A stretch of 64,000 nt of DNA from Candidatus Spongiihabitans sp. GTDB taxonomy: Bacteria > Pseudomonadota > Gammaproteobacteria > Arenicellales > Poriferihabitantaceae. The stretch is from positions 657,831-721,830 of the forward strand of contig NZ_OZ250154.1 of NCBI RefSeq assembly GCF_965237845.1. Reading direction: 5' to 3'. This document shows positions 1 through 64,000 of the stretch, piece after piece. The number at the start of each line of letters is the position of its first letter. Positions within the stretch are counted from its first letter, which is position 1. The notes under the pieces were generated by a model. It was not told the origin of the DNA and ran no database searches. It worked only from the letters and a program-made list of their open reading frames with translations. The position numbers and the translations under genes are program-made.

Positions 1-3
1 CAG

Positions 4-822
4 GTGAATACCGTGGGATGGGCAGTCAATGGCGGCATAGTATTGCTGTTTATCTGCGGTTTGGTCGAACTGGTCAAGCGGTTTTTCGAGTATCGCAACC
101 AAGAGCAAGCCATCAATCTTCTCAAAACCAATATAAAGAATAATGCGGACCCCTTGATTGGAATACGGCAGGAATATGTGGTGGCGCAACGATTCCTGAC
201 CCTTAAATCGCTGACTCAACGCCGAGCCAATATCAATCAAAACGTCCTGGCCGCGACTTTGATTGCTTCTGAATCAAGCCGAAACAGTTTTCTAAAATTT
301 GTCCATAATATTTTAATCCTTATCGGAGTATTCGGGACCATTATTTCGCTTTCAATTTCATTGCTTGGCGCTTCTGATATTCTGCAAAGCGGTGGCCAGG
401 CAGGGGGCTTGCTAGGCAGTCGAGAAGCGGCCCAGGCATCCGGATTGAGTACCATGATTTACGGTATGTCAACAGCGCTTTCAACAACAATGACTGCGAT
501 TATCGCCTACTTGTTCTTCGGTTATTTTTATATCAAGTTGACCGATACCCAGACTTTTTTGATTAGCAAAATTGAAGAAGTTACCACCACAATATTGATG
601 CCGCATCTACAGCTCAACCAGGACCCCGTGGTCAGGGATTATGTGGATAAGGGGGCACTGCCGCACCTGGATGAGAGCGCTAGCGAAAACCAAGTGCTGA
701 TGGCGCTGATTCGTGAAATTGCAGAACGACAACAACAAGCCGCCAACCAAAATTCTGAGAGCATGAAAGAAGTGGTAGACATCCTGCAACGTGGTTTTCG
801 ATTGCGCTCCGATGACGAGTAA
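4..822 (+). CDS. MotA/TolQ/ExbB-family proton-channel protein (reading frame is open to position 1, so the N-terminus may lie off-window)
   Basis: 272-aa ORF. It has three hydrophobic helices (WAVNGGIVLLFICGLVELV; ILILIGVFGTIISLSISLL; MIYGMSTALSTTMTAIIAYLFFGYFY) with a long loop between TM1 and TM2. The G-x-x-GT and A-L-x-T-T patterns are typical of ExbB/TolQ/MotA. Only 18 nt separate it from the downstream partner ORF. Confidence 0.6.
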   Translation: MNTVGWAVNGGIVLLFICGLVELVKRFFEYRNQEQAINLLKTNIKNNADPLIGIRQEYVVAQRFLTLKSLTQRRANINQNVLAATLIASESSRNSFLKFVHNILILIGVFGTIISLSISLLGASDILQSGGQAGGLLGSREAAQASGLSTMIYGMSTALSTTMTAIIAYLFFGYFYIKLTDTQTFLISKIEEVTTTILMPHLQLNQDPVVRDYVDKGALPHLDESASENQVLMALIREIAERQQQAANQNSESMKEVVDILQRGFRLRSDDE

Positions 823-840
823 CCCGGATAAGCAGCCTAA

Positions 841-2025
841 ATGTCACAAACCCACGGTTTTATTGATCTTCGAATAGGTCACGGTGCCAGAGGCATCGGT
901 GACGACAGCGTATGGCCGTCTTTTACCGACATTATGACCGTAATCGTGATGATTTTCTTAATGGCGTTAGTGGTTATTATGGTACGCAATTTCGACCTGG
1001 ATCGGGAGTTGTTATCCACCATTACCGCAAAGGAAGCGGCCTCGCTGGCAAATCAAGATTTAGTTGAGCGTTTAATACAAATCGAACACTCTCTGGATGA
1101 TTCCAAAAGTCAAAGAGATGCTCTGCAAGCTAATTTGGATGAGGAATTGGCACGCCTTGCAGCATTATCTTTGGAGCAGAAATTATTAAAAGCCGATCTT
1201 GAAACCGTAATTAGTCAACGGCAGAAATTGCAACAAGCCAACACGCTACTTGAGCAACAGAAAGAATCCGCGCGGTTGGAAATCAGCACATTGGTTGAAA
1301 GCGAGCGGGCATTGAGCCTGCAAATCGAAAATTTGCGTGAACAATTTTCAGCGCTGAAATTAGAATCTAATGAACAGATTTCCAGCCTGACCGGCGCTAA
1401 TCAATCACTGAGTGAAAAACTTGATACAGTTTCTGCCCAGCTTGCTGAAGTCAAACTATATCTTCAGCAATCCCAGTTTGAATTTGCACAGTCCGAGACT
1501 CAACTACAACAAGCCCGGTCTCAAAAAGAAATGCTAACTCAGGAAGTGACAGAATTGAGAACCTTGAGCCAAAATGTTGAACAAAGATATAGCATCGCCA
1601 GCGAGGAAATATTAGCGCTTACGAAGTTAATTACGCAACGCAAGGCCGAGAATGCGGCATTACAAGATCAAGCGGCGGCTTCGGTGCGGCAATTCAAGTC
1701 GTTGCAAGACGAGTACCAATCCCTGGAAGCCAAATTTCGCGATTTAATCAGGCCGGCAAGAAGCGCGGCAGGAAAACGAATTGCGCGAATATGGATAGAA
1801 AAAACTGGTGCCGGCGTGCAATATAAAATAAAACAGCCGGGCCAGCCGGACCGAAAAATCGTCGAGGAGCAGCAAATGCACCAGATATTGCAAACGCTGA
1901 AAAAAAAATTCGGCGATGCGTTTTATGTCAGCGTCGTGATTCCGGAAAACAGCGGACTATCGTATGGCCAAGCCTCGAATCTCATGGATGAAATTCATCG
2001 GAAATACGACTATTATTTTCAATAG
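841..2025 (+). CDS. MotB/ExbD/TolR-like membrane anchor with a long coiled-coil region and a small C-terminal globular domain
   Basis: The N-terminus [28 protein letters not shown] resembles the MotB/TolR/ExbD transmembrane helix with the conserved Asp (FTD). Residues about 60-320 are heptad-like and rich in Q/E/L/A ([48 protein letters not shown]...). The C-terminal ~90 aa ([29 protein letters not shown]) only faintly resembles an OmpA-like fold. Confidence 0.5.
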
Positions 2026-2068
2026 CCGACTGCAACGAAACACGACATTATTTAACCCCGCGTTTTTA

Positions 2069-3949
2069 ATGAAATACCCGGAATCTTTTGAGGTCATTGT
2101 CATCGGCGGCGGTCACGCCGGTGTAGAAGCCGCGCTGGCCTCAGCGCGGATGCGGTGCAATACTTTGTTGATTACCCATAACATTGAAACCATAGGGCAA
2201 ATGTCCTGTAACCCGGCCATCGGCGGAATCGGCAAGGGTCATATCGTCAAAGAAATTGATGCCCTGGGCGGCATCATGGCAAGCGCAATAGATGAGGCCG
2301 GCATCCACTTCAGGATATTGAATTCCCGCAAGGGGCCAGCGGTTCAGGCCACTCGGGCGCAGGCCGACCGGGCGTTATATAAAATGGCCATTCGCAAGGC
2401 CGTGGAACATCAGCAAAATTTAACCGTGTTTCAACAATCGGTGGATGATTTGATCGTAGCAGGGGCGCAAATAAAGGGCGTGCGAACTCAACTGGGCATC
2501 GAATTTGAATCGTCTGCTGTGGTCTTGACTACCGGGACTTTTCTAAATGGAAAAATCCATGTCGGGATGGACAATTCAAAAGGCGGCCGGGCGGGAGATT
2601 CGTCTTCGTTAGCCCTGGCCAATCGCTTGCGAGAGTTGCCCCTGAATGTTGACCGACTTAAAACCGGAACACCCCCGCGTATAGATGGCAAAACAATCGA
2701 CTATACTTATCTGGATAAACAGCCTGGTGACGACCCGGTTCCGGTATTTTCGTTTCTTGGGGATGTTGCTCAACATCCGCGCCAGGTTTCCTGTCATATC
2801 ACGCACACCAATACCAAAACCCATGACATTATAACCAACGCCTTGCATCGCTCGCCGCTCTATGGCGGTGCCATTGAAGGCGTGGGCCCGCGTTATTGTC
2901 CTTCAATCGAAGACAAGGTGGTGCGATTTGCTGATCAAAACAGCCATCAAATCTTTATCGAACCCGAGGGTCTGAACACCACCGAGGTCTATCCCAATGG
3001 CATTTCAACCAGCTTGCCGTTTGATGTTCAGCTTGATTTCGTAAGATCTATAAAGGGATTCGAAAACGCAATGGTAACCCGACCCGGCTATGCCATTGAG
3101 TATGACTTTTTTGATCCACGAGGATTAAAAAGCTCATTGGAAACCAAATGTATTCACGGGTTGTTTTTCGCAGGGCAAATCAATGGCACCACAGGCTATG
3201 AGGAAGCTGCCGGGCAGGGGTTAATTGCCGGATTAAACGCGGCTTTGAAAATCAAGCAACGTGAACCCTGGTGTCCAGCTCGAAGCGAAGCGTATATCGG
3301 TGTCATGATCGATGACCTGATTACCCGCGGCACAGCCGAACCTTACAGGATGTTCACCTCCCGCGCCGAATATCGGTTGCAACTGCGGGAGGACAATGCG
3401 GATTTAAGGTTGACCGACAAAGGCTATGAGCTTGGGCTTGTCGATGACCGGCGAATTTCGGCGTTCAACAAAAAACGCGACAACATCGATAAAGAAAAAA
3501 CCCGATTGGAGAAAACCTGGGTTCGTCCGGATAACACAGATGCGGCGACGATTGAAAAAATACTGGGCCAACCCTTGCAAAGAGAGGCCAATTTGATGGA
3601 TTTGTTGCGACGACCGGAAGTGAATTATCAAGGCCTGGTCGAGTTAGCCCGGCTTGATGCGCCGTTGCAGGATCAACAAAGTATTCGGCAACTCGAAATA
3701 CAAGCCAGATACAGCGGCTACATTGAACGTCAGGCTGCGGAAATCGAACGCCAGAAGAACAGCGATAACCTGGCGATACCGGACGATATCGACTATGCAA
3801 ATGCGCACGGACTGTCCGCCGAGGCGCAACAAAAACTAAGTGCCACCCGACCTCAAACAATTGGACAAGCAGCCCGAATTCCAGGGGTAACGCCGGCTGC
3901 CATATCGTTGCTATTGGTGCATCTTAAAAAAACGCAAAGAGCGGCATAG
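2069..3949 (+). CDS. mnmG: tRNA uridine 5-carboxymethylaminomethyl modification enzyme MnmG (GidA)
   Basis: [31 protein letters not shown]-binding N-terminus and full-length (~627 aa) GidA-like sequence. ATG at 2069 is chosen over the upstream in-frame ORF start at 1964, which overlaps the previous gene. Confidence 0.95.
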
Positions 3950-3960
3950 CGCTCGCGCCT

Positions 3961-5604
3961 TTGCGAAAGCCGGTTATCCTCGAAATGCACCAAGCCGGCG
4001 ATCAATTTGATTTCATCGTGGTCGGCGCCGGCTCGGCCGGTTGTGTGCTGGCAAACCGCCTGAGCGAAATACCCGACCAGCGCATCTTGCTGCTGGAGGC
4101 CGGAACCCGGGACACCAGCCCCTGGCTCCACATTCCGGTGGGGTATTTCAAGACCATGCACGACCCCCGCTTTGACTGGTGTTATGTTACCGAGCCGGAC
4201 CCCGGCTTGAACGGCCGCCGGATAAAATGGCCCCGGGGCAAGGTGCTGGGCGGCTCGAGTTCCCTGAACGGCCTCCTGTATGTGCGCGGGCAGGCCGAGG
4301 ATTATGATGGCTGGGCGGCGGCGGGCAACCCAGGATGGTCGTTTCACGACGTGCTTCCCTTTTTCAAAAAATCCGAGGATCAGGAACGGGGAGAAGACGA
4401 ATTCCACGGCGTCGGCGGCCCCCAGAAGGTGTCCGATATCCGCATCCGCCGAAAAATTACCGATGCCTTTATCGCCGCCGCGGTGCAGGCCGGCGTCCCT
4501 CCGAACAACGATGTCAACGGCGACGTTCAGGAAGGCGTCGGTTATTTTCAGTTGACCAGCGATCGCGGCAGACGTTGCAGCACCGCGGTGGGCTACCTGC
4601 GCCCGGCGTTGAAGCGCGCGAATTTGACGGTCAAAACTAACGCGCATGTTACCCGTTTGGTGACCGAAAACGGTCGAGTCAGCGGGGTCGAGTATCTCCA
4701 TCAGGGGCAAATCAGAATGGCCGGCGCGGCGTGCGAAACGATCTTGTCTGCCGGGGCGATTGGCTCGCCACAAATTCTTCAGCTGTCCGGCATCGGCGCC
4801 GGCGAACTGAGCCAGCGGCTGGAGATTCCAGCACTTTTGCAATTGCCGGGGGTGGGCGCTAATCTGCAGGATCATCTGCAAATTAGGGCGGTGTACAAAT
4901 GCCGACAGGCCACCCTGAATGACGAAATCAACAGCTCGTTTGGCAAGTTGCTGATGGGGCTGGAATATCTGTTGCGCCGCAGCGGGCCGATGGCCATGGC
5001 GGCCAGCCAAGTGGCTATATTCACCCGCTCCAATGCCGCTGTGGCGCGGCCGGATATTCAGTTCCACTTTCAACCGCTGAGTTCGGATAGCCCCGGCCAA
5101 GGCACCCATCGGTTTTCTGCGTTCACCTCGTCGGTTTGTCAACTGCGACCATCCAGCAGTGGCAATGTGCAGATCAAGTCCCCGGATCCTGAGCAATATC
5201 CTGCATTGCAACCCAACTACCTCTGCACCGAGCTTGACTGCCAGGTTGTTATCGCTGGCATGAAACTATCGCGGAAAATCGCTGGCATGCCCGCGCTCAA
5301 AGACCTCATCACCGAAGAATACGATCCGGGGATTCACATCCGCTCCGATGAAGAGTTGCTGGAACATGCGCGTCATACCGCCACCACGATTTATCACCCG
5401 GTCGGCACCTGCAAAATGGGCACTGCCTCAGACCCCATGGCGGTGGTGGACAGCCAGCTAACCGTACATGGAATAGACCGTCTGCGGGTAGCGGATGCAT
5501 CCATCATGCCCGCCATCACCTCTGGCAACACCAACGCACCGACGATTATGATCGGTGAGAAATGCGCGGCGATGATCAAGCAACATTGGCGACTCAAAAG
5601 CTGA
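3961..5604 (+). CDS. GMC-family FAD oxidoreductase (choline/alcohol dehydrogenase-like)
   Basis: [21 protein letters not shown] Rossmann motif, C-terminal HPVGTCKMG and [22 protein letters not shown] motifs. TTG at 3961 or ATG at 3985 are both possible starts. GC-rich. Confidence 0.85.
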
Positions 5605-5778
5605 ATATATCGGTCAATTCAGCCGTTTCCCAAATGGTATCCTCGGCGTAAAACGGGTTGCCCTGCATGCTGAAATTGCGCCGAGCCAGCCGAACGCTTG
5701 GAGCTTTCGTTGTCGAATGATTGCGGCTGGATACTCGCCAACCCAAACGACCGCCTCTGTGGTGTCTTTTGCTCCAAC

Positions 5779-6522
5779 TTATTCAAGGTCGGTCAAGTAG
5801 TGATAATGAGCGGTATTGCATCGGCTGACCCGCCATTCAAGCGGGATGTTTTCATAGCCGATGGCAACCCGGTCAATTTCAAGCAATGGCCGGCCACATT
5901 CGATACCCAAATGTTTGGCATCATTTTCATCGGCAACAACCGCTTTTAGTTTTTCGGTGGCGTTGATGACCGCTAGGTGAAACAGGGACTCATAATACCG
6001 ATAGAGGGTGTTCGGCAACTCGGCCGGCGCGTGATTTTCCAGACCGCTGAAACGGTTGGCGGGCAGCGACAGGCATTCATGAATGACCGGGTCGCTGTCG
6101 AGCATCCGAATCCGGGTGATACGAATAACCTGTCCGCCTTTGTCAAGGCACAATTTGTCGCGCTCCTGAATAGTAGAGCGGTTTTTCGACAGAGATACCA
6201 CTCTGCTGTCCGGTAATAAGCGGTGACCGTTGTCATTGGTAAGGCGGAGAAAATGAAACAGGGCGCGGTCAACCGTGTGGGTTGCCACATAGGTTCCCTT
6301 ACCCTGATGCCGAACCAACAGGTTCTGGCCGACAAGTTCATCCAATGCCTTTTTGATTGTTCCCTGGCTGACTCCGAGCATCTCCGCTTGGCGCGGTTCG
6401 CTGGGTAGCAGGTCACCCGGTTTGAATTCATTTTTTGCCAACCGCTGCAGTATTATATCCTTGACCTGTAAGTATAACGGGCGGAAGTTCGGGCTGGTGA
6501 ACGGTTTTGTGCTGTGCTCCAC
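5779..6522 (-). CDS. GntR-family transcriptional regulator (HutC/FarR-type with UTRA effector domain)
   Basis: N-terminal winged HTH (PLYLQVKDIILQRLAKNEFKPGDLLPSEPRQAEMLGVSQGTIKKALDELVGQNLLVRHQGKGTYV) plus a ~150-aa C-terminal domain typical of UTRA. Divergent from the SAF/UxaA pair. Confidence 0.85.
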   Translation of the reverse strand: MEHSTKPFTSPNFRPLYLQVKDIILQRLAKNEFKPGDLLPSEPRQAEMLGVSQGTIKKALDELVGQNLLVRHQGKGTYVATHTVDRALFHFLRLTNDNGHRLLPDSRVVSLSKNRSTIQERDKLCLDKGGQVIRITRIRMLDSDPVIHECLSLPANRFSGLENHAPAELPNTLYRYYESLFHLAVINATEKLKAVVADENDAKHLGIECGRPLLEIDRVAIGYENIPLEWRVSRCNTAHYHYLTDLE

Positions 6523-6572
6523 TGATAATCCTGATTTTGTGCTTTACATTAATAGAACAGGTTGCTACCTTT

Positions 6573-6602
6573 ATACCATCTTAATACCATCTTATATAAG
6601 AT
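6573..6602. promoter_or_regulatory. Candidate operator in the divergent GntR / suyA-like intergenic region
   Basis: Direct repeat ataccatctta at 6573-6583 and 6584-6594, overlapping a perfect 14-bp palindrome atcttatataagat (6589-6602). Located 28 bp upstream of the 6630 start codon. Confidence 0.35.
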
Positions 6603-6629
6603 ACAAGTATTTTAATCAACGAGGAATGC

Positions 6630-6926
6630 ATGACTATAGCAAATCCGCCGGATTTTCTGGTTCACGACCAACGCGATGATGTCGGTGTTGTGGTGGTCGA
6701 AGAAGTCGAAACCCGGCAGCGTCTTTGTAGCTGGTGCATGGAAACCGATAAAATCGTTGCCGTTACCGCCACGCAGCCGATTCCTCTGGGGCACAAAATT
6801 GCTTTAAAAGAGATTGCCGAAGGTGACGATGTGATCAAGTATGGCGAAGTAATTGGCCGCGCCAGCACGGACATTACGGTGGGTGCTCACCTGCACGTCC
6901 ACAATACTAAAACAAGAAAGTGGTAA
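6630..6926 (+). CDS. SAF-domain small subunit of a UxaA-family (altronate-dehydratase-like) enzyme; SuyA-like (sulfolactate sulfo-lyase small subunit architecture)
   Basis: 98 aa. [42 protein letters not shown] matches the SAF/UxaA N-terminal signature. Encoded as a separate small ORF directly upstream of the large-subunit ORF. Confidence 0.7.
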
Positions 6927-6939
6927 CCTGAGACCGAGC

Positions 6940-7659
6940 ATGAACACGCCGAATATTTTTGGTTTCAAGCGCGAAAACGGCCGCGTCGGGATACGCAATC
7001 ACGTGGTTATCCTGCCGCTGGACGATCTTTCCAACGCCGCTTGCAAGGCGGTTGCCAACAATATCCGGGGCGCCTTGGCGATTCCCCATGCCTACGGCAG
7101 GCTGCAATTCGGCGAGGACCTCGAACTGCATTTTCGCACCCTGATTAGCACCGGTGCGAACCCCAATGTGGCGGCGGTGGTGGTCATCGGCATCGAACCC
7201 GAATGGCCCCGGGTGATCGTCGACGGCATCGGCAAAACCGGTAAACTGGTGACTGGTTTTTCCATCGAACGCTATGGCGATATCAACACCATCGCCGAAG
7301 CCAGCCGCACGGCCAAGGAATATGTACATATCGCCTCGGAATACCAGCGCGAGGAATGCCCACTTTCAGATGTCTGGGTGTCGCATAAGTGCGGCGACGC
7401 CCTGCTGGACATGGTAATCCGAACCTGCAACGGCCGCCTGACCGCGGCGGAGGCCCTGGGTCACCGGGAATTTGTGCTCACGAAGTTGTATCGCAAGTGC
7501 ATAATTGGGGCGGTTTTGTGTTATAAGCCAGTACATAACCACGGCCCAAAAATGAGGCAAATCAAATGGCGGGGAAAACAAAACACGGTGCGAAGCGAAT
7601 TTCCACCAAAACAAACCACTGGGATAACTTCTTGCGTGGTGTCGCCAACGTGCTGGTAA
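6940..7659 (+). pseudogene. UxaA-family large subunit (SuyB-like) with a large internal deletion and a replaced 3' end
   Basis: The N-terminal ~150 aa are UxaA-like ([31 protein letters not shown]...[13 protein letters not shown]). They join directly, at about 7396-7404, to a C-terminal-type segment ([31 protein letters not shown]). The central ~200 codons expected for this family are absent. Family similarity stops near 7494, although the frame stays open to 7659. Confidence 0.6.
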
Positions 7660-7793
7660 TTGCTCCCCGACGGGAATACCACATCCCGAAAAGAGGCGAT
7701 TTTGCGCGGGATGCGCACTCGTTGCGAGAGGATTTTGACAAGGTTGCCGGTGACCTGAACTATTCAGTGAATAGGTATGGCGCGGGGCAGTAA
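7566..7793 (+). CDS. Hypothetical small basic protein (75 aa)
   Basis: ORF with GAGG 8 nt upstream of the ATG. No family recognised. Lies in a patch of lower GC that replaces the 3' end of the SuyB-like gene. Confidence 0.3.
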
Positions 7794-7824
7794 AACCCAC
7801 ATCAAGGGGCGCGGAGGTGAGATT

Positions 7825-8121
7825 ATGTACCAGCAACACGATACGGACAGCCCCATCATCCCGGTTTCACAACTCGAGAAGTTGCGCACATTCAAGCCGG
7901 ATGCCGCGGATTGGGTGTTACAACAAACCGAGGTTGAGGCAAATCATCGTCGCAGTGAAGAACATCGCGTTAATTCTTTTATTTTTTCCGAAAGGTTTTT
8001 CGGGCAAATTTGCGCCCTGACAATCGGCCTCGTCGGCATTGGCGGTGGCGCTTTCGTGGCATGGGGAGGACAACCTTGGGCCGCCGTATTTATTCAAGGG
8101 AATAGGAAAAAGCAACCCTGA
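7825..8121 (+). CDS. DUF2335-like small membrane protein
   Basis: IIPVSQLEKLRTFKPDAADWVLQQTEVEANHRRSEEHR followed by hydrophobic segments (FFGQICALTIGLVGIGGGAFVAW) matches the DUF2335 pattern as I recall it. GGAGGTGA lies 7 nt upstream of the ATG at 7825. Confidence 0.5.
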   Translation: MYQQHDTDSPIIPVSQLEKLRTFKPDAADWVLQQTEVEANHRRSEEHRVNSFIFSERFFGQICALTIGLVGIGGGAFVAWGGQPWAAVFIQGNRKKQP

Positions 8122-8222
8122 TAAACCAAAATACCCATGGTCCTGTCATGGGGCAACCTGTTTATTTTTCGTGCACTCGCTCCCCGGAGCAATTACCAAC
8201 TACCAACAAATAGGAGACTGAG

Positions 8223-9335
8223 ATGTTAAAACGTTCCAACTTGTTTGCCGGCGGAATGGCCGGCCTGTCCATGCTGGCCACGCTTTTATCGACCGCGGGC
8301 GCGGCTTTCGCGGAAGTTACGATTCGCGTGCAGTCGGTGTTGCCGACCAAGGCGGATGAAATCGTCATGGTCAAGGATTTCGCCGCCAACGTGGCGGCGC
8401 TGACCAACGGCGAAATCAAGATTGAGGTGCTGCCCGACGGCGCCATCGTCAGCGGCCGCGACATTCTCGACGCCGTCGACAAGGGCTTGGTGGAAGCCGG
8501 CTTCGCGTGGACGCATTACTGGTCGGGCAAGCATCCCGCCGCCATGCTGTTCGGCTCGCCGGTCGCCGGCGCCGGAGTCGGCATCGACAACATCGCCTTC
8601 ATTTCGTGGTATATGAACGGCGGCGGACGCGAGCTTTACGATCAACTGTGGGATGAGATGGGCTTGAACATCAAGGGCTTGATGCTGCAGCCGGTGGGAC
8701 CGGAGGCGCTGGGCTGGTTCAAGGAGCCGATTGAGAGCATGGAGGATTTCCGCCAATACCGTTTCAGGACGCCGCCGGGCATCCCCGGGCAAACCTACAA
8801 CGACATTGGCGTCGCTTCGGTGGCCATGAGCGGCGGCGACATTCTGCCAGCATTGGAAAAAGGCGTGATCGACGCCGCCGAGTGGTGCTGCCCGAAGCCC
8901 GACAGCGTGTTCGGCTTCCAGAAAGTGCTCAAGCACTATTATCTGCAAGGCCTCCACCAAGTGGTGGTGAACGCCGACATGTATATCAACAAAGATGTCT
9001 GGAACAAGTTGACCGACCACCAGAAAAAGGCGATGGAAGTGGCGGCGGATGCCTCGCTGATTCGCTCCTTGAGTTATCGCATTTTTGAAAACGGCAAAGC
9101 CCTCAAGGACTTGGTCGAAAATTGGGGCGTTATCCTGCACGATACGCCAGAGGATTACTTCCCCCTATATATGAATGCGGCCAAGGCCAGCCTCGAGAAA
9201 AACTCGAAGGAAAACGCGTTTTTCAAGCAGGTCTGGGATTCGCAAAAAGCCTTCGCCGAGATCGCGGTGCCGTTCTGGGCCGGGGCGCAGACTTCCAACG
9301 CTAAACTGGGCAAGGCGTTTGTGGATGGGAAGTAG
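8223..9335 (+). CDS. TRAP transporter substrate-binding protein (DctP-type; HpsK-like position)
   Basis: 370 aa with signal peptide (MLKRSNLFAGGMAGLSMLATLLSTAGAAFA). Sequence style is that of the mannitol/chloroaromatic-type TRAP periplasmic components. Followed by small and large TRAP permeases. Confidence 0.8.
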   Translation: MLKRSNLFAGGMAGLSMLATLLSTAGAAFAEVTIRVQSVLPTKADEIVMVKDFAANVAALTNGEIKIEVLPDGAIVSGRDILDAVDKGLVEAGFAWTHYWSGKHPAAMLFGSPVAGAGVGIDNIAFISWYMNGGGRELYDQLWDEMGLNIKGLMLQPVGPEALGWFKEPIESMEDFRQYRFRTPPGIPGQTYNDIGVASVAMSGGDILPALEKGVIDAAEWCCPKPDSVFGFQKVLKHYYLQGLHQVVVNADMYINKDVWNKLTDHQKKAMEVAADASLIRSLSYRIFENGKALKDLVENWGVILHDTPEDYFPLYMNAAKASLEKNSKENAFFKQVWDSQKAFAEIAVPFWAGAQTSNAKLGKAFVDGK

Positions 9336-9422
9336 TCAATAGATGAGTCGCGAAAAAATCAACGGCAAGCCCGTTGATTTTTTCACCCCGCTAGCGAAAG
9401 CCACCTCAATCTACGCAAAACC

Positions 9423-10037
9423 ATGGTCGAAGAAATCGACCCCAGCAAACTCGAGATCGCCGATGAGCTAATCGCCGAGCGGCGCGGCACCGCGCCGGGC
9501 AAACTCCCCGACGACATGCCTCGGTGGATGGCCGCCACCATCACCCGCATCGACCTGATGAGTTTGTGGATCGGCCGCGCGGTGTGCTGGATGCTGGTGC
9601 CGTTGTGCGTGTCCATGGTGTATGAGGTCATCGCGCGCAAGTATTTCCTCGCCCCGACCATGTGGGCCTACGACATCAGCCGGATGTTTTACGGCGCGCT
9701 GTTCATGCTCGGCGCCGGCTACGCGCTTTCTCGGGGGGTGCATATCCGAGCCGATTTCCTGTATCGCAACTGGTCGGTGCGGGTTCAAGGCACGGTCGAT
9801 TCGACGCTGTATCTGGTGTTTTATTTCCCCGGCTTGCTGGTGTTCATGTGGACTTCCATCGATTACGCCTGGGTCGCCATCGACCGCGGCGAGCGCGGCA
9901 TGGACACGGCGTGGATGCCCTATATGGGGCCGATCAAATCGGTGTTGCCGGTCGGAGCGTTGTTGTTGTTAATCCAAGGCATCTCGGAAACCTTGAAAAG
10001 CCTCTACGCGGCACGCCGCGGAAGGTGGCCGGTATGA
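9423..10037 (+). CDS. TRAP transporter small permease (DctQ-type; HpsL-like position)
   Basis: 204 aa, four hydrophobic helices. The stop overlaps the large-permease start (ATGA at 10034-10037). Confidence 0.8.
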   Translation: MVEEIDPSKLEIADELIAERRGTAPGKLPDDMPRWMAATITRIDLMSLWIGRAVCWMLVPLCVSMVYEVIARKYFLAPTMWAYDISRMFYGALFMLGAGYALSRGVHIRADFLYRNWSVRVQGTVDSTLYLVFYFPGLLVFMWTSIDYAWVAIDRGERGMDTAWMPYMGPIKSVLPVGALLLLIQGISETLKSLYAARRGRWPV

Positions 10038-11374
10038 TTGACTACGTGATCAACCTGCCGCCGGAGTTCATCGGCGTCATCATGATCGCGGTGATGCTGT
10101 TCGCGATTTTCATCGGTTTCCCGATCTCCTTCACCCTCATCTTCCTGGGCATGTCGTTCGGCCTGTGGGGCTTCGGGCAACTGGTGTTTTACCTGATGAC
10201 CTTCCAGTTCTCCGGCGTGATGCTGGAGCAAACCCTGGCAGCGGTGCCGTTGTTCATCTTCATGGGCATTTTGATGGAGCAAGCCGGGCTGATGGAAAGA
10301 TTGTTCAACGCCGTGCTGCTGACCTTATCAAGGCTGAAGGGCGCGCTGTATGTCGCCGTTCTGCTGGTGTCCACCGTGTTCGCCGCCGCCACCGGCATCG
10401 TCGGCGCCTCGGTCACCATCCTCGGCATCATGGCCGCCAAGACCATGAACAAATCCGGCTACGACACTAAATTGGCGGCCGGCACCATCACCGCCGGCGG
10501 CACCCTCGGCATCCTCATTCCGCCGAGCATCATGCTGGTGGTCATGGGGCCGATCCTAGAAGTGCCGGTCACCGACCTGTTCGCGGCGGCGATCATCCCC
10601 GGATTCCTGCTCGCCTTCATGTATACCCTGTATGCTCTGCTGCGCTGCCAACTCAACCCCAGCCTCGGCCCGGCACTGCCCGAAGAGATGCGGCCGAAGT
10701 CGATGGCGTATGTGTGGAAGGAATTCTTTTTCGGGCTGGTTCCGCCGGCGGCGCTGGTCGGCTTCGCCCTCGGCAGCATCCTGCTGGGGTTCGCCACCCC
10801 CACCGAAGCCGCCGGCATGGGCGCGTTCGGCGCCTTCCTGCTGGCCGCCGCCTATCGCAAACTGACCTGGACCGGCTTCAAGGACGCGCTCATCAAGACC
10901 CTGGAAATCTCGGCGTTGATCCTGATACTGGTGGCCGCCTCGAATTTCTTCGGCGCGGTGTTCGCGCGGCTCGGCACGCCGACCATGCTGACCAATTACC
11001 TGCTGACGCTGGACATGCCGCCGTATGCCATTCTGCTGATGATCATGGCACTGATATTCGTCCTCGGCTGGCCGTTGGAATGGGTGCCCATCGTGCTCAT
11101 CATCATCCCCATCCTGCTGCCGGTGGTCGAGCAACTCGGCTTCAACCTGGTGTGGTTCGGCATCCTGGTGGCGGTCAACCTGCAAACCGCGTGGCTATCG
11201 CCGCCGGTGGCGCTGTCGGCGTATTTCCTCAAGGGCGTGGTCCCGGAATGGGACCTGAAGGACATTTACGCCGGCATGATGCAGTTCATGGGCATTCAGA
11301 TCGTCGGCTTGTTGTTGATCATATTGTTCCCGCAAATCGCATTATGGCTGCCGACGTATTTGTACGGGCAGTGA
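10034..11374 (+). CDS. TRAP transporter large permease (DctM-type; HpsM-like position)
   Basis: 446 aa from ATG 10034 (MIDYVINLPPEFIGVIMIAVMLFAIFIGFPISFTLIFLGM...). Polytopic, typical DctM sequence. The upstream part of ORF 9662-11374 overlaps dctQ and is discarded. Confidence 0.85.
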   Translation: MIDYVINLPPEFIGVIMIAVMLFAIFIGFPISFTLIFLGMSFGLWGFGQLVFYLMTFQFSGVMLEQTLAAVPLFIFMGILMEQAGLMERLFNAVLLTLSRLKGALYVAVLLVSTVFAAATGIVGASVTILGIMAAKTMNKSGYDTKLAAGTITAGGTLGILIPPSIMLVVMGPILEVPVTDLFAAAIIPGFLLAFMYTLYALLRCQLNPSLGPALPEEMRPKSMAYVWKEFFFGLVPPAALVGFALGSILLGFATPTEAAGMGAFGAFLLAAAYRKLTWTGFKDALIKTLEISALILILVAASNFFGAVFARLGTPTMLTNYLLTLDMPPYAILLMIMALIFVLGWPLEWVPIVLIIIPILLPVVEQLGFNLVWFGILVAVNLQTAWLSPPVALSAYFLKGVVPEWDLKDIYAGMMQFMGIQIVGLLLIILFPQIALWLPTYLYGQ

Positions 11375-12052
11375 TGAAGATATTCCTCGACGTAGGCGGT
11401 CATTTGGGAGAGACGCTTGACGAAGTATTGAAGCCGAATTATCGCTTCGACATCATTCACTGCTTTGAGCCAAGTGGAATGCTACGAGATGCTCAAAAAT
11501 AAATATCAGGATTGGGTCGAACTGCACAATTTCGGCTTGGCTGACTTCGACGACATGCGGGATTTATACGGCGAAGGAATGGGGGCGAGCCTTTTCGCTG
11601 ATAAACAGGATATTGATGACAGCCAGCGCGCAAAGTGTCGGTTTGTTCGGGCAAGTTCGTTCATAAAAGAGCATGTCAAGCAAGACGATTTGGCGGTGAT
11701 GAAACTAAACTGCGAAGGCGGCGAAGTTCTGATTTTGCGCGATTTGATTCAAGGGGGCATCCATTTGCTATCGAACTTGATGGTTGACTTTGACATCTGC
11801 AAAATACCTTCGCAACGCTCGGAGGAAGCGAGAATAAAAGCCGAATTAAGCACTGCCGGATTCACCAATTATGTTACGCCAAGGCAAATGATGGTGGGCA
11901 GGACCCATCAAGCCAGGATTGGCTTTTGGTTGTCTAATCTGCCTAATGCAGATGAATTCATGGAATTGACGCCGATGCAGAAAGTCATGCGCCGTCTACC
12001 CATGTCAATCAGGCGCCTTATTCAAAGAAACCGAAGAAAACCGCGCAAGTAA
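11374..12052 (+). pseudogene. FkbM-family SAM methyltransferase-like gene split by an apparent 1-nt frameshift near 11472-11474
   Basis: Frame 1 from ATG 11374 (overlapping the dctM stop, TGATG) gives MKIFLDVGGHLGETLDEVLKPNYRFDIIHCFEPS and then stops at 11502. The family continues in the next frame (VECYEMLKNKYQ...AVMKLNCEGGEVLILRDL). Noticeably lower GC than flanking genes. Confidence 0.45.
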
Positions 12053-12149
12053 TCACATCGTGGAGCCAGATTTCGACAGCCTCGGCGCCGCGGTTGTGGC
12101 GGTATGAAAGTTGTGAACTCTGTATAATGCCGCCAACGAAGCCAACGCC

Positions 12150-13451
12150 ATGACCATCCAGCATATCAAACGCGCGCAAAACACCCCCGTCACTGGCGAG
12201 GACGACACGCGCAAACTCGTACAGGACATGCTGCGCGAAATAGAACAAGGCGGCGAAGCGCGCGTCAAAGAATACGCCCGCGAACTGGACGGCTGGGAGC
12301 AGGACATCGTCGTCAGCCGCGAGCAAATCAACGCGGCGGGCGCGTCGTTGAGCGCGCAAACGCGGGAGGACATCGAGTTTTCTCACGCCCGCGTCAAGCG
12401 CTTCGCCGAGGCGCAACTCGCGAGCATGGGCGAATTTGAAACCGAATTGTCCCCCGGCCTGTTCGCCGGCCAGCGCTTGATCGCGGTGAACACCGCCGGG
12501 TGCTACGTGCCCGGCGGGCGTTATGCCCACATCGCCTCGGCCATCATGAGCATCACCACCGCAAAGGTCGCCGGGGTCAGACACATCGTCGCCTGCTCCC
12601 CCGCCCACAAAGACCGCGGCGTCCATCCGGCGATTTTGTACGCCGCCGACCTCGCCGGTGCCGACACCATCCTCGCCCTGGGTGGCGTGCAGGGCGTCGC
12701 CGCCATGGCCTTTGGGCATTTCACCGGACATGCGGCGGACATTCTCGTCGGCCCCGGAAACCGCTTCGTCGCCGAAGCCAAGCGCATTTTATATGGCCGC
12801 GTCGGCATTGATTTATTCGCCGGCCCGACTGAAATTCTCGTGGTTGCCGACCATTCCGCCGACCCCGAACTGGTCGCCTCGGACCTCGTCGGTCAGGCCG
12901 AACACGGGCCGGATTCACCGGCCTGGTTGGTCACCACTTCGGCGGCGCTGGCGAAAAAAGTCATGGAACTTATGCCCGCCTATATTGAACGACTGCCGCA
13001 GCCCAACCGCTCGACAACCGAAACTTCATGGCGGGATTACGGCGAGGTGGTGGTGGTCGAGAGCGCCGAGGAAGCTGTGCGGGTCAGCAATGAATACGCG
13101 CCGGAGCATCTGGAAGTGCACTGTGAAAACCTCGACTGGTGGTTGCGGCATTTAAGCAACTACGGCTCGCTGTTCCTCGGCGAGGAAACCACGGTCGCCT
13201 ATGGCGACAAGTGCTCGGGCACCAACCACATCCTGCCCACCAAAGGCGCGGCGCGCTACACCGGCGGACTCAGCGTCGGCAAGTTCATCAAGGTGCTGAC
13301 CTGGCAACGCATGACCGAGGGAGCCAATCGCGAAGTCGGTGCGGTAACCGCCAGAATATCCCGCGCCGAAGGTATGCACGGCCACGCCCTCACCGGCGAC
13401 GACCGGCTGGCCAAGTACTTCCCCGGCGAAAAGTTTGATCTTGGGCATTAA
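12150..13451 (+). CDS. Histidinol-dehydrogenase-family NAD dehydrogenase (HisD paralog; HpsN-like, candidate sulfopropanediol 3-dehydrogenase)
   Basis: 433 aa with HisD-family motifs (LALGGVQGVAAMAFG, GPGNRFVAEAKR, DLVGQAEHGPDS, CSGTNHILPT). No other his genes nearby. Sits between a TRAP system and an SDR/Zn-ADH pair. Confidence 0.7.
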   Translation: MTIQHIKRAQNTPVTGEDDTRKLVQDMLREIEQGGEARVKEYARELDGWEQDIVVSREQINAAGASLSAQTREDIEFSHARVKRFAEAQLASMGEFETELSPGLFAGQRLIAVNTAGCYVPGGRYAHIASAIMSITTAKVAGVRHIVACSPAHKDRGVHPAILYAADLAGADTILALGGVQGVAAMAFGHFTGHAADILVGPGNRFVAEAKRILYGRVGIDLFAGPTEILVVADHSADPELVASDLVGQAEHGPDSPAWLVTTSAALAKKVMELMPAYIERLPQPNRSTTETSWRDYGEVVVVESAEEAVRVSNEYAPEHLEVHCENLDWWLRHLSNYGSLFLGEETTVAYGDKCSGTNHILPTKGAARYTGGLSVGKFIKVLTWQRMTEGANREVGAVTARISRAEGMHGHALTGDDRLAKYFPGEKFDLGH

Positions 13452-13510
13452 CCCGCCGCCCGGCCGTGCGCTGACTTCATCCGCCTTGCTCTGACAAGCC
13501 CGCCTTCGGT

Positions 13511-14293
13511 ATGCCCGCGCTCGACATTCAATCACAATTCGGCCTCGACGGGCGGGTAATGGTCATCGCCGGCGCAAGCAGCGGCATTGGCCGCGCCATG
13601 GCGGGGTTCCTCGCCGCCGCCGGGGCATCGGTGGTGCTGGTGGCGCGGCGCGAAGCGGAACTGCAGGACGCCGCCAAAGAAATTCACGCCAGCGGCACCG
13701 GTGGAAACGCCTCGGTGGTGGCGGCCGACCTCACCGACTTTGCCAGCGTCGCCGACACCGCGCATCGGTGCGAGCGGGCGTTTGGCAAGGTGGACGGCGT
13801 GATTAATGCGATGGGCATCAACCTGCGCCAGCCGGTGGACGAAGTAACCGTGGCGGACTGGAATCAAACCCTGCACCTTAACCTGTCGGCGCCGTTTTTT
13901 TTCAGCCGGGAATTTGTCAAAGGCATGAAACAACGCCGCTACGGCCGAATCATCAACATCGCCTCGTTGCAATCCGTGCGCGCCGATGTTAACGGCCTCG
14001 CCTACGGCGCCGCCAAAGGCGGGGTGCGTCAACTCACGCGCGCCATGGCCGAAGCCTGGTCGCGGCACCATATCACCTGCAACGCCATCGCCCCGGGGGT
14101 CTTTCCGACCCGGTTGACCCGGGTGATTTTCGACGACCCGGAAAAAGCCGCCGAGAAAGCCGCGCGCACCGCCATCGGGCGCAACGGCGAAATGGCCGAC
14201 CTGTTCGGCGCCACGATTTTTTTCGCCTCCCCGGCCAGCGGTTACATCACCGGCCAGACGTTGTTCGTTGATGGCGGCTATACCGCGAAGTAA
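13511..14293 (+). CDS. Short-chain dehydrogenase/reductase (HpsO-like position)
   Basis: VMVIAGASSGIGRAMAGFLAAAGASVVLVAR cofactor motif and catalytic YGAAKGG (YxxxK). Confidence 0.85.
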   Translation: MPALDIQSQFGLDGRVMVIAGASSGIGRAMAGFLAAAGASVVLVARREAELQDAAKEIHASGTGGNASVVAADLTDFASVADTAHRCERAFGKVDGVINAMGINLRQPVDEVTVADWNQTLHLNLSAPFFFSREFVKGMKQRRYGRIINIASLQSVRADVNGLAYGAAKGGVRQLTRAMAEAWSRHHITCNAIAPGVFPTRLTRVIFDDPEKAAEKAARTAIGRNGEMADLFGATIFFASPASGYITGQTLFVDGGYTAK

Positions 14294-14390
14294 TGGCCCC
14301 GGAAAATCAAAAGACCAAACTGGCGTGGTTTGACTGGCTGCCGGACTGCGCGGCTGTGGAGTTAGGCGTGGTTAAGTGTATAGTTGCCCC

Positions 14391-15395
14391 ATGAAAGCCC
14401 TGGTTTACACCGCCAACGAGGAAATGACCTACCGGGATGAGCCGCCGCCCCGCCCTGGCCCCGGCGACGCGCTCATCGCCATCGATTCGGTTGGCATCTG
14501 CGGCTCGGACATGCACGCCTATCTTGGTCATGATGCGCGCCGCACTCCCCCATTGATATTGGGTCACGAAGCGGTTGGCACGGTCATGCAGGGGCCGCAA
14601 TCCGGTCAAAAAGTCTTGCTCAACCCGTTGATCACCTGTGGCAAATGCCGCGACTGCCTTGGCGGCCGACAAAACCTGTGCGCGCAACGGGACTTGATCG
14701 GCATGGTGCGCCCCGGCGCGTTTGCCGAACAAATCGCCATTCCGGAGCGCAACTTGATCCCGTTGCCGCCGGGCATGGACGCGCACAAAGCCGCGCTGAC
14801 CGAGCCCGCCGCAACCGCGCTACACGCGGTCGCCCTCGCGGAAAAATCCTTGGCAAGGTCGATAAGCGAAACCCGCGCGTTGGTCATCGGCGGCGGCTCG
14901 GTGGGTTTGTTGTGCGCGTTGATTCTACAAGACAAGGGCGTCGGCGAAGTCCACCTCGCCGAGACCAACGCGCTACGGCGGGATGCGGTGCGCGACCGCG
15001 GCGGCTGGCGGGGCGATGGCTTGCGCGTCTTCGACCCGCTGGCCGACCGACCCGCTGCCGCCGTATTCGATGTCGTCTTCGACGCCGTCGGCGGTGCAAC
15101 CACCCGCACCACCAGCGTCCAATGCATCCGTCCCGGCGGGGTGATCGTGCACATCGGCTTGCTCAACGCCGAAGGGGAACTCGATGTGCGCGCCATGACG
15201 CTACAGGAAATTACCTTCATCGGCAGCTACACCTATACCCCGAACGATTTACGCATCGCCCTCGGCAAGCTCCACAGCGGCGCATTGGGCGAGCTTGGTT
15301 GGTTGGAGCAACGACCGCTGGCAAACGGCGCGCGCGCCTTCAAAAATCTGTTGCAAGGCAAATGCCCGGCGCCGAAAATTATCCTTAAAATATAA
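14391..15395 (+). CDS. Zinc-dependent medium-chain alcohol dehydrogenase (HpsP-like position)
   Basis: MKALVY..., GICGSDMHAYLGHD, GHEAVGTV, structural-zinc CGKCRDCLGGRQNLC and GGGSVGLL NAD motif. ATG at 14391 preferred over ORF start 14376. Confidence 0.85.
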   Translation: MKALVYTANEEMTYRDEPPPRPGPGDALIAIDSVGICGSDMHAYLGHDARRTPPLILGHEAVGTVMQGPQSGQKVLLNPLITCGKCRDCLGGRQNLCAQRDLIGMVRPGAFAEQIAIPERNLIPLPPGMDAHKAALTEPAATALHAVALAEKSLARSISETRALVIGGGSVGLLCALILQDKGVGEVHLAETNALRRDAVRDRGGWRGDGLRVFDPLADRPAAAVFDVVFDAVGGATTRTTSVQCIRPGGVIVHIGLLNAEGELDVRAMTLQEITFIGSYTYTPNDLRIALGKLHSGALGELGWLEQRPLANGARAFKNLLQGKCPAPKIILKI

Positions 15396-15439
15396 TAAAC
15401 GAACGAAACCGCCCGCCGACAACCCGGCATCGTCTTCGA

Positions 15440-16789
15440 TTACCTTAACGTCACCAACTCTTCGGCAGCAGTCGGATGAATCGCCACCGTATTGTCAAAA
15501 TCCTGTTTGGTTGCACCCATTTTAACCGCTACGGCAAAGCCCTGTATCATTTCATCGGCGCCGCGACCGACAACATGACAGCCGACCACGCGCTGGTCCG
15601 CGCCGTGGACGATGAGTTTTACCAGTGTGCGCGGTTTGTGTTCGGTGACAGCGTAGTGTATGTCGATGAAAAAATTCTTGTATATTTTAATTTCATTCTC
15701 ACCATATTTTGCCCGTGCCTCGGCTTCCGACAAACCCACGCTGCCGACCGGCGGATGGGAGAAAATAACCGTCGGGATATTCTCGTAGTCGAGTCTTGCA
15801 TCAGTCTGATTATCGAATAATCGGTCGGCAAGTTTTCGACCGGCGGCGATGGCAACCGGGGTGAGTTGGGCTCTGTGAGTAACATCGCCCACCGCATAGA
15901 TGCCCTTCGCCGAGCTGTTTTGAAACTCATCGGTCTGTATACGCCCGCGCGCATCCACTTCAACGCCGGCAACTTCCAGATTTAGACTGGCAATGTTAGT
16001 GTGTCGTCCAATCGCCCAGATGATGCAATCAAATTCATCCGTGCCATTGCCTTCATTATCACGATACCCCAGAGAATCGTTTCCTTTTACCAGCGATTGC
16101 AACGCTATTTTGGTCATTATCTCAATACCGCTTTGCTGCATTTGCGCCATAACCATCTCATGCACATCGTGATCAAAAGTCCTGAGCAGTTTGTCCTTGC
16201 GTAATAGCATGGAAACTTCGCTGCCCAGCCCATGCATCAAGCCGGCCAATTCGGTGGCGATGTAACCAGCGCCAATGACCAGAATTTTTTTCGGCTGATG
16301 TGCCAGTTTAAAGAAACCATCGCTGGTAATCCCGAGTTCGGCGCCGGGCATATTCGGCACGCTGGGCGCTCCCCCGGTGGCGATAAGGATATGGTCTGCA
16401 TGGCATTCATCGCTATTCACCACAATGCCATTGCCAGAGCTAAATCTGGCTTTTCCGCGAATGAGCGATACCCCGGAGTCATCAAGATTGCGTCCATAAA
16501 TATCATTTAATCGGGACACATAAGCGTCTCTTGCTTGCTTGATCGTCTGCCAGTCAAACCCCAGTCGATCGATGCGAAAGCCGTAATCTTTCGCTGACTC
16601 CAGAGTTTCATTTATTTGGGAGGTTGTCCACATTACTTTCTTCGGCACACAACCCACATTGACACATGTTCCCCCCAGAGGGCCGGATTCGATCAGCAGG
16701 ACTTTCGCGCCATATTGTGCGGCGCGCCGGGCAGATGCGATACCTCCGCTTCCGCCGCCAATGACGATAAAATCAAACCTCTCAGACAT
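15440..16789 (-). CDS. gor: Glutathione-disulfide reductase
   Basis: [20 protein letters not shown], redox-active [14 protein letters not shown]-terminal [12 protein letters not shown]. 449 aa. Confidence 0.9.
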
Positions 16790-16826
16790 TTAACCACACC
16801 TTAATAACTTGCCCTAATAACTTGAA

Positions 16827-17060
16827 ATGGAAAATAATAATCCGCTGCTGGATGTTAGCGGCTGGCTGCGCTGCAACGAAATCAAACCCGAGCATATCAA
16901 ACCTGCGGTGGACTATATGCTGAATTGCAACCGCAATCAAATTGCAAAACTAGACCGCGTCCAGCGCCACCCAGACTTGGCAAAATTTTATGCAGCCGCT
17001 GGAATATTTATCCGATCGCCTAGCGCGTTTGTGGGCGCCTGTTTTCCATTTGAACAGTGT
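16827..17060 (+). pseudogene. prlC: Oligopeptidase A (PrlC) 5' remnant, frameshifted and truncated at an IS end
   Basis: NPLL...IKPEHIKPAVDYMLNCNRNQIAKL matches the PrlC N-terminus. The family sequence then continues in the +1 frame (QTWQNFMQPLEYLSDRLARLWAPVFHLNSV) up to the IS inverted repeat at 17058. About 600 codons are missing. Confidence 0.65.
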
Positions 17061-17585
17061 CCGGGCTCAGACACAAATGAGACTATTAAGAGGATAAAAA
17101 ATCGGGCAGTCTGAGGTGAAATCCTTTCACTTAAATCACGGGAGACTGCCCGATGCAGATCAAAAGCCTGCGAATCCAATCATGACCGCCAAGGATGTCG
17201 GAAATGCAGGTTTTGCAGGAGCGAAAACCTGTTCGCAGTTGGGCGATTGCCGATACCGCCAGTGAACCCGCAATCAATCGAATGAGGAAACCGGCACTGT
17301 ATGCCGAGCTCAAATCAGCAGGCGGCACGACGGGGTTATGCCTGAAAACCATCGGCGGGTCATGGAACGGTTGCGTCGAGCGCGCCAATGCAGTCGTTAT
17401 GAGCGCTGCCCGTTGTATGAAGGCCGGTTGACGGTGACCGCGATCAACCAGGAACGGGTGCATTACCCGTGGCCCTATAATCATTACCGACCACACGATA
17501 GTTTGGATTTAATGACGCCGATGGCGTATTATCGGCAACTCGCCTTGGCAACCTGATTTTGTCTCATTTCTGGTGAACCCGGACA
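17058..17585 (+). mobile_element. 528-bp internal-deletion derivative of an rve-type DDE (IS481/IS3-like) insertion sequence, with both imperfect terminal inverted repeats
   Basis: Left end is tgtccgggctcagacacaaatgagac. The right end, read in reverse complement, is tgtccgggttcaccagaaatgagac. Residual transposase pieces are NGCVERANAVV and YNHYRPHDSLDLMTPMAYY. The first ~190 bp are about 90 percent identical by eye to 41337-41530. Confidence 0.7.
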
Positions 17586-17724
17586 AGGTAATTGACGACA
17601 AGGCTTTAGACGGCTAGAATCCCGCGTCCCTGTAAATCCGGTGATTTCCTCGTAAATATCCTTGGACTTCTGCGAGTAGGTAGGTAGACATGAGGTAGGG
17701 GATGATCGAGTCAGGTTTAAGTAA

Positions 17725-17753
17725 TTGACTAAATTTGATTCGGCGGCTAATAG
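17725..17753 (+). promoter_or_regulatory. Possible sigma-70 promoter for rplU-rpmA
   Basis: TTGACT (17725-17730), a 17-nt spacer, then TAATAG (17748-17753), about 25 nt upstream of the rplU ATG. Sequence pattern only. Confidence 0.25.
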
Positions 17754-17778
17754 AATAAACAATTGAAGAATTTATACA

Positions 17779-18396
17779 ATGTATGCAGTAATCGAAACGG
17801 GCGGCAAACAATATAAAGTTGCTATTGGTGATAAGTTAAAAGTGGAAAAACTAGCCGTTGCGGAGGGTGATTCGGTCAGTCTGGGTCGCGTGTTGATGAT
17901 AGCAGACGGTGACAAAGTCACCGTTGGATCGCCAGTGCTTGAAAGCCCGGTCATCGCGACAGTGGTATCCCATGGCCGGGCCGGGAAAATCAAGGTTTTC
18001 AAAATGAAACGACGTAAAAACTATCGTCGTACTCAGGGACATCGCCAATCATTCACAGAGATCGAAATTACGGGTATTGGTGGCGCAGGTGGTGCTGGGC
18101 TTTCTCGCGCATCAACTTCTGAAAAGAAAACGACCGCTGTCAAGACCGCCGCCGAGAACACCAAGACGGCAGGCAATAAAACCACGACGGGCGACAATAT
18201 GGGCGATGACCTAACCCGGATAAAGGGTATTGGTTCAGTGATCGAGAAAAAATTGCTCGCCATGAAGATAACCACGTTTAAGCAAATTGCTGAATTTGAT
18301 CAAGCCAAAATTGACCAGATTAATGAACAACTGAGTTTGAAAGGCAGGATTGAGCGGGAAAAGTGGGTTCAACAAGCGAATAAACTGGCAATTTAG
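17779..18396 (+). CDS. rplU: 50S ribosomal protein L21 with a ~100-aa C-terminal extension
   Basis: [14 protein letters not shown]...[23 protein letters not shown] is a complete L21 (~101 aa). It continues in frame through a G/A/T/K-rich linker into [31 protein letters not shown]...[17 protein letters not shown]. Confidence 0.9.
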
Positions 18397-18443
18397 ACAG
18401 TTTGTTTATTCGATACTAAACCAGAAAAAGACTGAGGCGTCTC

Positions 18444-18695
18444 ATGGCACACAAAAAAGCAGGCGGTAGTTCCAGAAACGGTCGAGATTCCGCATCCAAA
18501 CGGCTTGGCGTTAAGAAGTTCGGCGGTCAACAGGTTGTTGCAGGAAATATTATTGTAAGACAACGCGGCAGTTCGTTTCATCCAGGAAAAAACACCCGCC
18601 TCGGAAAAGACTTCACATTGTTCGCAACCGCGCCAGGCAAAGTATTATTTGAAACAAAAGGTCTCAAAAAGCGCAGAACAATAAGTATCGTCTGA
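18444..18695 (+). CDS. rpmA: 50S ribosomal protein L27
   Basis: [29 protein letters not shown]... canonical L27. Confidence 0.95.
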
Positions 18696-18728
18696 GTTAA
18701 GGTTCGGGAAATAATGGAACACAAAAAA

Positions 18729-18758
18729 CCCCGCTTTGGTGACAAAGCGGGGTTTTTT
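18729..18758 (+). terminator. Rho-independent terminator after rpmA
   Basis: 10-bp stem ccccgctttg / caaagcgggg, loop gtga, then six T (18753-18758). Confidence 0.8.
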
Positions 18759-18922
18759 GTGGCTTGGATGGTCGGGCAGATTTTGCGCCTCGACATTTCC
18801 GCAAGCCCTTTCGGTTATGTTCACGACTCCACGGAAGCAGGATGTAGAATCAAGCGCAAAGCAGAATCAAGGAGCGGCTATGATGACAAAAGTTTATAGT
18901 TAAACATTTTTTAAAATATAAA

Positions 18923-20014
18923 ATGAAATTCGTTGATGAAGCGACAATCAGGGTAATCGCGGGTAAGGGCGGTAACGGCTGCCTGAGTTTCCTGCGTGAA
19001 AAATTTCGTCCAAAAGGCGGCCCTGATGGCGGAGACGGCGGCAATGGTGGCAGTATTTACCTGGTTGCCAAAAGTGGATTGAATACGTTGGCCGATTTCA
19101 GGTTTGTTCGACAGTATCGTGCAAAAAGCGGAGACGGCGGTGCGGGCAAAGACCGATTCGGAAAGAAGGGTGATGATTTGCTGATCGACGTGCCTCTGGG
19201 AACCCTTGTCAGCGATGCGCAAACCAATGAGATGATCGGCGATGTGACCAAACAAGGGGACCGTTTGCTGGTTGCCGAAGGGGGCAGGCGTGGGTTAGGC
19301 AATGCAAATTTTAAATCCAGCACCAACCGTGCGCCGCGTCGTACTACTTCGGGAAAAATGGGAGATGAACGATTAATGAAACTGGAATTAAAGGTGCTGG
19401 CTGATGTGGGTTTGTTGGGCTTGCCCAATGCAGGAAAGTCAACTTTGTTAAGCGCGGTTTCCCATGCCCGACCCAAGATCGCGGATTATCCGTTTACCAC
19501 TTTGCATCCGCAATTAGGCGTGGTGGATATCGGTCATTCCAGCAGTTTTGTGATTGCCGACATTCCAGGTTTAATTGCCGGCGCGGCTCAAGGAGCCGGC
19601 TTAGGCATCCAGTTTTTAAAGCATTTAAAACGCACCAGGATATTGCTGCATTTAGTTGATATAACGCCCATCAACCAGAAAGATCTCGAGCAAGGAGTGA
19701 CAGAGATTGAACGAGAATTGAGCACTTTCGAGCCATCACTGGCAGACAAGGAACGCTGGCTGGTACTCAACAAGATTGATACTATCAATCAGGAAATGGC
19801 GATAGAAATTGAATCCGAATTGAAGAAAAAGTTGTCGTATAGTGGCCAAGTTTATCGTATATCCGCGGTAACCGGGGAAGGTTGCGATAAGCTGACTAAC
19901 GATTTAATGAATCGTTTATTGCAAATTGATGAAGCAATCAAAATCGAGTTGGAGGATCACGAGTCAGGCGCTCAGGATTTAGACAACGCATGGGATCAGG
20001 TGCTGAAACAATGA
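18923..20014 (+). CDS. obg: GTPase Obg/CgtA
   Basis: [28 protein letters not shown], glycine-rich Obg fold, G1 motif [11 protein letters not shown]. Confidence 0.95.
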
Positions 20015-21135
20015 CATCGCGCAAGGCGCTAACCGAATCAACCCGGTGGGTTGTCAAAATTGGTACGTCGCTATTAACCGATTCCCAATCTGGTCTCAAT
20101 CAATCTGCCATTGATTCATGGGCCAGGCAAATCGCAAAACTGAAAGATCAGGGTGTGGATATCGTACTGGTTTCATCGGGCTCCATTGGCGAGGGTATGC
20201 GGCGCCTGGGTTGGGTAAATCGTCCCAGCGAAGTCCATAAACTGCAAACTGCCGCGGCTGTCGGTCAGATGGGGTTGATGCAAAGTTATCAGGCGGCTTT
20301 CGACAAATACAAAATTGTGACTGCACAGATTCTGCTTACCCACGCTGATCTGGCGAATAGACAGCGCTATCTAAACGCAAGAAGTACGCTGCGAGAGCTT
20401 TTAAATCTCGGCGTGGTGCCGGTTGTTAATGAAAACGATGCAGTGGTAAACGAAGAAATACGGTTTGGTGACAATGACACGTTAGCGGCATTGGCCACGA
20501 ATTTGGTGGAGGCGGAATGTCTTGTGCTGCTTACCGATCAGGTTGGGCTTTGTGAGCGTGACCCCAGAAATTCTGAGCTGGCAAATCTTATTCAATATGG
20601 AAAAGCGGATGACCCTGACTTGTTGGCGGTAGCGGGTTGCGCCGGTGTGTCTGGAAGCGGCGGTATGCTGACTAAAATCAAAGCGGCTCGAAAGGCATCC
20701 GGGTCAGGCGCGACCACTATAATCGCTTCGGGCAAGGAAGAAAATATATTGCGGCGTTTACGAGCTGGCGAGGTTTTGGGCACGACACTGTCGCCGGGCA
20801 GTGGTCGAATTGCTGCCAGAAAACAATGGTTGGCAGGTCAATTGCGTGGTAATGGAAAGCTGGTTCTCGATAACGGCGCGGTGAGCGTATTAAGGGAATC
20901 CGGGCGCAGTCTATTGCCGGTCGGCGTTACTGCCCTGGAAGGTTCGTTTACTCGCGGAGAGATTGTTATTTGTGTTGACCATGCAGGCAATGAAATCGCA
21001 CGCGGCCTGGTGAATTACAATGCGGATGAGGCCCGTAAAATCATTGGCATCTCCAGTGATAAAATTGAAACGGTCTTGGGGTATTGTGGTGAAAGTGAAT
21101 TAATTCACCGTGACAATATTGCAATTACGGCATGA
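20011..21135 (+). CDS. proB: Glutamate 5-kinase
   Basis: ATG at 20011 overlaps the obg stop (ATGA). [16 protein letters not shown], and a C-terminal PUA-like region. Confidence 0.9.
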
Positions 21136-21169
21136 ATCCGATGCGCCGCTATTATGTGAATGATACGAA

Positions 21170-21436
21170 CTATACGTTTAGGGATTTTAACCGGTTGTTA
21201 AGACGACTTTTCAAACGTGCGGCACGGGTTTTGTGGTGCAGGCCTTTTGATGCGGCACTATCGATGTTGGACACCGCGTCGCGGTATGCTGTACTTGCTG
21301 CTTCTTTATTTTTTTCCGTAATCAGTTTCAGCAACTTTTTGATGGATGAGCGCAACGATGAGCGAATGCTCATGTTATGCCTTCGTCGTCTCGCATTTTG
21401 GCGGGCGCGTTTTCGTGCCTGGGGTGTATTGGCCAA
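21170..21436 (-). CDS. rpsT: 30S ribosomal protein S20
   Basis: MANTPQARKRARQNARRRRHNMSIRS... canonical S20. Confidence 0.95.
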   Translation of the reverse strand: MANTPQARKRARQNARRRRHNMSIRSSLRSSIKKLLKLITEKNKEAASTAYRDAVSNIDSAASKGLHHKTRAARLKSRLNNRLKSLNV

Positions 21437-21569
21437 CAGTTATCCTCGGATTTTTAGAGTCAATTAATGGGGTCAAACAACGGACGCGGGAATATGGTCA
21501 ATTTTGGCCCGAAAGTCAAGTCCGAAAGTCAGCCTGGCAACGTATATTATCAAGCAATTCCAAAGCAAA

Positions 21570-23138
21570 ATGTCGTCCAAATTAATTAAGTCTGTGTCGG
21601 TTGTTGGGTCTATGACGCTGGTGTCACGGATTACTGGCTTGATTCGGGATGTGATATTTGCCAATATTCTCGGAGATAAAGCCGCTGCGGATATATTTTT
21701 TGTGGCCCTTCGTATTCCCAATTTTTTCCGAAGAATCTCTGGGGAAGGCGCATTTTCAGCAGCATTTGTCCCGGTTTTCACCGATTATCGCCTGAATAAT
21801 ACTGAGTCTGACACCAATAGATTCCTGCAAATTTTGATTGGGCGATTTGGCTTGATTCTGCTGGTCGTTTCGGTGCTAGGGGTAGTTTTTGCTCAAGGCC
21901 TGGTGTCCGTGTTGGCCGCCGGGTTTGCTAATCAACCAGAAAAGTTTGATCTGGCAGTTCAGGCTACTCGAATCACCTTTCCTTATGTGTTTTTTATCTC
22001 ATTTGTGGCCATGGCAGGTGGGATGCTCAATACTTGCGGTCGATTCGCGGTGCCCGCCGCAACCCCGGTTTTATTAAATATCTGCTTGATTTTCGCGGCT
22101 TTGATTTTAGTGCCGATGGTTAGCGATGCACCCATTGCATTATCTTTTGGGGTACTCGTAGCGGGACTGATTCAACTGCTGTTTCAATTGCCATTTTTGA
22201 AAAAGGAAAAGCTCACTATAAAACCAAGAATCATTAAGCGGGCCGGGGATGAAGTTGGGGTAGCAGGTGCAAAGAGAGTATTTCGATTAACGGTGCCAGC
22301 AATATTTGGCGTTTCCGTAGCGCAATTAAATATGATTGTGAACATGGTGCTGGCATCGTATTTAGTAACCGGGAGTATTTCCTGGTTATATTACTCGGAT
22401 CGGTTAATGGAGTTTCCGGTTGGCGTGTTTGGCATCGCATTAAGCACCGTGCTTTTGCCCGACTTGGCGCGTAAGTATGCCAGGCGCGCCACAATTGATT
22501 TTTCCAAAACCCTGGATTGGGGATTGCGCTGGATATGTTTAGTTTGCGTACCTGCGACTGTTGGGTTGATCGTGCTGGCTAAACCCATGGTTTCAACAAT
22601 TTACTATCATGGCGACTTCACGGTTAACGGCGTCAATATGACTGCGGCGAGCTTGATTGCATACGCTATTGGCCTAACCGCTATTGTCATGGTAAAAGCA
22701 CTCGCACCTGGTTTCTACGCCCGCGAGAACACAAAAACACCGGTTAGAATCGCCATGATTGCCATGGCGATAAATATTGTGTTTTGTTTATTATTGATAA
22801 CGTCTCTAAAGCATGTCGGGCTGGCGTTAGCCACAACAATTTCCGCAGTGTGTAATGCGGTAATGTTGTATGTTTTATTGCGACGAGAGAAAGTGTTAAT
22901 GGCCGAGCCAGGGTGGCCGGTGTTTTTGCTTAAAGTATTGTTGGGTTCGAGCTTTATGGGGGCGGCACTATGGTGGTTTATGGGGGACGGCAGTGCGTGG
23001 TTGGAAATTTCAATTTGGAGCAGAGCGTTAAAATTGAGTATGCTTTTATTATTGGGTGGAGCCGTATATTTTGGCGCTTTGTTTTTAATGGGGATTAAGC
23101 TCCGAAACTTATGGTTGGCAAAAGATACAAATCAGTAA
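21570..23138 (+). CDS. murJ: Lipid II flippase MurJ (MviN)
   Basis: MSSKLIKSVSVVGSMTLVSRITGLIRDVIFANILG..., polytopic, ~522 aa. ATG at 21570 preferred over the ORF start at 21504. Confidence 0.9.
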   Translation: MSSKLIKSVSVVGSMTLVSRITGLIRDVIFANILGDKAAADIFFVALRIPNFFRRISGEGAFSAAFVPVFTDYRLNNTESDTNRFLQILIGRFGLILLVVSVLGVVFAQGLVSVLAAGFANQPEKFDLAVQATRITFPYVFFISFVAMAGGMLNTCGRFAVPAATPVLLNICLIFAALILVPMVSDAPIALSFGVLVAGLIQLLFQLPFLKKEKLTIKPRIIKRAGDEVGVAGAKRVFRLTVPAIFGVSVAQLNMIVNMVLASYLVTGSISWLYYSDRLMEFPVGVFGIALSTVLLPDLARKYARRATIDFSKTLDWGLRWICLVCVPATVGLIVLAKPMVSTIYYHGDFTVNGVNMTAASLIAYAIGLTAIVMVKALAPGFYARENTKTPVRIAMIAMAINIVFCLLLITSLKHVGLALATTISAVCNAVMLYVLLRREKVLMAEPGWPVFLLKVLLGSSFMGAALWWFMGDGSAWLEISIWSRALKLSMLLLLGGAVYFGALFLMGIKLRNLWLAKDTNQ

Positions 23139-24079
23139 TGAAATTGGTTCGCTCAATAAATTCCAGGTTAATACCCAATTCTGGCTGTGTACTGACAATC
23201 GGAAAATTTGATGCTGTGCATATCGGCCATCAAAAAATATTAAAGCAGTTAGTTGAGGTCGGAAAAAAAATGGGCTTGCCCGCCGTAGTGATGACGTTTG
23301 CACCCAATCCAGAAGAATATTTTCGAAAGCAAGACGCACCGCCGCGATTGACTACAATTAGCAGTCAGTATTTTGCGTTGCGCGATCAAGGGGTAAGTTT
23401 GATGCTGGCAATACCGTTTAACAAAATGCTGGCCCGAACAAGCGCTGAGAATTTCATACAAACGTATTTGATAGATGGGCTGAAGGCAAAATATATTTCA
23501 ATTGGCGATGACTTCAAGTTTGGCAAGGGCCGGAAGGGTGATTACCAGATTTTGAAACAGGCCGGCCTCAACAATGGATTTGAAGTTGGGCGTTTTGAAA
23601 CAATTAATGTCGGCCATAGCCGTGTCAGTAGCACTAGAATATGTGAATCCCTTAGCGCTGGACGCTTTGACGAAGTTGATGTGTTATTGGGAAGAAAATT
23701 CGCAATGGTGGGGCGGGTCATGCATGGCGATAAGCGAGGTCGGGAATGGGGCTTCCCGACCGCAAATATTGCGATAAATCGTAAAATTCCCATGACCGGT
23801 GTTTTCGCGGTAACCGTGCGAGGCTTAAACGATGATCACGTTCACGCTCAGATTAAAGGCGTTGCAAATTTAGGAATGCGCCCAACTGTTGACGGCATGA
23901 AAACGCTATTGGAAGTCCACCTTTTTGATTTTAATCAGCGGATATACGGAAATCGAATCTGTGTGGAGTTTGTCGCAAAGATACGTGATGAGAAAAAGTT
24001 CGAATCGTTTGAAGCATTAAAAAGCCAGATTTTTATAGATTGCGAGCGCGCAAAAGAAATTTTGGATGCGGGTAATTAA
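23138..24079 (+). CDS. ribF: Bifunctional riboflavin kinase / FAD synthetase
   Basis: TIGKFDAVHIGHQ nucleotidyltransferase motif and C-terminal riboflavin-kinase region (GFPTANI). The start overlaps the murJ stop (TAATG). Confidence 0.9.
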   Translation: MKLVRSINSRLIPNSGCVLTIGKFDAVHIGHQKILKQLVEVGKKMGLPAVVMTFAPNPEEYFRKQDAPPRLTTISSQYFALRDQGVSLMLAIPFNKMLARTSAENFIQTYLIDGLKAKYISIGDDFKFGKGRKGDYQILKQAGLNNGFEVGRFETINVGHSRVSSTRICESLSAGRFDEVDVLLGRKFAMVGRVMHGDKRGREWGFPTANIAINRKIPMTGVFAVTVRGLNDDHVHAQIKGVANLGMRPTVDGMKTLLEVHLFDFNQRIYGNRICVEFVAKIRDEKKFESFEALKSQIFIDCERAKEILDAGN

Positions 24080-24567
24080 TGCAAAAGTCCACGCCAAAAT
24101 ACCTTATGTACATTGGGCTGACAATGGTTCTGGTTGGCCTCGATCAATGGACAAAACAAATCGCCTACCAAAATTTACTCGGCCAGCCGCCAATTGATGT
24201 TTTGCCAATTTTGCAATGGGCGCTGGTATTTAACCGCGGCGCCGCGTTTGGTTTTCTTAACCAAGCCGGGGGAATTCAGCATTACTTTTTGGTTGGCTTC
24301 GCGATGGTGGTATCCATGGTTCTATTGGTGTGGTTGTGGCGTTCATTTACCCATAACCGATTTTTGTCCTGGGGATTGGTAATGGTGCTGGCCGGCGCGA
24401 TTGGAAATTTGATTGACCGGGTTGTATATCGGTACGTTATTGATTTTATTTATTTTCATTATCAGGACTGGTATTTCCCCGCATTCAACATTGCAGATTC
24501 GGCAATTACGTTAGGCGCAATTTGTTTAATCGCCGATAGTTTTAGGTTTGGTGGTCGCGATCAATAG
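24079..24567 (+). CDS. lspA: Lipoprotein signal peptidase II
   Basis: 162 aa, four TM helices, FNIADSAITLG motif. The start overlaps the ribF stop (TAATG). Confidence 0.9.
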   Translation: MQKSTPKYLMYIGLTMVLVGLDQWTKQIAYQNLLGQPPIDVLPILQWALVFNRGAAFGFLNQAGGIQHYFLVGFAMVVSMVLLVWLWRSFTHNRFLSWGLVMVLAGAIGNLIDRVVYRYVIDFIYFHYQDWYFPAFNIADSAITLGAICLIADSFRFGGRDQ

Positions 24568-24628
24568 CTTCCAACCCAATGATGATATAAGCCGGACGAT
24601 ATAAACAGGACGATGTAAACTTGAGGAT

Positions 24629-25597
24629 ATGAACAAGCCGATACAAAAAATGCAGGTGCCAATGCAAGTAGTGCTGGCAAATCCGAGAGGATTTTGTGCC
24701 GGGGTGGATCGCGCAATCGAGATCGTTGAGCGCGCTTTGCAAAAACGGGGTGCGCCGATATATGTAAGGCATGAAGTCGTTCACAATAAATTCGTGGTCG
24801 ATAACCTAAGGAAAAAAGGGGCGGTTTTTGTGGATGAGCTTGACCAAATCCCCGAGCATTCGACCGTGGTGTTTAGCGCTCACGGTGTCTCTCAGGCGGT
24901 TCGAGCAGAAGCACAGAAGCGAAACTTGAATGTATTCGATGCCACCTGCCCGCTGGTGACCAAAGTTCATATCGAAGTCACAAAATACCGTCAACAAGGT
25001 CTGGATATTTTACTGATCGGACACGCCGGTCATCCTGAGGTCGAAGGCACTATGGGGCAAGTTGATAGCGGCATACAGCTGTTGGGAAATATCGAAGACC
25101 TGGAAAATCTGGCAGTCGCTGACCCGGACAAGTTGGCTTATGTGAGCCAAACCACATTATCTGTGGATGACACCGCAAAAATTGTCGACGCACTTAAGGC
25201 GCGATACCCGAATATCAGGGGGCCGCGCAAGGATGATATTTGTTACGCCACCCAGAACCGGCAAGACGCGGTAAAAAAACTGGGGGATAAATGCGATGTG
25301 ATATTTGTCGTCGGGTCTCCGAATAGTTCGAACTCGAATCGCCTGCGCGAAATTGCTGAGTTACGACGTGTCCCAGCTTACCTGATAGATGGGCCCGAAG
25401 AAATACAAGACAAATGGCTGGATGGAAAAACCTGTGCCGGGGTCACTGCCGGCGCATCCGCACCAGAATCGTTGGTGGCGCAAGTTATTGAACGACTCGC
25501 AAAAGGCGATGCCCGTGCGATTGAATTAGATGGCCCGAGTGAAAATATTTCATTCTCCTTACCGAGCCGTTTGAGAAACCAGGAACCGACCGGATAA
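24629..25597 (+). CDS. ispH: 4-hydroxy-3-methylbut-2-enyl diphosphate reductase
   Basis: [27 protein letters not shown] and SSNSNRL motifs. Confidence 0.95.
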
Positions 25598-25720
25598 GTT
25601 CGCGCCCGAGACGGCAAATGTTTGAACTTAAAACGAAAGCAACCTGATCTTTAGTAATCGCTGCAACACCCACACCCATTCGGCCCCCAATTCCGCATAG
25701 ACCAAAACAGCCGCCATCCT

Positions 25721-25760
25721 TATAATCGCCCCTTTATAATCGCCCCTTTATAATCGCCTC
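25721..25760. repeat. Tandem 14-bp repeat, each unit carrying a TATAAT hexamer, upstream of tRNA-Thr
   Basis: tataatcgcccctt (25721-25734), tataatcgcccctt (25735-25748), tataatcgcctc (25749-25760). The tRNA starts at 25777. Confidence 0.85.
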
Positions 25761-25776
25761 AGTCATGGCCCGAAAT

Positions 25777-25852
<76 letters not shown>

Positions 25853-25933
25853 TCCCTCCGTTTTTTGACTCACAGTAAATAGCAGAATAAAATTCGTGTT
25901 AATGCCTATTAATCGTTAAGCGAGGAACTCTGA

Positions 25934-26632
25934 ATGTCAGAAGCAATGATATCTGAATTAATTGTTGAATCCGAATGGATATTAAAAAATTACTGGACAA
26001 AAACGCGGTTTGCGTATCAAACCGAAAGCGGCGGATGGAGCGATGTAGATGTTCTTTCCTACCATCCAGAAACAAAGCATCTGGTAATTTCTGAATCAAA
26101 AGTAAGGGGTCGTAAAAAGGCCATTCACGCATATACCGAACATACTAAAAGAAAATATGGAACAATCTTGGAATATAAAGCTACTTATTTCTCTTTTATA
26201 CCAAATATTCCCAAAATTTGTTCAAATCATGTTGTGTTTACAAAGTTTTCAAGAATGGTAAAAACCATAACCATTCAGCTAGTGTCAAACCTCGTGATAG
26301 CTAAGAGTTTGAAAAACGACGCAGAGTCATCAGTACTTGAAGAAATAGAAAAGTATATGAAAGAGGAATTGCCTGGCTCAAAAGCAAAAATTGAGGTAAT
26401 GCTTGATTCTACTATTGACGTAATTTCAAGGGTTGTTGAGGACGAAAATAAACATAACCAAGGTCGCAGATATGGCCATCCAATGCTTGATATAGCAAGA
26501 GAAATCAATCGCTACTTTTATCCTGATGTGGGCGGCGCTGGCAAAAGAACAGATCAAACCGAATCTGTCAAAAAGCAGGCTACTCAGTCATTTATTCAAG
26601 CAATCAATCACCGAGAAATTATCCGCAACTGA
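25934..26632 (+). CDS. Hypothetical protein with an N-terminal PD-(D/E)xK nuclease-like motif
   Basis: 232 aa, AT-rich, immediately downstream of tRNA-Thr. ESEWILKNYW...GGWSDVDVLSYHPETKHLVISESKV fits the E ... D ... ExK arrangement of restriction-endonuclease-fold proteins. The C-terminal half is not recognised. Confidence 0.4.
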   Translation: MSEAMISELIVESEWILKNYWTKTRFAYQTESGGWSDVDVLSYHPETKHLVISESKVRGRKKAIHAYTEHTKRKYGTILEYKATYFSFIPNIPKICSNHVVFTKFSRMVKTITIQLVSNLVIAKSLKNDAESSVLEEIEKYMKEELPGSKAKIEVMLDSTIDVISRVVEDENKHNQGRRYGHPMLDIAREINRYFYPDVGGAGKRTDQTESVKKQATQSFIQAINHREIIRN

Positions 26633-26640
26633 ATCGGGTG

Positions 26641-27754
26641 CTAATTCTCCTGCCTCGCCAGCTCCTTGCGCTTGAGATAGGCTGCGCGGGCGATGTTGAT
26701 GTCTTCGAGGTAGTTGCCTAACTCGTCCAGGGTGAGGGCCTGCGGCCCATCCACCAACGCGCTCACGGGTTTGGGATGGACGTCGATCAGAACCATGTTG
26801 GCGCCGGCAATAATTCCCTGAGCGGTTGCGTGGAACAAATCGAGCAGTCCATCCGGCGCACGTTCGCGGGTGCCGACCGAGTGCGATGGATCAATGCACA
26901 CCGGCATGTGGGTCATGCGCTTGATCACCGGCACATGGCTGAAATCAACCAGGTTGCGATGCGGGTCGCCCATATTGGTTTTCATTCCGCGCAAGCAAAA
27001 AATCACCTTGCGATTGCCTTCGCTGGCGAGGTACTCGGCCGCGTTTAACGACTCTTCCAAGGTAATGCCGAAGCCGCGCTTGAGCAGAATCGGATGATCA
27101 TTTTGCCGTCCGCAAGCCTTGAGCAATTCAAAGTTCTGGGTGTTGCGCGTTCCAATCTGCAACATCACCCCAGTTGGGCAGCCGCTTTGTTCTAGCGCCT
27201 GATTGATTTCTGCAATGTGGGTGTCGTGGGTAATTTCCATGGCGATTACCTTGATGCCGTATTTCCCCGCCAGCTCGAAAACCCACGGCAGACATTCGGC
27301 GCCATGCCCCTGAAACGAATACGGGTTGGTTCTCGGTTTGTAAGCGCCCATACGGGTACATTCAAGCCCGGCTTGCGCCACCGCTTGCATCATCTGCTCG
27401 ACGTGTTTGACGGTGTCCACAGCGCACAAGCCCGGCGAAAATATTGAGATTGTCCTGGTTGAAGGTGATGCCGTTGTAGTTGAATCCATATGATCTCGAA
27501 TCCCCGGCATGGCGACCAACAACGGCGTAGGAGCGCGACACCTTGACCACCCGGTTGACCCCGGACAGGCTTTCGATTGCGTTGCGGTCCAGCGTCGAGG
27601 TATCGCCCACCAGATAAATTTCCGTAAGCACCTGCTGGGCGCCGATGACGCAGTGAACCTTGGGCGTTATGCCGGGTGTGGCGAGAAGGTATTCGAGTAT
27701 GGCCGCAGTTTCGGGCGAATCGGTGTTCAGTTGCGGGTCAAGAATGACGATCAT
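26641..27754 (-). pseudogene. Type I-beta DAHP synthase with an N-terminal ferredoxin-like regulatory domain, interrupted by an apparent 1-nt frameshift at the CCC run 27431-27433 (could be an assembly error)
   Basis: The upstream frame (27754 downward) gives the regulatory domain up to ...ITFNQDNLNIFAG. The catalytic domain continues in another frame (LCAVDTVKHVEQMM...GAYKPRTNPYSFQGHG...LLKRG...CIDPSHS). Removing one G/C from the run restores IFAGLCAVD. Confidence 0.65.
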
Positions 27755-27799
27755 GATGTCGGAATTTCAGTGATTGTTAAGTGATTGTTAAAGTGACGG

Positions 27800-28645
27800 T
27801 TATGCGATTGGAAGACTGGGGTCGTTGCTCCATTGCGACCATGAGCCCGCGTATCCGCGAATTTTATCAAAACCGAGGTGTCGCAACATCACAAAACTGT
27901 GCGAGGAGCGATGGTGGGTTTGGCAATGCACGATAATTTCCTTTTCGCGCACAACCCCGAGTTGCGCCAGCATCAAGTTCAAGGCCGCTTCCGGCTTGAA
28001 GCGCAAATTGTTATCACGGTCGATGCTGTCAAGCCAATTGAGATTGACCGCCCCAGGGATGTGGCCAGTGCGCCGGGAGGGCGATTTGAGGCCGTTATAT
28101 TCGTCCGGCGAGCGCGCATCGAGAATCATAATATGTGCATCCGCCAGCGATGCCAGCACATAATCCTGGTCCGCGATTACCAATGAATTCAACTCAATCG
28201 GCGACTGGTCAAGGTCAGGTTTGTCAATGTGGTGCTGGTGCGGCTCAGCCTGAGCGAGCGCACTTTCGGTTGCGTGGCCTTCGTTACTCCATGCGTGTAG
28301 ACCGCCGTTTAACAGCGAGGATTTTTTATGCCCGACTGCTTCCAGCGTCCACAACAGCCGGCTGGCCCGACCATTGCCCTGATCATCGTAAGCGATTACC
28401 TGTTTTTCCGCAGTCAAGCCGATGGACTGCACCACCGTTTGAAGTTTATCCAGTGGCGGCAACAACCCTGGGGCCGGTGGCTGGCCGAGAATCAGATCTT
28501 TGTAATCGAGATGGATGGCGCCGGGCAGATGGCCTTGGCGATAGGTTTCGCGGGCACCGACATCGACGATGAGCAAGTTTTTATGCGGCAATCGCGATTC
28601 GAGTTCATGCGCTTCGATCAAGTAAGGTATGGCATCATTATTCAT
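27800..28645 (-). CDS. Tandem-domain rhodanese sulfurtransferase (RhdA-like active-site loop)
   Basis: 281 aa, two rhodanese domains. The catalytic loop CQTHHRSS matches the Azotobacter RhdA-type HCQTHHR loop. Confidence 0.8.
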   Translation of the reverse strand: MNNDAIPYLIEAHELESRLPHKNLLIVDVGARETYRQGHLPGAIHLDYKDLILGQPPAPGLLPPLDKLQTVVQSIGLTAEKQVIAYDDQGNGRASRLLWTLEAVGHKKSSLLNGGLHAWSNEGHATESALAQAEPHQHHIDKPDLDQSPIELNSLVIADQDYVLASLADAHIMILDARSPDEYNGLKSPSRRTGHIPGAVNLNWLDSIDRDNNLRFKPEAALNLMLAQLGVVREKEIIVHCQTHHRSSHSFVMLRHLGFDKIRGYAGSWSQWSNDPSLPIA

Positions 28646-28990
28646 GCGATAGCATTGTACTGTTTATCAAACGGTTAGTATTCCTTATTCAGCCCTAAGC
28701 GCAACCATTCAATACCGGCAATGTGCGGCTTGCGCCACGGGCATCTCACTGGATTATCTGGTCAAGCCTCGATCATGGCTTTGGCGAGTAATCTTCGGTA
28801 TACTCCTTGATTCAAACTCAACCCAACAAATGCGGCGGATATACATAGTTTTATACATGGGCTTGATTTAGATAAAGAATTTTCATATTATCGCCGCCCC
28901 AAAATCAAGGTGAACATAGCCGTTGTTGTGGCTGGTATGCCGATTAGATTTGAACATTAGCCTCAACCAGGAAACCCAGAGGAATTCACT

Positions 28991-29194
28991 ATGAAACCAG
29001 ACCTTCATCCCGCATACGGCGAAATTAAAGTGGTTTGCACATGTGGTAATTCCTTTGAGACAAAATCGACACTGGGCAAAGAGCTACACGTGGAGATTTG
29101 TTCTGAATGCCATCCTTTTTATACTGGAAAACAAAAAATCATGGACAGTGCCGGGCGCGTGGGTAAGTTTCAGGCCAGATACAACAGGAAGTAA
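28991..29194 (+). CDS. rpmE: 50S ribosomal protein L31 (zinc-ribbon type)
   Basis: [49 protein letters not shown]. Confidence 0.95.
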
Positions 29195-29250
29195 ATTCTC
29201 AAGGTGGGTATTATTTCGGGCCCGTAGCCAAAGGAAACTGAATAAAAAAG

Positions 29251-29274
29251 GACACTCTGCGGAGTGTCTTTTTT
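29251..29274 (+). terminator. Rho-independent terminator after rpmE
   Basis: Stem gacactc / gagtgtc, loop tgcg, six T (29269-29274), preceded by an A-run. Confidence 0.7.
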
Positions 29275-29387
29275 ATTTGCCTGTCATTAATTGCGCCGTG
29301 TAATTGTTCTATGCAATTGACTCAGGCAGTTCCCTTGGGCGCGGCTGCCCTAAAAACCTTATAAGAGCAAAACACCGGAAAACTTAA

Positions 29388-29693
29388 ATGAACCTGGAAG
29401 AAAAAATTGCAGCCGTGCAAACCAGGCTGTGGCAAGCCGGTCTATTTTATGGTCATGGCGCGGATGATGGGTGGGATGAATCCACTTGGATCATATTATA
29501 CGTACTCGGATTTGATACGGCCGCGGTGCTGGACAATAACAACTTTGATTGGCAGATAGCGCTCAATCAGTCCGATTTGGCGGCCATAGATCAAATGGTG
29601 GAGAAACGAATAGAAACCCGGATGCCGTTTGCCTATCTGGCCAACCAAACCTGGTTTGCAGGAAATAAATTAGGGGCTGTCCAAGATAACTAA
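29388..29693 (+). pseudogene. prmB: Ribosomal protein L3 glutamine methyltransferase (PrmB) 5' fragment, truncated by IS insertion
   Basis: LFYGHGADDGWDESTWIILYVLG ... VEKRIETRMPFAYLANQTWFAGNK matches the PrmB N-terminal region. Similarity stops at about 29669, before the catalytic NPPY domain. No remainder is found downstream of the IS block. Confidence 0.65.
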
Positions 29694-30383
29694 CCTAATT
29701 CTTGTTTAACCCATTATTTCAATTGTATTAATTGTTGCTTTGGGTCACCGTTGTTAAATCGCTATTCACACTCCCTCAGAAAGAGGTGGAAATGGGCCTT
29801 TGGAACCCCATTGAACTTTCGCAAATGACGCTTCGCTTGATTGCAAAATTCTCAATGCCGTTGATGTGGTTATGTCGGTCAGCAAACAACACGCTGTGGT
29901 TGATGCGGCAGTGCTTGAACTCGGACACATCAAGCGCATTGTAGCCGCGCCAGCTGTCCGAGTAAACAATGCTGTCTGGCCTTGCTTTTTGCTCTATGAT
30001 CGGCAGCAAGGTCTCGCCCTTCGCATCCCCGGAATCATCATCGCATAAACCCAGCCATGGTGCTTGAGCAGGCCAAAAACCGGCACTTTGCCACTCGCGC
30101 CGCGACCGCGCTTGCCTTTGTGCCTGCCGCCAAAGTAACTCTCGTCCACTTCCACCTCGCCGTCAAGCGGAGCGAAATATTCCAGATGCTGTGCCATCAA
30201 CTGCCTCAAACGATGAAAGTAAAAACTGGCAGTCGTCTTGTTCACGCCCACCAGCGCAGCCGCCGTTCTCGCCGTTGCGCCCGCAATGAACATCTCTATT
30301 AGCCTATTTTGCTTGGGCTTGCTTAACCGACTTTTTCGCATCCCGCTATCCTAAATAATTTTACTTGTCTAGTACATGTATGG
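29670..30383 (-). mobile_element. IS1595-family (ISXO2-like) element with an inactivated transposase; boundaries approximate
   Basis: The transposase is read in three frames. The pieces are MRKSRLSKPKQNRLIEMFIAGATARTAAALVGVNKTT...VDESYFGG..VFGLLKHHGWVY, then LPIIEQKARPDSIVYSDSWRGYNALDVSEFKHCRINHS...INGIENF, then FAKVQWGSKGPFPPL. The tail LRECE*RFNN has a TAG where Trp is expected. Confidence 0.7.
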
Positions 30384-31410
30384 GTCTGTGGATTCAACCC
30401 TGAAGTGCAACAGAGGGTGGTATGCCGTAATAGCGCTTGATTTGGCGTTTTCATGCCAAGACATTTGCGTGGTCGGTTGTTGAGTTGCCGCACACCCGCG
30501 CCAGTTGCGGGGTCTTGATGGTCGCAAGATCATTAGTCTTGGGAAAGCGCTGCCGTATCAGTCCATTGGTATTCTCATTGGCGCCGCACTGCCAAGGTGC
30601 ACAGGGATGGGCGAAGTGAAAATCGCTTTTCAGGACGCCGGCAACCGCCTCATGATCAGTGAATTCGTTGCCCTTGTCCGAGCTCAACGCGAGAACCCGA
30701 TGTTTGATGGGGGCAGGATTCCGACCAACGACCGCCCCGCCGCACGCGCCGTTCCATTGGGCAGGATGTCAATGCACACAAACCGCGAGGCCCGATCCGC
30801 CATGCTCAGCATAACGGCAGTATTGTTTTTACCATAGACCGTGTCCAACTCCCAATCGCCGAGCCTGGAGCTTTGCCCGACCGCCGCAAGGCGTTTCCTT
30901 CGCTTCTCCCGGCATCTCAAATGCGGATGCCAATCTCCGCCATAGTCCTGGTCCTTGCGAATATACTGGCATATCCACTCATGGCTGACCGACGACCGAC
31001 CCGCGCAAGCCACAGGCTAATCCGCTGCGGACTCCACTTCCCCCGCAACAGCCGTTCAATATACGCCCAATCCTCCCGACTGATACGTCGAGGGGCTTTG
31101 CCGACCCGGCCAGTGCCTGTTTGTGCACCGCTGCCGGCCGATAGCCGCCCAGCTTGGCGCCGGGCGGCGCACACTGTTGCGGCGCCTCTCGCGGCTGATG
31201 GCGCTACTGCTCCGATAATATCAGCGATAGCTGTTTGCGAATAGCCTTAGCCTCAATCCATTGGCAATCCGGTCTCTTTGAAGGCCGGTGAGAGGTGTGC
31301 AGGATTTCATAATGGCAACGCCTTATATTGATTGATGGGAAAACCAAGAGGCTGCCGCATCCCGCCTTTCCTTCATCGGGGATGTTGCACTTATGAGTTG
31401 AATCCACAGA
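30384..31410 (-). mobile_element. IS30-family element (1027 bp) with terminal inverted repeats and a multiply frameshifted transposase
   Basis: IRs are tctgtggattcaaccctgaagtgcaaca (30384-) and its imperfect inverted partner tgttgcacttatgagttgaatccacaga (-31410). Transposase pieces in three frames include DKGNEFTDHEAV...PCAPWQCGANENTNGLIRQRFPK. Confidence 0.8.
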
Positions 31411-31569
31411 TTAGTATAACTTACTGATATAACACAATATTTTAGATTATCAAAGACTTTTGCATCAAGAGCGCTAACCAAACTTACAAACAACGTCAAA
31501 CAACGCCATTTTTTATAAATTTCCTTCATTTTTCCACAACCCTTCTCCAATTCTTCACAACAGCCGCTG

Positions 31570-32480
31570 ATTCAGCGCTTTTAGCCGCTTTTCATCCATT
31601 TTCTTGCCTGTTAGATGCAATCCTCCTGCAAACTTTGCATTTGTTTGAGTATATTCGCCCCAACTTGACATTATGGTTCATCGCAATCCGTTCTGCGCGG
31701 GCTTTGTTGCTGGCTAAGCACAGGCTTCTTGCCTTGCATAATTCGTGGTCAAGATTGAGCAAGCCAAAGGCGCGTTCAATCACATGGCGAATACTGGAAT
31801 AAATCTTGTTCTGGCCTTTTGTCGGTCTGTTAAATGGTTATCGCGACAAGCCCGCGCAGGATTTTATTGTTGGCTTTGCCGTGTTTTCGGCCATTGTTTT
31901 TGTTGGCATAAGCGCGGTCGGCATAGACTTGTCTCGGTTGCCTGACAGATTATCAAACTCTTTTGAATCATGTGGGGCATAGGTCGTCTTTTTGATGCCA
32001 TATTCATCGGTATTGGCGCACATCTTAAATCCATAGGGGGTTTTTACATCGGTTGCGGTTTTAACATTACAAGCCGCTTCCGGGTCTTGAGTGTTGTGAC
32101 TTCGTTTGTTGTTTTTGTGGCGCGCTTCGCTTGCATAACAGTCGCATCAATAATATTGATTGAGCCGCGGGCAACAATAATGCCGTTTCGGGTTGAATGG
32201 AGATTGATTTTGATAATCTCATGCGCGCCGTCTAGTCCAGGCAATGATTTATGCTCTACCAAAAGCGCATCCGCCAGGAAACGTTGGACGGTTTGTTTCC
32301 AGGACGTTTGGGGGACTCCTCAGGTTGTTTTGATGGAGGTTATTTGACCAGTTTGGCGGGGCGGGGAGTGGATTGTGCAAAGGTTTCTACCAATGGTAGC
32401 ATACCCCAATCCAGTAATAGTCCAGGGAAATAATCAAGTGTTAGCCCAAAGCGGCAATGTCCCCTTTGTCCAATGCTTAA
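31570..32480 (-). mobile_element. IS5-family (DDE_Tnp_1-type) element remnant with stops and frameshifts; boundaries approximate
   Basis: Fragments are FLADALLVEHKSLPGLDGAHEIIKINL...GSINIIDATVMQA, PYGFKMCANTDEYGIKKTTYAPHDSKEFDNL, and IRHVIERAFGLLNLDHELCKARSLCLASNKARAERIAMNHNVKLG. Confidence 0.65.
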
Positions 32481-32632
32481 ATGAACCGCTCCGCCCTTTC
32501 AGGTCAGTCCCCTTGGCAGGGGGAGGCGTTAGCGTGTTACCGCTGTTTTATTCTCTGTGGTCTTTGTGTTGTGTTCCATGTTCCTCGTTCCCTGCTATAA
32601 TCACGGCCCGAACACATTTATGAGTCCTTGAT

Positions 32633-33610
32633 ATGAAAAAACCGGTCAAAGTCGCAGTTACCGGTGCTGCGGGTAACATTTCTTATGCCTTGCTGTTTAG
32701 AATCGCGGCCGGGGATATGCTGGGCAAGGATCAGCCGGTCATATTGCAGTTGCTGGAAATCCCAGCGGCGATGAATGCCCTTGAAGGGGTCGTTATGGAA
32801 CTAAACGATTGTGCTTTTCCATTGGTGAGCGGAATCGTTGCAACGGATAATCCGGATATTGCTTTTGGCGAAGTGGATTATGCAATGTTGGTAGGCGCAA
32901 AACCTCGAGGCCTGGGTATGGAGCGGAGTGACTTGTTGAAGGACAATGGCAAAATATTTTCGGTGCAGGGCAGATCGCTTAATGAGCATGCCTCAAGAGA
33001 TGTAAAAGTGCTGGTGGTGGGTAATCCAGCGAATACCAATGCGCTGATCGCTGCCGCAAATGCGCCGGATTTAGAGAGTTCACAGTTCACCTCGATGACT
33101 CGATTGGATCATAATCGCGCCAAATCCCAACTAGCGGAAAAATTGGGCATCCACCATGAACAAATCAGTCGAATGACCATCTGGGGCAATCATTCAGCAA
33201 CCCAATATCCTGATATTTCAAATGCGCGGGTTGATGGCAAGGCGGTAAGCGACCGGGTTGAGCAACAATGGCTAGAAGAGGTTTTTATTCCTACCGTGCA
33301 GCAGCGCGGAACCGCCATCATAACAGCGCGTGGTGCATCCAGCGCCGCATCGGCGGGTTCGTCTGCGGTTGATCATATGCGCGATTGGGTGCTGGGCAGC
33401 TCAGACGGAGACTGGGTAAGCATGGCGATTTATTCGGATGGCAGCTATGGCATAGAACCGGGGTTGATGTATTCATTTCCGGTTACCTGCAAGGCGGGTA
33501 AATACGAAATTGTTCAGGGTCTTGAAATCAGCGATTTCAGTCGTGCTCGAATGCAGCTGACCGAGCAAGAACTCAGTCAAGAAAAACAGGCGGTGGCGCA
33601 ATTACTGTAG
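32633..33610 (+). CDS. mdh: Malate dehydrogenase (LDH-like MDH clade)
   Basis: [57 protein letters not shown]. Confidence 0.92.
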
Positions 33611-33642
33611 CGCGGTTGACGATCATGCTGCCGCGCGCCTAA

Positions 33643-34509
33643 ATGAATATCAGCGTTGTCATACCCACATTCAATCGCGTGCATCTGGTTGAGCGGGCGA
33701 TTCAATCCGTATTTGATCAAAGTTATCCGGCGCACGAAATAATCGTGGTTGATGATGGTTCAACTGACCATACCGTTGCCAATATCACGCAGAAATTTCC
33801 TCAGGTAAAAATGATTACCCAACCTAACCGGGGCCAACCTCAGGGCCAACCTCATGGAGTGAGCAGCGCGAGAAATGCCGGCATTAAATTCGCCGCAGGG
33901 CGCTGGATCGCATTTTTGGATTCAGATGATGAATGGCGCGAACATAAATTGGCGCGCCAGGTTGAAGCCCTGTCTCAATCATTGGCGCAATCACTTGACT
34001 TCGAAATTTGTCACACCGATGAGATTTGGATTCGCCATGGCAAGCGAGTCAATCCGATGAAAAAACATGCCAAGCCGGATGGCTGGATTTTCGAGCAATG
34101 TCTGCCGTTATGTTGTGTTTCACCGTCGTCGGCGCTGGTCAAAAAGACGTTATTGGAAAGCGTTGGATTATTCGATGAATCGTTGCCGGCTTGTGAAGAT
34201 TATGATCTGTGGTTGAGAATATTTTCGCGGGTTCCGATTTTACTGGTTGCCGAGCAATTACTGATTAAACACGGCGGGCATGAGGATCAGTTATCGCAAA
34301 AGTATTGGGGCATGGACCGGTTCAGGACGGCGGCAATCATTAAGTTGCTTGAGCGGCATGATTTGAGTGAACATTATCGACAATGTGCTGTGAATATGTT
34401 GTTGCACAAGCTCACAATATTAATCAAGGGTTTTGAAAAGAGAAAAAACACGACTGATTTAATTCACTATCAGGCATTGTATAAACGCTGGAGTGAGCGG
34501 CTGTGTTAA
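33643..34509 (+). CDS. Family 2 glycosyltransferase
   Basis: ISVVIPTFNRVHLVERAIQSVFDQSYPAHEIIVVDDGSTD and a later DSDDEW motif. Confidence 0.85.
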   Translation: MNISVVIPTFNRVHLVERAIQSVFDQSYPAHEIIVVDDGSTDHTVANITQKFPQVKMITQPNRGQPQGQPHGVSSARNAGIKFAAGRWIAFLDSDDEWREHKLARQVEALSQSLAQSLDFEICHTDEIWIRHGKRVNPMKKHAKPDGWIFEQCLPLCCVSPSSALVKKTLLESVGLFDESLPACEDYDLWLRIFSRVPILLVAEQLLIKHGGHEDQLSQKYWGMDRFRTAAIIKLLERHDLSEHYRQCAVNMLLHKLTILIKGFEKRKNTTDLIHYQALYKRWSERLC

Positions 34510-35126
34510 ACATCATTACTGCGTTAAAAGCGGAAGCAGCGCCGTTCATAGAAGGACTTTCCCTCAAGCAGCAGCCGTTGTCAAAGCGATTAATTTTTTC
34601 GGGATGCGGTATTCAGCTTGCAATCAGCGGCCCGGGTTGCACAAATGCCCGGGCTTTGACCAGTTATTTTCTGGGACGGCACAATCCGGAGAACCAGAAT
34701 CCAGAGCATCAACGCGAATTAACCTATTGGTTGAATTTTGGCATAGCCGGCAGCGCGGCCTGGGAGATTGGCGACCTGGTGCTGGCGCACACCGTTACCG
34801 ATCAATCCCCTGGGAAAACTGGGCAAATCTGGACTCTGGAAAATGGCATCAACCTGAATTTACCCGGCGCGCATATATGTACTGTGGAATCCCCACAAGC
34901 AACCTATTATGGGCACAACGTCTATGATATGGAAACCGCGGGAATGATATCCGTATTGTCCGACCGGAATTTACTAGGTCGCGCATTTATCGTAAAAATA
35001 ATCTCCGATGGACCAAGCAAACCCGTCGAATCATTGACAAAACAAGACCTGCAACAAATGATTCACGGCAGAAAAAAAGATATACTCGCTATCACGGAAA
35101 AGATCCATTCCGCATCGTTGGAATAA
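34503..35126 (+). CDS. Phosphorylase/nucleosidase superfamily (PNP_UDP_1-like) protein
   Basis: MLNIITALKAEAAPFI..., LNFGIAGSAAWEIGDLV and DMETAG resemble MTA/SAH-nucleosidase-like or HpnG-like proteins. GTG start overlapping the GT2 stop. Confidence 0.5.
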   Translation: MLNIITALKAEAAPFIEGLSLKQQPLSKRLIFSGCGIQLAISGPGCTNARALTSYFLGRHNPENQNPEHQRELTYWLNFGIAGSAAWEIGDLVLAHTVTDQSPGKTGQIWTLENGINLNLPGAHICTVESPQATYYGHNVYDMETAGMISVLSDRNLLGRAFIVKIISDGPSKPVESLTKQDLQQMIHGRKKDILAITEKIHSASLE

Positions 35127-35184
35127 TCAGTGACATTGCTCATATCATTTATCCCATATTAGTGAATTAGACCAGGAATTGAAA

Positions 35185-35679
35185 ATGCCTTCATTTGATA
35201 TCGTTTCAGAAGTGGATTGGCAGGAAGTGAAGAATGCTGTTAATCAAGCGAACAAGGAAATCACCAACCGTTTTGATTTCAAGGGGAGTCAATCGAAGAT
35301 TGACGAAAGCGACCCTAATTTAACGCTGTATGGCGACGATGATTTCAAGGTCGGGCAAATGCTGGAGATATTGCAGCTCAAACTGGCAAAACGCAGCGTG
35401 GATTTGGGATGTCTTGATAAAGACGAGGTAAAAGAAAGTCCGACCGGCAAGGCAATGCAGGCAATTCATGTGCGCCAGGGGGTTGATATAGACTTGGCTA
35501 GAAAAATTGTTAAATTGATAAAAAACCAAAAATTAAAGGTGCAAGCCGCAATTCAGGGAAAACAGATACGGGTAACCGGGAAAAAACGTGATGACCTGCA
35601 ACAAATTATGGCGTTTTTAAAAGAACAGAAACTGGGATTACCATTGCAATATACGAACTTTAGAGAGCAAACTGTCTGA
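35185..35679 (+). CDS. yajQ: YajQ-family nucleotide-binding protein (UPF0234)
   Basis: MPSFDIVSEVDWQEVKNAVNQANKEITNRFDFKG. Confidence 0.9.
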   Translation: MPSFDIVSEVDWQEVKNAVNQANKEITNRFDFKGSQSKIDESDPNLTLYGDDDFKVGQMLEILQLKLAKRSVDLGCLDKDEVKESPTGKAMQAIHVRQGVDIDLARKIVKLIKNQKLKVQAAIQGKQIRVTGKKRDDLQQIMAFLKEQKLGLPLQYTNFREQTV

Positions 35680-35721
35680 TTGCTATTGAATTTAAATATA
35701 ACTAAATTTAGAAATTCACTT

Positions 35722-37077
35722 ATGACACAATTAATAAAACAGGGAATAGCGAGATTAAAGTGGTTTTTTGCACAACGTTCATTATCTAAATCCCGATTCG
35801 TGATTGGTTTTCTGGGTTTATTCGGCTCGGGACTGCTGCCAGCCGTGGTACATGCCCAGGATGTTCTCGATAGCGGCGATACAGCCTGGATTTTGGTAGC
35901 CACCGCGCTGGTCTTGTTGATGACGCTGCCCGGACTCGCGTTTTTCTATAGCGGCCTGGTGCGTTCCATCAACGTGTTGTCGGTGATGATGCAGTGTTGC
36001 GTAGTGGCCTGCGTATCATCGATATTGTGGCTGGCGGTCGGCTACAGCATTGCCTTTGGGGACGGTGGTGCCGCCAATGCCTGGTTCGGCGGTTTCGGTA
36101 AGTCCTTCCTGATAGGTGTCGGCGTTGATGACCTGACGGGCACCATCCCGGAAGTGTTGTTCTGCTTGTTTCAGATGACCTTCGCGATCATCGCCCCGGC
36201 GCTGATCATCGGTGCTTATGTCGAGCGCATCAAGTTCATGCATGTTGTGCTATTCAGTGGTTTTTGGATGCTGATCGTGTACGCGCCGGTGGCGCACTGG
36301 ATTTGGGGCGGTGGCTTCCTTGCTGACCTTGGAGTACTGGATTTCGCTGGCGGCTTGGTGGTGCATGCAACCTCCGCGACCGCGGCCTTGGTGTTGGTGA
36401 TAATGCTTGGTCCGCGTAGCGGGTTTTCTCATGGTGGCTCCCCGCCGCACAACCCGGGCATGACTATGGCCGGTGCCGCATTGTTATGGGTCGGATGGTA
36501 CGGCTTCAACGGCGGCAGTGCCCTGACAGCCGGCGGCAATGCCGCGATGGCGGTTCTGGTGACCCATATTTCCGCGGCCATGGCGGCTCTGGTCTGGGTC
36601 GTGATTGAAAACTTTCGTTTCGGCAAGTCCAGCCTGGTGGGTCTGGTGACTGGTCTGATCGCGGGGCTGGCCTCAATTACTCCAGCGTCGGGGTTCGTGG
36701 GACCAGTCGGCGGTCTCGCGATTGGTTTTGCGGGTGGCGTGGTCTGCTATTTGGCAGTGGACTGGGTGAAGGTCAAACTAGTTATTGATGACACTCTTGA
36801 TGTATTTGCGGTGCACGGCGTGGGCGGCATTCTCGGCACTATCCTGACCGCGATATTCGGCGCGACCACGTTTGGCGGTCTTGGACTCGAAGTCAGTATC
36901 GGCAAGCAATTGGTGAGTCAGCTAACGGGGGTGGTCGTAACCATGGCATGGACTGCATTGGGTACTTGGCTGATTGTTTTGGTGGTTAGGAAACTGGTCG
37001 GTTTGCGGGTGGATCCTGCTGAGGAGTCCGAGGGTCTCGATTACGTTGCCCACGGCGAACGTGGTTATCACTTATAA
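35722..37077 (+). CDS. amt: Ammonium transporter
   Basis: Signal-like N-terminus, DSGDTAWILVATALVLLMTLPGLAFFYSG, DFAGGLVVHATSATAAL, VHGVGGILGTILTAIF. ATG at 35722 preferred over the ORF start at 35680. Confidence 0.9.
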   Translation: MTQLIKQGIARLKWFFAQRSLSKSRFVIGFLGLFGSGLLPAVVHAQDVLDSGDTAWILVATALVLLMTLPGLAFFYSGLVRSINVLSVMMQCCVVACVSSILWLAVGYSIAFGDGGAANAWFGGFGKSFLIGVGVDDLTGTIPEVLFCLFQMTFAIIAPALIIGAYVERIKFMHVVLFSGFWMLIVYAPVAHWIWGGGFLADLGVLDFAGGLVVHATSATAALVLVIMLGPRSGFSHGGSPPHNPGMTMAGAALLWVGWYGFNGGSALTAGGNAAMAVLVTHISAAMAALVWVVIENFRFGKSSLVGLVTGLIAGLASITPASGFVGPVGGLAIGFAGGVVCYLAVDWVKVKLVIDDTLDVFAVHGVGGILGTILTAIFGATTFGGLGLEVSIGKQLVSQLTGVVVTMAWTALGTWLIVLVVRKLVGLRVDPAEESEGLDYVAHGERGYHL

Positions 37078-37089
37078 TAGGAGGTTGAA

Positions 37090-37434
37090 ATGAAAATAAT
37101 TGTCGCAACAGTCAAGCCGCACATGTTTGACCAGGTAGTGCAAGCACTGATAGAAGAGGATGTCCCCGGCTTGACCACCCACGAAATCCATGGGTTCGGC
37201 CGGGAACGTAAGGACTCCACCGAGATTTCCCGTGGCGTAACCTACCGCACCAAACTAAAACCGATGATGCTGATGATGGCGGCAGTCACCGATGATCGCG
37301 TTGACCGTATTAAAAAGATCATCGCCGAATACGCCAACACCGGACAAATCAGCAGCGGCAAAATATTCGTGTTGAATCTTGAAGATGTGACCAGAATCCG
37401 GACTGGGGAAACTGGCGAGCCGGCCTTGTTGTAA
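37090..37434 (+). CDS. glnK: P-II nitrogen regulatory protein (divergent; amt-linked)
   Basis: MKIIVATVKPHMFDQVVQAL...HGFGRERKDSTEISRGVTYRTKL...SGKIFVLNLEDVTRIRTGE. The T-loop Tyr is conserved in RGVTY. Confidence 0.8.
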   Translation: MKIIVATVKPHMFDQVVQALIEEDVPGLTTHEIHGFGRERKDSTEISRGVTYRTKLKPMMLMMAAVTDDRVDRIKKIIAEYANTGQISSGKIFVLNLEDVTRIRTGETGEPALL

Positions 37435-37821
37435 ATCCCGGATTTTACGCGCCGCGCATCGCTTGTTTGTTGTAACCGGATACGAAGCCACGAACGGCTC
37501 GCCAATCTGCGTGTGATTCCCAGGCGATGGCAGCATTGCTCCATGCTTGATCCGGTACGTAAGCACCTTGGGATTTATACCCGAAGCCCCAATATCTTGT
37601 CGTCTTACTTTCTTCTTATAGCCGGCTAATCGGATAACCGCAAACCCCGGTGGCGAAACATATAATTTAGGATAAAAATAGGCGTTCTGGGTATGTTAAT
37701 CATTGCCGAATACCGGCAAAGGTAATTCCTGAGCTTTTACCTCCAGATTAGCCATTTACCGAAGTAGAAATGGATGTCGATTGAAATTAAGATTTCCAAA
37801 GGAAATTCTTATTGATTATTC

Positions 37822-38157
37822 TTACTGATGGAAAGAACTGGTTATCTCGCTTAACAAATCGTCCGTGAATTTTAAGGACGCGAGTTGTTGCTCTATTTCG
37901 CCAGTTTTTCCGTCTCGCCTGGAATAGTAATAATCCCATCGGTCTTTATGAAACGGATCGTTGATTAGCGGATAGCCGGCTATCCGGGCAACCTCCCGCT
38001 TGGTCATGCCGATTTCTAATTTTGATACTATCTGTGCGGTAATATCGTTGCCCTGTTGTACATCGGCTTTGTAAACAAAACAACCACCGAGAGACAACAC
38101 GGCACAAATAACAAACGCCTTCACTACAAAACCTGATGTTACAAAATGTGCTTTCAT
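37822..38157 (-). CDS. bamE: Outer-membrane assembly lipoprotein BamE (SmpA/OmlA)
   Basis: Lipobox LSLGGC, then YKADVQQGNDIT...LEIGMTKREVARIAGYPLINDPFHKDRWDY. Confidence 0.85.
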   Translation of the reverse strand: MKAHFVTSGFVVKAFVICAVLSLGGCFVYKADVQQGNDITAQIVSKLEIGMTKREVARIAGYPLINDPFHKDRWDYYYSRRDGKTGEIEQQLASLKFTDDLLSEITSSFHQ

Positions 38158-38213
38158 AAAAATTTTCCAAATAAATTTGCCACATAAAAATTTAGTGGCC
38201 AGAGGACACCTAA

Positions 38214-38693
38214 TTAAATATATTTTAGTACCGCTATTTCATCACAATTTCGAAATTTATGACAATTGATGCAGGCGCCCCAGACTTTTTCCGGCAATTC
38301 ACTCATTTCCACCACCTCGAAATTTATCTTCTCGAAAAAATCCACCACATAGGTCAATGCCATCAATTTTACCAAGCCGATATTATCCGCATCTTGTTCA
38401 AGGCGTAGCACCATTTTATTGCCAAGCCCTAATTTCATATACGCTGGATGCACTGCCAGACTTCGAACTTCTCCAAGTTCTTTGGTATAAATCAACAGTG
38501 CCGCGCACGCAATTATTTCCCCGCCCTCTTCTACAACATAAAAATCTCGCAATGAACCGTAGATATCGCTTTGCGGTCGCGGTAACAATACGCCCTCATC
38601 GCTATAATGTTTTAGTAGCGAATAAATGCCAGGCACATCCCCTAGTTGAGCGTGCCTGATTTGATAATCACTGTTAGCGGCAGTGGCGTTCAT
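38214..38693 (-). CDS. GNAT-family N-acetyltransferase (ArgA C-terminal-like)
   Basis: 159 aa. IACAALLIYTKELGEVRSLAVHPAYMKLGLGNKMV acetyl-CoA-binding core. 4-nt overlap with the recN stop. Confidence 0.75.
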   Translation of the reverse strand: MNATAANSDYQIRHAQLGDVPGIYSLLKHYSDEGVLLPRPQSDIYGSLRDFYVVEEGGEIIACAALLIYTKELGEVRSLAVHPAYMKLGLGNKMVLRLEQDADNIGLVKLMALTYVVDFFEKINFEVVEMSELPEKVWGACINCHKFRNCDEIAVLKYI

Positions 38694-40396
38694 GCTGATT
38701 TCAGCATTTCCTGGGCCTGGGCCAATGCCTGTTTGGTAATTTTTTCGCCCGCCGTCATGCGTGCAATTTCTGCTACTCGTTGTTCGGCGTTTAACTTAAC
38801 GACCTTGGCTTCCACTTGGTCATGTCCTTGCCTAGATCCTTGATGAAGTCTTTGATTGGGCCCTTGCTTGGAAACACTAAAATGATGATCACCCTTGGCG
38901 GCGACCTGAGAAAGATGGGTGATACAGATAACCTGATTGGATTTTCCCAGCTGTTTTAGTTTCTGACCGACCACGTTTGCGACTTCACCGCCAATGCCCA
39001 CATCCACCTCATCAAATATCAATGTTGGCGCCTGCGTTTTATTCGCCAGCACAACTTGAATGCCCAGGGAAATTCGCGACAACTCGCCGCCAGAGGCTAC
39101 CTTTGTCAGGGATTGGAGCGGTTGGCCTGGATTGGCGGCGACCACAAACTCCACGTTCTCATTACCGAATTGAGTGTAGCTACCTGTCTCAATAGGTATA
39201 AGCCGAATGTCGAACCGACCGCCTTTCATACCCAGCTCCTGCATCAATGTGGTCACTTCGCTCGCAAGATACCGAGCTGATTTATTTCGATTCGCGCTGA
39301 TCTTCGTTGCCATACCCTGATACGTTTCCGACTCGGTTTCCAGTAGATCGTTGAGACGTCCCAATTCTCGTTGCGGATCTTTTAGACCAGCCAGTTCACG
39401 TTTCATCGTGTCAAGGTGGTCGACAAGCAATTGCGGCAGCAATCGATGTTTTCTGGCCAAAGTCTGGTACAGCGAAAAACGCGTTTCTATTTTCTCCACT
39501 TCTTCCGGGTCAATTTCGTTGTCTTGATAAAAAGGGCGAAGTTGGTTTGCGGCTTCTTCAATATTGACCTCGGCTTCATCAATCATTTTTGCGATGGATT
39601 TTAAGCTGTCGTCGAATTGAGAAAGCCGTTCAAGTTGCAGACCGCATTGAATTAATTGGCTGCTTAAATTATGGTCTTCGGATTGGTGCAGGATTTTCGC
39701 CACGGTGTGGGCGCCAGCCGACAGTTCCTGTTGATGATTTAATCGTTTGTGCTTGTTTTCCAGAGACAACCACTCATCGGCTTCGGGGGCAAGTTCATTT
39801 AATTCTTCAATTTGAAACTTAAGCAAGTCTGTACGCTCCTGTGCAGCCTGGCTTTGATCATTGAGTTGGTCGATTTGTTTCTGGATATTATTAATCGCAT
39901 GGCAGCAATCGCTGAGCTCAGCGACCCGCTCAATATTGTCGGCAGCGCCGTCCAGCAACATTTGCTGCACCGGTTTTTTCAGCAAGGAGTGATGTTCGTT
40001 TTGTCCGTGGATATCGACAATATCCTTGCCAAGATCGCGCAATTGCGACACGGTTGCGGCATGACCATTAATATAACCCTTGCTCGATTTGTCCCGTCGA
40101 ATAACCCTCCGCAACAGGCACTCATTGTCGTTGGCCATGCCGTGTTGCGCCAGCCAATGCAGGCAGGGGTGGCCTGGCGGTAAATCAAAACTTGCCTGAA
40201 GTTCAGCGGTATTGTGATTATGGCGGATATAACTATTATCGGAACGGTGACCGAGTAAAATACCGATGGCATCAACAATTAACGATTTTCCCGAACCCGT
40301 TTCCCCGGTCACTGTGGTAAAACTACGCTCAAACTCAAGTTCGATATGATCGGCAATTACAAATTGTTTGATTTCCAGCCAGTCAATCATTCTCAT
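38690..40396 (-). CDS. recN: DNA repair protein RecN
   Basis: Walker A GETGSGKSLIVDAIGILLG, long coiled-coil middle, signature ASGGELSRISLGIQV, Walker B LIFDEVDVGIGG. ATG at 40396 overlaps the nadK stop (ATGA); ATG at 40390 is also possible. Confidence 0.92.
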   Translation of the reverse strand: MRMIDWLEIKQFVIADHIELEFERSFTTVTGETGSGKSLIVDAIGILLGHRSDNSYIRHNHNTAELQASFDLPPGHPCLHWLAQHGMANDNECLLRRVIRRDKSSKGYINGHAATVSQLRDLGKDIVDIHGQNEHHSLLKKPVQQMLLDGAADNIERVAELSDCCHAINNIQKQIDQLNDQSQAAQERTDLLKFQIEELNELAPEADEWLSLENKHKRLNHQQELSAGAHTVAKILHQSEDHNLSSQLIQCGLQLERLSQFDDSLKSIAKMIDEAEVNIEEAANQLRPFYQDNEIDPEEVEKIETRFSLYQTLARKHRLLPQLLVDHLDTMKRELAGLKDPQRELGRLNDLLETESETYQGMATKISANRNKSARYLASEVTTLMQELGMKGGRFDIRLIPIETGSYTQFGNENVEFVVAANPGQPLQSLTKVASGGELSRISLGIQVVLANKTQAPTLIFDEVDVGIGGEVANVVGQKLKQLGKSNQVICITHLSQVAAKGDHHFSVSKQGPNQRLHQGSRQGHDQVEAKVVKLNAEQRVAEIARMTAGEKITKQALAQAQEMLKSA

Positions 40397-41259
40397 CCAT
40401 TCCAACCGAGTTTTGAGTGTAAGGTTTCAAAGTGGTTGAATCCCTTAATTCGCACCATTTTCAGTTTCTTTGCCGCACGTTTTATTGCGATGGTTTCATC
40501 CCCTTTTAGCTGAGCGGCGATCACGCCGTCGAAGGCCAGATTTGCGGGCGCTTCGTGGACTTTCAATGCGGTAATTTCCACCTTGTCATTTTCATCCAAA
40601 ATTATTGGGCGATTACTTAACGTATGCGGACAAATGGGCGACATGCTGATTACCGGAAGATTCGGGTAGATGATAGGGCCGCCGGCGGACAGGGCGTAAG
40701 CGGTTGACCCGGTCGGCGTCGAGAGAATCAAGCCATCGCTTCTTGGCTGGCTGACAAATTGACCGTTGACCCAGATTTCAAACTCTATCAATCGACCGGT
40801 GTTGCCTTTTGAGATAACCATATCGTTAAGCGAAATTCCAGAACAAACTTGCGTGCCATTTTGGGTTACTTGGCATTGCAGCATAGTCCGGCGCTCGATA
40901 GCATAATCGCCTTTTAAAATTGACGACATACTGGTATCAAGATCGGAAAGCGCAATATCTGTGAGAAACCCCAGACGACCGAGATTCACCCCGATGGCAA
41001 GGACATCGTGGTTGGATAATTCTCGCGCCACATTCAACATGGTGCCATCCCCGCCGACCGCAATAGCGAGATCAATAACCTCCTGCAGAGGCTGGTCATG
41101 ATCGTCAATTCTAGCGCCCGCAATTTTCGTGGAGGTGGTGTTGCCGAGCAGCACGGACAAGTTTTTGTCCTCAAGCACCGCTTTAACCTGAGCAATAGCG
41201 CCTGCTACACTGCTGTCGTTGAATTTTCCGAATAGGCCAACTTTTGTAATTTTCACCAT
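40393..41259 (-). CDS. nadK: NAD kinase
   Basis: AVGGDGTMLNVAR (GGDG motif), STPTGSTAYALSAGGPI. Confidence 0.92.
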   Translation of the reverse strand: MVKITKVGLFGKFNDSSVAGAIAQVKAVLEDKNLSVLLGNTTSTKIAGARIDDHDQPLQEVIDLAIAVGGDGTMLNVARELSNHDVLAIGVNLGRLGFLTDIALSDLDTSMSSILKGDYAIERRTMLQCQVTQNGTQVCSGISLNDMVISKGNTGRLIEFEIWVNGQFVSQPRSDGLILSTPTGSTAYALSAGGPIIYPNLPVISMSPICPHTLSNRPIILDENDKVEITALKVHEAPANLAFDGVIAAQLKGDETIAIKRAAKKLKMVRIKGFNHFETLHSKLGWNG

Positions 41260-41336
41260 AATACCAGTCGCTTAAACTGATATTATACATCAGCAATTTA
41301 ATTTGGGCTTAAAATTGATTTGGGTGAAAATCGACC

Positions 41337-41946
41337 TGTCCGGGCTCAGACACAAATGAGACTATTAAGAGGATAAAAAATCGGGCAGTCCGTGGTGAAA
41401 TCCTTTCACTTAAATCACAGGCGCCTGCCCGATGCAGATCAAAAGCCTGCGTATCCAATCATATGACCGCCAAGGATGGCGGAAATGCAGGTTTTGCAGG
41501 AGCGAAAACCGGTCCGCAGTTCGGCGAGTGCGTTGGCTTGGACGCGATCGAAAGAAGGAGGGGCGGCGATTTTCCTGGAGCGTTGCCTCAAACTCACGCC
41601 ATTCGCCCGCCAACAAGGGGGCGCCGACAGCGGCGGCGAGTTCAGGGGCGGTTTCGATCAACTGCTCACCGACAGTAACATCACGCATCTATGGACTTAT
41701 CCGAAAAGGCCGAAGATGAACGCGCATGGCGAGCGCTTCAACCGCACCATACCGGCGCAGTTTGTGGATTATCACGAAAATCATCTGTTTGACGATCTCG
41801 ATTTGTTCAACCAAAAACTGGCCGATTGGCTGGTCAAATACAACGCCATTCGACCGCATAAAGGGCTTGAACTGAAAACACCGGCTCAGGCTGTCATTGA
41901 AAACAACAAAAAATGCAATATGTGGTGGACCCATACAAAACCCTGA
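41337..41946 (+). mobile_element. Second deletion derivative of the same or a related rve-type IS; left inverted repeat present, right end missing
   Basis: The same left end tgtccgggctcagacacaaatgagactattaagagg and ~190 bp similar to 17058-17250. The residual transposase C-terminus is GGEFRGGFDQLL...ITHLWTYPKRPKMNAHGERFNRTIPAQF...YNAIRPHKGLELKTP. Confidence 0.7.
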
Positions 41947-42178
41947 AAATTGTCTTACCCGAGCTTATACTAACAGTTTAGACCTTGCTGTTTTAAACGA
42001 CTGCAAGTCTATCGCTTTTCCAGCTATTTCGTGTGGAGCCTACGGTTACCCTGTTCAAGAAGCGGCTGAAATCGCAATATCAATTTGCCTAAAAAGTAAA
42101 TATGAGAATTTGGCAATTAGTTTTTTCTATACAACAAATCAACTTTTGAGTGTTGGGCTAAAGCTCTTGAAAGACTGA
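41947..42178 (+). pseudogene. Macro-domain (YmdB/Appr-1-p processing) protein 3' fragment
   Basis: LTRAYTNSLDLAVLNDCKSIAFPAISCGAYGYPVQEAAEIA aligns by eye with the C-terminal half of E. coli YmdB (LQDAYLNSLRLV...VAFPAISTGVYGYP). The N-terminal half is absent, abutting the IS remnant. Confidence 0.6.
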
Positions 42179-42255
42179 ATTCCTAACAAAACGATGCGCC
42201 GGATAAGTTTCGCTGGTGCTTAACGTTGCCGGTGATCTCAGCGTCAGCAACCTAG

Positions 42256-42945
42256 TTAGCCATCGCTCGACTTTTCGTCGGCGGTTGTTTCCTCTGAATC
42301 TTCCGCATCGGTTTCCAGTTCCTCTTCTGCGGCGACTACATCCTCAGGCTCGATTTCGATGCGCGGCGGCAATACCGAAACCACGGCGTAATCGTGTTCA
42401 TTGTTTTCGTCGTGCATCAACGTTGTGATACTGACGCCTTCTGGAAGTTTAATATCCGACAAATGCAATGATTCATTTAAATCAAGATGGGTGATATCCA
42501 ATTCAATGGATTCCGGCAGGTCGCCCGGCAAGCAGGATATTTCCACATCATTGATCAAGTGAGAAATGATGCCGCCGCTGGTTCTAACGCCGACACAATC
42601 TTGTTCGCCGATGAAGTGAATCGGCAACGGCATGGTCAAGGTTTTCTTTTCATCCACGCGTTGAAAATCCGCATGCAGGATGCTTATTTTATGGGGATGG
42701 CGTTGGACGTCCCGAAGTATGGCTTGCTCTTTATTGCCGTCCGTATTGATAATGAGAACCGCCGAGTGGAATTCTTCTTTTTCCAAACTATGGAACAATA
42801 CATCATGGTTGATGGCAATATGGACATTTCCCTTATCGCCGCCGTATAAAACCGCAGGCACATCGCCTTCACGGCGCAATCGTCGGACCAGATTAGTGCC
42901 CGAACGGGCTCGGACTCTGGCGATAAGTTCAAATTGATCTGACAT
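42256..42945 (-). CDS. rplY: 50S ribosomal protein L25 / general stress protein Ctc (long form with acidic tail)
   Basis: RVRARSGTNLVRRLRREGDVPAVLYGG...ILRDVQRHPHK..ILHADFQRV. Confidence 0.9.
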   Translation of the reverse strand: MSDQFELIARVRARSGTNLVRRLRREGDVPAVLYGGDKGNVHIAINHDVLFHSLEKEEFHSAVLIINTDGNKEQAILRDVQRHPHKISILHADFQRVDEKKTLTMPLPIHFIGEQDCVGVRTSGGIISHLINDVEISCLPGDLPESIELDITHLDLNESLHLSDIKLPEGVSITTLMHDENNEHDYAVVSVLPPRIEIEPEDVVAAEEELETDAEDSEETTADEKSSDG

Positions 42946-42963
42946 TTTCTTGCTCTGGTAGGG

Positions 42964-43917
42964 TTAATCGATAAACAGGTTGCTGATTGAGTCGGCGGTC
43001 GCAACGCGACGGATTGACTCGGCTAATAATTCGGCCACGCTTAATTGCTTGATCTTCGCGCAATTTTGGGCATTTTCTCGCAGTGGAATTGAATTGGTAA
43101 CTAGTAATTCATCGATTTCTGAATCATCAATACGCTTAATCGCCTGGCCGGACAGAACTGGATGAGTACAACTTGCAAGCACCTTGATTGCGCCATGCTG
43201 TTTTAGGGCGCGGGCCGCTTCGCAAAGGGTGTTGGCGGTATCCACTATGTCATCGATAAGAATACAGGAGCGCTCAGAAACATCGCCGATGATATGCATC
43301 ACTTTAGCTTCATTGGCTTTGGGACGGCGTTTGTCGATGATGGCAAGATCGGTTTCAAGCTGTTTGGCCATCGCGCGCGCGCGGACAACGCCGCCGACAT
43401 CAGGCGATACGATAATCGGATTGGGTAATTGCTTGCGCCATAATTCGCTCATCAATACCGGCGAGCCATAAATATTGTCGGTGGGAATATCAAAAAAGCC
43501 GAGGATTTGATCGGCATGCAAATCCATGGTCAGAACCCGGTCGGCGCCGGCAACGCCGATCATTTCCGCAACCAGTTTCGCGGAAATGGCAACCCGCGCA
43601 GTGCGCGGACGCCGATCCTGGCGGGCATAACCGAGATAGGGGATAACGGCGGTAATGCGGCCTGCGGACGAGCGTTTAACGGCATCTATCATGACCAGCA
43701 ATTCCATCAGATTGTTATTGCTCGGCGCGCAAGTGGGCTGGATGATAAAAATATCCCGACCGCGAACATTTTCCATAATCTCCACGTTGATTTCACCATC
43801 GCTAAACCTACCCACTGTGGCCTTGCCCAAGGGGATTCCCAGCAACTGCACAACCTCTGCGGCTAATCCAGGATTAGCGTTACCTGCAAATATTGCCAGA
43901 TTTTCAGGTGATACCAT
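42964..43917 (-). CDS. prs: Ribose-phosphate pyrophosphokinase
   Basis: [48 protein letters not shown]. Confidence 0.95.
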
Positions 43918-43949
43918 GTTTCCTCAAGAAATTAGTGGCCAAAAAATAG

Positions 43950-44027
43950 TGGCTGGGGTGGGAGGATTCGAACCTCCGAAATGCCAGAATCAAAATCTGG
44001 TGCCTTAGGCCGCTTGGCTACACCCCA
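43950..44027 (-). tRNA. tRNA-Gln (anticodon UUG)
   Basis: The reverse complement reads TGGGGTGTAGCCAAGCGGCCTAAGGCACCAGATTTTGATTCTGGCATTTCGGAGGTTCGAATCCTCCCACCCCAGCCA. It is closely similar to E. coli tRNA-Gln with anticodon loop TTTTGAT. My hand fold gives 78 nt, i.e. a slightly long D and variable region. Confidence 0.85.
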
Positions 44028-44257
44028 ATGATTAAGCATGGTCATAAGTTAATATGCAATGTAAGGTGCTCGTGGTTGCTTGTTGCTGGTGTTTTATACA
44101 CTACATTCAGGCTAAATCGGGATAGCCACGTAAACCGGGCGTATTCTGATTGTCATATCGCCCTCTGTCAATGAAAAAGTGGAGTTCGGCAATAATTTCT
44201 TGTCAATGATGTTCGTTCAATTGATAATAAGCCAATTATTTTAATATTTCCAGACAC

Positions 44258-45232
44258 ATGAACCGAGCTCAATACGGCGCAATCACGGAAGGCGCGGAAC
44301 GAGAAATAGGATTTTATCTCTCCGATAATTTCAGTATGCTGCCATTCATATCTGCGGTGGAGCCTTTACGCATAGCCAATCGCATGTCGCGCAAACCGCT
44401 GTATCAGTGGTCTATCGTCACTGAAAATGGAGACAGTGTTTTCGCAACCAATGGGATGGAATTAGCCGCAAAATATGCCGTTAAGAATGCACCGGATTTT
44501 TCCATGATCTTTGTAAACGGCCCCCATGAACCTAAAAATTTCAATCACCGACCGACGCTCAATTGGTTAGCAGGGCAGAGTAAGCGCGGCATTGTTATTG
44601 GGGGAATTGAAACGGGTTGCCACATTCTCGCTGAATCGGGTCTTCTGGATGGTATTCAATGCACTACCCATTGGGAAAACCAGGTCGAGTTTGTTGAAGC
44701 TTTTCCAAAACATAAAGTTTCATCCGATGTCTATGAGATCGACGGCAACCGAGTGACCTGTTCCGGGGGAGCGGTTTCCATGGATATGATGCTCTATATC
44801 ATTGAGCAACATCATGGTCACGAATTAGCCGCCTCGGTGGCGGATGTGATGATTCATCCAAATATTTGCCACCCCGGCGAACCACAGCGAATGAATGTTC
44901 AGGCGCGCACCGGCGTAAGCCATCCAGCGTTGCTGGAGTGTATTGAGCTGATGGAAGCCAATATAGAACAACCGCTATCGCCTAACGAATTAGCGCGTTT
45001 GGTCGAGATATCCAAACGCCAGTTGGAAAGATTGTTCCGCCGCTATTTGAATACCACCCCGGCGCGCTACTATCTGAATATGCGGCTGGATGCCGCTCGA
45101 AAAATGTTGGAGACAAGCGCTATGAAAATTATTGATGTCACGGTAGCTTGCGGGTTTAAATCTGCTGGACATTTCAGCAGCCGCTCTTATTCCAGCTATG
45201 GCGTTACCCCGCGAGATTCACGTAAAATCTGA
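44258..45232 (+). CDS. GlxA-family (DJ-1/PfpI + AraC HTH) transcriptional regulator
   Basis: N-terminal amidotransferase-like domain (IGFYLSDNFSMLPFISAVEPLRIAN) and C-terminal AraC HTH (LSPNELARLVEISKRQLERLFRRYLNTTPARYYLNMRLDAARKML...ACGFKSAGHFS). Confidence 0.85.
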   Translation: MNRAQYGAITEGAEREIGFYLSDNFSMLPFISAVEPLRIANRMSRKPLYQWSIVTENGDSVFATNGMELAAKYAVKNAPDFSMIFVNGPHEPKNFNHRPTLNWLAGQSKRGIVIGGIETGCHILAESGLLDGIQCTTHWENQVEFVEAFPKHKVSSDVYEIDGNRVTCSGGAVSMDMMLYIIEQHHGHELAASVADVMIHPNICHPGEPQRMNVQARTGVSHPALLECIELMEANIEQPLSPNELARLVEISKRQLERLFRRYLNTTPARYYLNMRLDAARKMLETSAMKIIDVTVACGFKSAGHFSSRSYSSYGVTPRDSRKI

Positions 45233-45375
45233 TAATTGATTGGAATGCCTGAAATTTTAACGGACGCAGAAATTGAAATTCGAGTCGTTAAATATTACAT
45301 GATTGAAATCGGTTTCAATGATACTCAGCGTTCTTTTTAAACATTAAACTAACATTAAAACTTAGGCTCAAACTT

Positions 45376-46953
45376 ATGGTTAGAAGAGCAGGTGGAAGAG
45401 AAGCAAGAAAGGCATTACGCGCCGCACCGTTAGCCGAAGAGAATAAACCGGTTCGACCGGGGCAAAGCGGCGGCCGATTTATGCCGCTTACTGATGATGA
45501 TTTAAAACGTGTGCATGAAGCCATGCTTGATCTTTTGGAGAATGTTGGTTTTACTCGGCAGCTGCCATCGTGTGTTGAAATGGTGACTAAAGCTGGAGGA
45601 AAGTTAACCGCGGAAGGGCGGTTATTATTTCCCAGAGAGCTGATTGAATGGACTATGGAAACCTGTGCTCGAGATATTACCCTGTACGGTCAGTCTCCTG
45701 AACATGATATGCACCTAAGTGGAAACCAAATATATTTTGGCACCGCTGGCGCGGCGGTGCATGTCGTCGATGATTGGAAGCATCATGATCAATACAGCGG
45801 CAGAAAAGCGGGTGTTTATCGGGAATCCACGCTTCAGGATTTATACGATGCGGCGCGCTTGGTGGATTATCATGAGCATATTCATTTTTTCCAACGCTGC
45901 ATGGTTGCCCGCGATATCGAGCAGCCTGCAGCGATGGATTTGAATACCACCTATGCCTCGGTTGCCGGCACCACCAAACACTGCGGGGTAAGTTATGTGG
46001 AACCGCAACACGCCGAGGAAGGCTTGAAACTGTTGCATGAAATTGCCGGCGGTGAAGATAAATGGCGGGCTCGGCCGTTTGCCAGCGTGTCCTGTTGTTT
46101 TGTTGTGCCGCCATTACGTTTCGCTGAAGATGCATGCCGGGTTATGGAAGTATGCGTGCGCGGCGGTATGCCGATATTGTTGCTCGCGGCTGGGCAGGCT
46201 GGCGCGACCAGTCCGGCATCGCTGGCCGGCGCGGTGGTGCAGGAATGCGCCGAGTCTTTGGCGGCATTGGCATATGCTAATCTGATTGTTCCGGGGCATC
46301 CCTGTATCTATGGCCCATGGCCGTTTGTTTCCGATTTACGCACCGGCGCCATGAGCGGCGGCAGTGGCGAGCAAGCGATTTTGATGGCCGCCTGCGGCCA
46401 GGTCGGCCGCTATTTGGACTTGCCCACAGGTATTGCCGCGGGCATGGCGGATTCCAAAATTCCCGATGCCCAGTCTGGATTTGAAAAAGGCTATACGTTA
46501 GCGCTTGCCGGCCATAGCGGCACCAATTTGGTGTATGAAACGGTGGGGATGCAGGCAAGTTTGCTGGGCTTTAGTTTTGAGGGCGCGACCATCGATAATG
46601 ATATGCTGGGCGCGATCAATCGTAGCGTTCGCGGCGTTGAAATCGATATCGAGAACCTTGCCCTGGAAACCATCGAGGATGTTTGCATAAACGGCCCGGA
46701 GCATTTTCTTGGACACCAGGCCACTTTATCGAGGATGGAAACCGATTACGTTTATCCTGATGTCGGCAATCGATTAACCCCGGCGGAATGGCAGGAATTG
46801 GGCTCCAAAACAGTCAATGATGTGGCGCGGGAAAAAACCCGGGAAATACTCGCTAGTCATTTCCCATCCCATATTTCCGATGAACTGGATGCTCGAATTC
46901 GTGAAAAATTTGATATTCGACTTCCCCGGCAACAGATGCAGCCCAAAATTTGA
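45376..46953 (+). CDS. MttB-superfamily (trimethylamine methyltransferase-like, non-pyrrolysine) methyltransferase
   Basis: 525 aa. RRAGGREARKALRA...PLTDDDLKRVHEAMLDLLENVGF is the characteristic MttB-family N-terminus. Uninterrupted ORF with no in-frame TAG. Confidence 0.8.
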   Translation: MVRRAGGREARKALRAAPLAEENKPVRPGQSGGRFMPLTDDDLKRVHEAMLDLLENVGFTRQLPSCVEMVTKAGGKLTAEGRLLFPRELIEWTMETCARDITLYGQSPEHDMHLSGNQIYFGTAGAAVHVVDDWKHHDQYSGRKAGVYRESTLQDLYDAARLVDYHEHIHFFQRCMVARDIEQPAAMDLNTTYASVAGTTKHCGVSYVEPQHAEEGLKLLHEIAGGEDKWRARPFASVSCCFVVPPLRFAEDACRVMEVCVRGGMPILLLAAGQAGATSPASLAGAVVQECAESLAALAYANLIVPGHPCIYGPWPFVSDLRTGAMSGGSGEQAILMAACGQVGRYLDLPTGIAAGMADSKIPDAQSGFEKGYTLALAGHSGTNLVYETVGMQASLLGFSFEGATIDNDMLGAINRSVRGVEIDIENLALETIEDVCINGPEHFLGHQATLSRMETDYVYPDVGNRLTPAEWQELGSKTVNDVAREKTREILASHFPSHISDELDARIREKFDIRLPRQQMQPKI

Positions 46954-46986
46954 AGAACAAGTAGTCATAATAAAGAGGCATTAATC

Positions 46987-49434
46987 ATGAATATGAGCGA
47001 AAAAGAACTGCCTTCCCAGGCAAAAGTGGTGATTGTTGGCGGTGGCATGATGGGCGCGAGCCTGGCCTATCACCTGGCCGAGGAAGGCTGGAGCGATTGC
47101 TTGTTAATTGAAAAAGGCGAGCTGACATCCGGCTCAACTTGGCATGCCGCTGGCCAGTGTGCCAGTTTCATCGCTGATTTCAATATGGCGAAAATTCATG
47201 ATTACGGCGTGCGGTTGTATCCCACACTTGAACAATTAACCGGTCAATATGTCAGTTGGCATGGCTGTGGCGGTATCCGGTTCGCGTTAAAACCGGCCGA
47301 GGTGGAATGGTTTCAGCGCGTCAAAGGCGTTGGAAAAATGATTGGCTTCGATTGCGAGATTATCGATCCCGCAAAAATCAAGCAATTAATTCCTTACGCC
47401 AATATCGACGGCGTGCTTGCCGGCGCGCAGACCTTTACCGATGGCCATGTTGATCCGGCCGGGGTGTGTAATGCCATGGCCAAAGGGGCGCGGCAAATGG
47501 GCGCGACAATAGTGACGGGCAACCGGGTCACTGATATTAAGCAGCGTAAATCCGGTGATTGGGAAGTGTTCACGGAACAGGGCAATGTCATCGCCGAGCA
47601 CGTCGTTAATGCGGCCGGGTGCTATGCCCGGCAGGTCAGTCAAATGGTGGGTGCCGATGTGCCGATGATCAATATGAAGCACACCTATCTGGTTACCGAC
47701 ACGGTTCAGGAATTTTTGGACCGGGAGGACGAAATGCCTGTAATTCGTGACCCCTATCCATCCTCATACTATCGTCAGGAACAAAAATCCGGGTTGATTG
47801 GCATTTATGAAATGCAGAATTCCGAAGAGTGCTGGACTCATCGGGGTGGTTGGCCTGAATGGGATTCGGAAAATGAGTTGTTCGATGCAAATTTTGAAAA
47901 CATCATGCCCTATGTTGAACGGGTAATGGAACGAATTCCAATGTGGCGTGAACTCGGCATCAAGCGCGTGGTATGCGGCGCCATACCGCATACCCCGGAC
48001 AGCAATCCGTTTCTCGGGCCAGCCGCAGGATTGCGAAATTTCTGGCATTGCAACGGTGCGTCAATCGGCATAGCAGCGGGTGCCGGCTCGGGCAAATACC
48101 TTTCCCAATGGATGATTTACGGCGATGCGGAAATCAATATGGCTGGTGTCGATCCGCGCCGCTTCAGTGATTATGCGCCGGGGGATTACACCAAAGGAAA
48201 ATCCCACGAAGATTATGAACATATGTATAAGCTTCACCTTCCGGGCGAAGAGCGGCCGGCTTCGCGCAAACAACGAACTACCCCGTTATATGATTTGCTG
48301 GTATCCCGGGGCGCTGTGCACACCGAGGCCAACGGTTGGGAAAGGCCAAAATGGTTTTCCCTTGACGGTCGAATTGAAGACATTGGATTCCGCCATAACA
48401 ATACCTTTGAAGTAGTTGCAGAGGAATGCCGTGCGGTTCGCGAAAGAGTGGGCGTTTTGGAATTGTCCACATTTGCAAAATACGATGTGGTTGGAAAAGA
48501 TGCCGAGCAGTTTTTAAATCGAATCAGCGCTAACAAAATGCCCATTCGAGAAGGCGGCATCGCCTTGACCCATTACTTGGCGGAAAGCGGGCGGCTCAAT
48601 GGCGAATCTACGGTCACACGATTGCGAGAAGGGCGATACTATGTGCTTTCAGGTTCTGCCAGCGAAGAACGAGATTTGTCTATTTTGACCTATGGTATTG
48701 CTGACGGTGAGGACGTAACCATAACCAATATTACCGACCATTGGGGCGTCATTGTGGTTGCAGGCCCCAGCGCGCGTGAAACCCTGGCTGGACTGACAGA
48801 GTCGGACTTATCTAACCAATCATTTCGTTGGTTAACAGGAAAGGAAATTGAGATTGCGGGGTATGCAGTTAGGGCGTTGCGGGTCAACTATGTCGGCGAA
48901 CTCGGATGGGAATTGCATTGCCCGATGGCAAATATGCTTGGAGTCTATGAAGCTGTTTGGGCAGCCGGCCAAGCCTATGGCATCGCAAACTTTGGAACCT
49001 ATGCGATGAATTCCTTGAGAATCGAAAAAGCCTACAAAGGCTGGGGCGCGGAATTAACCAATGAAATATCCATGCTGGAAGCAGATGCCATGAGATTCTT
49101 TTCAGCGGAAAAAGAAAACTTTGTTGGCCGGCAGGCAACGCTGGATGTGGTCGAAAATAATACAGCAACACGACTGGTCTATTGTGCAGTGGAAGCAGGC
49201 GATAACGACGTAGTTGGTGGTGAAACCGTTTTAGACGGTGACAAAGTCATTGGCGTGACCACCTCGGGCGGCTACGGGCACACGACGCAACGTAGCCTGG
49301 GCTTTGCCTATGTTGAACCTAAATACGCCGAACCCGGGTCAAATTTTGATGTCTATCTGTTGGGCGAGAATAGAAAAGCCACGGTTTTAAGCGAACCTGT
49401 TTGGGATCCCGCTAACGAAAGACCGCGGGCATAG
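46987..49434 (+). CDS. Dimethylglycine/sarcosine dehydrogenase-like fusion protein (FAD oxidoreductase domain + GcvT folate-binding aminomethyltransferase domain)
   Basis: 815 aa. VVIVGGGMMGASLAYHL, GSTWHAAGQC (covalent-FAD His context). The C-terminal ~400 aa are GcvT-like (GVLELSTFAKYDVVGKDAEQFLNRISANK...RIEKAYKGWG). Confidence 0.85.
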   Translation: MNMSEKELPSQAKVVIVGGGMMGASLAYHLAEEGWSDCLLIEKGELTSGSTWHAAGQCASFIADFNMAKIHDYGVRLYPTLEQLTGQYVSWHGCGGIRFALKPAEVEWFQRVKGVGKMIGFDCEIIDPAKIKQLIPYANIDGVLAGAQTFTDGHVDPAGVCNAMAKGARQMGATIVTGNRVTDIKQRKSGDWEVFTEQGNVIAEHVVNAAGCYARQVSQMVGADVPMINMKHTYLVTDTVQEFLDREDEMPVIRDPYPSSYYRQEQKSGLIGIYEMQNSEECWTHRGGWPEWDSENELFDANFENIMPYVERVMERIPMWRELGIKRVVCGAIPHTPDSNPFLGPAAGLRNFWHCNGASIGIAAGAGSGKYLSQWMIYGDAEINMAGVDPRRFSDYAPGDYTKGKSHEDYEHMYKLHLPGEERPASRKQRTTPLYDLLVSRGAVHTEANGWERPKWFSLDGRIEDIGFRHNNTFEVVAEECRAVRERVGVLELSTFAKYDVVGKDAEQFLNRISANKMPIREGGIALTHYLAESGRLNGESTVTRLREGRYYVLSGSASEERDLSILTYGIADGEDVTITNITDHWGVIVVAGPSARETLAGLTESDLSNQSFRWLTGKEIEIAGYAVRALRVNYVGELGWELHCPMANMLGVYEAVWAAGQAYGIANFGTYAMNSLRIEKAYKGWGAELTNEISMLEADAMRFFSAEKENFVGRQATLDVVENNTATRLVYCAVEAGDNDVVGGETVLDGDKVIGVTTSGGYGHTTQRSLGFAYVEPKYAEPGSNFDVYLLGENRKATVLSEPVWDPANERPRA

Positions 49435-49590
49435 GCTCAACCGCACTGGCGCATTGCAAGATTCATTGTCTCAGATTTATTGTCTCTATGGTCTTCCGGG
49501 AGACGCTAAAGTCTGTCGATAAAGTCTATTGTTTTTTTAATAAAGTGTTCTATAATCGGATTTGTTCACGGATAGCCAAGGAGGGCTGCA

Positions 49591-51303
49591 ATGACTGCAA
49601 CAAGGAAAACATCATCGAAAAAACGCACCTTACAATGGTTGGCTTGGCCAGCGCAGCGGAAAAATACGGGAAATGAGCGTAGGAATGGCAACCCCAATGA
49701 TGTGGCGGATTCCCGCTTGCGCGCCCATGTTTCACTGTATTCCCGCTTGCGCGCCCATGTTTCACTGTATTCTCGCTTGCGCGAGAATGACGGTGACGGC
49801 GGTATCCGCATCAACACGTGTTTTGCTTGCTGTTTGCTTTTATTCTCCGCCCCTTCTTTTGCCATCACCGAAGCGCAGTTTATCGAAAAAGTGCTGGCTC
49901 AAGACAAACTGCTGGAAGAGGCGCAAATTGGCTTGGATATAAAACAAATCGAACGCGATGCCAGCCGTGACAATTATCAAAACTGGAAAATAAACCTGTC
50001 GGTCGATCTGGATTATCGTTACCAGGATTTAGATCGGGATGCTAGTTCCACTACCACCTATACGAAAAAAAGCCAGGACTATCCAAGAAAAATCAGCTTG
50101 AGTTTTGAAAAACGGTTTTTGACCAGCCCGCTTGCCTTGGCAATCGGCGTGAGTCGAAGTCAGGACAAAACACGGGAAGAACAATATAAAAGACTCAGCA
50201 TCGATGAAGATGGCCGGGGTGCGCCTTATGCTAAAAAACCTTCTCATACCGCAAGCCGTACCTTAAAAGAATACGAAACCACGCAGTATATTAGCGTTAA
50301 ATACCCGTTGCTCAAGCCCGATTCCAACGCTCTGTCGCTGAAAACCTACCACCGCGATATTGTCGATTTCAAGCGGCAGCAATTATTATTTTATGAAACC
50401 AAAGAGGATTTTTTGGATGATCGATTAAACGATTACTTGTCGTGGCTTCTGTATCAAAAACAGATGCTGATCAACCAGGAATTGTTGAATAAATTGCGGC
50501 GATTGAATCCTAAAGACGATGCCGAAACCGCGCTTTTGAAAAGCACGGTTTATGAAATCGAACAATACGACTCGGATGCCCGCATCCAGTTGCAGGCTAT
50601 CCGGGAAAAATTATCGGTGTTATTGGATGACAGGATGATTTTAACCGAAACCCCAAGCTTCGATTTACGCACGCGCGTTCAACTGGTCACAGAAAGTTTG
50701 CCAAATTATTTGCAAACCCGCAATCGCGATTTACAAAGAATTGCCATGAATATCGAATTAAGCCAGCTTGAAATTGACCATTACCAAAAACAAACCCTGC
50801 CGACGTTGGATTTTGCCGTGCGTGCCGAAAAAAACCTGAACAGCAGAAACACCACCGCAACCTCGACTTACGATGACGATAAAATAACCTATTCAGCTGG
50901 TTTAGAATTCAGCTATCCTTTGGGCGGCAACATTTCTAATCGAGCGAATTTGAGCAAATCCCGGTTGGGCGTTCGAAAACTGGAAATCAGCTATCAGGAT
51001 AAACTGCAAGACCTCCTCGCCGACATTCAATTGCTGAATACCTTGCTGACGCTGGATGAAGACCGACTGCTTGCGGCCATTGATGCGGCCGCACAAAGCA
51101 CCAGAATCGAACATAAAAAATATCAATCCGGCGAAACATCTTTCCGGGATCTTTTGCAGGCTTATAAAGACGAGCGGATTGTAAAATTGCAACATATAGA
51201 TGATATTATTGATTATCAGGTCAACAGCATCGAATATGATAATTTACTGGATCGGATAATCACCACGCCTTGCCAGGCAACTTCGTCTGATTGTGAGTGG
51301 TAA
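49591..51303 (+). CDS. TolC-like outer-membrane efflux protein; start codon uncertain
   Basis: Residues from about aa 90 onward (signal-like CFACCLLLFSAPSFA then ITEAQFIEKVLAQDKLLEEAQ...) form two long helical repeats typical of outer-membrane factor proteins. The only in-frame ATG (49591) adds ~80 aa translated from repeat DNA. Confidence 0.6.
   Translation: MTATRKTSSKKRTLQWLAWPAQRKNTGNERRNGNPNDVADSRLRAHVSLYSRLRAHVSLYSRLRENDGDGGIRINTCFACCLLLFSAPSFAITEAQFIEKVLAQDKLLEEAQIGLDIKQIERDASRDNYQNWKINLSVDLDYRYQDLDRDASSTTTYTKKSQDYPRKISLSFEKRFLTSPLALAIGVSRSQDKTREEQYKRLSIDEDGRGAPYAKKPSHTASRTLKEYETTQYISVKYPLLKPDSNALSLKTYHRDIVDFKRQQLLFYETKEDFLDDRLNDYLSWLLYQKQMLINQELLNKLRRLNPKDDAETALLKSTVYEIEQYDSDARIQLQAIREKLSVLLDDRMILTETPSFDLRTRVQLVTESLPNYLQTRNRDLQRIAMNIELSQLEIDHYQKQTLPTLDFAVRAEKNLNSRNTTATSTYDDDKITYSAGLEFSYPLGGNISNRANLSKSRLGVRKLEISYQDKLQDLLADIQLLNTLLTLDEDRLLAAIDAAAQSTRIEHKKYQSGETSFRDLLQAYKDERIVKLQHIDDIIDYQVNSIEYDNLLDRIITTPCQATSSDCEW
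49711..49790. repeat. 30-bp tandem repeat followed by a REP-like hairpin unit
   Basis: tcccgcttgcgcgcccatgtttcactgtat occurs at 49711-49740 and 49741-49770, followed by the palindromic variant attctcgcttgcgcgagaat (49769-49788). Confidence 0.85.
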
Positions 51304-51435
51304 CGAAATCGGCTGTCTCATGATGCCGTCTTAACCTGATTTTATCGACCTTTTGAAAGACTCTGCCTAATTATTAAGCTGATCATTAAACGGGCCGTTT
51401 GAAACACGGATTCAATAAGAAATGGGCGTATTTTT

Positions 51436-52287
51436 TTACTTTTCCGCCGTTAGATAAACGATCCAAGCGGGCTCATCTTCACCGTGTTCGGCGGTGGAAT
51501 AAATGCCATCCCATTCACCGCTGTCCTCATCGGTTCCCTCCCAATACACGGTTACTTTGCTGAATCCAGCTTCGTCAAGAATTTCCTGAAGCTCGGGCAG
51601 TGTCCACATGCGCCAATCGTAGGTGAACGCCTTTTTCATTTTAGAGCCATCCTTAAATTTAAAATGAATGTGGCAAATCATGTTCGCCGTTATGGGGTCG
51701 AATTTTTTCTGATCCCAATAATAAGTGAAACCTTTATGCTTGGTTTTTTCCTTGATTTCACGCCAGGAATCGTGACCGCCATAAGCGTCTATGAATAAAA
51801 TGCCATCTTCAGTCAAGCCGTCATGCGCTCGGCTAAAATAACCGCGCAGCTCATCCCGAGTCTTGAGAAGCTGATAACTGAAATTCATTGCAATAATGAT
51901 ATCCGCCGGTTTCCCTTGGTAGTGCAGCACATTCTGTTTGAGCAATTGGATGCGTTGTTGTTGTTTTTTGTTTAATTTTTTAATGTTGTTGGCGATTCCC
52001 CAATCCAGCACCTCCTGGCTCAAATCCAGTCCCAAAGCGTGGTTGGATGGCCGCCGTCTTGTCCATTCGCAACTGCTGTTCGCCGTGCCGCAAAAATCTT
52101 CCCGCAAAAAACCAGCCTGTCGTGCACGGATATTGGTAAAGGTTTCATCAACAAAATCAATTTCCGTTTCAACCGATTGCACGGCAATTTCATAGAGCGC
52201 ATGACGATCCGCCGAGCTGGCGGCGGTGCCGGATTTGTGTTTGTGTCGTTTTTGTGACATGGGTTTTTGTGATGTGGATTGCAACAA
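51436..52287 (-). CDS. Class I SAM-dependent methyltransferase
   Basis: 283 aa. LREDFCGTANSSCEW, DIIIAMNFSY and GILFIDAYGG resemble motifs I-III of class I methyltransferases. Confidence 0.6.
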   Translation of the reverse strand: MLQSTSQKPMSQKRHKHKSGTAASSADRHALYEIAVQSVETEIDFVDETFTNIRARQAGFLREDFCGTANSSCEWTRRRPSNHALGLDLSQEVLDWGIANNIKKLNKKQQQRIQLLKQNVLHYQGKPADIIIAMNFSYQLLKTRDELRGYFSRAHDGLTEDGILFIDAYGGHDSWREIKEKTKHKGFTYYWDQKKFDPITANMICHIHFKFKDGSKMKKAFTYDWRMWTLPELQEILDEAGFSKVTVYWEGTDEDSGEWDGIYSTAEHGEDEPAWIVYLTAEK

Positions 52288-52333
52288 AATCGGTTAAAAT
52301 AGATGGCGTATTCTACTTGCTTATTAGTGACCG

Positions 52334-52858
52334 ATGGCGAATAAACAACTCATTTTATTGCGACATGCTAAATCCGACTGGCACTCCAGCGCGCAGAGCG
52401 ATCACGCCAGGCCGCTCAATCATCGCGGTCGAAAGGATGCTCCAAAGGTTGGACGCTGGCTTAGCGAAAATGGTTATGAACCGGAGCGAATAGTCAGCTC
52501 AACGGCTAACAGAACCAGAGAGACGCTGCAACTGGCTTATGATGCGACCGATTGGGGAAAGATCGCCACTGATATCAACATCGATTTTGACGACGCGCTT
52601 TACCTAGCATCCGAATCAACAATCGTTGATATAATTACCGATAATTTAAGCGCTTGTGATCGGTTGATGATAGTCGGGCACAACCCGGGTATGGATAGTG
52701 TACTGCTTGGATATTGTCCCAATGTTACGGTTACTCTTAGTCATAAACTGGGTAATAAATTGATGACCACGGCTACGGTTGCCATCGTCCAATTTAGCGG
52801 CGCTGACCTTTCAGATCCGGTATTGCTGGAATTTCACAGGCCTGCAGAAATGGAATAA
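52334..52858 (+). CDS. sixA: Histidine-phosphatase-family protein (SixA-like phosphohistidine phosphatase)
   Basis: LILLRHAKSDW (RHG-type motif), RPLNHRGRKDA, MIVGHNPGM. Confidence 0.75.
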   Translation: MANKQLILLRHAKSDWHSSAQSDHARPLNHRGRKDAPKVGRWLSENGYEPERIVSSTANRTRETLQLAYDATDWGKIATDINIDFDDALYLASESTIVDIITDNLSACDRLMIVGHNPGMDSVLLGYCPNVTVTLSHKLGNKLMTTATVAIVQFSGADLSDPVLLEFHRPAEME

Positions 52859-52928
52859 AGAAATGTATTGCTGTTATCGCTCAATCCAGAGCGAATTCAC
52901 GACTTAATTTGTGCCAGATGCTGGTTCT

Positions 52929-52963
52929 TGTCCGGGCTCAGACACAAAAGAGACTATTTAGAG
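52929..52963 (+). repeat. Solo terminal inverted-repeat fragment of the rve-type IS seen at 17058 and 41337
   Basis: tgtccgggctcagacacaaaagagactatttagag matches the first ~35 bp of the other two copies with 2 mismatches. No transposase sequence follows. Confidence 0.7.
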
Positions 52964-52988
52964 ACTACCCAATTATTTTTATGAGGAA

Positions 52989-53993
52989 ATGAGAATGAGT
53001 CAAATCAAGAGATTTTGGTGCCATATGATGCAAGTCGTCCTGATCGGAGGATTCGGCGTTGCCGCCAGTATGCTTTGGAATCCGGTGCAAGCGGCGGAAG
53101 TTGAAAAAATTCACTTTCTGATTCCGGGAGGGGCAGGAGGCGGATGGGATGGAACGGCTCGCGGGACCGGGGAAGCGTTAACCAAATCGGGGCTACTGAA
53201 GCATGCGTCTTACGAAAACATGTCTGGCGGCGGCGGTGGAAAAGCCATTGCCCACATGATTGAAACCGCAGAACGACAAAAAGGAACGCTGATGGTGAAC
53301 TCCACCCCGATTGTGGTGCGTTCCATCACCAAAGTGTTTCCGTATTCGTTTCGTGATTTAACCCCCATTGCAGGAATTATCGCAGATTCCGCTGTTTTTA
53401 TCGTTCAGGCGGATTCGAAGTTTCAATCCTGGCAGGATGTGGTTGCGGCTTTTAAATCGGATTCAAAAAAAGTTAAAGTGGGCGGCGGTTCCGTGCCCGG
53501 GGATTTGGATCATATTGCCGTCGCTTTAGCCATCCAGGCAGCGGGTGAAAATCCTAAAAAAGTCAAATATATCGCTTATGACGCTGGCGGGAAGGCGATG
53601 GCAGGGTTGTTATCCGGTGAGATCCATGTGTTGTCCACTGGATTTGGAGAAGCATTGGAGTTATCGAAGTCTGGACAAGTTCGCATTCTAGCGATCACTT
53701 CTGCCACTCGTTCCAAAGACGCTCCGAATGTCCCCACGGTGAAAGAATTGGGATATGACATGATCTTTGCCAACTGGCGCGGGTTTTTCGGCGCTCCGGG
53801 GTTATCCTATAACGAGGCTCATGTCTATGCCAGTCTGCTCCGGGACATGTACGCAACGCCGGAATGGGAAACCGTTCGTGCCCGCAGAGGCTGGACCAAT
53901 CAATACGTGCCCGGATTCCAATTTTATAGTTTTCTGGAGGAACAGGAAAAAGCGATTGGCGGCATGTTGCGGCAATTAGGGTTTTTGAAATAA
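52989..53993 (+). CDS. tctC: Tripartite tricarboxylate transporter substrate-binding protein (TctC/Bug family)
   Basis: 334 aa, signal peptide, PGGAGGGWDGTARG motif typical of Bug/TctC proteins. ATG at 52995 has better spacing from the AGGAA at 52984-52988. Confidence 0.85.
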   Translation: MRMSQIKRFWCHMMQVVLIGGFGVAASMLWNPVQAAEVEKIHFLIPGGAGGGWDGTARGTGEALTKSGLLKHASYENMSGGGGGKAIAHMIETAERQKGTLMVNSTPIVVRSITKVFPYSFRDLTPIAGIIADSAVFIVQADSKFQSWQDVVAAFKSDSKKVKVGGGSVPGDLDHIAVALAIQAAGENPKKVKYIAYDAGGKAMAGLLSGEIHVLSTGFGEALELSKSGQVRILAITSATRSKDAPNVPTVKELGYDMIFANWRGFFGAPGLSYNEAHVYASLLRDMYATPEWETVRARRGWTNQYVPGFQFYSFLEEQEKAIGGMLRQLGFLK

Positions 53994-54024
53994 GAATCCC
54001 GCCCTGGATACCACGAAAGGAGCA

Positions 54025-54531
54025 ATGAATTTTAGCCGGATTCATAAAGCCCATATTCATAAAGACAAGGTCGGCGCATTGATCTTTCTGATCTTTTCCG
54101 TTGCCTATGGCGTGTCTTCCCGGGATATTAAGATTCCTTTGTTTGCGGAAGAAGATGTATTTAATTCGCGAACCTTGCCCATCGCATTGGCAATTTTAGG
54201 AGGGACAACCTCCTTGTTGTTGTTGATTTTGCCGTCTTCTTCTGGAAAAGAAGCAAGTGTCGGGGAAGCATTTCGTGGTCTGTACTGGAAAGAAGTGATT
54301 CTGTTGTTGATTTTGATGGTCGTTTATGGATTGACCATCAAAGTCGTCGGATTCATTGTTTCCACCATTCTTTTTCTGGCGCTGGGGTTTTGGATTTTAG
54401 GAGAAAGACGAATCAAAGTAATCTTGCTGACTTCGGTTCCTCTGGTGCTTGTGTTTTGGTATATCCTGAGCCAATTGCTGGATATCTATATTGATCCGGG
54501 AAGTTTTTTCTATTTTCTGAGAGGCATGTGA
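54025..54531 (+). CDS. tctB: Tripartite tricarboxylate transporter small membrane protein TctB
   Basis: 168 aa, four TM helices, sits between tctC and tctA. The stop overlaps the tctA start (ATGA-type overlap at 54528-54531). Confidence 0.75.
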   Translation: MNFSRIHKAHIHKDKVGALIFLIFSVAYGVSSRDIKIPLFAEEDVFNSRTLPIALAILGGTTSLLLLILPSSSGKEASVGEAFRGLYWKEVILLLILMVVYGLTIKVVGFIVSTILFLALGFWILGERRIKVILLTSVPLVLVFWYILSQLLDIYIDPGSFFYFLRGM

Positions 54532-56036
54532 TGTTAGAAGGAATTCTTGCCGGGTTATCGACCACTTTTTTACCCATTAACTTATTCCTGGTGTTGGTCG
54601 GATGTTTTGCCGGAACCTTTATTGGAATGCTGCCAGGGCTGGGACCGATTTCCGCCATTGCCTTGATGATCCCCATTACTTATGGGTTTGAACCGGCCTC
54701 CGGGATGATTCTAATGGCCGGGGTGTATTATGGCGCGATTTTCGGCGGTTCCACTTCTTCCATTCTGCTCAATGCGCCGGGAGTCGCCGGAACCGTCGCA
54801 ACCGCGTTTGATGGCTATCCGCTTGCCCAACAAGGAAAAGCCGGAAAAGCTTTAGCGCTGGCTGCGTATTCTTCTTTTTCAGGCGGGACGATTGCCGCTG
54901 TTTTTTTGTTGATTGCCGCTCCGGCGCTGGCTTCGGTTTCTTTAAGTTTCCAATCTTCGGATTACTTTGCCTTGATGGTGCTGGGGCTGACCGCCGTGTC
55001 CGCCTTTGCGGGCAAGGGCGGATTCCTGAAGGCAATAATGATGACGGTGCTGGGTTTGATGCTGTCGACCGTGGGGACGGATGCATCCGCCGGCATTCAA
55101 CGGTTCACGTTTGGGCGCGTGGATTTGATTGATGGCATCAGCTTTCTTCTGTTAGCGATGGCCACATTCGCTTTATCCGAAGCCTTGATGGTGATTCTCA
55201 AAAGAACAAAAATCTCGAAAAAAGCGCAACAAGCGACCCACGGAAATCTTGGCAGCCTCAAAGTATCCAGGCAAGAATTCAAGGGAATTGCGCCCACGAT
55301 TGCGCGCTCTTCGGTGTTGGGGTTTTTTGTTGGGGTCTTGCCCGGAGCCGGAGCCACGATTGCGTCTTTTCTCGCCTATGGAATGGAAAGAAATTTAGCC
55401 AAAGTTCAGCACAAAGCTCAATTTGGCAAGGGAAGCCTCAAAGGGTTGGTTGCGCCTGAAACCGCGAACAACGCCGCCTGCTCCGGTTCTTTTGTGCCGC
55501 TACTGACGTTGGGAATTCCCGGTTCCGGAACCACAGCGGTGATGCTGGGCGCTTTGCTGTCTTATGGAATTCAGCCCGGCCCGCGGTTGTTTGTGGAACA
55601 GCCGCAAGTGTTTTGGTCGGTGATTATATCCATGTATATCGGCAATATCATTTTGCTGATTTTGAACCTGCCATTAATCCCTTACATCGCCAAATTATTA
55701 ATGTTGCCCAAGCAGCTGCTGACCCCGATGATTTTGTTTTTTTCTCTGATTGGCGTATATTTGGTATCGTTCAATCCGTTTGACATCCAAATGATGATCT
55801 TTTTTGCCATTGCGGCGTTGCTCCTGAGAATTCTGGATTTTCCGATGGCGCCGATGTTACTGGGATTTGTTTTGGGGGGAATGATGGAAGAAAATCTCAG
55901 ACGGGCTTTGCTGATCAATGATGGCTCGTTTTCTTTTCTTTGGGAGCGTCCGATCACCTTATCGATTCTGATCATCATCTTGTTGACGATTCTCGCCCCG
56001 GTGGTTTCTTATTTCAAACCGGTGGCGCCCGATTAG
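54528..56036 (+). CDS. tctA: Tripartite tricarboxylate transporter large permease TctA
   Basis: 502 aa polytopic protein. GMLPGLGPISAIALMIPITYG and VGVLPGAGATIASFLAYG repeats are typical of TctA. Confidence 0.88.
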   Translation: MMLEGILAGLSTTFLPINLFLVLVGCFAGTFIGMLPGLGPISAIALMIPITYGFEPASGMILMAGVYYGAIFGGSTSSILLNAPGVAGTVATAFDGYPLAQQGKAGKALALAAYSSFSGGTIAAVFLLIAAPALASVSLSFQSSDYFALMVLGLTAVSAFAGKGGFLKAIMMTVLGLMLSTVGTDASAGIQRFTFGRVDLIDGISFLLLAMATFALSEALMVILKRTKISKKAQQATHGNLGSLKVSRQEFKGIAPTIARSSVLGFFVGVLPGAGATIASFLAYGMERNLAKVQHKAQFGKGSLKGLVAPETANNAACSGSFVPLLTLGIPGSGTTAVMLGALLSYGIQPGPRLFVEQPQVFWSVIISMYIGNIILLILNLPLIPYIAKLLMLPKQLLTPMILFFSLIGVYLVSFNPFDIQMMIFFAIAALLLRILDFPMAPMLLGFVLGGMMEENLRRALLINDGSFSFLWERPITLSILIIILLTILAPVVSYFKPVAPD

Positions 56037-56088
56037 GGATTGGCCCGGAATTAATCAGCCCAAAATTGATCGTTATCAGGTTGTAATC

Positions 56089-57990
56089 ATGCAAGTTGCA
56101 AAAATTCGCGCCGCAACAATTTATGCTGATTGCGCCATTGAAGAAAATAAGCGCCGGTGTGATGTCATTGATACCGAAATTACCACAACCATTCCCGGGT
56201 TGTTCGAGGAAAGGGTAAGACGCAGTCCTGACAAAAAAGCCTATTCGCAATTCGATCCAGTCCGAAATGAATGGGTTGAATACACTTGGCAGGATATGGC
56301 GAATGATGTCAATCATTGGCGCAGAGCGATTGCCGCTGATGGCATGGCGCCCGGGCAACGCGCGGCAATTCGCATGGCTAACTCCAGAGAGTGGGTTTTA
56401 TTCGACCAGGCGGTATTGGCCCAGGGCTTAATCGTGGTCCCGGTTTATGTCGAAGATCGCGCAGACAACATCGCCTACATTCTTGTGGATACCGAAACTC
56501 GGTTGCTGCTGCTTGAAAAATACTCGCAGTGGTTGGAGATGGAACAGCAGTTGCTATCGTTAACGGCCTTAAAGCGCGTAGTCATTGTTCATGACGATAC
56601 GCATGACGATACTCATAGGGACGATAATGATGAAATTACAAATTGCGGCGATGCTAGGGTAATGTCATTGAATGCCTGGTTGGCTTCGGCCATGCCGGTT
56701 GTGCCTCAAAACCCGGCGATTGATGCAGACGATTTGGCAACCATCGTTTATACCTCGGGCACAACAGGAAAACCAAAAGGGGTGATGCTTTCTCACTCAA
56801 ACATGTTTTTGAATGCCTACGGTGGCTTGCAAAGCGTGGCGGTGTATCCATCGGATCAATTTCTTTCTTTTTTACCGTTGTCGCATATGTTTGAGCGCAC
56901 GGCGGGATACTATTTGACCATGATGGCGGGCGCTGCAGTTGCGTTCAGCCGCTCGGTCCCACAACTATTGGACGATATGGCGGAAATCAAACCTACCTGC
57001 ATGATTGCCGTTCCGAGAATTTTCGAACGCGCCTGCTCGAAAATTAAAACCCGCTTAGACGCAGGACCAAAATTAAAAAAATGGCTGTTTGAACAAGCGG
57101 TTAGCGTGGGTTGGCAGTGTTTCGAAAATCAGCAAGGTCGATCAAAGTGGCGCCTTAGACAGTGTTTCCGGCCGATACTCAATGCCCTGGTTGCCGGTAA
57201 AGTGGCACAGCGATTTGGTGGCCGATTGCGCTTTGTGGTTAGTGGCGGCGCTCGATTATCGCCGAATATCGCCAAAGTGTTTATTGGTCTCGGTATTAAA
57301 ATCTTGCAGGGTTATGGCTTGACCGAAAGCAGTCCGGTACTGACAGTGAATACCTTGTCCCGAAACAAGCCTTGTTCCATTGGATTACCGCTCCACGGCG
57401 CCGAACTACGATTGGGAGATAATGATGAATTGCAAGCCAAAGGGCGGTACATCATGATGGGCTATTGGAACAACCCGCAAGCCACGGCCAAAACCATAGA
57501 TTCGGAAGGTTGGCTGATGACCGGCGATATTGCCAATATTTCCGAGCAAGGTTTTATTTCCATTACCGGAAGAATCAAGGAGATAATCATTTTGGCGAAT
57601 GGTGAAAAAGTGCCGCCAGCGGATATGGAGTCAGCGATAATTGACGATCCGTTGTTCGAGCAAGCGATGGTAATAGGAGAAGGCAAAGCCTGCCTCACCG
57701 CCCTTATTGTGTTAAGCCCTGAGGTTTGGCCCGAAGTCGCCTTATTGCTTGGCGTTGATCGGTCCGATAAAACGGCATTGCAAAGCGAAAAAGTAAAACA
57801 ATTTGTTTTAGATAAAATCGCCGATCAATTAACCGAATTTCCGGGCTACGCATTTATTCGACAGGTAACGCTTTCTACCGATGTATGGAGCGTCAGCGAT
57901 GGCGCTATTACGCCCACACTAAAGCTCAAGCGACCGGTGCTCATGGAGCGATTTAAGACCGAAATTGAATTGATGTATAACCCGCCCTGA
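56089..57990 (+). CDS. AMP-dependent acyl-CoA synthetase/ligase (long-chain FadD-like)
   Basis: IVYTSGTTGKPKGVMLSH, GYGLTES, TGDIANISEQGFISITGRIKEIIILANGEKV. Confidence 0.85.
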   Translation: MQVAKIRAATIYADCAIEENKRRCDVIDTEITTTIPGLFEERVRRSPDKKAYSQFDPVRNEWVEYTWQDMANDVNHWRRAIAADGMAPGQRAAIRMANSREWVLFDQAVLAQGLIVVPVYVEDRADNIAYILVDTETRLLLLEKYSQWLEMEQQLLSLTALKRVVIVHDDTHDDTHRDDNDEITNCGDARVMSLNAWLASAMPVVPQNPAIDADDLATIVYTSGTTGKPKGVMLSHSNMFLNAYGGLQSVAVYPSDQFLSFLPLSHMFERTAGYYLTMMAGAAVAFSRSVPQLLDDMAEIKPTCMIAVPRIFERACSKIKTRLDAGPKLKKWLFEQAVSVGWQCFENQQGRSKWRLRQCFRPILNALVAGKVAQRFGGRLRFVVSGGARLSPNIAKVFIGLGIKILQGYGLTESSPVLTVNTLSRNKPCSIGLPLHGAELRLGDNDELQAKGRYIMMGYWNNPQATAKTIDSEGWLMTGDIANISEQGFISITGRIKEIIILANGEKVPPADMESAIIDDPLFEQAMVIGEGKACLTALIVLSPEVWPEVALLLGVDRSDKTALQSEKVKQFVLDKIADQLTEFPGYAFIRQVTLSTDVWSVSDGAITPTLKLKRPVLMERFKTEIELMYNPP

Positions 57991-58153
57991 TTGTGAAACA
58001 GCGGCATCGGCAGCATAGGCTTGCCAGCCCTGCGAAATTCCCATTTTCGATTCATATATGGCATAATCGGGCGCGCAAAAACGCTGGCTGCAAAAATTAT
58101 GGCCATCCAGTAACATCAAACATTCAACTCACCCTTTTATTTAAGGAATTAAC

Positions 58154-58477
58154 ATGAATTTACTGATTTCAGACGCCTGGGCACAATTTGGTTCAGAGGG
58201 AGGCAGCGGATTGGTGGGCCTTCTGCCAATGGTTCTCATCTTTGCTGTTTTCTATTTTTTACTGATTCGGCCTCAGCAAAAACGCTCGAAGGCACATAAA
58301 GCGATGGTCGCCGCCATATCCAAAGGTGACGAAATCGTAACCAATGGTGGCGCGCTCGGCAAAGTGACCGATGTGGATGATAATTTCGTCTCCGTGGAAA
58401 TCGCCGCCGGTGTCACCATCAAAGTTCAGCGCATGGCGATAGCCCAAATGATGCCCAAAGGAACGGTGAAATCTTAA
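58154..58477 (+). CDS. yajC: Preprotein translocase subunit YajC
   Basis: LLPMVLIFAVFYFLLIRPQQKRSKAHKAMVAAISKGDEIVTNGGALGKV. Confidence 0.92.
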   Translation: MNLLISDAWAQFGSEGGSGLVGLLPMVLIFAVFYFLLIRPQQKRSKAHKAMVAAISKGDEIVTNGGALGKVTDVDDNFVSVEIAAGVTIKVQRMAIAQMMPKGTVKS

Positions 58478-58639
58478 GCAATATCATTAGGATATGCTTG
58501 CCGTGAATAATCCAACCATGAATAATCCAGCCTGGAATAACATTGTCCCGACCACCATAAGTGATAGGCCATTAGCGATAGAAATGCGCCTGTCATTTCC
58601 TGCGATTTGCCGCCATTAACCTGGTAACTTCAATTCTCT

Positions 58640-60523
58640 ATGCTTAACCAAACTGCTTGGTGGAAATTCCTGGTGATTATCACCGTTGTGTTGCTAGGCC
58701 TGATTTATGCCGCGCCGAATATTTTCGGTAGCGATCCGGGTATTCAAATACGCGGCGCCAGAGGGCTAAGCGTTGAATCATCAGTTCTTGGGCGCGCGCA
58801 AGCTGTATTGGACGCACAGTCTATTTCATTCAAATCCATTTCCCATGATGCAAAGGGCATTAAAATCAGATTTGAAAATGATGAAACGCAATTGCGCGCG
58901 AAAGAGTTAATAGAAAAAGAATTGGGCAATAACTATTCATTGGCGTTGACGTTATTAACAGGCGCGCCGAGCTGGTTCACCGATTTAGGGATATTGCCGA
59001 TGTATTTGGGCCTTGATCTGCGTGGTGGCGTCCATTTCCTGCTGCAAGTAGATATGCAAAGTGCAATTAAACGCGCCCAGGAACGCTATCAGGACAGTAT
59101 AAAAACGATATTGCGGGAGAATAAATTGCGTTACAGAGCGGTAATGCTGAACCCTCATGGTCAATTGGAAACAACCATTCGTAATCCTGATCATCGGCAG
59201 CAAGCCTACGATATTCTGATTAAGGAATTACCCGATCTGGATCTCAGTAACGACGACAGTCGAGCGGAAATTATTTTGGCACAACTGAGCCAAACCCAAA
59301 CCGATGAAATCAAAAAGTTTGCGCTGCAACAAAACCTCACTGCATTGCGTAATCGGGTTGACCAATTAGGGGTGGCCGAACCGGTAGTGCAGCAACAAGG
59401 CAATGATCGTATCGTGATCCAGCTGCCCGGGGTTCAGGATACTGCTAGGGCGAAAACAATTCTCGGCAGGGCGGCTACCCTTGAAATGCATTTGGTGGAT
59501 GAAAAAAATAACACCTCGGCGATTGCCTCCGGACAAGCCCCATCCGGGTCCCGAATTTTTAAATTCCGTGATGGTCGGAGAATTTTGCTTAACAAACGGG
59601 TCATTTACTCCGGTGACAGTATTATCGATGCGGCGGCCAGTCTGGATGCTCAAACGGGTGGTCCTATCGTTAGCATCACTCTTGATTCTGCCGCAGCAAC
59701 CATCAATAGCAGGGTGACCGGTGAAAATATTAATAACCGTATGGCAGTGGTTTATCTTGAAATAACATCCGCAATCAAGAAAGATGCTAACGGTAATATT
59801 GTTCTCGACGATGATGGCAAGCCGGTGCGCGTGACCAATCGGCTGGAAGAGGTGCTGACCGCGCCGGTGATCAGGGATCAATTGGGCAAACGCTATCAGA
59901 TTGAAGGACTCGATTCGGTCGAAGAAGCGCGGGATTTGTCATTGATGTTGCGCTCTGGCACTTTGGCGGCACCGGTTGAAATAATCGAAGAGCGCACCGT
60001 TGGCCCCAGTTTGGGGCAGGCGAATATCAGTCAGGGCTTTCGTTCGGTGATGGTTGGATTCATGTTGGTATTAATTTTTATGTTGGTTTATTACCGCGTA
60101 TTCGGTTTTACCGCCGTGCTCGCATTGAGCTTGAATTTGATACTCATCGTTGCTGTTTTGTCACTGCTGCAGGCAACTCTCACTCTGCCGGGCGTCGCCG
60201 GGATCGTATTAACCGTGGGTATGGCGGTCGATGCCAATGTTTTGATATTCGAGCGCATACGCGAAGAAATCAGGAATGGCAACTCGCCCCAGGCCAGTAT
60301 TTACCTGGGCTATGACCGCGCACTTTCCACCATTGTGGATGCCAATATAACCACGTTGATTGCGGCTGTGGTTTTATTCAACTTTGGCACCGGTCCGATC
60401 AAGGGATTTGCAGTTACCCTGAGTATCGGCATTATCACTTCGATGTTTACCGCAATAATGTTGACCAGAATGTTAATTAACCTGTTCTATGGCGGTAAAA
60501 CCGTCAAACAGCTGGCGATCTAA
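58640..60523 (+). CDS. secD: Protein translocase subunit SecD
   Basis: MLNQTAWWKFLVIITVVLLGLIYAAPNIFG, LGLDLRGGVHFLLQVD, C-terminal six-TM domain. 627 aa. Confidence 0.95.
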   Translation: MLNQTAWWKFLVIITVVLLGLIYAAPNIFGSDPGIQIRGARGLSVESSVLGRAQAVLDAQSISFKSISHDAKGIKIRFENDETQLRAKELIEKELGNNYSLALTLLTGAPSWFTDLGILPMYLGLDLRGGVHFLLQVDMQSAIKRAQERYQDSIKTILRENKLRYRAVMLNPHGQLETTIRNPDHRQQAYDILIKELPDLDLSNDDSRAEIILAQLSQTQTDEIKKFALQQNLTALRNRVDQLGVAEPVVQQQGNDRIVIQLPGVQDTARAKTILGRAATLEMHLVDEKNNTSAIASGQAPSGSRIFKFRDGRRILLNKRVIYSGDSIIDAAASLDAQTGGPIVSITLDSAAATINSRVTGENINNRMAVVYLEITSAIKKDANGNIVLDDDGKPVRVTNRLEEVLTAPVIRDQLGKRYQIEGLDSVEEARDLSLMLRSGTLAAPVEIIEERTVGPSLGQANISQGFRSVMVGFMLVLIFMLVYYRVFGFTAVLALSLNLILIVAVLSLLQATLTLPGVAGIVLTVGMAVDANVLIFERIREEIRNGNSPQASIYLGYDRALSTIVDANITTLIAAVVLFNFGTGPIKGFAVTLSIGIITSMFTAIMLTRMLINLFYGGKTVKQLAI

Positions 60524-60542
60524 TCGGTTAATTTAATTGGCT

Positions 60543-61556
60543 ATGGAAATACTAAAAAAACAAACTCGCTTTGATTTTCTGGGCAAGCGAAAAATCGCGC
60601 TGGTTATTTCCAGCGTATTAATGCTGGTAAGTATTGCCAGTCTTTTTACCAAAGGATTAAATCTGGGCATCGACTTTACCGGCGGAACGCTTGTGGAAGT
60701 GGGTTATCAGAACGCCGTACAAATCGAATCAGTTAGAGCAGCATTACAGGATAACGGGTTTGATGATGCTGTGGTGCAGCATTTCGGCACCCCGAGAGAT
60801 GTCATGGTGCGCTTGCCGGGCACGTTTTCCAGAGAAAGTGTTAACGCCGCGGAAATAAGCAGTAGTGTAATGGAGGCGTTACGATTGCCATTCGGTGAAT
60901 TGTTGGTTGAGTCGTCTAATTCCGCGCAGCAGCAATGTGTTTTAAATGAAACGACGGTCGATTGTCAGGTGCAGATGCGGCGGGTGGAATTCGTCGGCCC
61001 GCAAGTGGGAGATGAACTGGCAAACGAGGGTGGATTGGCAATGTTATACGCCCTGCTTGGCATCCTGATTTACGTTACCTTTCGATTTGAATGGCGGTTC
61101 GCCGTTGGCTCGGTTATCGCACTGGTACATGATGTGGCAATTACCGTTGGGACTTTTTCCCTGTTTCAATTGGATTTTTCGCTGCCGGTGCTGGCTGCTG
61201 TATTGGCGGTAATCGGTTATTCCCTGAACGACACCATCGTGGTGTATGACCGCATCCGCGAAAACTTCCGCAAAATGCGTAAAAGCGATATCGTGGAAAC
61301 CATGAATGTTGCCATCAATCAAACGCTTCCGCGGACAATCCTGACTTCGTTGACGACGTTACTGGTTGTGGTTACGTTATTGCTATTGGGTGGCGAGGTG
61401 ATTCGCGGGTTTTCCTTGGCATTGTTTATCGGCGTTATCATTGGTACCTACTCATCAATTTTTGTAGCCAGCCCAGCGGTGATGATGCTTGGCATAAGCC
61501 GTGAAGACATGATGCCGGTACAAAAAGAAGGTGAAAACATTGACGCTCAACCCTAA
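60543..61556 (+). CDS. secF: Protein translocase subunit SecF
   Basis: FDFLGKRKIALVISSVLMLVSIASLF..GLNLGIDFTGG, DTIVVYDRIREN. ATG at 60543 preferred over TTG at 60537. Confidence 0.93.
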   Translation: MEILKKQTRFDFLGKRKIALVISSVLMLVSIASLFTKGLNLGIDFTGGTLVEVGYQNAVQIESVRAALQDNGFDDAVVQHFGTPRDVMVRLPGTFSRESVNAAEISSSVMEALRLPFGELLVESSNSAQQQCVLNETTVDCQVQMRRVEFVGPQVGDELANEGGLAMLYALLGILIYVTFRFEWRFAVGSVIALVHDVAITVGTFSLFQLDFSLPVLAAVLAVIGYSLNDTIVVYDRIRENFRKMRKSDIVETMNVAINQTLPRTILTSLTTLLVVVTLLLLGGEVIRGFSLALFIGVIIGTYSSIFVASPAVMMLGISREDMMPVQKEGENIDAQP

Positions 61557-61571
61557 CCGTTTCAGCATCAT

Positions 61572-62084
61572 ATGCGCTGCCCATTTTGCTCAAATGACGA
61601 CACTCGAGTAGTCGATTCGAGATTGGGGGATAGCGGTGAAAATGTTCGCCGTCGACGGCAATGTCAGGAATGTTCACAAAGGTTCACCACCTTCGAGCAT
61701 GTGGTTTTTGAAATGCCCCGAGTAATAAAATCTGACGGTCGGCGGGAAAAATTCGATGAGGCAAAGCTGCGTAGAGGTATTGCCCGCGCGCTTGAAAAAA
61801 GACCGATTGAGATGGAATCTGTCAAAGGCGCGATAAATCGCATCATGCGTCAATTTACCCGCAAAGGTGACCAGGAAATTAACGCCAAACAAATCGGCGA
61901 GGCGGTCATGGATGCGCTCAGGCAGTTGGACGAAGTTGCTTATGTACGATTCGCATCGGTTTACCGCAGTTTCCAGGACCCTGAAGCTTTTAGCGATGAA
62001 GTAGAAAAATTAAGAGAGTCAGATCCCGGTCGGGAAAGTAAATTCCAGTTGTCGCTGTTGCCGAATAAGGATAGTAAGCGATGA
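61572..62084 (+). CDS. nrdR: Transcriptional repressor NrdR
   Basis: MRCPFCSNDDTRVVDSR...RRRRQCQECSQRFTTFE zinc ribbon plus an ATP-cone. Confidence 0.95.
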   Translation: MRCPFCSNDDTRVVDSRLGDSGENVRRRRQCQECSQRFTTFEHVVFEMPRVIKSDGRREKFDEAKLRRGIARALEKRPIEMESVKGAINRIMRQFTRKGDQEINAKQIGEAVMDALRQLDEVAYVRFASVYRSFQDPEAFSDEVEKLRESDPGRESKFQLSLLPNKDSKR

Positions 62085-63301
62085 GTTTGTTTTCAGGGCT
62101 TCAGGAGAGCAAGAAATTGAAACTTGGGCAATCGGAGCGGACAACGGAGTTTGATGCGGCCGATCAAACAGGCGACAGCATTAGCGACAACATTAAATTA
62201 GGCCCCGGTGAGGACGAGGGTTATATGGCCAGAGCGCTGCAACTCGCGCGAAAGGGGGCTGCTACTTGCCACCCCAATCCGGCGGTTGGCTGCGTAATCG
62301 TTAACCATGGGGAAACTGTTGGTGAAGGATGGCATGATTTCGCCGGACAGGCCCATGCAGAAATCAATGCGTTGAAACAGGCGGGGAAGGCTTCAGCCGG
62401 AGCGACTATGTATGTCACCCTGGAACCTTGCAGCCATCACGGCAAGACGCCGCCTTGTGTCAAGTCAATTATCAAATCCCGAATCAGTCGAATAGTAATC
62501 GCTGTCGAAGATCCAAACCCGTTAGTGAATCGCTCTGGAATTTCTGAATTGCAAGGTGCTGGAATCGACGTAACCCTGGGCGTTGGACAGGCTCAGGCAA
62601 AAACCATTAACCGGGGATTTCTAAAACGCATCACCACCGGCATCCCTTGGGTGACGCTTAAGATCGCAACCAGCATGGATGGAAAAACTGCCATGGCGGA
62701 TGGTGAAAGCCAATGGATTACATCCCCACCAGCACGTCAAGATGCACAGAAGTTGAGAGCGGCGGCTTCAGGCATACTGACCGGAATCGGCAGCGTGCTG
62801 CGAGATGATCCGAATATGAATGCTCGTCTCGATGGCGTCCAAAGACAACCACTACGCATCATTCTCGATACCAATTTAAGCACCCCGGTTGATGCAAGAA
62901 TTCTGGGCCGCCAAGATGGCGTAATGGGCGATGTATTGATCGTTACCGCAAATTCTGAAGACAGCGCAGCGGAAATTTTTCAGAATGATTCTGTTGAAAT
63001 CATCAATTGCCGCACCTCAGGCGGCAAAATAGATTTGAACGAAGTGATGCTTGAACTGGGACGACGAGAAATGAACACGATCTTGCTTGAAGCGGGCGCA
63101 AGACTCAGTGGCAGCATGCTCGAACAAGGTTTGGTGGATGAAATCGTTGTTTATATGGCCCCTGATTTGTTGGGCAGCGATGCCATGGATATGTTCACAA
63201 TCCCAGGGCTTGAACAACTTGCCGACAAACTATCGCTGGAATACAAAGATGTCACCCGGGTCGGTCGTGACCTTCGATTGACGCTATCGGTAGCTAAATA
63301 G
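62081..63301 (+). CDS. ribD: Bifunctional riboflavin biosynthesis protein RibD (deaminase/reductase)
   Basis: YMARALQLARKGAATCHPNPAVGCVIV, HAEINAL, PCSHHGKTPPC. ATG at 62081 overlaps the nrdR stop (ATGA) and gives a ~45-aa N-terminal leader; ATG at 62225 is an alternative. Confidence 0.9.
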   Translation: MSLFSGLQESKKLKLGQSERTTEFDAADQTGDSISDNIKLGPGEDEGYMARALQLARKGAATCHPNPAVGCVIVNHGETVGEGWHDFAGQAHAEINALKQAGKASAGATMYVTLEPCSHHGKTPPCVKSIIKSRISRIVIAVEDPNPLVNRSGISELQGAGIDVTLGVGQAQAKTINRGFLKRITTGIPWVTLKIATSMDGKTAMADGESQWITSPPARQDAQKLRAAASGILTGIGSVLRDDPNMNARLDGVQRQPLRIILDTNLSTPVDARILGRQDGVMGDVLIVTANSEDSAAEIFQNDSVEIINCRTSGGKIDLNEVMLELGRREMNTILLEAGARLSGSMLEQGLVDEIVVYMAPDLLGSDAMDMFTIPGLEQLADKLSLEYKDVTRVGRDLRLTLSVAK

Positions 63302-63310
63302 CGCCAGGCC

Positions 63311-63940
63311 ATGTTTACTGGCATTATACAGAGCGTCGGTTCGGTTACCGCAATTTCATCCGCTTCGAATGGGGCGCGGTTGTCAATTAATCTCAAACAA
63401 CTGGATTTAGAACGGATTTGCCTTGGTGACAGTATCGCGGTAAACGGGGCTTGTCTTACGATTAACAGACTCGAACAAAATATTGTTCATTTTGATGTGT
63501 CCAGCGAAACATTGGCAACATGTTTGATGGGAGACTGGCAGGCCGGTGACCGGATAAATCTGGAACTTGCCTTAACGCTGCAAACGCCTATCGGTGGGCA
63601 CCTGCTATCGGGCCATATCGACGGTACGGCAAAATTGGTTAACCGACAAGATGGGTCGGGATTTGCTGTCATGCGGTTTGAAACGGAGCGTGCCATTGGG
63701 AAATTTATCGCGGTCAAAGGATCGGTAGCCATTGATGGCGTCAGTTTGACCACCAATAAAGTGGCGGATAGCAACCATCGGACGCAGTTCGAAATCATGT
63801 TGGTTGCCCACACCCTTGAGCGAACAACGCTGGGAAAGCTCGAAAAAAATTCGCGGGTTCATGTTGAAGTGGATCAAGTTGCCCGGTACATTCAAAGGCT
63901 AAGCGAATGTGCAGAAAATCAAGATGTTGAACCCATATAA
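63311..63940 (+). CDS. ribE: Riboflavin synthase (alpha chain)
   Basis: MFTGIIQSVG..., duplicated lumazine-binding halves (GDSIAVNGACLT / GSVAIDGVSLT). Confidence 0.92.
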   Translation: MFTGIIQSVGSVTAISSASNGARLSINLKQLDLERICLGDSIAVNGACLTINRLEQNIVHFDVSSETLATCLMGDWQAGDRINLELALTLQTPIGGHLLSGHIDGTAKLVNRQDGSGFAVMRFETERAIGKFIAVKGSVAIDGVSLTTNKVADSNHRTQFEIMLVAHTLERTTLGKLEKNSRVHVEVDQVARYIQRLSECAENQDVEPI

Positions 63941-64000
63941 TTCAAAAGCAAACAGGTAATTCAAAAGCAAACAGGTAATTCAAAAGCAAACAGGTAATTC
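63939..64000. repeat. 19-bp tandem repeat, at least 3.3 copies, running off the window end
   Basis: aattcaaaagcaaacaggt occurs at 63939-63957, 63958-63976 and 63977-63995, followed by a partial aattc. Confidence 0.9.

Follow-up and report, generated by a model that had tools for sequence, protein, structure and literature searches.

Positions 3961-15395 of the window (the stretch of 64 kb analysed here, out of a 2.74-Mb chromosome) represent a predicted module for catabolism of 2,3-dihydroxypropane-1-sulfonate (DHPS), an algal and sulfoglycolytic sulfonate. In the reading that we prefer, with a probability of about 0.75, this 11.4-kb module was transferred in anciently, its gene suyB has been destroyed, the remainder may carry DHPS at most to sulfolactate, and the module is now eroding. 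The host, Candidatus Spongiihabitans (Arenicellales), is a sulfur-oxidising gammaproteobacterium that lives in association with sponges. The pathway is an ordinary one; the host clade is new, and stepwise gene loss is clearly illustrated. Gene identities, the deletion in suyB, composition and the series of synteny states in relatives are observations.

Gene content of the block

The gene content and order agree with those listed in the initial annotation (Table 1). The module can be read, in order, as a GMC oxidoreductase, a GntR-type regulator, suyAB, a TRAP importer in the hpsKLM position, hpsN, hpsO and hpsP.

Table 1. Features of the block and its flanks (window coordinates)
Feature	Position	Strand	Evidence
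mnmG, left backbone flank	2069..3949	+	Identical gene of L002 has GIDA Pfam domains; 95% identical to L031 MnmG
Left 7-bp direct repeat GCGCCTT	3955..3961		5 bp 3' of the mnmG stop (TAG, 3947-3949); L031 deletion junction here
GMC-family FAD oxidoreductase ('choline dehydrogenase-like'), first module gene	3961..5604	+	NCBIfam PRK02106, 621 bits
GntR/UTRA (HutC-type) regulator, divergent from suyA	5779..6522	-	Orthologues at the same position in L001, L004, L045, L046
suyA-like SAF small subunit, 98 aa	6630..6926	+	Pfam SAF; 47% identical to C. pinatubonensis SuyA
suyB pseudogene	6940..7659	+	Pfam coverage; 606-bp gap versus L001 and L004; same structure in L002
Two small overlapping ORFs	7566..8121	+	75 aa (7566-7793) and 114 aa (7777-8121), the latter weakly DUF2335-like
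TRAP solute-binding protein, hpsK position	8223..9335	+	Pfam DctP; 86-91% identical to orthologues in all related hps loci
TRAP small permease DctQ, hpsL position	9423..10037	+	Pfam DctQ
TRAP large permease DctM, hpsM position	10034..11374	+	TIGR00786, 280 bits
Lower-GC insert (0.48), split ORF (about 11375-11502, then 11465-12052)	11375..12149	+	No family match
hpsN, (R)-DHPS 3-dehydrogenase (sulfopropanediol 3-dehydrogenase)	12150..13451	+	569 bits to 8v35
hpsO-like SDR	13511..14293	+	Best PDB match 8wwf; 48.6% identical to C. pinatubonensis HpsO
hpsP-like Zn-dependent alcohol dehydrogenase	14376..15395	+	Best PDB match 8wwd; 47.5% identical to C. pinatubonensis HpsP
Right direct repeat GCGCCTT	15334..15340		Inside the hpsP 3' end
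gor (glutathione-disulfide reductase-like), right backbone flank	15440..16789	-	Pyr_redox_2 and Pyr_redox_dim on the identical gene

The mnmG ORF is listed from 1964, with M36 as its likely start, and gene callers place the start of the GMC oxidoreductase gene at about 3985. The spacer that holds the two small ORFs is of lower GC, is common to locus L004 and is absent in L001; at the site of the insert 11375-12149 L001 has 43 bp only.

A deletion in suyB and the remaining capacity

The large-subunit ORF (6940-7494) is of half length because of an in-frame deletion of 606 bp relative to L001 and L004, in which 202 codons of the catalytic domain are missing; the GD_AH_second domain is complete, while GD_AH_C is matched only at positions 206-240 of 242. 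What is left is the N-terminal domain (6940-7397) followed by the C-terminal tail to about 7495, and since the native stop codon was lost the reading frame continues to 7659. The deletion junction (7392-7397) carries a CGGCGA microhomology. The deletion is shared by another contig, L002 (99.35% identity over 14.8 kb), which is of low coverage (2x; the L046 contig used below has 5x), and the 120 best-scoring SuyB homologues listed are 389-417 aa long. Judged from its sequence, suyB in this host is a deletion pseudogene which could not encode a working lyase.

The initial annotation had ascribed the architecture of SuyAB to the pair of SAF and UxaA-type genes. The family assignment stood: the intact L004 SuyB shares 65-66% identity with the Cupriavidus pinatubonensis SuyB encoded in an hpsN-hpsO-MFS-hpsP-suyAB cluster, intact orthologues are about 72% identical to a plasmid-borne SuyB of Paracoccus, and everything else (generic UxaA) falls below 40%. 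Homologues 78-83% identical to L004 SuyB are labelled '(2R)-sulfolactate sulfo-lyase subunit beta' by JGI. What did not stand is the integrity of the pair, as the large gene is broken.

Because suyB is a deletion pseudogene, a complete route from DHPS to pyruvate plus sulfite would be impossible for this cluster. The surviving genes could provide at most DHPS import and oxidation to sulfolactate: HpsN would oxidise R-DHPS in a four-electron reaction, and R- and S-DHPS would be converted to sulfolactaldehyde by HpsO and HpsP. Such oxidation would give NADH, with no sulfite released via the block; sulfolactate would presumably be exported or processed by genes elsewhere. An intact suyB paralogue, or a SlcD/ComDE/Xsc or CuyA route, may lie elsewhere in the chromosome; the host's own 2,740,517-bp contig contributed no SuyB to the list of the 120 top-scoring homologues, whose identity to the L004 SuyB used as query is 77% or more. 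In line with the earlier remark that the window holds no sulfite exporter or sulfite oxidase, a Pfam scan of the ORFs between 21.5 and 60.5 kb with 230 aa or more detected neither of these, nor xsc, comDE or cuyA.

History of the block in related genomes

Comparison of the mnmG-gor interval among relatives, proposed in the initial annotation, gave a mixed picture, with the block present in OZ252047, lost from L031 and cut down in L046. In OZ252047, from another Spongiihabitans species (MnmG 89% and Gor 91% identical), the order mnmG-GMC...suyAB-dctPQM-hpsN-SDR-ADH-gor(-) has the same two junctions as the window. The mnmG-gor spacer of L031 retains the hpsP tail AFKKLLQGKCPAPKIILKI*, that is, the last 19 codons (57 nt) and the stop, located downstream of the right GCGCCTT copy and identical to the window at 55/57 nt. 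With this remnant at the 'empty' site, L031 / LS_SOB must have lost the block rather than never had it. L046, a 98%-identical strain, lacks window positions 6759-12183 (suyA through dctM), and in L003 only a suyA'/'suyB scar is left.

We observed gor(-) directly after mnmG in four loci without the block (L017, L018, L038 and L031; the L031 gene is 92% identical to gor of the window), and an rsmG-parAB-like trio 3' of mnmG in outgroups only, e.g. L025 and L026. The ancestral junction of this family is mnmG-gor, and the earlier statement that the block interrupts the usual mnmG-rsmG synteny is wrong for the family. The best explanation is that the block entered at mnmG|gor before the split from the OZ252047 species, after which its inheritance was vertical, and that it is eroding at present. 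The pS values against L046, 0.044 for the block and 0.050 for the backbone, fit vertical inheritance.

One could suppose that erosion is already complete in effect, i.e. that nothing in the block functions any more, the lyase being gone and all the other genes drifting to loss. Independent deletions in the close relatives L046, L031 and L003 agree with such a view, as does the split ORF at 11375-12052; GC3 values of 0.53 in suyA and 0.60 in the GntR gene, versus 0.80 in the L045 orthologues, could also reflect relaxed selection. Yet the GMC, GntR, dctPQM, hpsN, hpsO and hpsP genes are all full length, and the GMC-TRAP-HpsN-SDR core is retained in all lineages where suyAB is lost or lacking (L003, L006/7, L047). 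Furthermore, pN/pS against L046 is 0.17 for the block versus 0.15 for the backbone, and the low values of 0.06 for hpsN and 0.05 for hpsP indicate that these two genes are still constrained. We therefore consider a functionless block unlikely.

Composition and probable horizontal transfer

The abrupt change in composition claimed initially was borne out, and the four hand counts of G+C on which it was based (39/60, 46/60, 20/60 and 22/60) were all exact. The GC content of the block is 0.581 (58.1%) versus 48.4% for the backbone; non-overlapping windows of the same length have GC of 0.484 +/- 0.006, the highest reaching 0.502, all below the block. Mean GC3 is 0.73 in block ORFs versus 0.51 in backbone ORFs (n=33; Mann-Whitney p = 1e-7), with values per gene of 0.70-0.87 for GMC, dctPQM, hpsN, SDR and ADH, and 0.39-0.54 for mnmG, gor, rplU, rpmA, obg and proB. 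Two inserts of lower GC lie within the block, at 7496-8211 (0.50) and 11375-12149 (0.48).

OZ242212 carries the same GC3-rich module (0.76-0.84) in a third setting, between flanks with GC3 of 0.23-0.53, and in the high-GC genome OY843749 the module sits in a context of matching composition. Over four genomes the block proteins are nearly equidistant (HpsN 81-85%, DctM 88-93%, GMC 77-81% identity), while backbone identity runs from 89-91% down to 62-72%. Because the strong GC3 bias of the block confounds dS comparisons across genomes, the case for transfer is built on composition and on how the protein distances are distributed. The module appears to have been exchanged among Arenicellales sponge symbionts, most likely with a high-GC lineage as donor. 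The proposed acquisition from a high-GC donor is thereby supported in its horizontal part; the event is neither recent nor specific to this host.

That the block is native and was never transferred, its GC richness being due to expression-linked codon bias or local mutation bias, seems quite improbable. Its borders carry no integrase, tRNA or att site, inheritance within the species is vertical, and free-living Arenicellales often carry hps and suy genes, to judge by the source names of homologues; all this would suit a native origin. On the other hand, ribosomal protein genes have the lowest GC3 in the window (0.39-0.48), so high GC3 is no signature of expression here. In this genus high GC3 marks the module in three distinct chromosomal settings, it is interrupted by the low-GC inserts, and the distances of its proteins deviate from those of the backbone.

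Very improbable as well is a complete, working pathway of DHPS and sulfolactate desulfonation gained recently by the host from a high-GC donor. Intact ORFs of the other genes, with strong matches to characterised enzymes, would speak for completeness, but suyB without 202 codons of its catalytic domain speaks against it, given the length of the homologues listed. Similarly, the sharp contrast in composition and the lack of the block in LS_SOB, the closest named relative, could suggest a recent gain; against this, the hpsP 3' remnant in LS_SOB points to loss, the OZ252047 block occupies the same two junctions, and block and backbone pS against L046 are equal.

Identity of the enzymes

The HisD paralog scored 569 bits to 8v35 (C. 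pinatubonensis HpsN), 506 bits to 8wwe and at most 251 bits to any HisD. For the SDR the best PDB match was 8wwf (HpsO, 258 bits), followed by gluconate 5-dehydrogenase (244 bits); for the Zn-ADH it was 8wwd with 330 bits versus 115 for the next match. Going by PMC11131964 and by the deposition series 8wwd-8wwf, we take 8wwd (its label names just a Zn-containing alcohol dehydrogenase) for D. shibae HpsP, 8wwe (labelled (R)-DHPS dehydrogenase) for HpsN, and 8wwf (labelled HpsO) for the R. pomeroyi enzyme. The block HpsN has the GRYAH motif at 123-127, and Q249, H252, E319, H320, D353 and H412 are all conserved; the HpsN-specific GRYAH motif (sulfonate-binding His) and the Zn and catalytic residues are those named in PMC11382572. 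At the sequence level the HisD paralog is thus confirmed as a true HpsN, as was initially supposed, with higher scores to the characterised enzyme than to any HisD. The Zn-ADH is confirmed as a predicted HpsP on the assumption that 8wwd is HpsP, and the SDR appears HpsO-like, with a thin margin over gluconate 5-dehydrogenase.

The best PDB matches of the GMC oxidoreductase are generic GMC enzymes; its gene comes first in the hps modules of L003-L007, L014, L045, L046 and L047. Among plasmid-borne TRAP binding proteins, even the best matches reach no more than 36% identity to that of the block. For the TRAP system and the GMC enzyme the substrate is something we infer.

It is hardly credible that the cluster serves sugar acids or polyols (with a UxaA/GarD dehydratase, a gluconate-5-dehydrogenase-like SDR and a threonine/sorbitol-dehydrogenase-like ADH): generic NCBIfam and Pfam family names are of this kind and the SDR score to gluconate 5-dehydrogenase is nearly equal, but the HisD paralogue has the sulfonate-binding His motif and about 570 bits to a solved HpsN, the ADH score to 8wwd (taken as HpsP) exceeds that to any other structure by 215 bits, and the SuyB clade is sharply apart from other UxaA proteins.

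Comparison with known systems

The C. pinatubonensis JMP134 cluster hpsRNOUPsuyAB (annotated locus L042) has hpsN, hpsO, hpsP, suyA and suyB in common with the block, with identities of 58.6% for HpsN, 48.6% for HpsO, 47.5% for HpsP, 47% for SuyA and 66% for the N-terminal domain of SuyB. The motif and active-site residues of its HpsN, which was purified and crystallised (PDB 8v35-8v37, 9cp7-9cp9), are identical to those of the block. In contrast to the TRAP importer and GntR/UTRA regulator of the block it has an MFS importer (HpsU) and a LacI-type regulator, no GMC gene, another gene order and an intact suyB.

In Ruegeria pomeroyi DSS-3 the order hpsKLM-N-O-P corresponds to SPO0591-0596, or SPO0590-0596 with hpsR included (PMC4334477). 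The block follows the same order, with hpsN, hpsO and hpsP placed after three TRAP genes, just as the initial annotation had it. Unlike the block, R. pomeroyi has a LacI regulator, slcD adjoining the cluster, suyAB elsewhere and no GMC gene.

SuyAB, the (2R)-sulfolactate sulfo-lyase, was reportedly purified from Paracoccus pantotrophus. Both SuyAB and the block pair consist of a split SAF small subunit and a UxaA-type large subunit. SuyAB is Fe2+-dependent (PMC11382572). Unlike SuyB, the block large subunit is without about 202 residues of the C-terminal domain.

In the isethionate cluster iseJ-iseKLM-iseR a dehydrogenase gene, whose product IseJ is probably a member of the GMC family, lies beside a TRAP importer for a hydroxy-sulfonate, with an IclR regulator. 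The block resembles it in the dehydrogenase gene adjoining a TRAP importer, and in relatives the short form of the module (L047) likewise comes with an IclR regulator; the gene names are from PMC4334477. In L041 a 65% identical GMC homologue is found near a GMC/TRAP/IclR set. The TRAP system is followed by xsc in the ise cluster and by hpsN in the block.

Identity of the genes in the block

2,3-Dihydroxypropane-1-sulfonate (DHPS) is among the most abundant organosulfur currencies passing from phytoplankton to marine bacteria; the genes for its catabolism have been studied mostly in roseobacters, SAR11 and soil Cupriavidus. The block between mnmG and gor belongs to the hps/suy clusters, a family already known for DHPS catabolism. 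There is nothing unusual in the pathway itself; the novelty lies in the host clade, a suyB pseudogene and a series of deletions. Family scans bore out the gene list of the initial annotation: a GMC oxidoreductase, a GntR/UTRA regulator, a SAF small subunit, a UxaA-type large subunit, DctP, DctQ and DctM, a HisD paralogue, a short-chain dehydrogenase (SDR) and a Zn-ADH. A 'Candidatus Spongiihabitans sp.' protein on a 2.74-Mb contig matches the HisD paralogue at 100% identity; the genus is placed in Gammaproteobacteria, Arenicellales, Ca. Poriferihabitaceae.

The HisD paralogue scored 569 bits against the structure of C. pinatubonensis HpsN (CpHpsN, 8v35) and 506 bits against 8wwe, labelled '(R)-DHPS dehydrogenase' in PDB, versus at most 251 bits against the best HisD (4g07). 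HpsN proteins are told from HisD by the motif G-R-Y-A/S-H, whose His126 binds the sulfonate; the HisD counterpart is G-S-A-P-L. In CpHpsN zinc is bound by Gln248, His251, Asp352 and His411*, and the catalytic residues are Glu318 and His319 (PMC11382572). In the window protein GRYAH spans residues 123-127, which align with Cp 122-126, and all six zinc-binding and catalytic residues are kept with an offset of +1 (Q249, H252, D353, H412, E319, H320). We identify this protein as HpsN, with a predicted NAD+-dependent oxidation of R-DHPS to R-sulfolactate.

In the characterized pathway HpsO converts R-DHPS and HpsP converts S-DHPS to sulfolactaldehyde, while HpsN takes R-DHPS to R-sulfolactate (PMC11131964). 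The Zn-ADH, encoded by the last gene of the operon, scored 330 bits against 8wwd, with the next structure at 115 bits. The PDB label of 8wwd is 'Zinc-containing alcohol dehydrogenase' only; we infer that it is D. shibae HpsP from its place in the deposition series 8wwd-8wwf and from the published structure of that protein (DsHpsP; PMC11131964). Given this reading of 8wwd, the Zn-ADH is predicted to be HpsP. The SDR matched best R. pomeroyi HpsO (8wwf, 258 bits), with gluconate 5-dehydrogenase close behind (6le3, 244 bits), and is described here as HpsO-like; the SDR at the same position in the relative OZ252047 is non-orthologous (49% identity).

Directly upstream of hpsN lie three TRAP genes, P, Q and M, with DctP, DctQ and DctM domains. 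As had been proposed for hpsKLM-N-O-P, the order TRAP-N-O-P is identical to that of SPO0591-0596 in R. pomeroyi (PMC4334477). By its position this TRAP system is a putative DHPS importer; in a search of plasmid-borne hps clusters the best TRAP binding proteins were at most 36% identical to that of the window. Identities with the C. pinatubonensis hps/suy locus are 58.6% for HpsN (over 430 aa), 48.6% for HpsO, 47.5% for HpsP, 47% for SuyA and 66% for the N-terminal domain of SuyB. The window thus joins the transporter and dehydrogenase order of R. pomeroyi to the SuyAB branch of C. pinatubonensis/D. shibae; in comparison with known hps/suy clusters, the GntR regulator and the GMC gene are additions.

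Coordinates of features in the window and in related loci
Locus	Position (strand)	Feature
Window	3961-15395	hps/suy block
Window	3955; 15334	GCGCCTT, 7-bp direct repeat: shortly past the mnmG stop; just before the hpsP tail
Window	6759-12183	segment absent from strain L046, suyA codon 43 to just upstream of hpsN
Window	6940-7659 (+)	suyB pseudogene ORF
Window	7496-8211	low-GC insert (0.50), cargo
Window	11375-12149	low-GC insert (0.48), cargo
Window	15336-15392	hpsP tail matched in LS_SOB
Window	17779-18396	rplU ORF
Window	44258-49434	AraC/DJ-1-type regulator, MttB-family methyltransferase, DAO/GCV_T protein
Window	45376-46953	MttB-family methyltransferase
Window	46444-46543	Rfam PYLIS_3 match
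Window	54528-56036 (+)	TctA permease ORF
Window	55578-55705 (-)	Rfam match, Ruegeria cis8 sRNA
L046	10097-10124	first ~15 hpsN codons
L004	2871-3456; 7357-10004	cargo
L004	9090-10004	EamA-family transporter gene
L045	16637-17527	EamA-family transporter gene
L006/L007	4956-6966	cargo
L005	872-4158	cargo
L043 (OZ252047)	1-3731	cargo
L043 (OZ252047)	20265-21305	cas4 and cas1
L041	94-10631	GMC/TRAP/IclR set
L001	386-3731; 13423-16746	inverted Aminotran_3-BKACE-Hist_deacetyl trios, hps cluster between them

The sulfolactate lyase genes

The SAF/UxaA pair had been assigned to sulfolactate sulfo-lyase rather than to UxaA/GarD, and this holds. Thirteen plasmid-borne homologues share 61-75% identity with an intact SuyB orthologue from a related hps locus (L004), those of C. 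pinatubonensis (66%) and Paracoccus (~72%) among them; the remaining 455 are all below 60%, with those listed at 37-39%. Homologues at 78-83% identity are named '(2R)-sulfolactate sulfo-lyase subunit beta' by JGI.

The pathway is not complete at this locus, contrary to what the initial annotation implied, for the lyase is broken. The large-subunit ORF retains a complete GD_AH_second domain and only positions 206-240 of the 242 of GD_AH_C. Against the related loci L001 and L004 there is a single gap of exactly 606 bp (202 codons, in frame) between two copies of CGGCGA, and the product aligns to C. pinatubonensis SuyB in residues 10-158 and 331-389 only. The native stop codon is gone and the ORF runs on past it. 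For an intact SuyB, the 120 best-scoring homologues listed have 389-417 aa; the window product falls short of a full-length large subunit (~390 aa with complete GD_AH_C). A second contig (L002, 2x coverage), 99.35% identical over 14.8 kb, has the same suyB structure, therefore the deletion is no local assembly error. Judging from the sequence, the pair is SuyAB by descent, with a dead SuyB and no functional lyase predicted. No second suyB from this chromosome was seen among the 120 best-scoring homologues listed, a weak test (all are at least 77% identical). Annotation pipelines would still call this genome 'DHPS degradation complete (hpsN + suyAB)' despite the dead lyase.

Intact in the window are the genes of the TRAP importer, HpsN, the HpsO-like SDR, HpsP, the GMC flavoprotein and the GntR regulator. 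With this set DHPS would be imported and oxidized to sulfolactate and sulfolactaldehyde with formation of NADH, and no sulfite would be released via this locus; sulfolactate would either leave by export or be broken down by genes located beyond the 64 kb. It had been noted earlier that no sulfite exporter or oxidase is visible; indeed, no sulfite or sulfonate gene was detected among the scanned ORFs of at least 230 aa at 21.5-60.5 kb, which represent housekeeping functions, a glycine-betaine demethylation set and a TTT transporter.

History of the mnmG-gor site

We scanned MnmG in one genome per species and mapped 31 loci with the window proteins. In distant members of the family (L017, L018, L038) gor(-) directly follows mnmG; in outgroups, L025 and L026 among them, mnmG is followed by the usual rsmG-parAB-like trio. 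The mnmG-gor junction is ancestral in the family and mnmG-rsmG was lost long before the block arrived; the suggestion that the block itself broke mnmG-rsmG synteny is thus not sustained.

Nor do close relatives fit a site that had never carried the block. In OZ252047 (MnmG 89%, Gor 91%) we observed mnmG-GMC-[7-kb insert]-suyA-suyB-dctP-orf-dctQM-hpsN-SDR-ADH-gor(-), with an intact suyB of 389 aa and both block junctions in common with the window. About 5 kb past gor this genome carries cas4 and cas1 genes; nothing comparable is found at that position in the window.

In Ca. S. thiooxidans LS_SOB (L031, MnmG 95%) mnmG and gor are adjacent, separated by a 109-bp spacer that starts with the last 19 hpsP codons and the stop (AFKKLLQGKCPAPKIILKI followed by the stop), 55/57 nt being identical to the window. 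Given this hpsP tail and the two GCGCCTT copies of the window, LS_SOB lost the whole block by a deletion ending at the repeat.

Strain L046, of the same species and 98% identical, carries the block as well, but lacks the suyB remnant, dctPQM and the insert. The pS values between this strain and the window are equal for block (0.044) and backbone (0.050), which argues for vertical inheritance of the block within the species. The pN/pS values are 0.17 for the block and 0.15 for the backbone; the low values of hpsN (0.06) and hpsP (0.05) indicate that the dehydrogenases are under constraint. The first ~15 codons of hpsN read MLLKKAANSPATDEDD in L046 versus MTIQHIKRAQNTPVTGEDD in the window; therefore the 5′ end of hpsN was remodelled in one of the two lineages, probably together with the adjacent insert or deletion.

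Four deletion states can be distinguished: an internal suyB deletion (this genome), loss of suyA-dctM (the 98%-identical L046), a scar made of SuyA residues 3-18 and SuyB residues 359-395 (suyA'/'suyB; L003, a different lineage) and removal of the whole block with a 57-nt hpsP tail left (LS_SOB). The loss of suyAB was independent at least three times (this genome, L003 and L031), while the larger deletion of L046 may or may not be a separate event. These states make a clean natural series for the dismantling of a transferred catabolic operon in a host-associated lineage. Repeated loss of suyAB, with the GMC-TRAP-HpsN-SDR core staying, suggests that the core has a use of its own.

Composition and horizontal transfer

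The block stands out from its host in composition, as had been stated from four 60-nt G+C counts made by hand, all of which were exact on recount. Its G+C content is 58.1%, versus 48.4 ± 0.6% (maximum 50.2%) in the remaining stretches of equal length within the 64 kb. The contrast is sharper at third codon positions: GC3 is 0.73 in the block versus 0.51 in the backbone (Mann-Whitney p = 1e-7, all long ORFs). Block genes range from GMC (0.70) through ADH (0.76), hpsN (0.77), dctP and SDR (0.79 each) and dctQ (0.82) to dctM (0.87); backbone values are 0.54 for gor, 0.53 for mnmG, 0.50 for obg, 0.48 for rplU, 0.47 for proB and 0.39 for rpmA. As the lowest GC3 belongs to ribosomal protein genes, high GC3 is no expression signature in this genome.

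Within the block, composition falls back to that of the backbone in two inserts. Against Pfam they gave only a marginal match to DUF2335 (E = 0.003), and the split ORF had no match; we left them as putative cargo of no known family. The gaps between genes of the hps operon are hotspots where small, unrelated cargo collects; this cargo differs between genomes and has GC below that of the operon. It includes two overlapping ORFs (75 aa and 114 aa, DUF2335-like), a split ORF without family match, the 7-kb insert, N6_N4 and EcoRI methylases, a GmrSD/HNH gene, DUF488 genes and NTP_transf_2 pairs.

Signatures of mobility were not found at the block: there is no integrase or transposase ORF inside it, no tRNA or att site at its borders (the nearest tRNAs lie at 25.8 and 44.0 kb in the window) and no long flanking repeat, the 7-bp direct repeat being the sole border repeat. 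Rfam gave no match to a regulatory RNA inside the block.

Elsewhere, the module of OZ242212 (L045, Spongiihabitans) has GC3 of 0.76-0.84 versus 0.23-0.53 in its flanks and lies at a different site, between ispDF and a Hist_deacetyl remnant; GC3 of the OZ252047 module is 0.63-0.78. In OY843749 ('Arenicellales bacterium', MnmG 72%, Gor 62%), with ~60% GC throughout, a short module resides in a composition-matched context. Pairwise identities of block proteins are near-equidistant among four genomes (GMC 77-81%, DctP 87-91%, DctM 88-93%, HpsN 81-85%), and those of backbone proteins are hierarchical (MnmG 89 > 85 > 72; Gor 91 vs 62); the block distances are discordant with the MnmG/Gor identities (62%-91%) in a comparison made of pairwise identities, not of a reconciled tree.

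This pattern fits a scenario in which Arenicellales sponge symbionts exchanged the module at about the time of the early Spongiihabitans radiation; its source would be a high-GC lineage, and vertical descent, translocation and decay would have followed. Of the transfer from a high-GC donor proposed initially, the transfer stands on composition and protein distances; its recency does not, since the block predates the split from OZ252047 and left its hpsP remnant in LS_SOB. We rejected dS as a clock of transfer. The block pS versus distant genomes is 0.30-0.55 with a saturated backbone, and a GC3 of ~0.8-0.87 caps saturation of pS at ~0.4-0.5; dS was therefore left out of the argument.

The module in relatives and the GMC gene

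Homologues of HpsN and GMC led us to nine further loci. A long form, GMC-GntR(-)-suyA-suyB-dctPQM-hpsN-SDR-ADH, is present in the window, L004 and L045; in L005 and L043 other cargo takes the place of GntR, and in L001 the module has no GMC gene. A short form, [IclR]-GMC-dctPQM-hpsN-SDR, adjoins dnaK-grpE-erpA in L047 and L006/L007, where no remnants of suyAB, hpsP or GntR were detected. The GMC gene accompanies the module in 8 of 9 distinct loci.

One could speculate that the GMC flavoprotein, encoded at the head of the module, is an undescribed enzyme acting on hydroxy-sulfonates, e.g. a quinone-linked sulfolactate or DHPS dehydrogenase of a SuyAB-independent route, and that the loss of suyAB was adaptive rather than neutral, with sulfolactate or a further product passed on. 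At eight or more distinct loci, compact lyase-less operons included, the GMC gene stays beside the TRAP-hpsN-hpsO core, and several more distant GMC homologues (68-73%) are on the same contigs as HpsN homologues. One 70% homologue is in an unrelated context (L040), PDB gave only generic GMC matches, source names gave only 'choline dehydrogenase', and a literature search on IseJ and on hpsN with GMC found nothing usable for the function. We regard this reading as rather unlikely. If it were true, the symbionts would draw reducing power from oxidizing DHPS of algal or host origin and hand on sulfolactate, or a product further down, to their partners in the sponge holobiont. The GMC gene, which is conserved, is a concrete candidate for biochemistry.

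In none of the papers found by our literature search was hpsN or DHPS linked to sponge symbionts or to a GMC enzyme. By the present data, an hps/suy module is well supported in sponge symbionts that oxidise sulfur (Arenicellales, Ca. Spongiihabitans).

Several features of related loci were observed in passing. In a 5.18-Mb genome (L041) there is an isethionate-cluster-like set of GMC, TRAP (DctP and fused DctQM) and IclR genes; past an IS240 transposase and a TerC gene follows a 65% homologue of the window GMC and then directly an Ldh_2 (ComC-like) gene. This arrangement hints at a link of the window GMC subfamily to sulfonate metabolism. An EamA-family transporter gene of island-like composition (GC3 0.82) accompanies the module in L004, where it is directly upstream of hpsN, and in L045, and is absent from the window; its product is a candidate sulfonate or sulfite exporter. 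Aminotran_3-BKACE-Hist_deacetyl trios flank the hps cluster of L001 in inverted orientation, and in L004-L007 the module is followed downstream by one such trio together with an OpuAC ABC transporter.

Other features of the window

An AraC/DJ-1-type regulator, an MttB-family methyltransferase and an 815-aa DAO/GCV_T protein (dimethylglycine-dehydrogenase-like) are encoded together and look like a glycine-betaine demethylation set. The PYLIS_3 match falls within the mttB ORF; as this ORF is uninterrupted, with no in-frame TAG, the match is probably a coding-sequence similarity and not a signal of pyrrolysine insertion. A gathering-level match to the Ruegeria cis8 sRNA (67.7 bits) is antisense within the TctA permease ORF. 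The rplU product has 205 aa, with the L21 domain in residues 1-100 only and a C-terminal extension of ~100 aa that is indel-rich in comparison with L046.

Follow-up and report, generated by a model that had tools for sequence, protein, structure and literature searches.

The closest described system to the one considered here is MtgBCD(E) of Ruegeria pomeroyi and Sinorhizobium meliloti, a glycine betaine methyltransferase that amounts to a split methionine synthase (Mausz et al. 2025, PNAS; PMC12478193). In this model of aerobic methyl transfer, one MtgC and one MtgD are essential and work together with RamA and DUF1638, and the unlinked PF06253 genes may number as many as seven for that single MtgC. 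The aerobic system is known to act on glycine betaine. How the substrate is held is known from MtgB of Desulfitobacterium hafniense (2QNE, 9YCE; PMC13080624), where Y97, R312, H348 and F356 are essential and are the validated positions that bind glycine betaine. R312 is kept in all characterised members that lack pyrrolysine (Pyl), and the replacement H348E abolishes MtgB activity (PMC13080624). The Pyl-containing MttB of Methanosarcina barkeri (7XCL-7XCN), whose gene carries a TAG codon, contacts the corrin through Gly110 (PMC9842639).

The locus at issue is a trio of genes from a sponge symbiont, within a window (the whole stretch of DNA that was analysed) of 64 kb. Its features are:

44258-45232, + strand: GbdR-like GATase1/AraC transcription regulator (DJ-1_PfpI + HTH_18), 324 aa; Pfam, NCBIfam
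45263-45291, + strand: putative operator-like motif, a conserved core upstream of the MttB gene
45376-46953, + strand: non-pyrrolysine MttB-superfamily methyltransferase of the "G...YE" subclade, 525 aa; PF06253
46987-49434, + strand: DMGDH-family FAD/tetrahydrofolate N-demethylase, "type A" paralog, 815 aa; DAO + FAO_M + GCV_T + GCV_T_C

An earlier, sequence-only reading had the three genes in the right places and, as judged by Pfam and NCBIfam, in the right families. It was also correct that the MttB gene contains no in-frame TAG, its 525-aa reading frame running without an internal stop. The MttB and DMGDH-family genes are separated by 33 nt and probably lie on one transcript. Scans of the sequence for sigma-70 promoters and terminators gave counts at the chance level. 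On the 3' side of the trio are genes for a TolC-like OEP, a methyltransferase, a His-phosphatase and a TctCBA transporter, and no betaine-type transporter was found adjoining the trio, just as had been claimed. Equally sound was the claim that the window encodes no cobalamin-binding protein or reductive activase: a profile search of the 64 kb found neither a B12-binding domain nor a RACo activase, and the nearest matches in the genome lie outside 657.8-721.8 kb.

The 2.74-Mb genome, Ca. Spongiihabitans-like and of the Arenicellales, contains six scattered MttB paralogs and one corrinoid hub, about 100 kb upstream of the trio, with MtgC at a distance of about 106 kb. B12-binding matches occur only at 597 kb, 1469 kb and 1929 kb, and RACo only at 601 kb. 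The hub has the order MtgC, DUF1638, Pterin_bind methyltransferase, GFA, RACo/RamA, EamA, MttB paralog, and its central features are:

L012:5068-5763 (G000 597.07-597.76 kb): MtgC (B12-binding_2 + B12-binding), a small corrinoid protein, the only one in the genome
L012:5705-6451: DUF1638, reductive reactivation
L012:6910-7812: MtgD, pterin-binding corrinoid:THF methyltransferase (Pterin_bind 96 bits)
L012:8231-10261: RamA/RACo activase (RACo 300 bits)

The MtgC motifs DxHxxG, SxL and GG are invariant, the His-on B12 motif being D115/H117/G120. Markers of cobalamin synthesis (CbiC, CobS) are found in the genome, but a clear MTHFR, for the oxidation of methyl-THF, is detected only weakly. The missing corrinoid partner is then no puzzle, since a single common MtgC hub exists elsewhere in the genome. 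The sequence-only reading had left open both the substrate and the methyl acceptor of the MttB step. It was right on the first but not on the second, given a complete set of MtgC, DUF1638, MtgD and RamA in the same genome.

The arrangement is that of the unlinked multi-paralog scheme already published in 2025. PF06253 proteins, a single MtgC, MtgD, RamA and DUF1638 are common to this genome and to R. pomeroyi and S. meliloti, which are alike also in the possibility of unlinked genes, in PF06253 paralogs and in demethylases of the DMG/sarcosine type often close by. Between the MtgC of this genome and that of Paracoccaceae, identity is 74-79%. What differs is the MttB homolog, which is not of the MtgB1/MtgB2 type, comes with a regulator of its own and does not have the Arg and His of the pocket. 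It belongs to an uncharacterised branch.

I propose that a cobalamin-dependent aerobic system of the MtgBCD type has six substrate-specific "spokes" (MT1) in this genome, that the MttB homolog is one of them, catalyzing the opening, B12-dependent step in a stepwise N-demethylation, and that its trimethylammonium substrate is probably not glycine betaine. Taken as a whole, I consider this reading reasonably likely.

An alternative would be that the methyl group does without a B12 protein, moving straight to tetrahydrofolate, to the GcvT domain of the neighbouring enzyme or to some other novel acceptor. There is indeed no corrinoid gene in the window or within 8 kb on either side of 66 related loci, and the clade is divergent from every characterised member. 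However, the superfamily offers no precedent for such a reaction, the Gly that aligns with the corrin-contacting Gly110 (PMC9842639) is invariant in the clade, and the clade was never found without an ortholog of MtgC in 126 genomes examined. An MttB match is present in 102 of the 121 genomes of the order, and all 102 have an MtgC ortholog (E<=1e-87). In 18 of the 19 genomes without MttB, the search with MtgC gives matches only at 1e-23 to 1e-28, and in the remaining one (59% complete) it gives none. Five Paracoccaceae genomes with orthologs of the clade have one MtgC each, at 74-79% identity. In one genome (G112), a gene of the MttB clade, 53% identical, is followed directly by MtgC in an apparent operon, with two DMGDH-family genes adjoining. 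In another (G013), RamA-MtgD-DUF1638-MtgC lies 8-14 kb from the MttB ortholog. A transfer that bypasses a B12 protein thus seems to me very improbable. With corrinoid genes near clade members in these two genomes, the notion of a cluster lacking a corrinoid system has to be given up: it would be the canonical system split up. From co-occurrence in the 126 genomes and adjacency in G112, I infer that the MttB homolog methylates MtgC. A predicted complex of the two had a median score of 0.27, under the mark of 0.32, and speaks neither for nor against contact.

How the MttB homolog is related to known enzymes may be judged from several comparisons. It matches PF06253 over residues 4-510 with 359 bits (cut-off 25 bits) and TIGR02369, the model of the Pyl type, with 338 bits, below the equivalog cut-off of 525. 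Matches to PDB sequences are similar for MtgB and Pyl-MttB (191 and 182 bits) and lower for 4YYC (112 bits). An AF2 model (pTM 0.74) has the TIM-barrel fold, with low confidence in the loops of the pocket, and Foldseek gives 7XCL as its best match (E 8e-32; TM 0.73/0.78), then 2QNE (1e-30) and 4YYC (2e-25). The homolog is about 26% identical to the MtgB-like paralogs of the same genome. Placed by bit scores against the PDB sequences of MtgB, Pyl-MttB and 4YYC and by a tree of representatives, the clade appears divergent from all characterised members so compared.

The likeness to Pyl-MttB might suggest a descendant of trimethylamine methyltransferase that has lost Pyl but kept trimethylamine or some other simple methylamine as its substrate. 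Besides the first place of 7XCL in Foldseek, G125 and Y387 are the equivalents of Gly110 and Tyr364 of Pyl-MttB, and a match to Rfam PYLIS_3 (53 bits), a likeness at the nucleotide level 3' of the Pyl codon, begins at the codon aligned with Pyl. I do not take the match for a functional element: most of its pairs are non-canonical, its score derives from a coding motif after the Pyl position, and an Arg-type paralog gives the match as well. Pyl is considered necessary for the activation of tertiary amines (PMC9842639), but the codon aligned with Pyl334 is ATG (Met357), and the clade carries Met, Ile or Ala there. A search of 150 representatives for relatives cut short at this codon found none. 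Dimethylamine, which the reaction would yield, is not known as a substrate of the DMGDH family, and the host is an aerobic bacterium, a sponge symbiont, unlike Methanosarcina. There is little to recommend this idea, and I give it hardly any credence.

More serious is the case for ordinary catabolism of glycine betaine. GbdR of Pseudomonas aeruginosa is a GATase1-like AraC regulator of betaine and dimethylglycine catabolism. The regulator of the trio has the same pair of Pfam domains, DJ-1_PfpI and HTH_18, stands, as GbdR does, beside genes of methylamine catabolism, and finds its best NCBIfam model in GbdR (NF052371), at 346 bits. One might then suppose that the regulator senses betaine or dimethylglycine, that the MttB homolog is a divergent MtgB served by the same hub and that the neighbouring enzyme is a true dimethylglycine dehydrogenase. 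However, 346 bits falls below the equivalog cut-off of 480, and in G112, S. meliloti and R. pomeroyi the members of the clade are accompanied by LysR regulators in place of the GbdR-like type, so the regulator is no guide to the effector.

By blastp (E<=1e-15), the genome has only this one regulator of the type, and of 29 related loci, 12 have it 5' of their MttB ortholog. When ten orthologous intergenic regions that come with the regulator are aligned, the core GNCGC..A...AA.TT...GTCG is invariant, some 85-110 nt ahead of the point where the MttB gene starts. The strict pattern occurs only once in the 2.74-Mb genome, at this locus. It is a putative binding site of the regulator.

The neighbouring enzyme also seems at first to speak for betaine. 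It has the full-length architecture (DAO + FAO_M + GCV_T + GCV_T_C) of mammalian DMGDH (4P9S, 5L46) and of Arthrobacter dimethylglycine oxidase (1PJ5), scoring 622 bits against the former (rat, 4P9S) and 297 against the latter. Unlike those enzymes, it belongs to a set of four or more paralogs in its genome. Three of them score equally against mammalian DMGDH (about 620 bits), and so the similarity is not specific and does not assign a substrate. The paralogs divide into type A and type B, an unlinked type B lying at 2043 kb.

Whatever the substrate, four lineages show a linkage of the MttB clade to DMGDH-family genes. In family f1, a DMGDH-family gene lies directly beside the MttB ortholog in 13 of 20 cases and no more than 8 kb away in 4 others; in family f4, the pairing is found in 4 of 4. 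The linkage recurs in G112, in S. meliloti and in one contig labelled Chloroflexi. This co-conservation upholds the earlier suggestion of a sequential N-demethylation that feeds tetrahydrofolate. In G112 and S. meliloti, the MttB gene is joined by two DMGDH-family genes, matching the steps from betaine to dimethylglycine to sarcosine to glycine. The pairing is not universal: in families f2, f12 and f13, no close DMGDH ortholog lies beside the MttB orthologs (64-67% identical), and in Paracoccaceae the MttB ortholog is solitary. Neighbourhoods in Paracoccaceae and in the L022 sub-lineage contain only housekeeping genes and give no hint of substrate.

It is the pocket that goes against betaine. 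MtgB of D. hafniense and the MttB homolog have the same fold, and neither has Pyl, but all four validated residues differ: Y97/R312/H348/F356 become G125/G352/E388/L396, invariant in 22 sequences of the clade. The Glu that is invariant here is the very replacement that inactivates MtgB. Y387 and M357 (at the Pyl-aligned codon) are further signature residues, and the homolog, in its aerobic host, has new invariant aromatics, W315 and F317, on a neighbouring strand. Because the pocket has no Arg/His pair for an acid group but an invariant Gly and Glu instead, glycine betaine is improbable as a substrate. Of two weaknesses that the sequence-only reading foresaw for itself, then, the absence of known substrate-binding residues is real, but want of co-conservation with the DMGDH-like gene is not.

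The genome has other candidates for the betaine step. Paralogs 606k and 171k retain Y, R and H, and 606k, which stands beside the hub, scores 416 bits against MtgB, compared with 191 for the MttB homolog. The most reduced relative (G066) has retained exactly one gene of the 606k type (MtgB-like) and one of the 703k type, that of the trio, which speaks against redundancy of the two. The MtgB1 and MtgB2 that betaine induces in R. pomeroyi are likewise other genes. Gene context is compatible with betaine, contrary to the pocket, and other conserved basic residues may provide a divergent mode of binding, but I think it unlikely, if far from absurd, that the locus serves ordinary betaine catabolism. 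Probably the enzyme acts neither on glycine betaine nor on another betaine held as known enzymes hold it.

A megaplasmid operon of R. pomeroyi (MttB, class-III aminotransferase, two FAD/GcvT enzymes and an Xsc-like TPP enzyme) does not serve as a key to the substrate. The MttB there bears the S...TQ signature of the sister subclade, and this genome has nothing close to the aminotransferase or the TPP enzyme.

The spoke-and-hub model would then run as follows. The MttB homolog would strip a trimethylammonium compound of one methyl group and place this on the cob(I)alamin of the single MtgC. From there, the pterin-binding MtgD would deliver it to tetrahydrofolate or, alternatively, homocysteine-binding modules would deliver it to methionine. 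Cofactor that became oxidised would be re-reduced by RamA/RACo and DUF1638. The tertiary amine left behind would be oxidatively demethylated by the co-transcribed type A flavoenzyme, its carbon passing to tetrahydrofolate via the GcvT domain, and the last methyl group would probably be removed by the unlinked type-B paralog (2043 kb). The GbdR-like regulator would control the MttB/DMGDH pair through the conserved upstream operator.

The "G...YE" clade is universal in the sponge symbionts of Poriferihabitaceae, widespread in Arenicellales, and present in Paracoccaceae and Sinorhizobium. It may form a new class, by specificity, among the cobalamin-dependent quaternary-amine methyltransferases of aerobic bacteria, acting on a trimethylammonium substrate without the Arg/His clamp for an acid group, with type A and type B DMGDH paralogs completing the demethylation. 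Candidate substrates would be of the choline type or some other non-carboxylate osmolyte derived from the host. I offer this idea tentatively, as a real possibility rather than an expectation.

At least here, an apparent anomaly is removed: an MttB locus without a corrinoid gene is explained by a common, unlinked B12 hub. Since the hub is shared and unlinked, MttB loci of this kind need to be judged on the scale of the genome. What is singled out is a compact, well-conserved and uncharacterised MttB subclade, with a distinct pocket and dedicated flavoenzyme partners, and because one member resides in the genetically tractable S. meliloti, the question is directly testable. If the substrate is indeed new, then cobalamin-dependent methyl transfer would have a wider reach in oxic marine and host-associated habitats.

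Three genes, all on the forward strand, make up the module, and the sequence-only reading had placed them exactly, down to the 33 nt that separate the second from the third:

44258-45232 (+), regulator, 324 aa, DJ-1_PfpI and HTH_18 domains
45376-46953 (+), MttB homolog, 525 aa with no internal stop, PF06253 (MTTB)
46987-49434 (+), DMGDH-like protein, 815 aa, DAO, FAO_M, GCV_T and GCV_T_C domains

The top curated model for the regulator is GbdR (346 bits, under the 480-bit cut-off). The MttB homolog matches PF06253 over its full length (359 bits) and the pyrrolysine-type equivalog at 338 bits, under the cut-off of 525, and the DMGDH-like protein matches rat DMGDH over its whole length (622 bits). 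It was also correctly noted that no corrinoid gene accompanies them: a domain search of the window finds neither B12-binding nor RACo domains, and no betaine-type transporter adjoins the module. A tRNA gene (43953-44027, -) lies directly upstream of the regulator, as it does in a close relative (locus L042), and 2.3 kb ahead of the module is what remains of an IS481-family transposase gene (rve_3, 156 aa, truncated; 41476-41946, +). Beginning 3.5 kb downstream, a TctC-TctB-TctA tripartite tricarboxylate transporter is followed by an AMP-binding, acyl-CoA synthetase-like enzyme (52989-57990); these genes are not co-conserved with the module.

The genome, a single contig of 2.74 Mb whose nearest public loci come from Candidatus Spongiihabitans MAGs (95-96% identity) and other Poriferihabitaceae/Arenicellales, sponge symbionts, has a single gene for a small corrinoid protein, at 597.07-597.76 kb; the window itself spans 657831-721830 of the contig. 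After the corrinoid gene come DUF1638, a pterin-binding methyltransferase, a GFA-family protein, a RACo/RamA activase and an EamA transporter, and an MttB paralog, 606k (named by kb position), lies near this hub. The cobalamin synthesis markers CbiC and CobS are present. There are six PF06253 paralogs: four core members (622-767 bits against the Pfam model) and two divergent ones, the window gene (358 bits; ~26% identical to the core four) and a gene at 2505 kb (285 bits). The sole MTHFR (PF02219) signal is weak (21.7 bits, 1194658-1194942 of the contig) and falls in a 325-aa ORF adjoining a sarcosine-oxidase-like cluster.

Such an arrangement has been described. In aerobic marine bacteria, demethylation of glycine betaine relies on a PF06253 protein (MtgB), on MtgC as the one core cobalamin protein, and on MtgD, which binds pterin and works in both directions; RamA and DUF1638 are co-induced and predicted to reactivate the cofactor, the system's genes are unlinked in R. 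pomeroyi, and genomes carry up to seven PF06253 ORFs, which probably serve other methylated compounds via the same MtgC (Mausz et al. 2025, PMC12478193). The hub-and-spoke layout found here matches that system point by point.

The relatives agree. MttB-family matches occur in 102 of 121 sampled genomes of the order, and all 102 have an MtgC ortholog (E<=1e-87); the 19 without MttB have only weak B12-domain matches (1e-23 to 1e-28, 18 genomes) or none (one genome, 59% complete). Genomes of family f1 combine a single MtgC with 2 to 12 or more MttB matches. G112 carries a clade member of 53% identity immediately upstream of MtgC in the same orientation; the two adjoin an ortholog (58%) of the DMGDH-like gene and another gene of the DMGDH family. 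In G013, 8-14 kb separate the MttB ortholog (65%) from RamA-MtgD-DUF1638-MtgC, and a GbdR-like regulator lies between them. The methyl acceptor, which the sequence-only reading had left open, is probably MtgC: its hub is present in the genome and near clade members in relatives, an outcome that reading had itself named as counting against it. The window system belongs with the aerobic MtgBCD systems already known.

Five Paracoccaceae genomes (Alphaproteobacteria, G121-G125) have one MtgC each, 74-79% identical to that of the hub (L012:5068-5763), while their orthologs of the window MttB reach only 50-53%. The higher identity of MtgC reflects either strong constraint on a docking hub with many partners or lateral transfer.

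As to substrate, MtgB of D. hafniense holds glycine betaine by cation-pi contacts from Y97 and F356 and by the carboxylate, which R312 and H348 bind; the R312L and H348E variants lose all activity, and R312 is kept in all characterised non-Pyl members, all users of acidic quaternary amines (Picking et al. 2026, PMC13080624). Residues were mapped by HMMER alignments to that enzyme (9YCE) and to Pyl-MttB of Methanosarcina barkeri (7XCL), gap-free around the sites and anchored by the P...DSK.PDAQ.G.E motif.

Table. Pocket residues aligned: MtgB, Pyl-MttB, window MttB
Y97, G110, G125
R312, Y329, G352
L317, Pyl334, M357
L347, Y364, Y387
H348, G365, E388
F356, not mapped, L396

All 22 clade sequences compared, down to 51% identity, share G125, G352, Y387, E388 and L396. 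The four core paralogs all retain both Arg and His; in 606k and 171k the Tyr is retained too. Against solved structures, 606k scores 778 (4YYC), 416 (MtgB) and 121 (MttB), the window MttB 112, 191 and 182. Judged by these residues, the window pocket is predicted to be unlike that of any studied enzyme, and its subclade is uncharacterised.

Rfam PYLIS_3 ('pyrrolysine insertion sequence mttB') matches 46444-46543 (+) at 53 bits (gathering score 38), with its start right at the Met codon that corresponds to Pyl334, in a gene without TAG. I reject it as a pyrrolysine insertion element: its predicted pairs are mostly non-canonical, it recurs in clade orthologs and, marginally, in the Arg-type 606k, and none of 150 representatives was found truncated at the Pyl-aligned codon. 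The match reflects coding conservation, an artefact that could mislead automatic annotation.

Two other paralogs have neighbours of their own. The genome's second pair of MttB and DMGDH-family genes (887591-891657; L015:7592-11658) has an Arg/His-type MttB and is preceded divergently by a PhnD-like periplasmic binding protein and a 1039-aa APH + M23 + class-III aminotransferase fusion (NF004799). The sixth and most divergent MttB (2504551-2506065; L016:7552-9066, -) also lacks the Arg; around it are YjbR, an aldehyde dehydrogenase, an alpha/beta hydrolase, a luciferase-like monooxygenase and a flavin reductase, and the cluster may be another uncharacterised methylamine module.

The window clade is compact. 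Among 1.84 billion representatives searched exhaustively, only ~20 full-length clusters reach 38% identity to the window MttB, and four of these have the exact pocket signature. In the tree, the Arg/His paralogs (100*) stand apart from a large non-Arg radiation, within which the window MttB falls in a five-row clade (97*). G066, the most reduced relative, has just two MttB genes left, one of the 606k type and one of the window type, which argues for distinct, non-redundant substrates.

The regulator is the only GbdR-like one in the genome. A 29-nt motif (45263-45291) has a core invariant across ten orthologous intergenic regions, and the genome has no second copy of its strict pattern. Other lineages have LysR regulators instead, so the regulator family gives no effector.

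Only three genes are broadly conserved around orthologs: MttB (28 loci), DMGDH-like (24) and regulator (12). MttB and DMGDH-like genes are adjacent in 13 of 20 f1 genomes (within 8 kb in four, far apart in three) and in 4/4 of f4; they are not adjacent in f2, f12 and f13, and the Paracoccaceae MttB gene is solitary. In the closest relatives the two are split by insertions of 0.7, 1.8 and 7.5 kb (L017:9576-10254; L042:9567-11349; L035:9567-17114); the two ORFs in that of L042 (233 and 135 aa) match no Pfam family.

Two orthologous types of DMGDH-family gene can be told apart, A (window gene, G112-1, R. pomeroyi RS21385) and B (2043 kb gene of this genome, G112-2, R. pomeroyi RS21390, an S. meliloti gene). 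S. meliloti has a true clade member (54% identity, identical pocket signature), preceded by a DMGDH-family gene and then the type-B gene, with a LysR regulator. That type-B gene (L110:6439-8888; strain Ak57, CP090106.1, a record labelled pSymB yet 3.7 Mb) is unannotated, is flanked by an annotated FAD oxidoreductase on one side and by MttB on the other, and reads in three frames: it is either a frameshifted pseudogene or a sequencing error. In R. pomeroyi DSS-3, a tight megaplasmid operon (L109, NC_006569.1:339974-350270) runs from a divergent LysR through an MttB of a sister subclade (S...TQ pocket), a class-III aminotransferase and two FAD/GcvT enzymes to an Xsc-like TPP enzyme (394-401 bits, under cut-offs). 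The operon looks as if it could take a trimethylammonium compound all the way to an aldehyde, which the TPP enzyme would cleave; I found no publication that deals with it.

Linkage of MttB to DMGDH-family genes in four lineages supports sequential demethylation, in which MttB would take the first methyl and flavoenzymes the following ones. This part of the original proposal stands, as does its open substrate; the missing acceptor does not. From the residues and the pattern of retention, I think that the enzyme for glycine betaine is the 606k type, and that the window clade acts on another compound.
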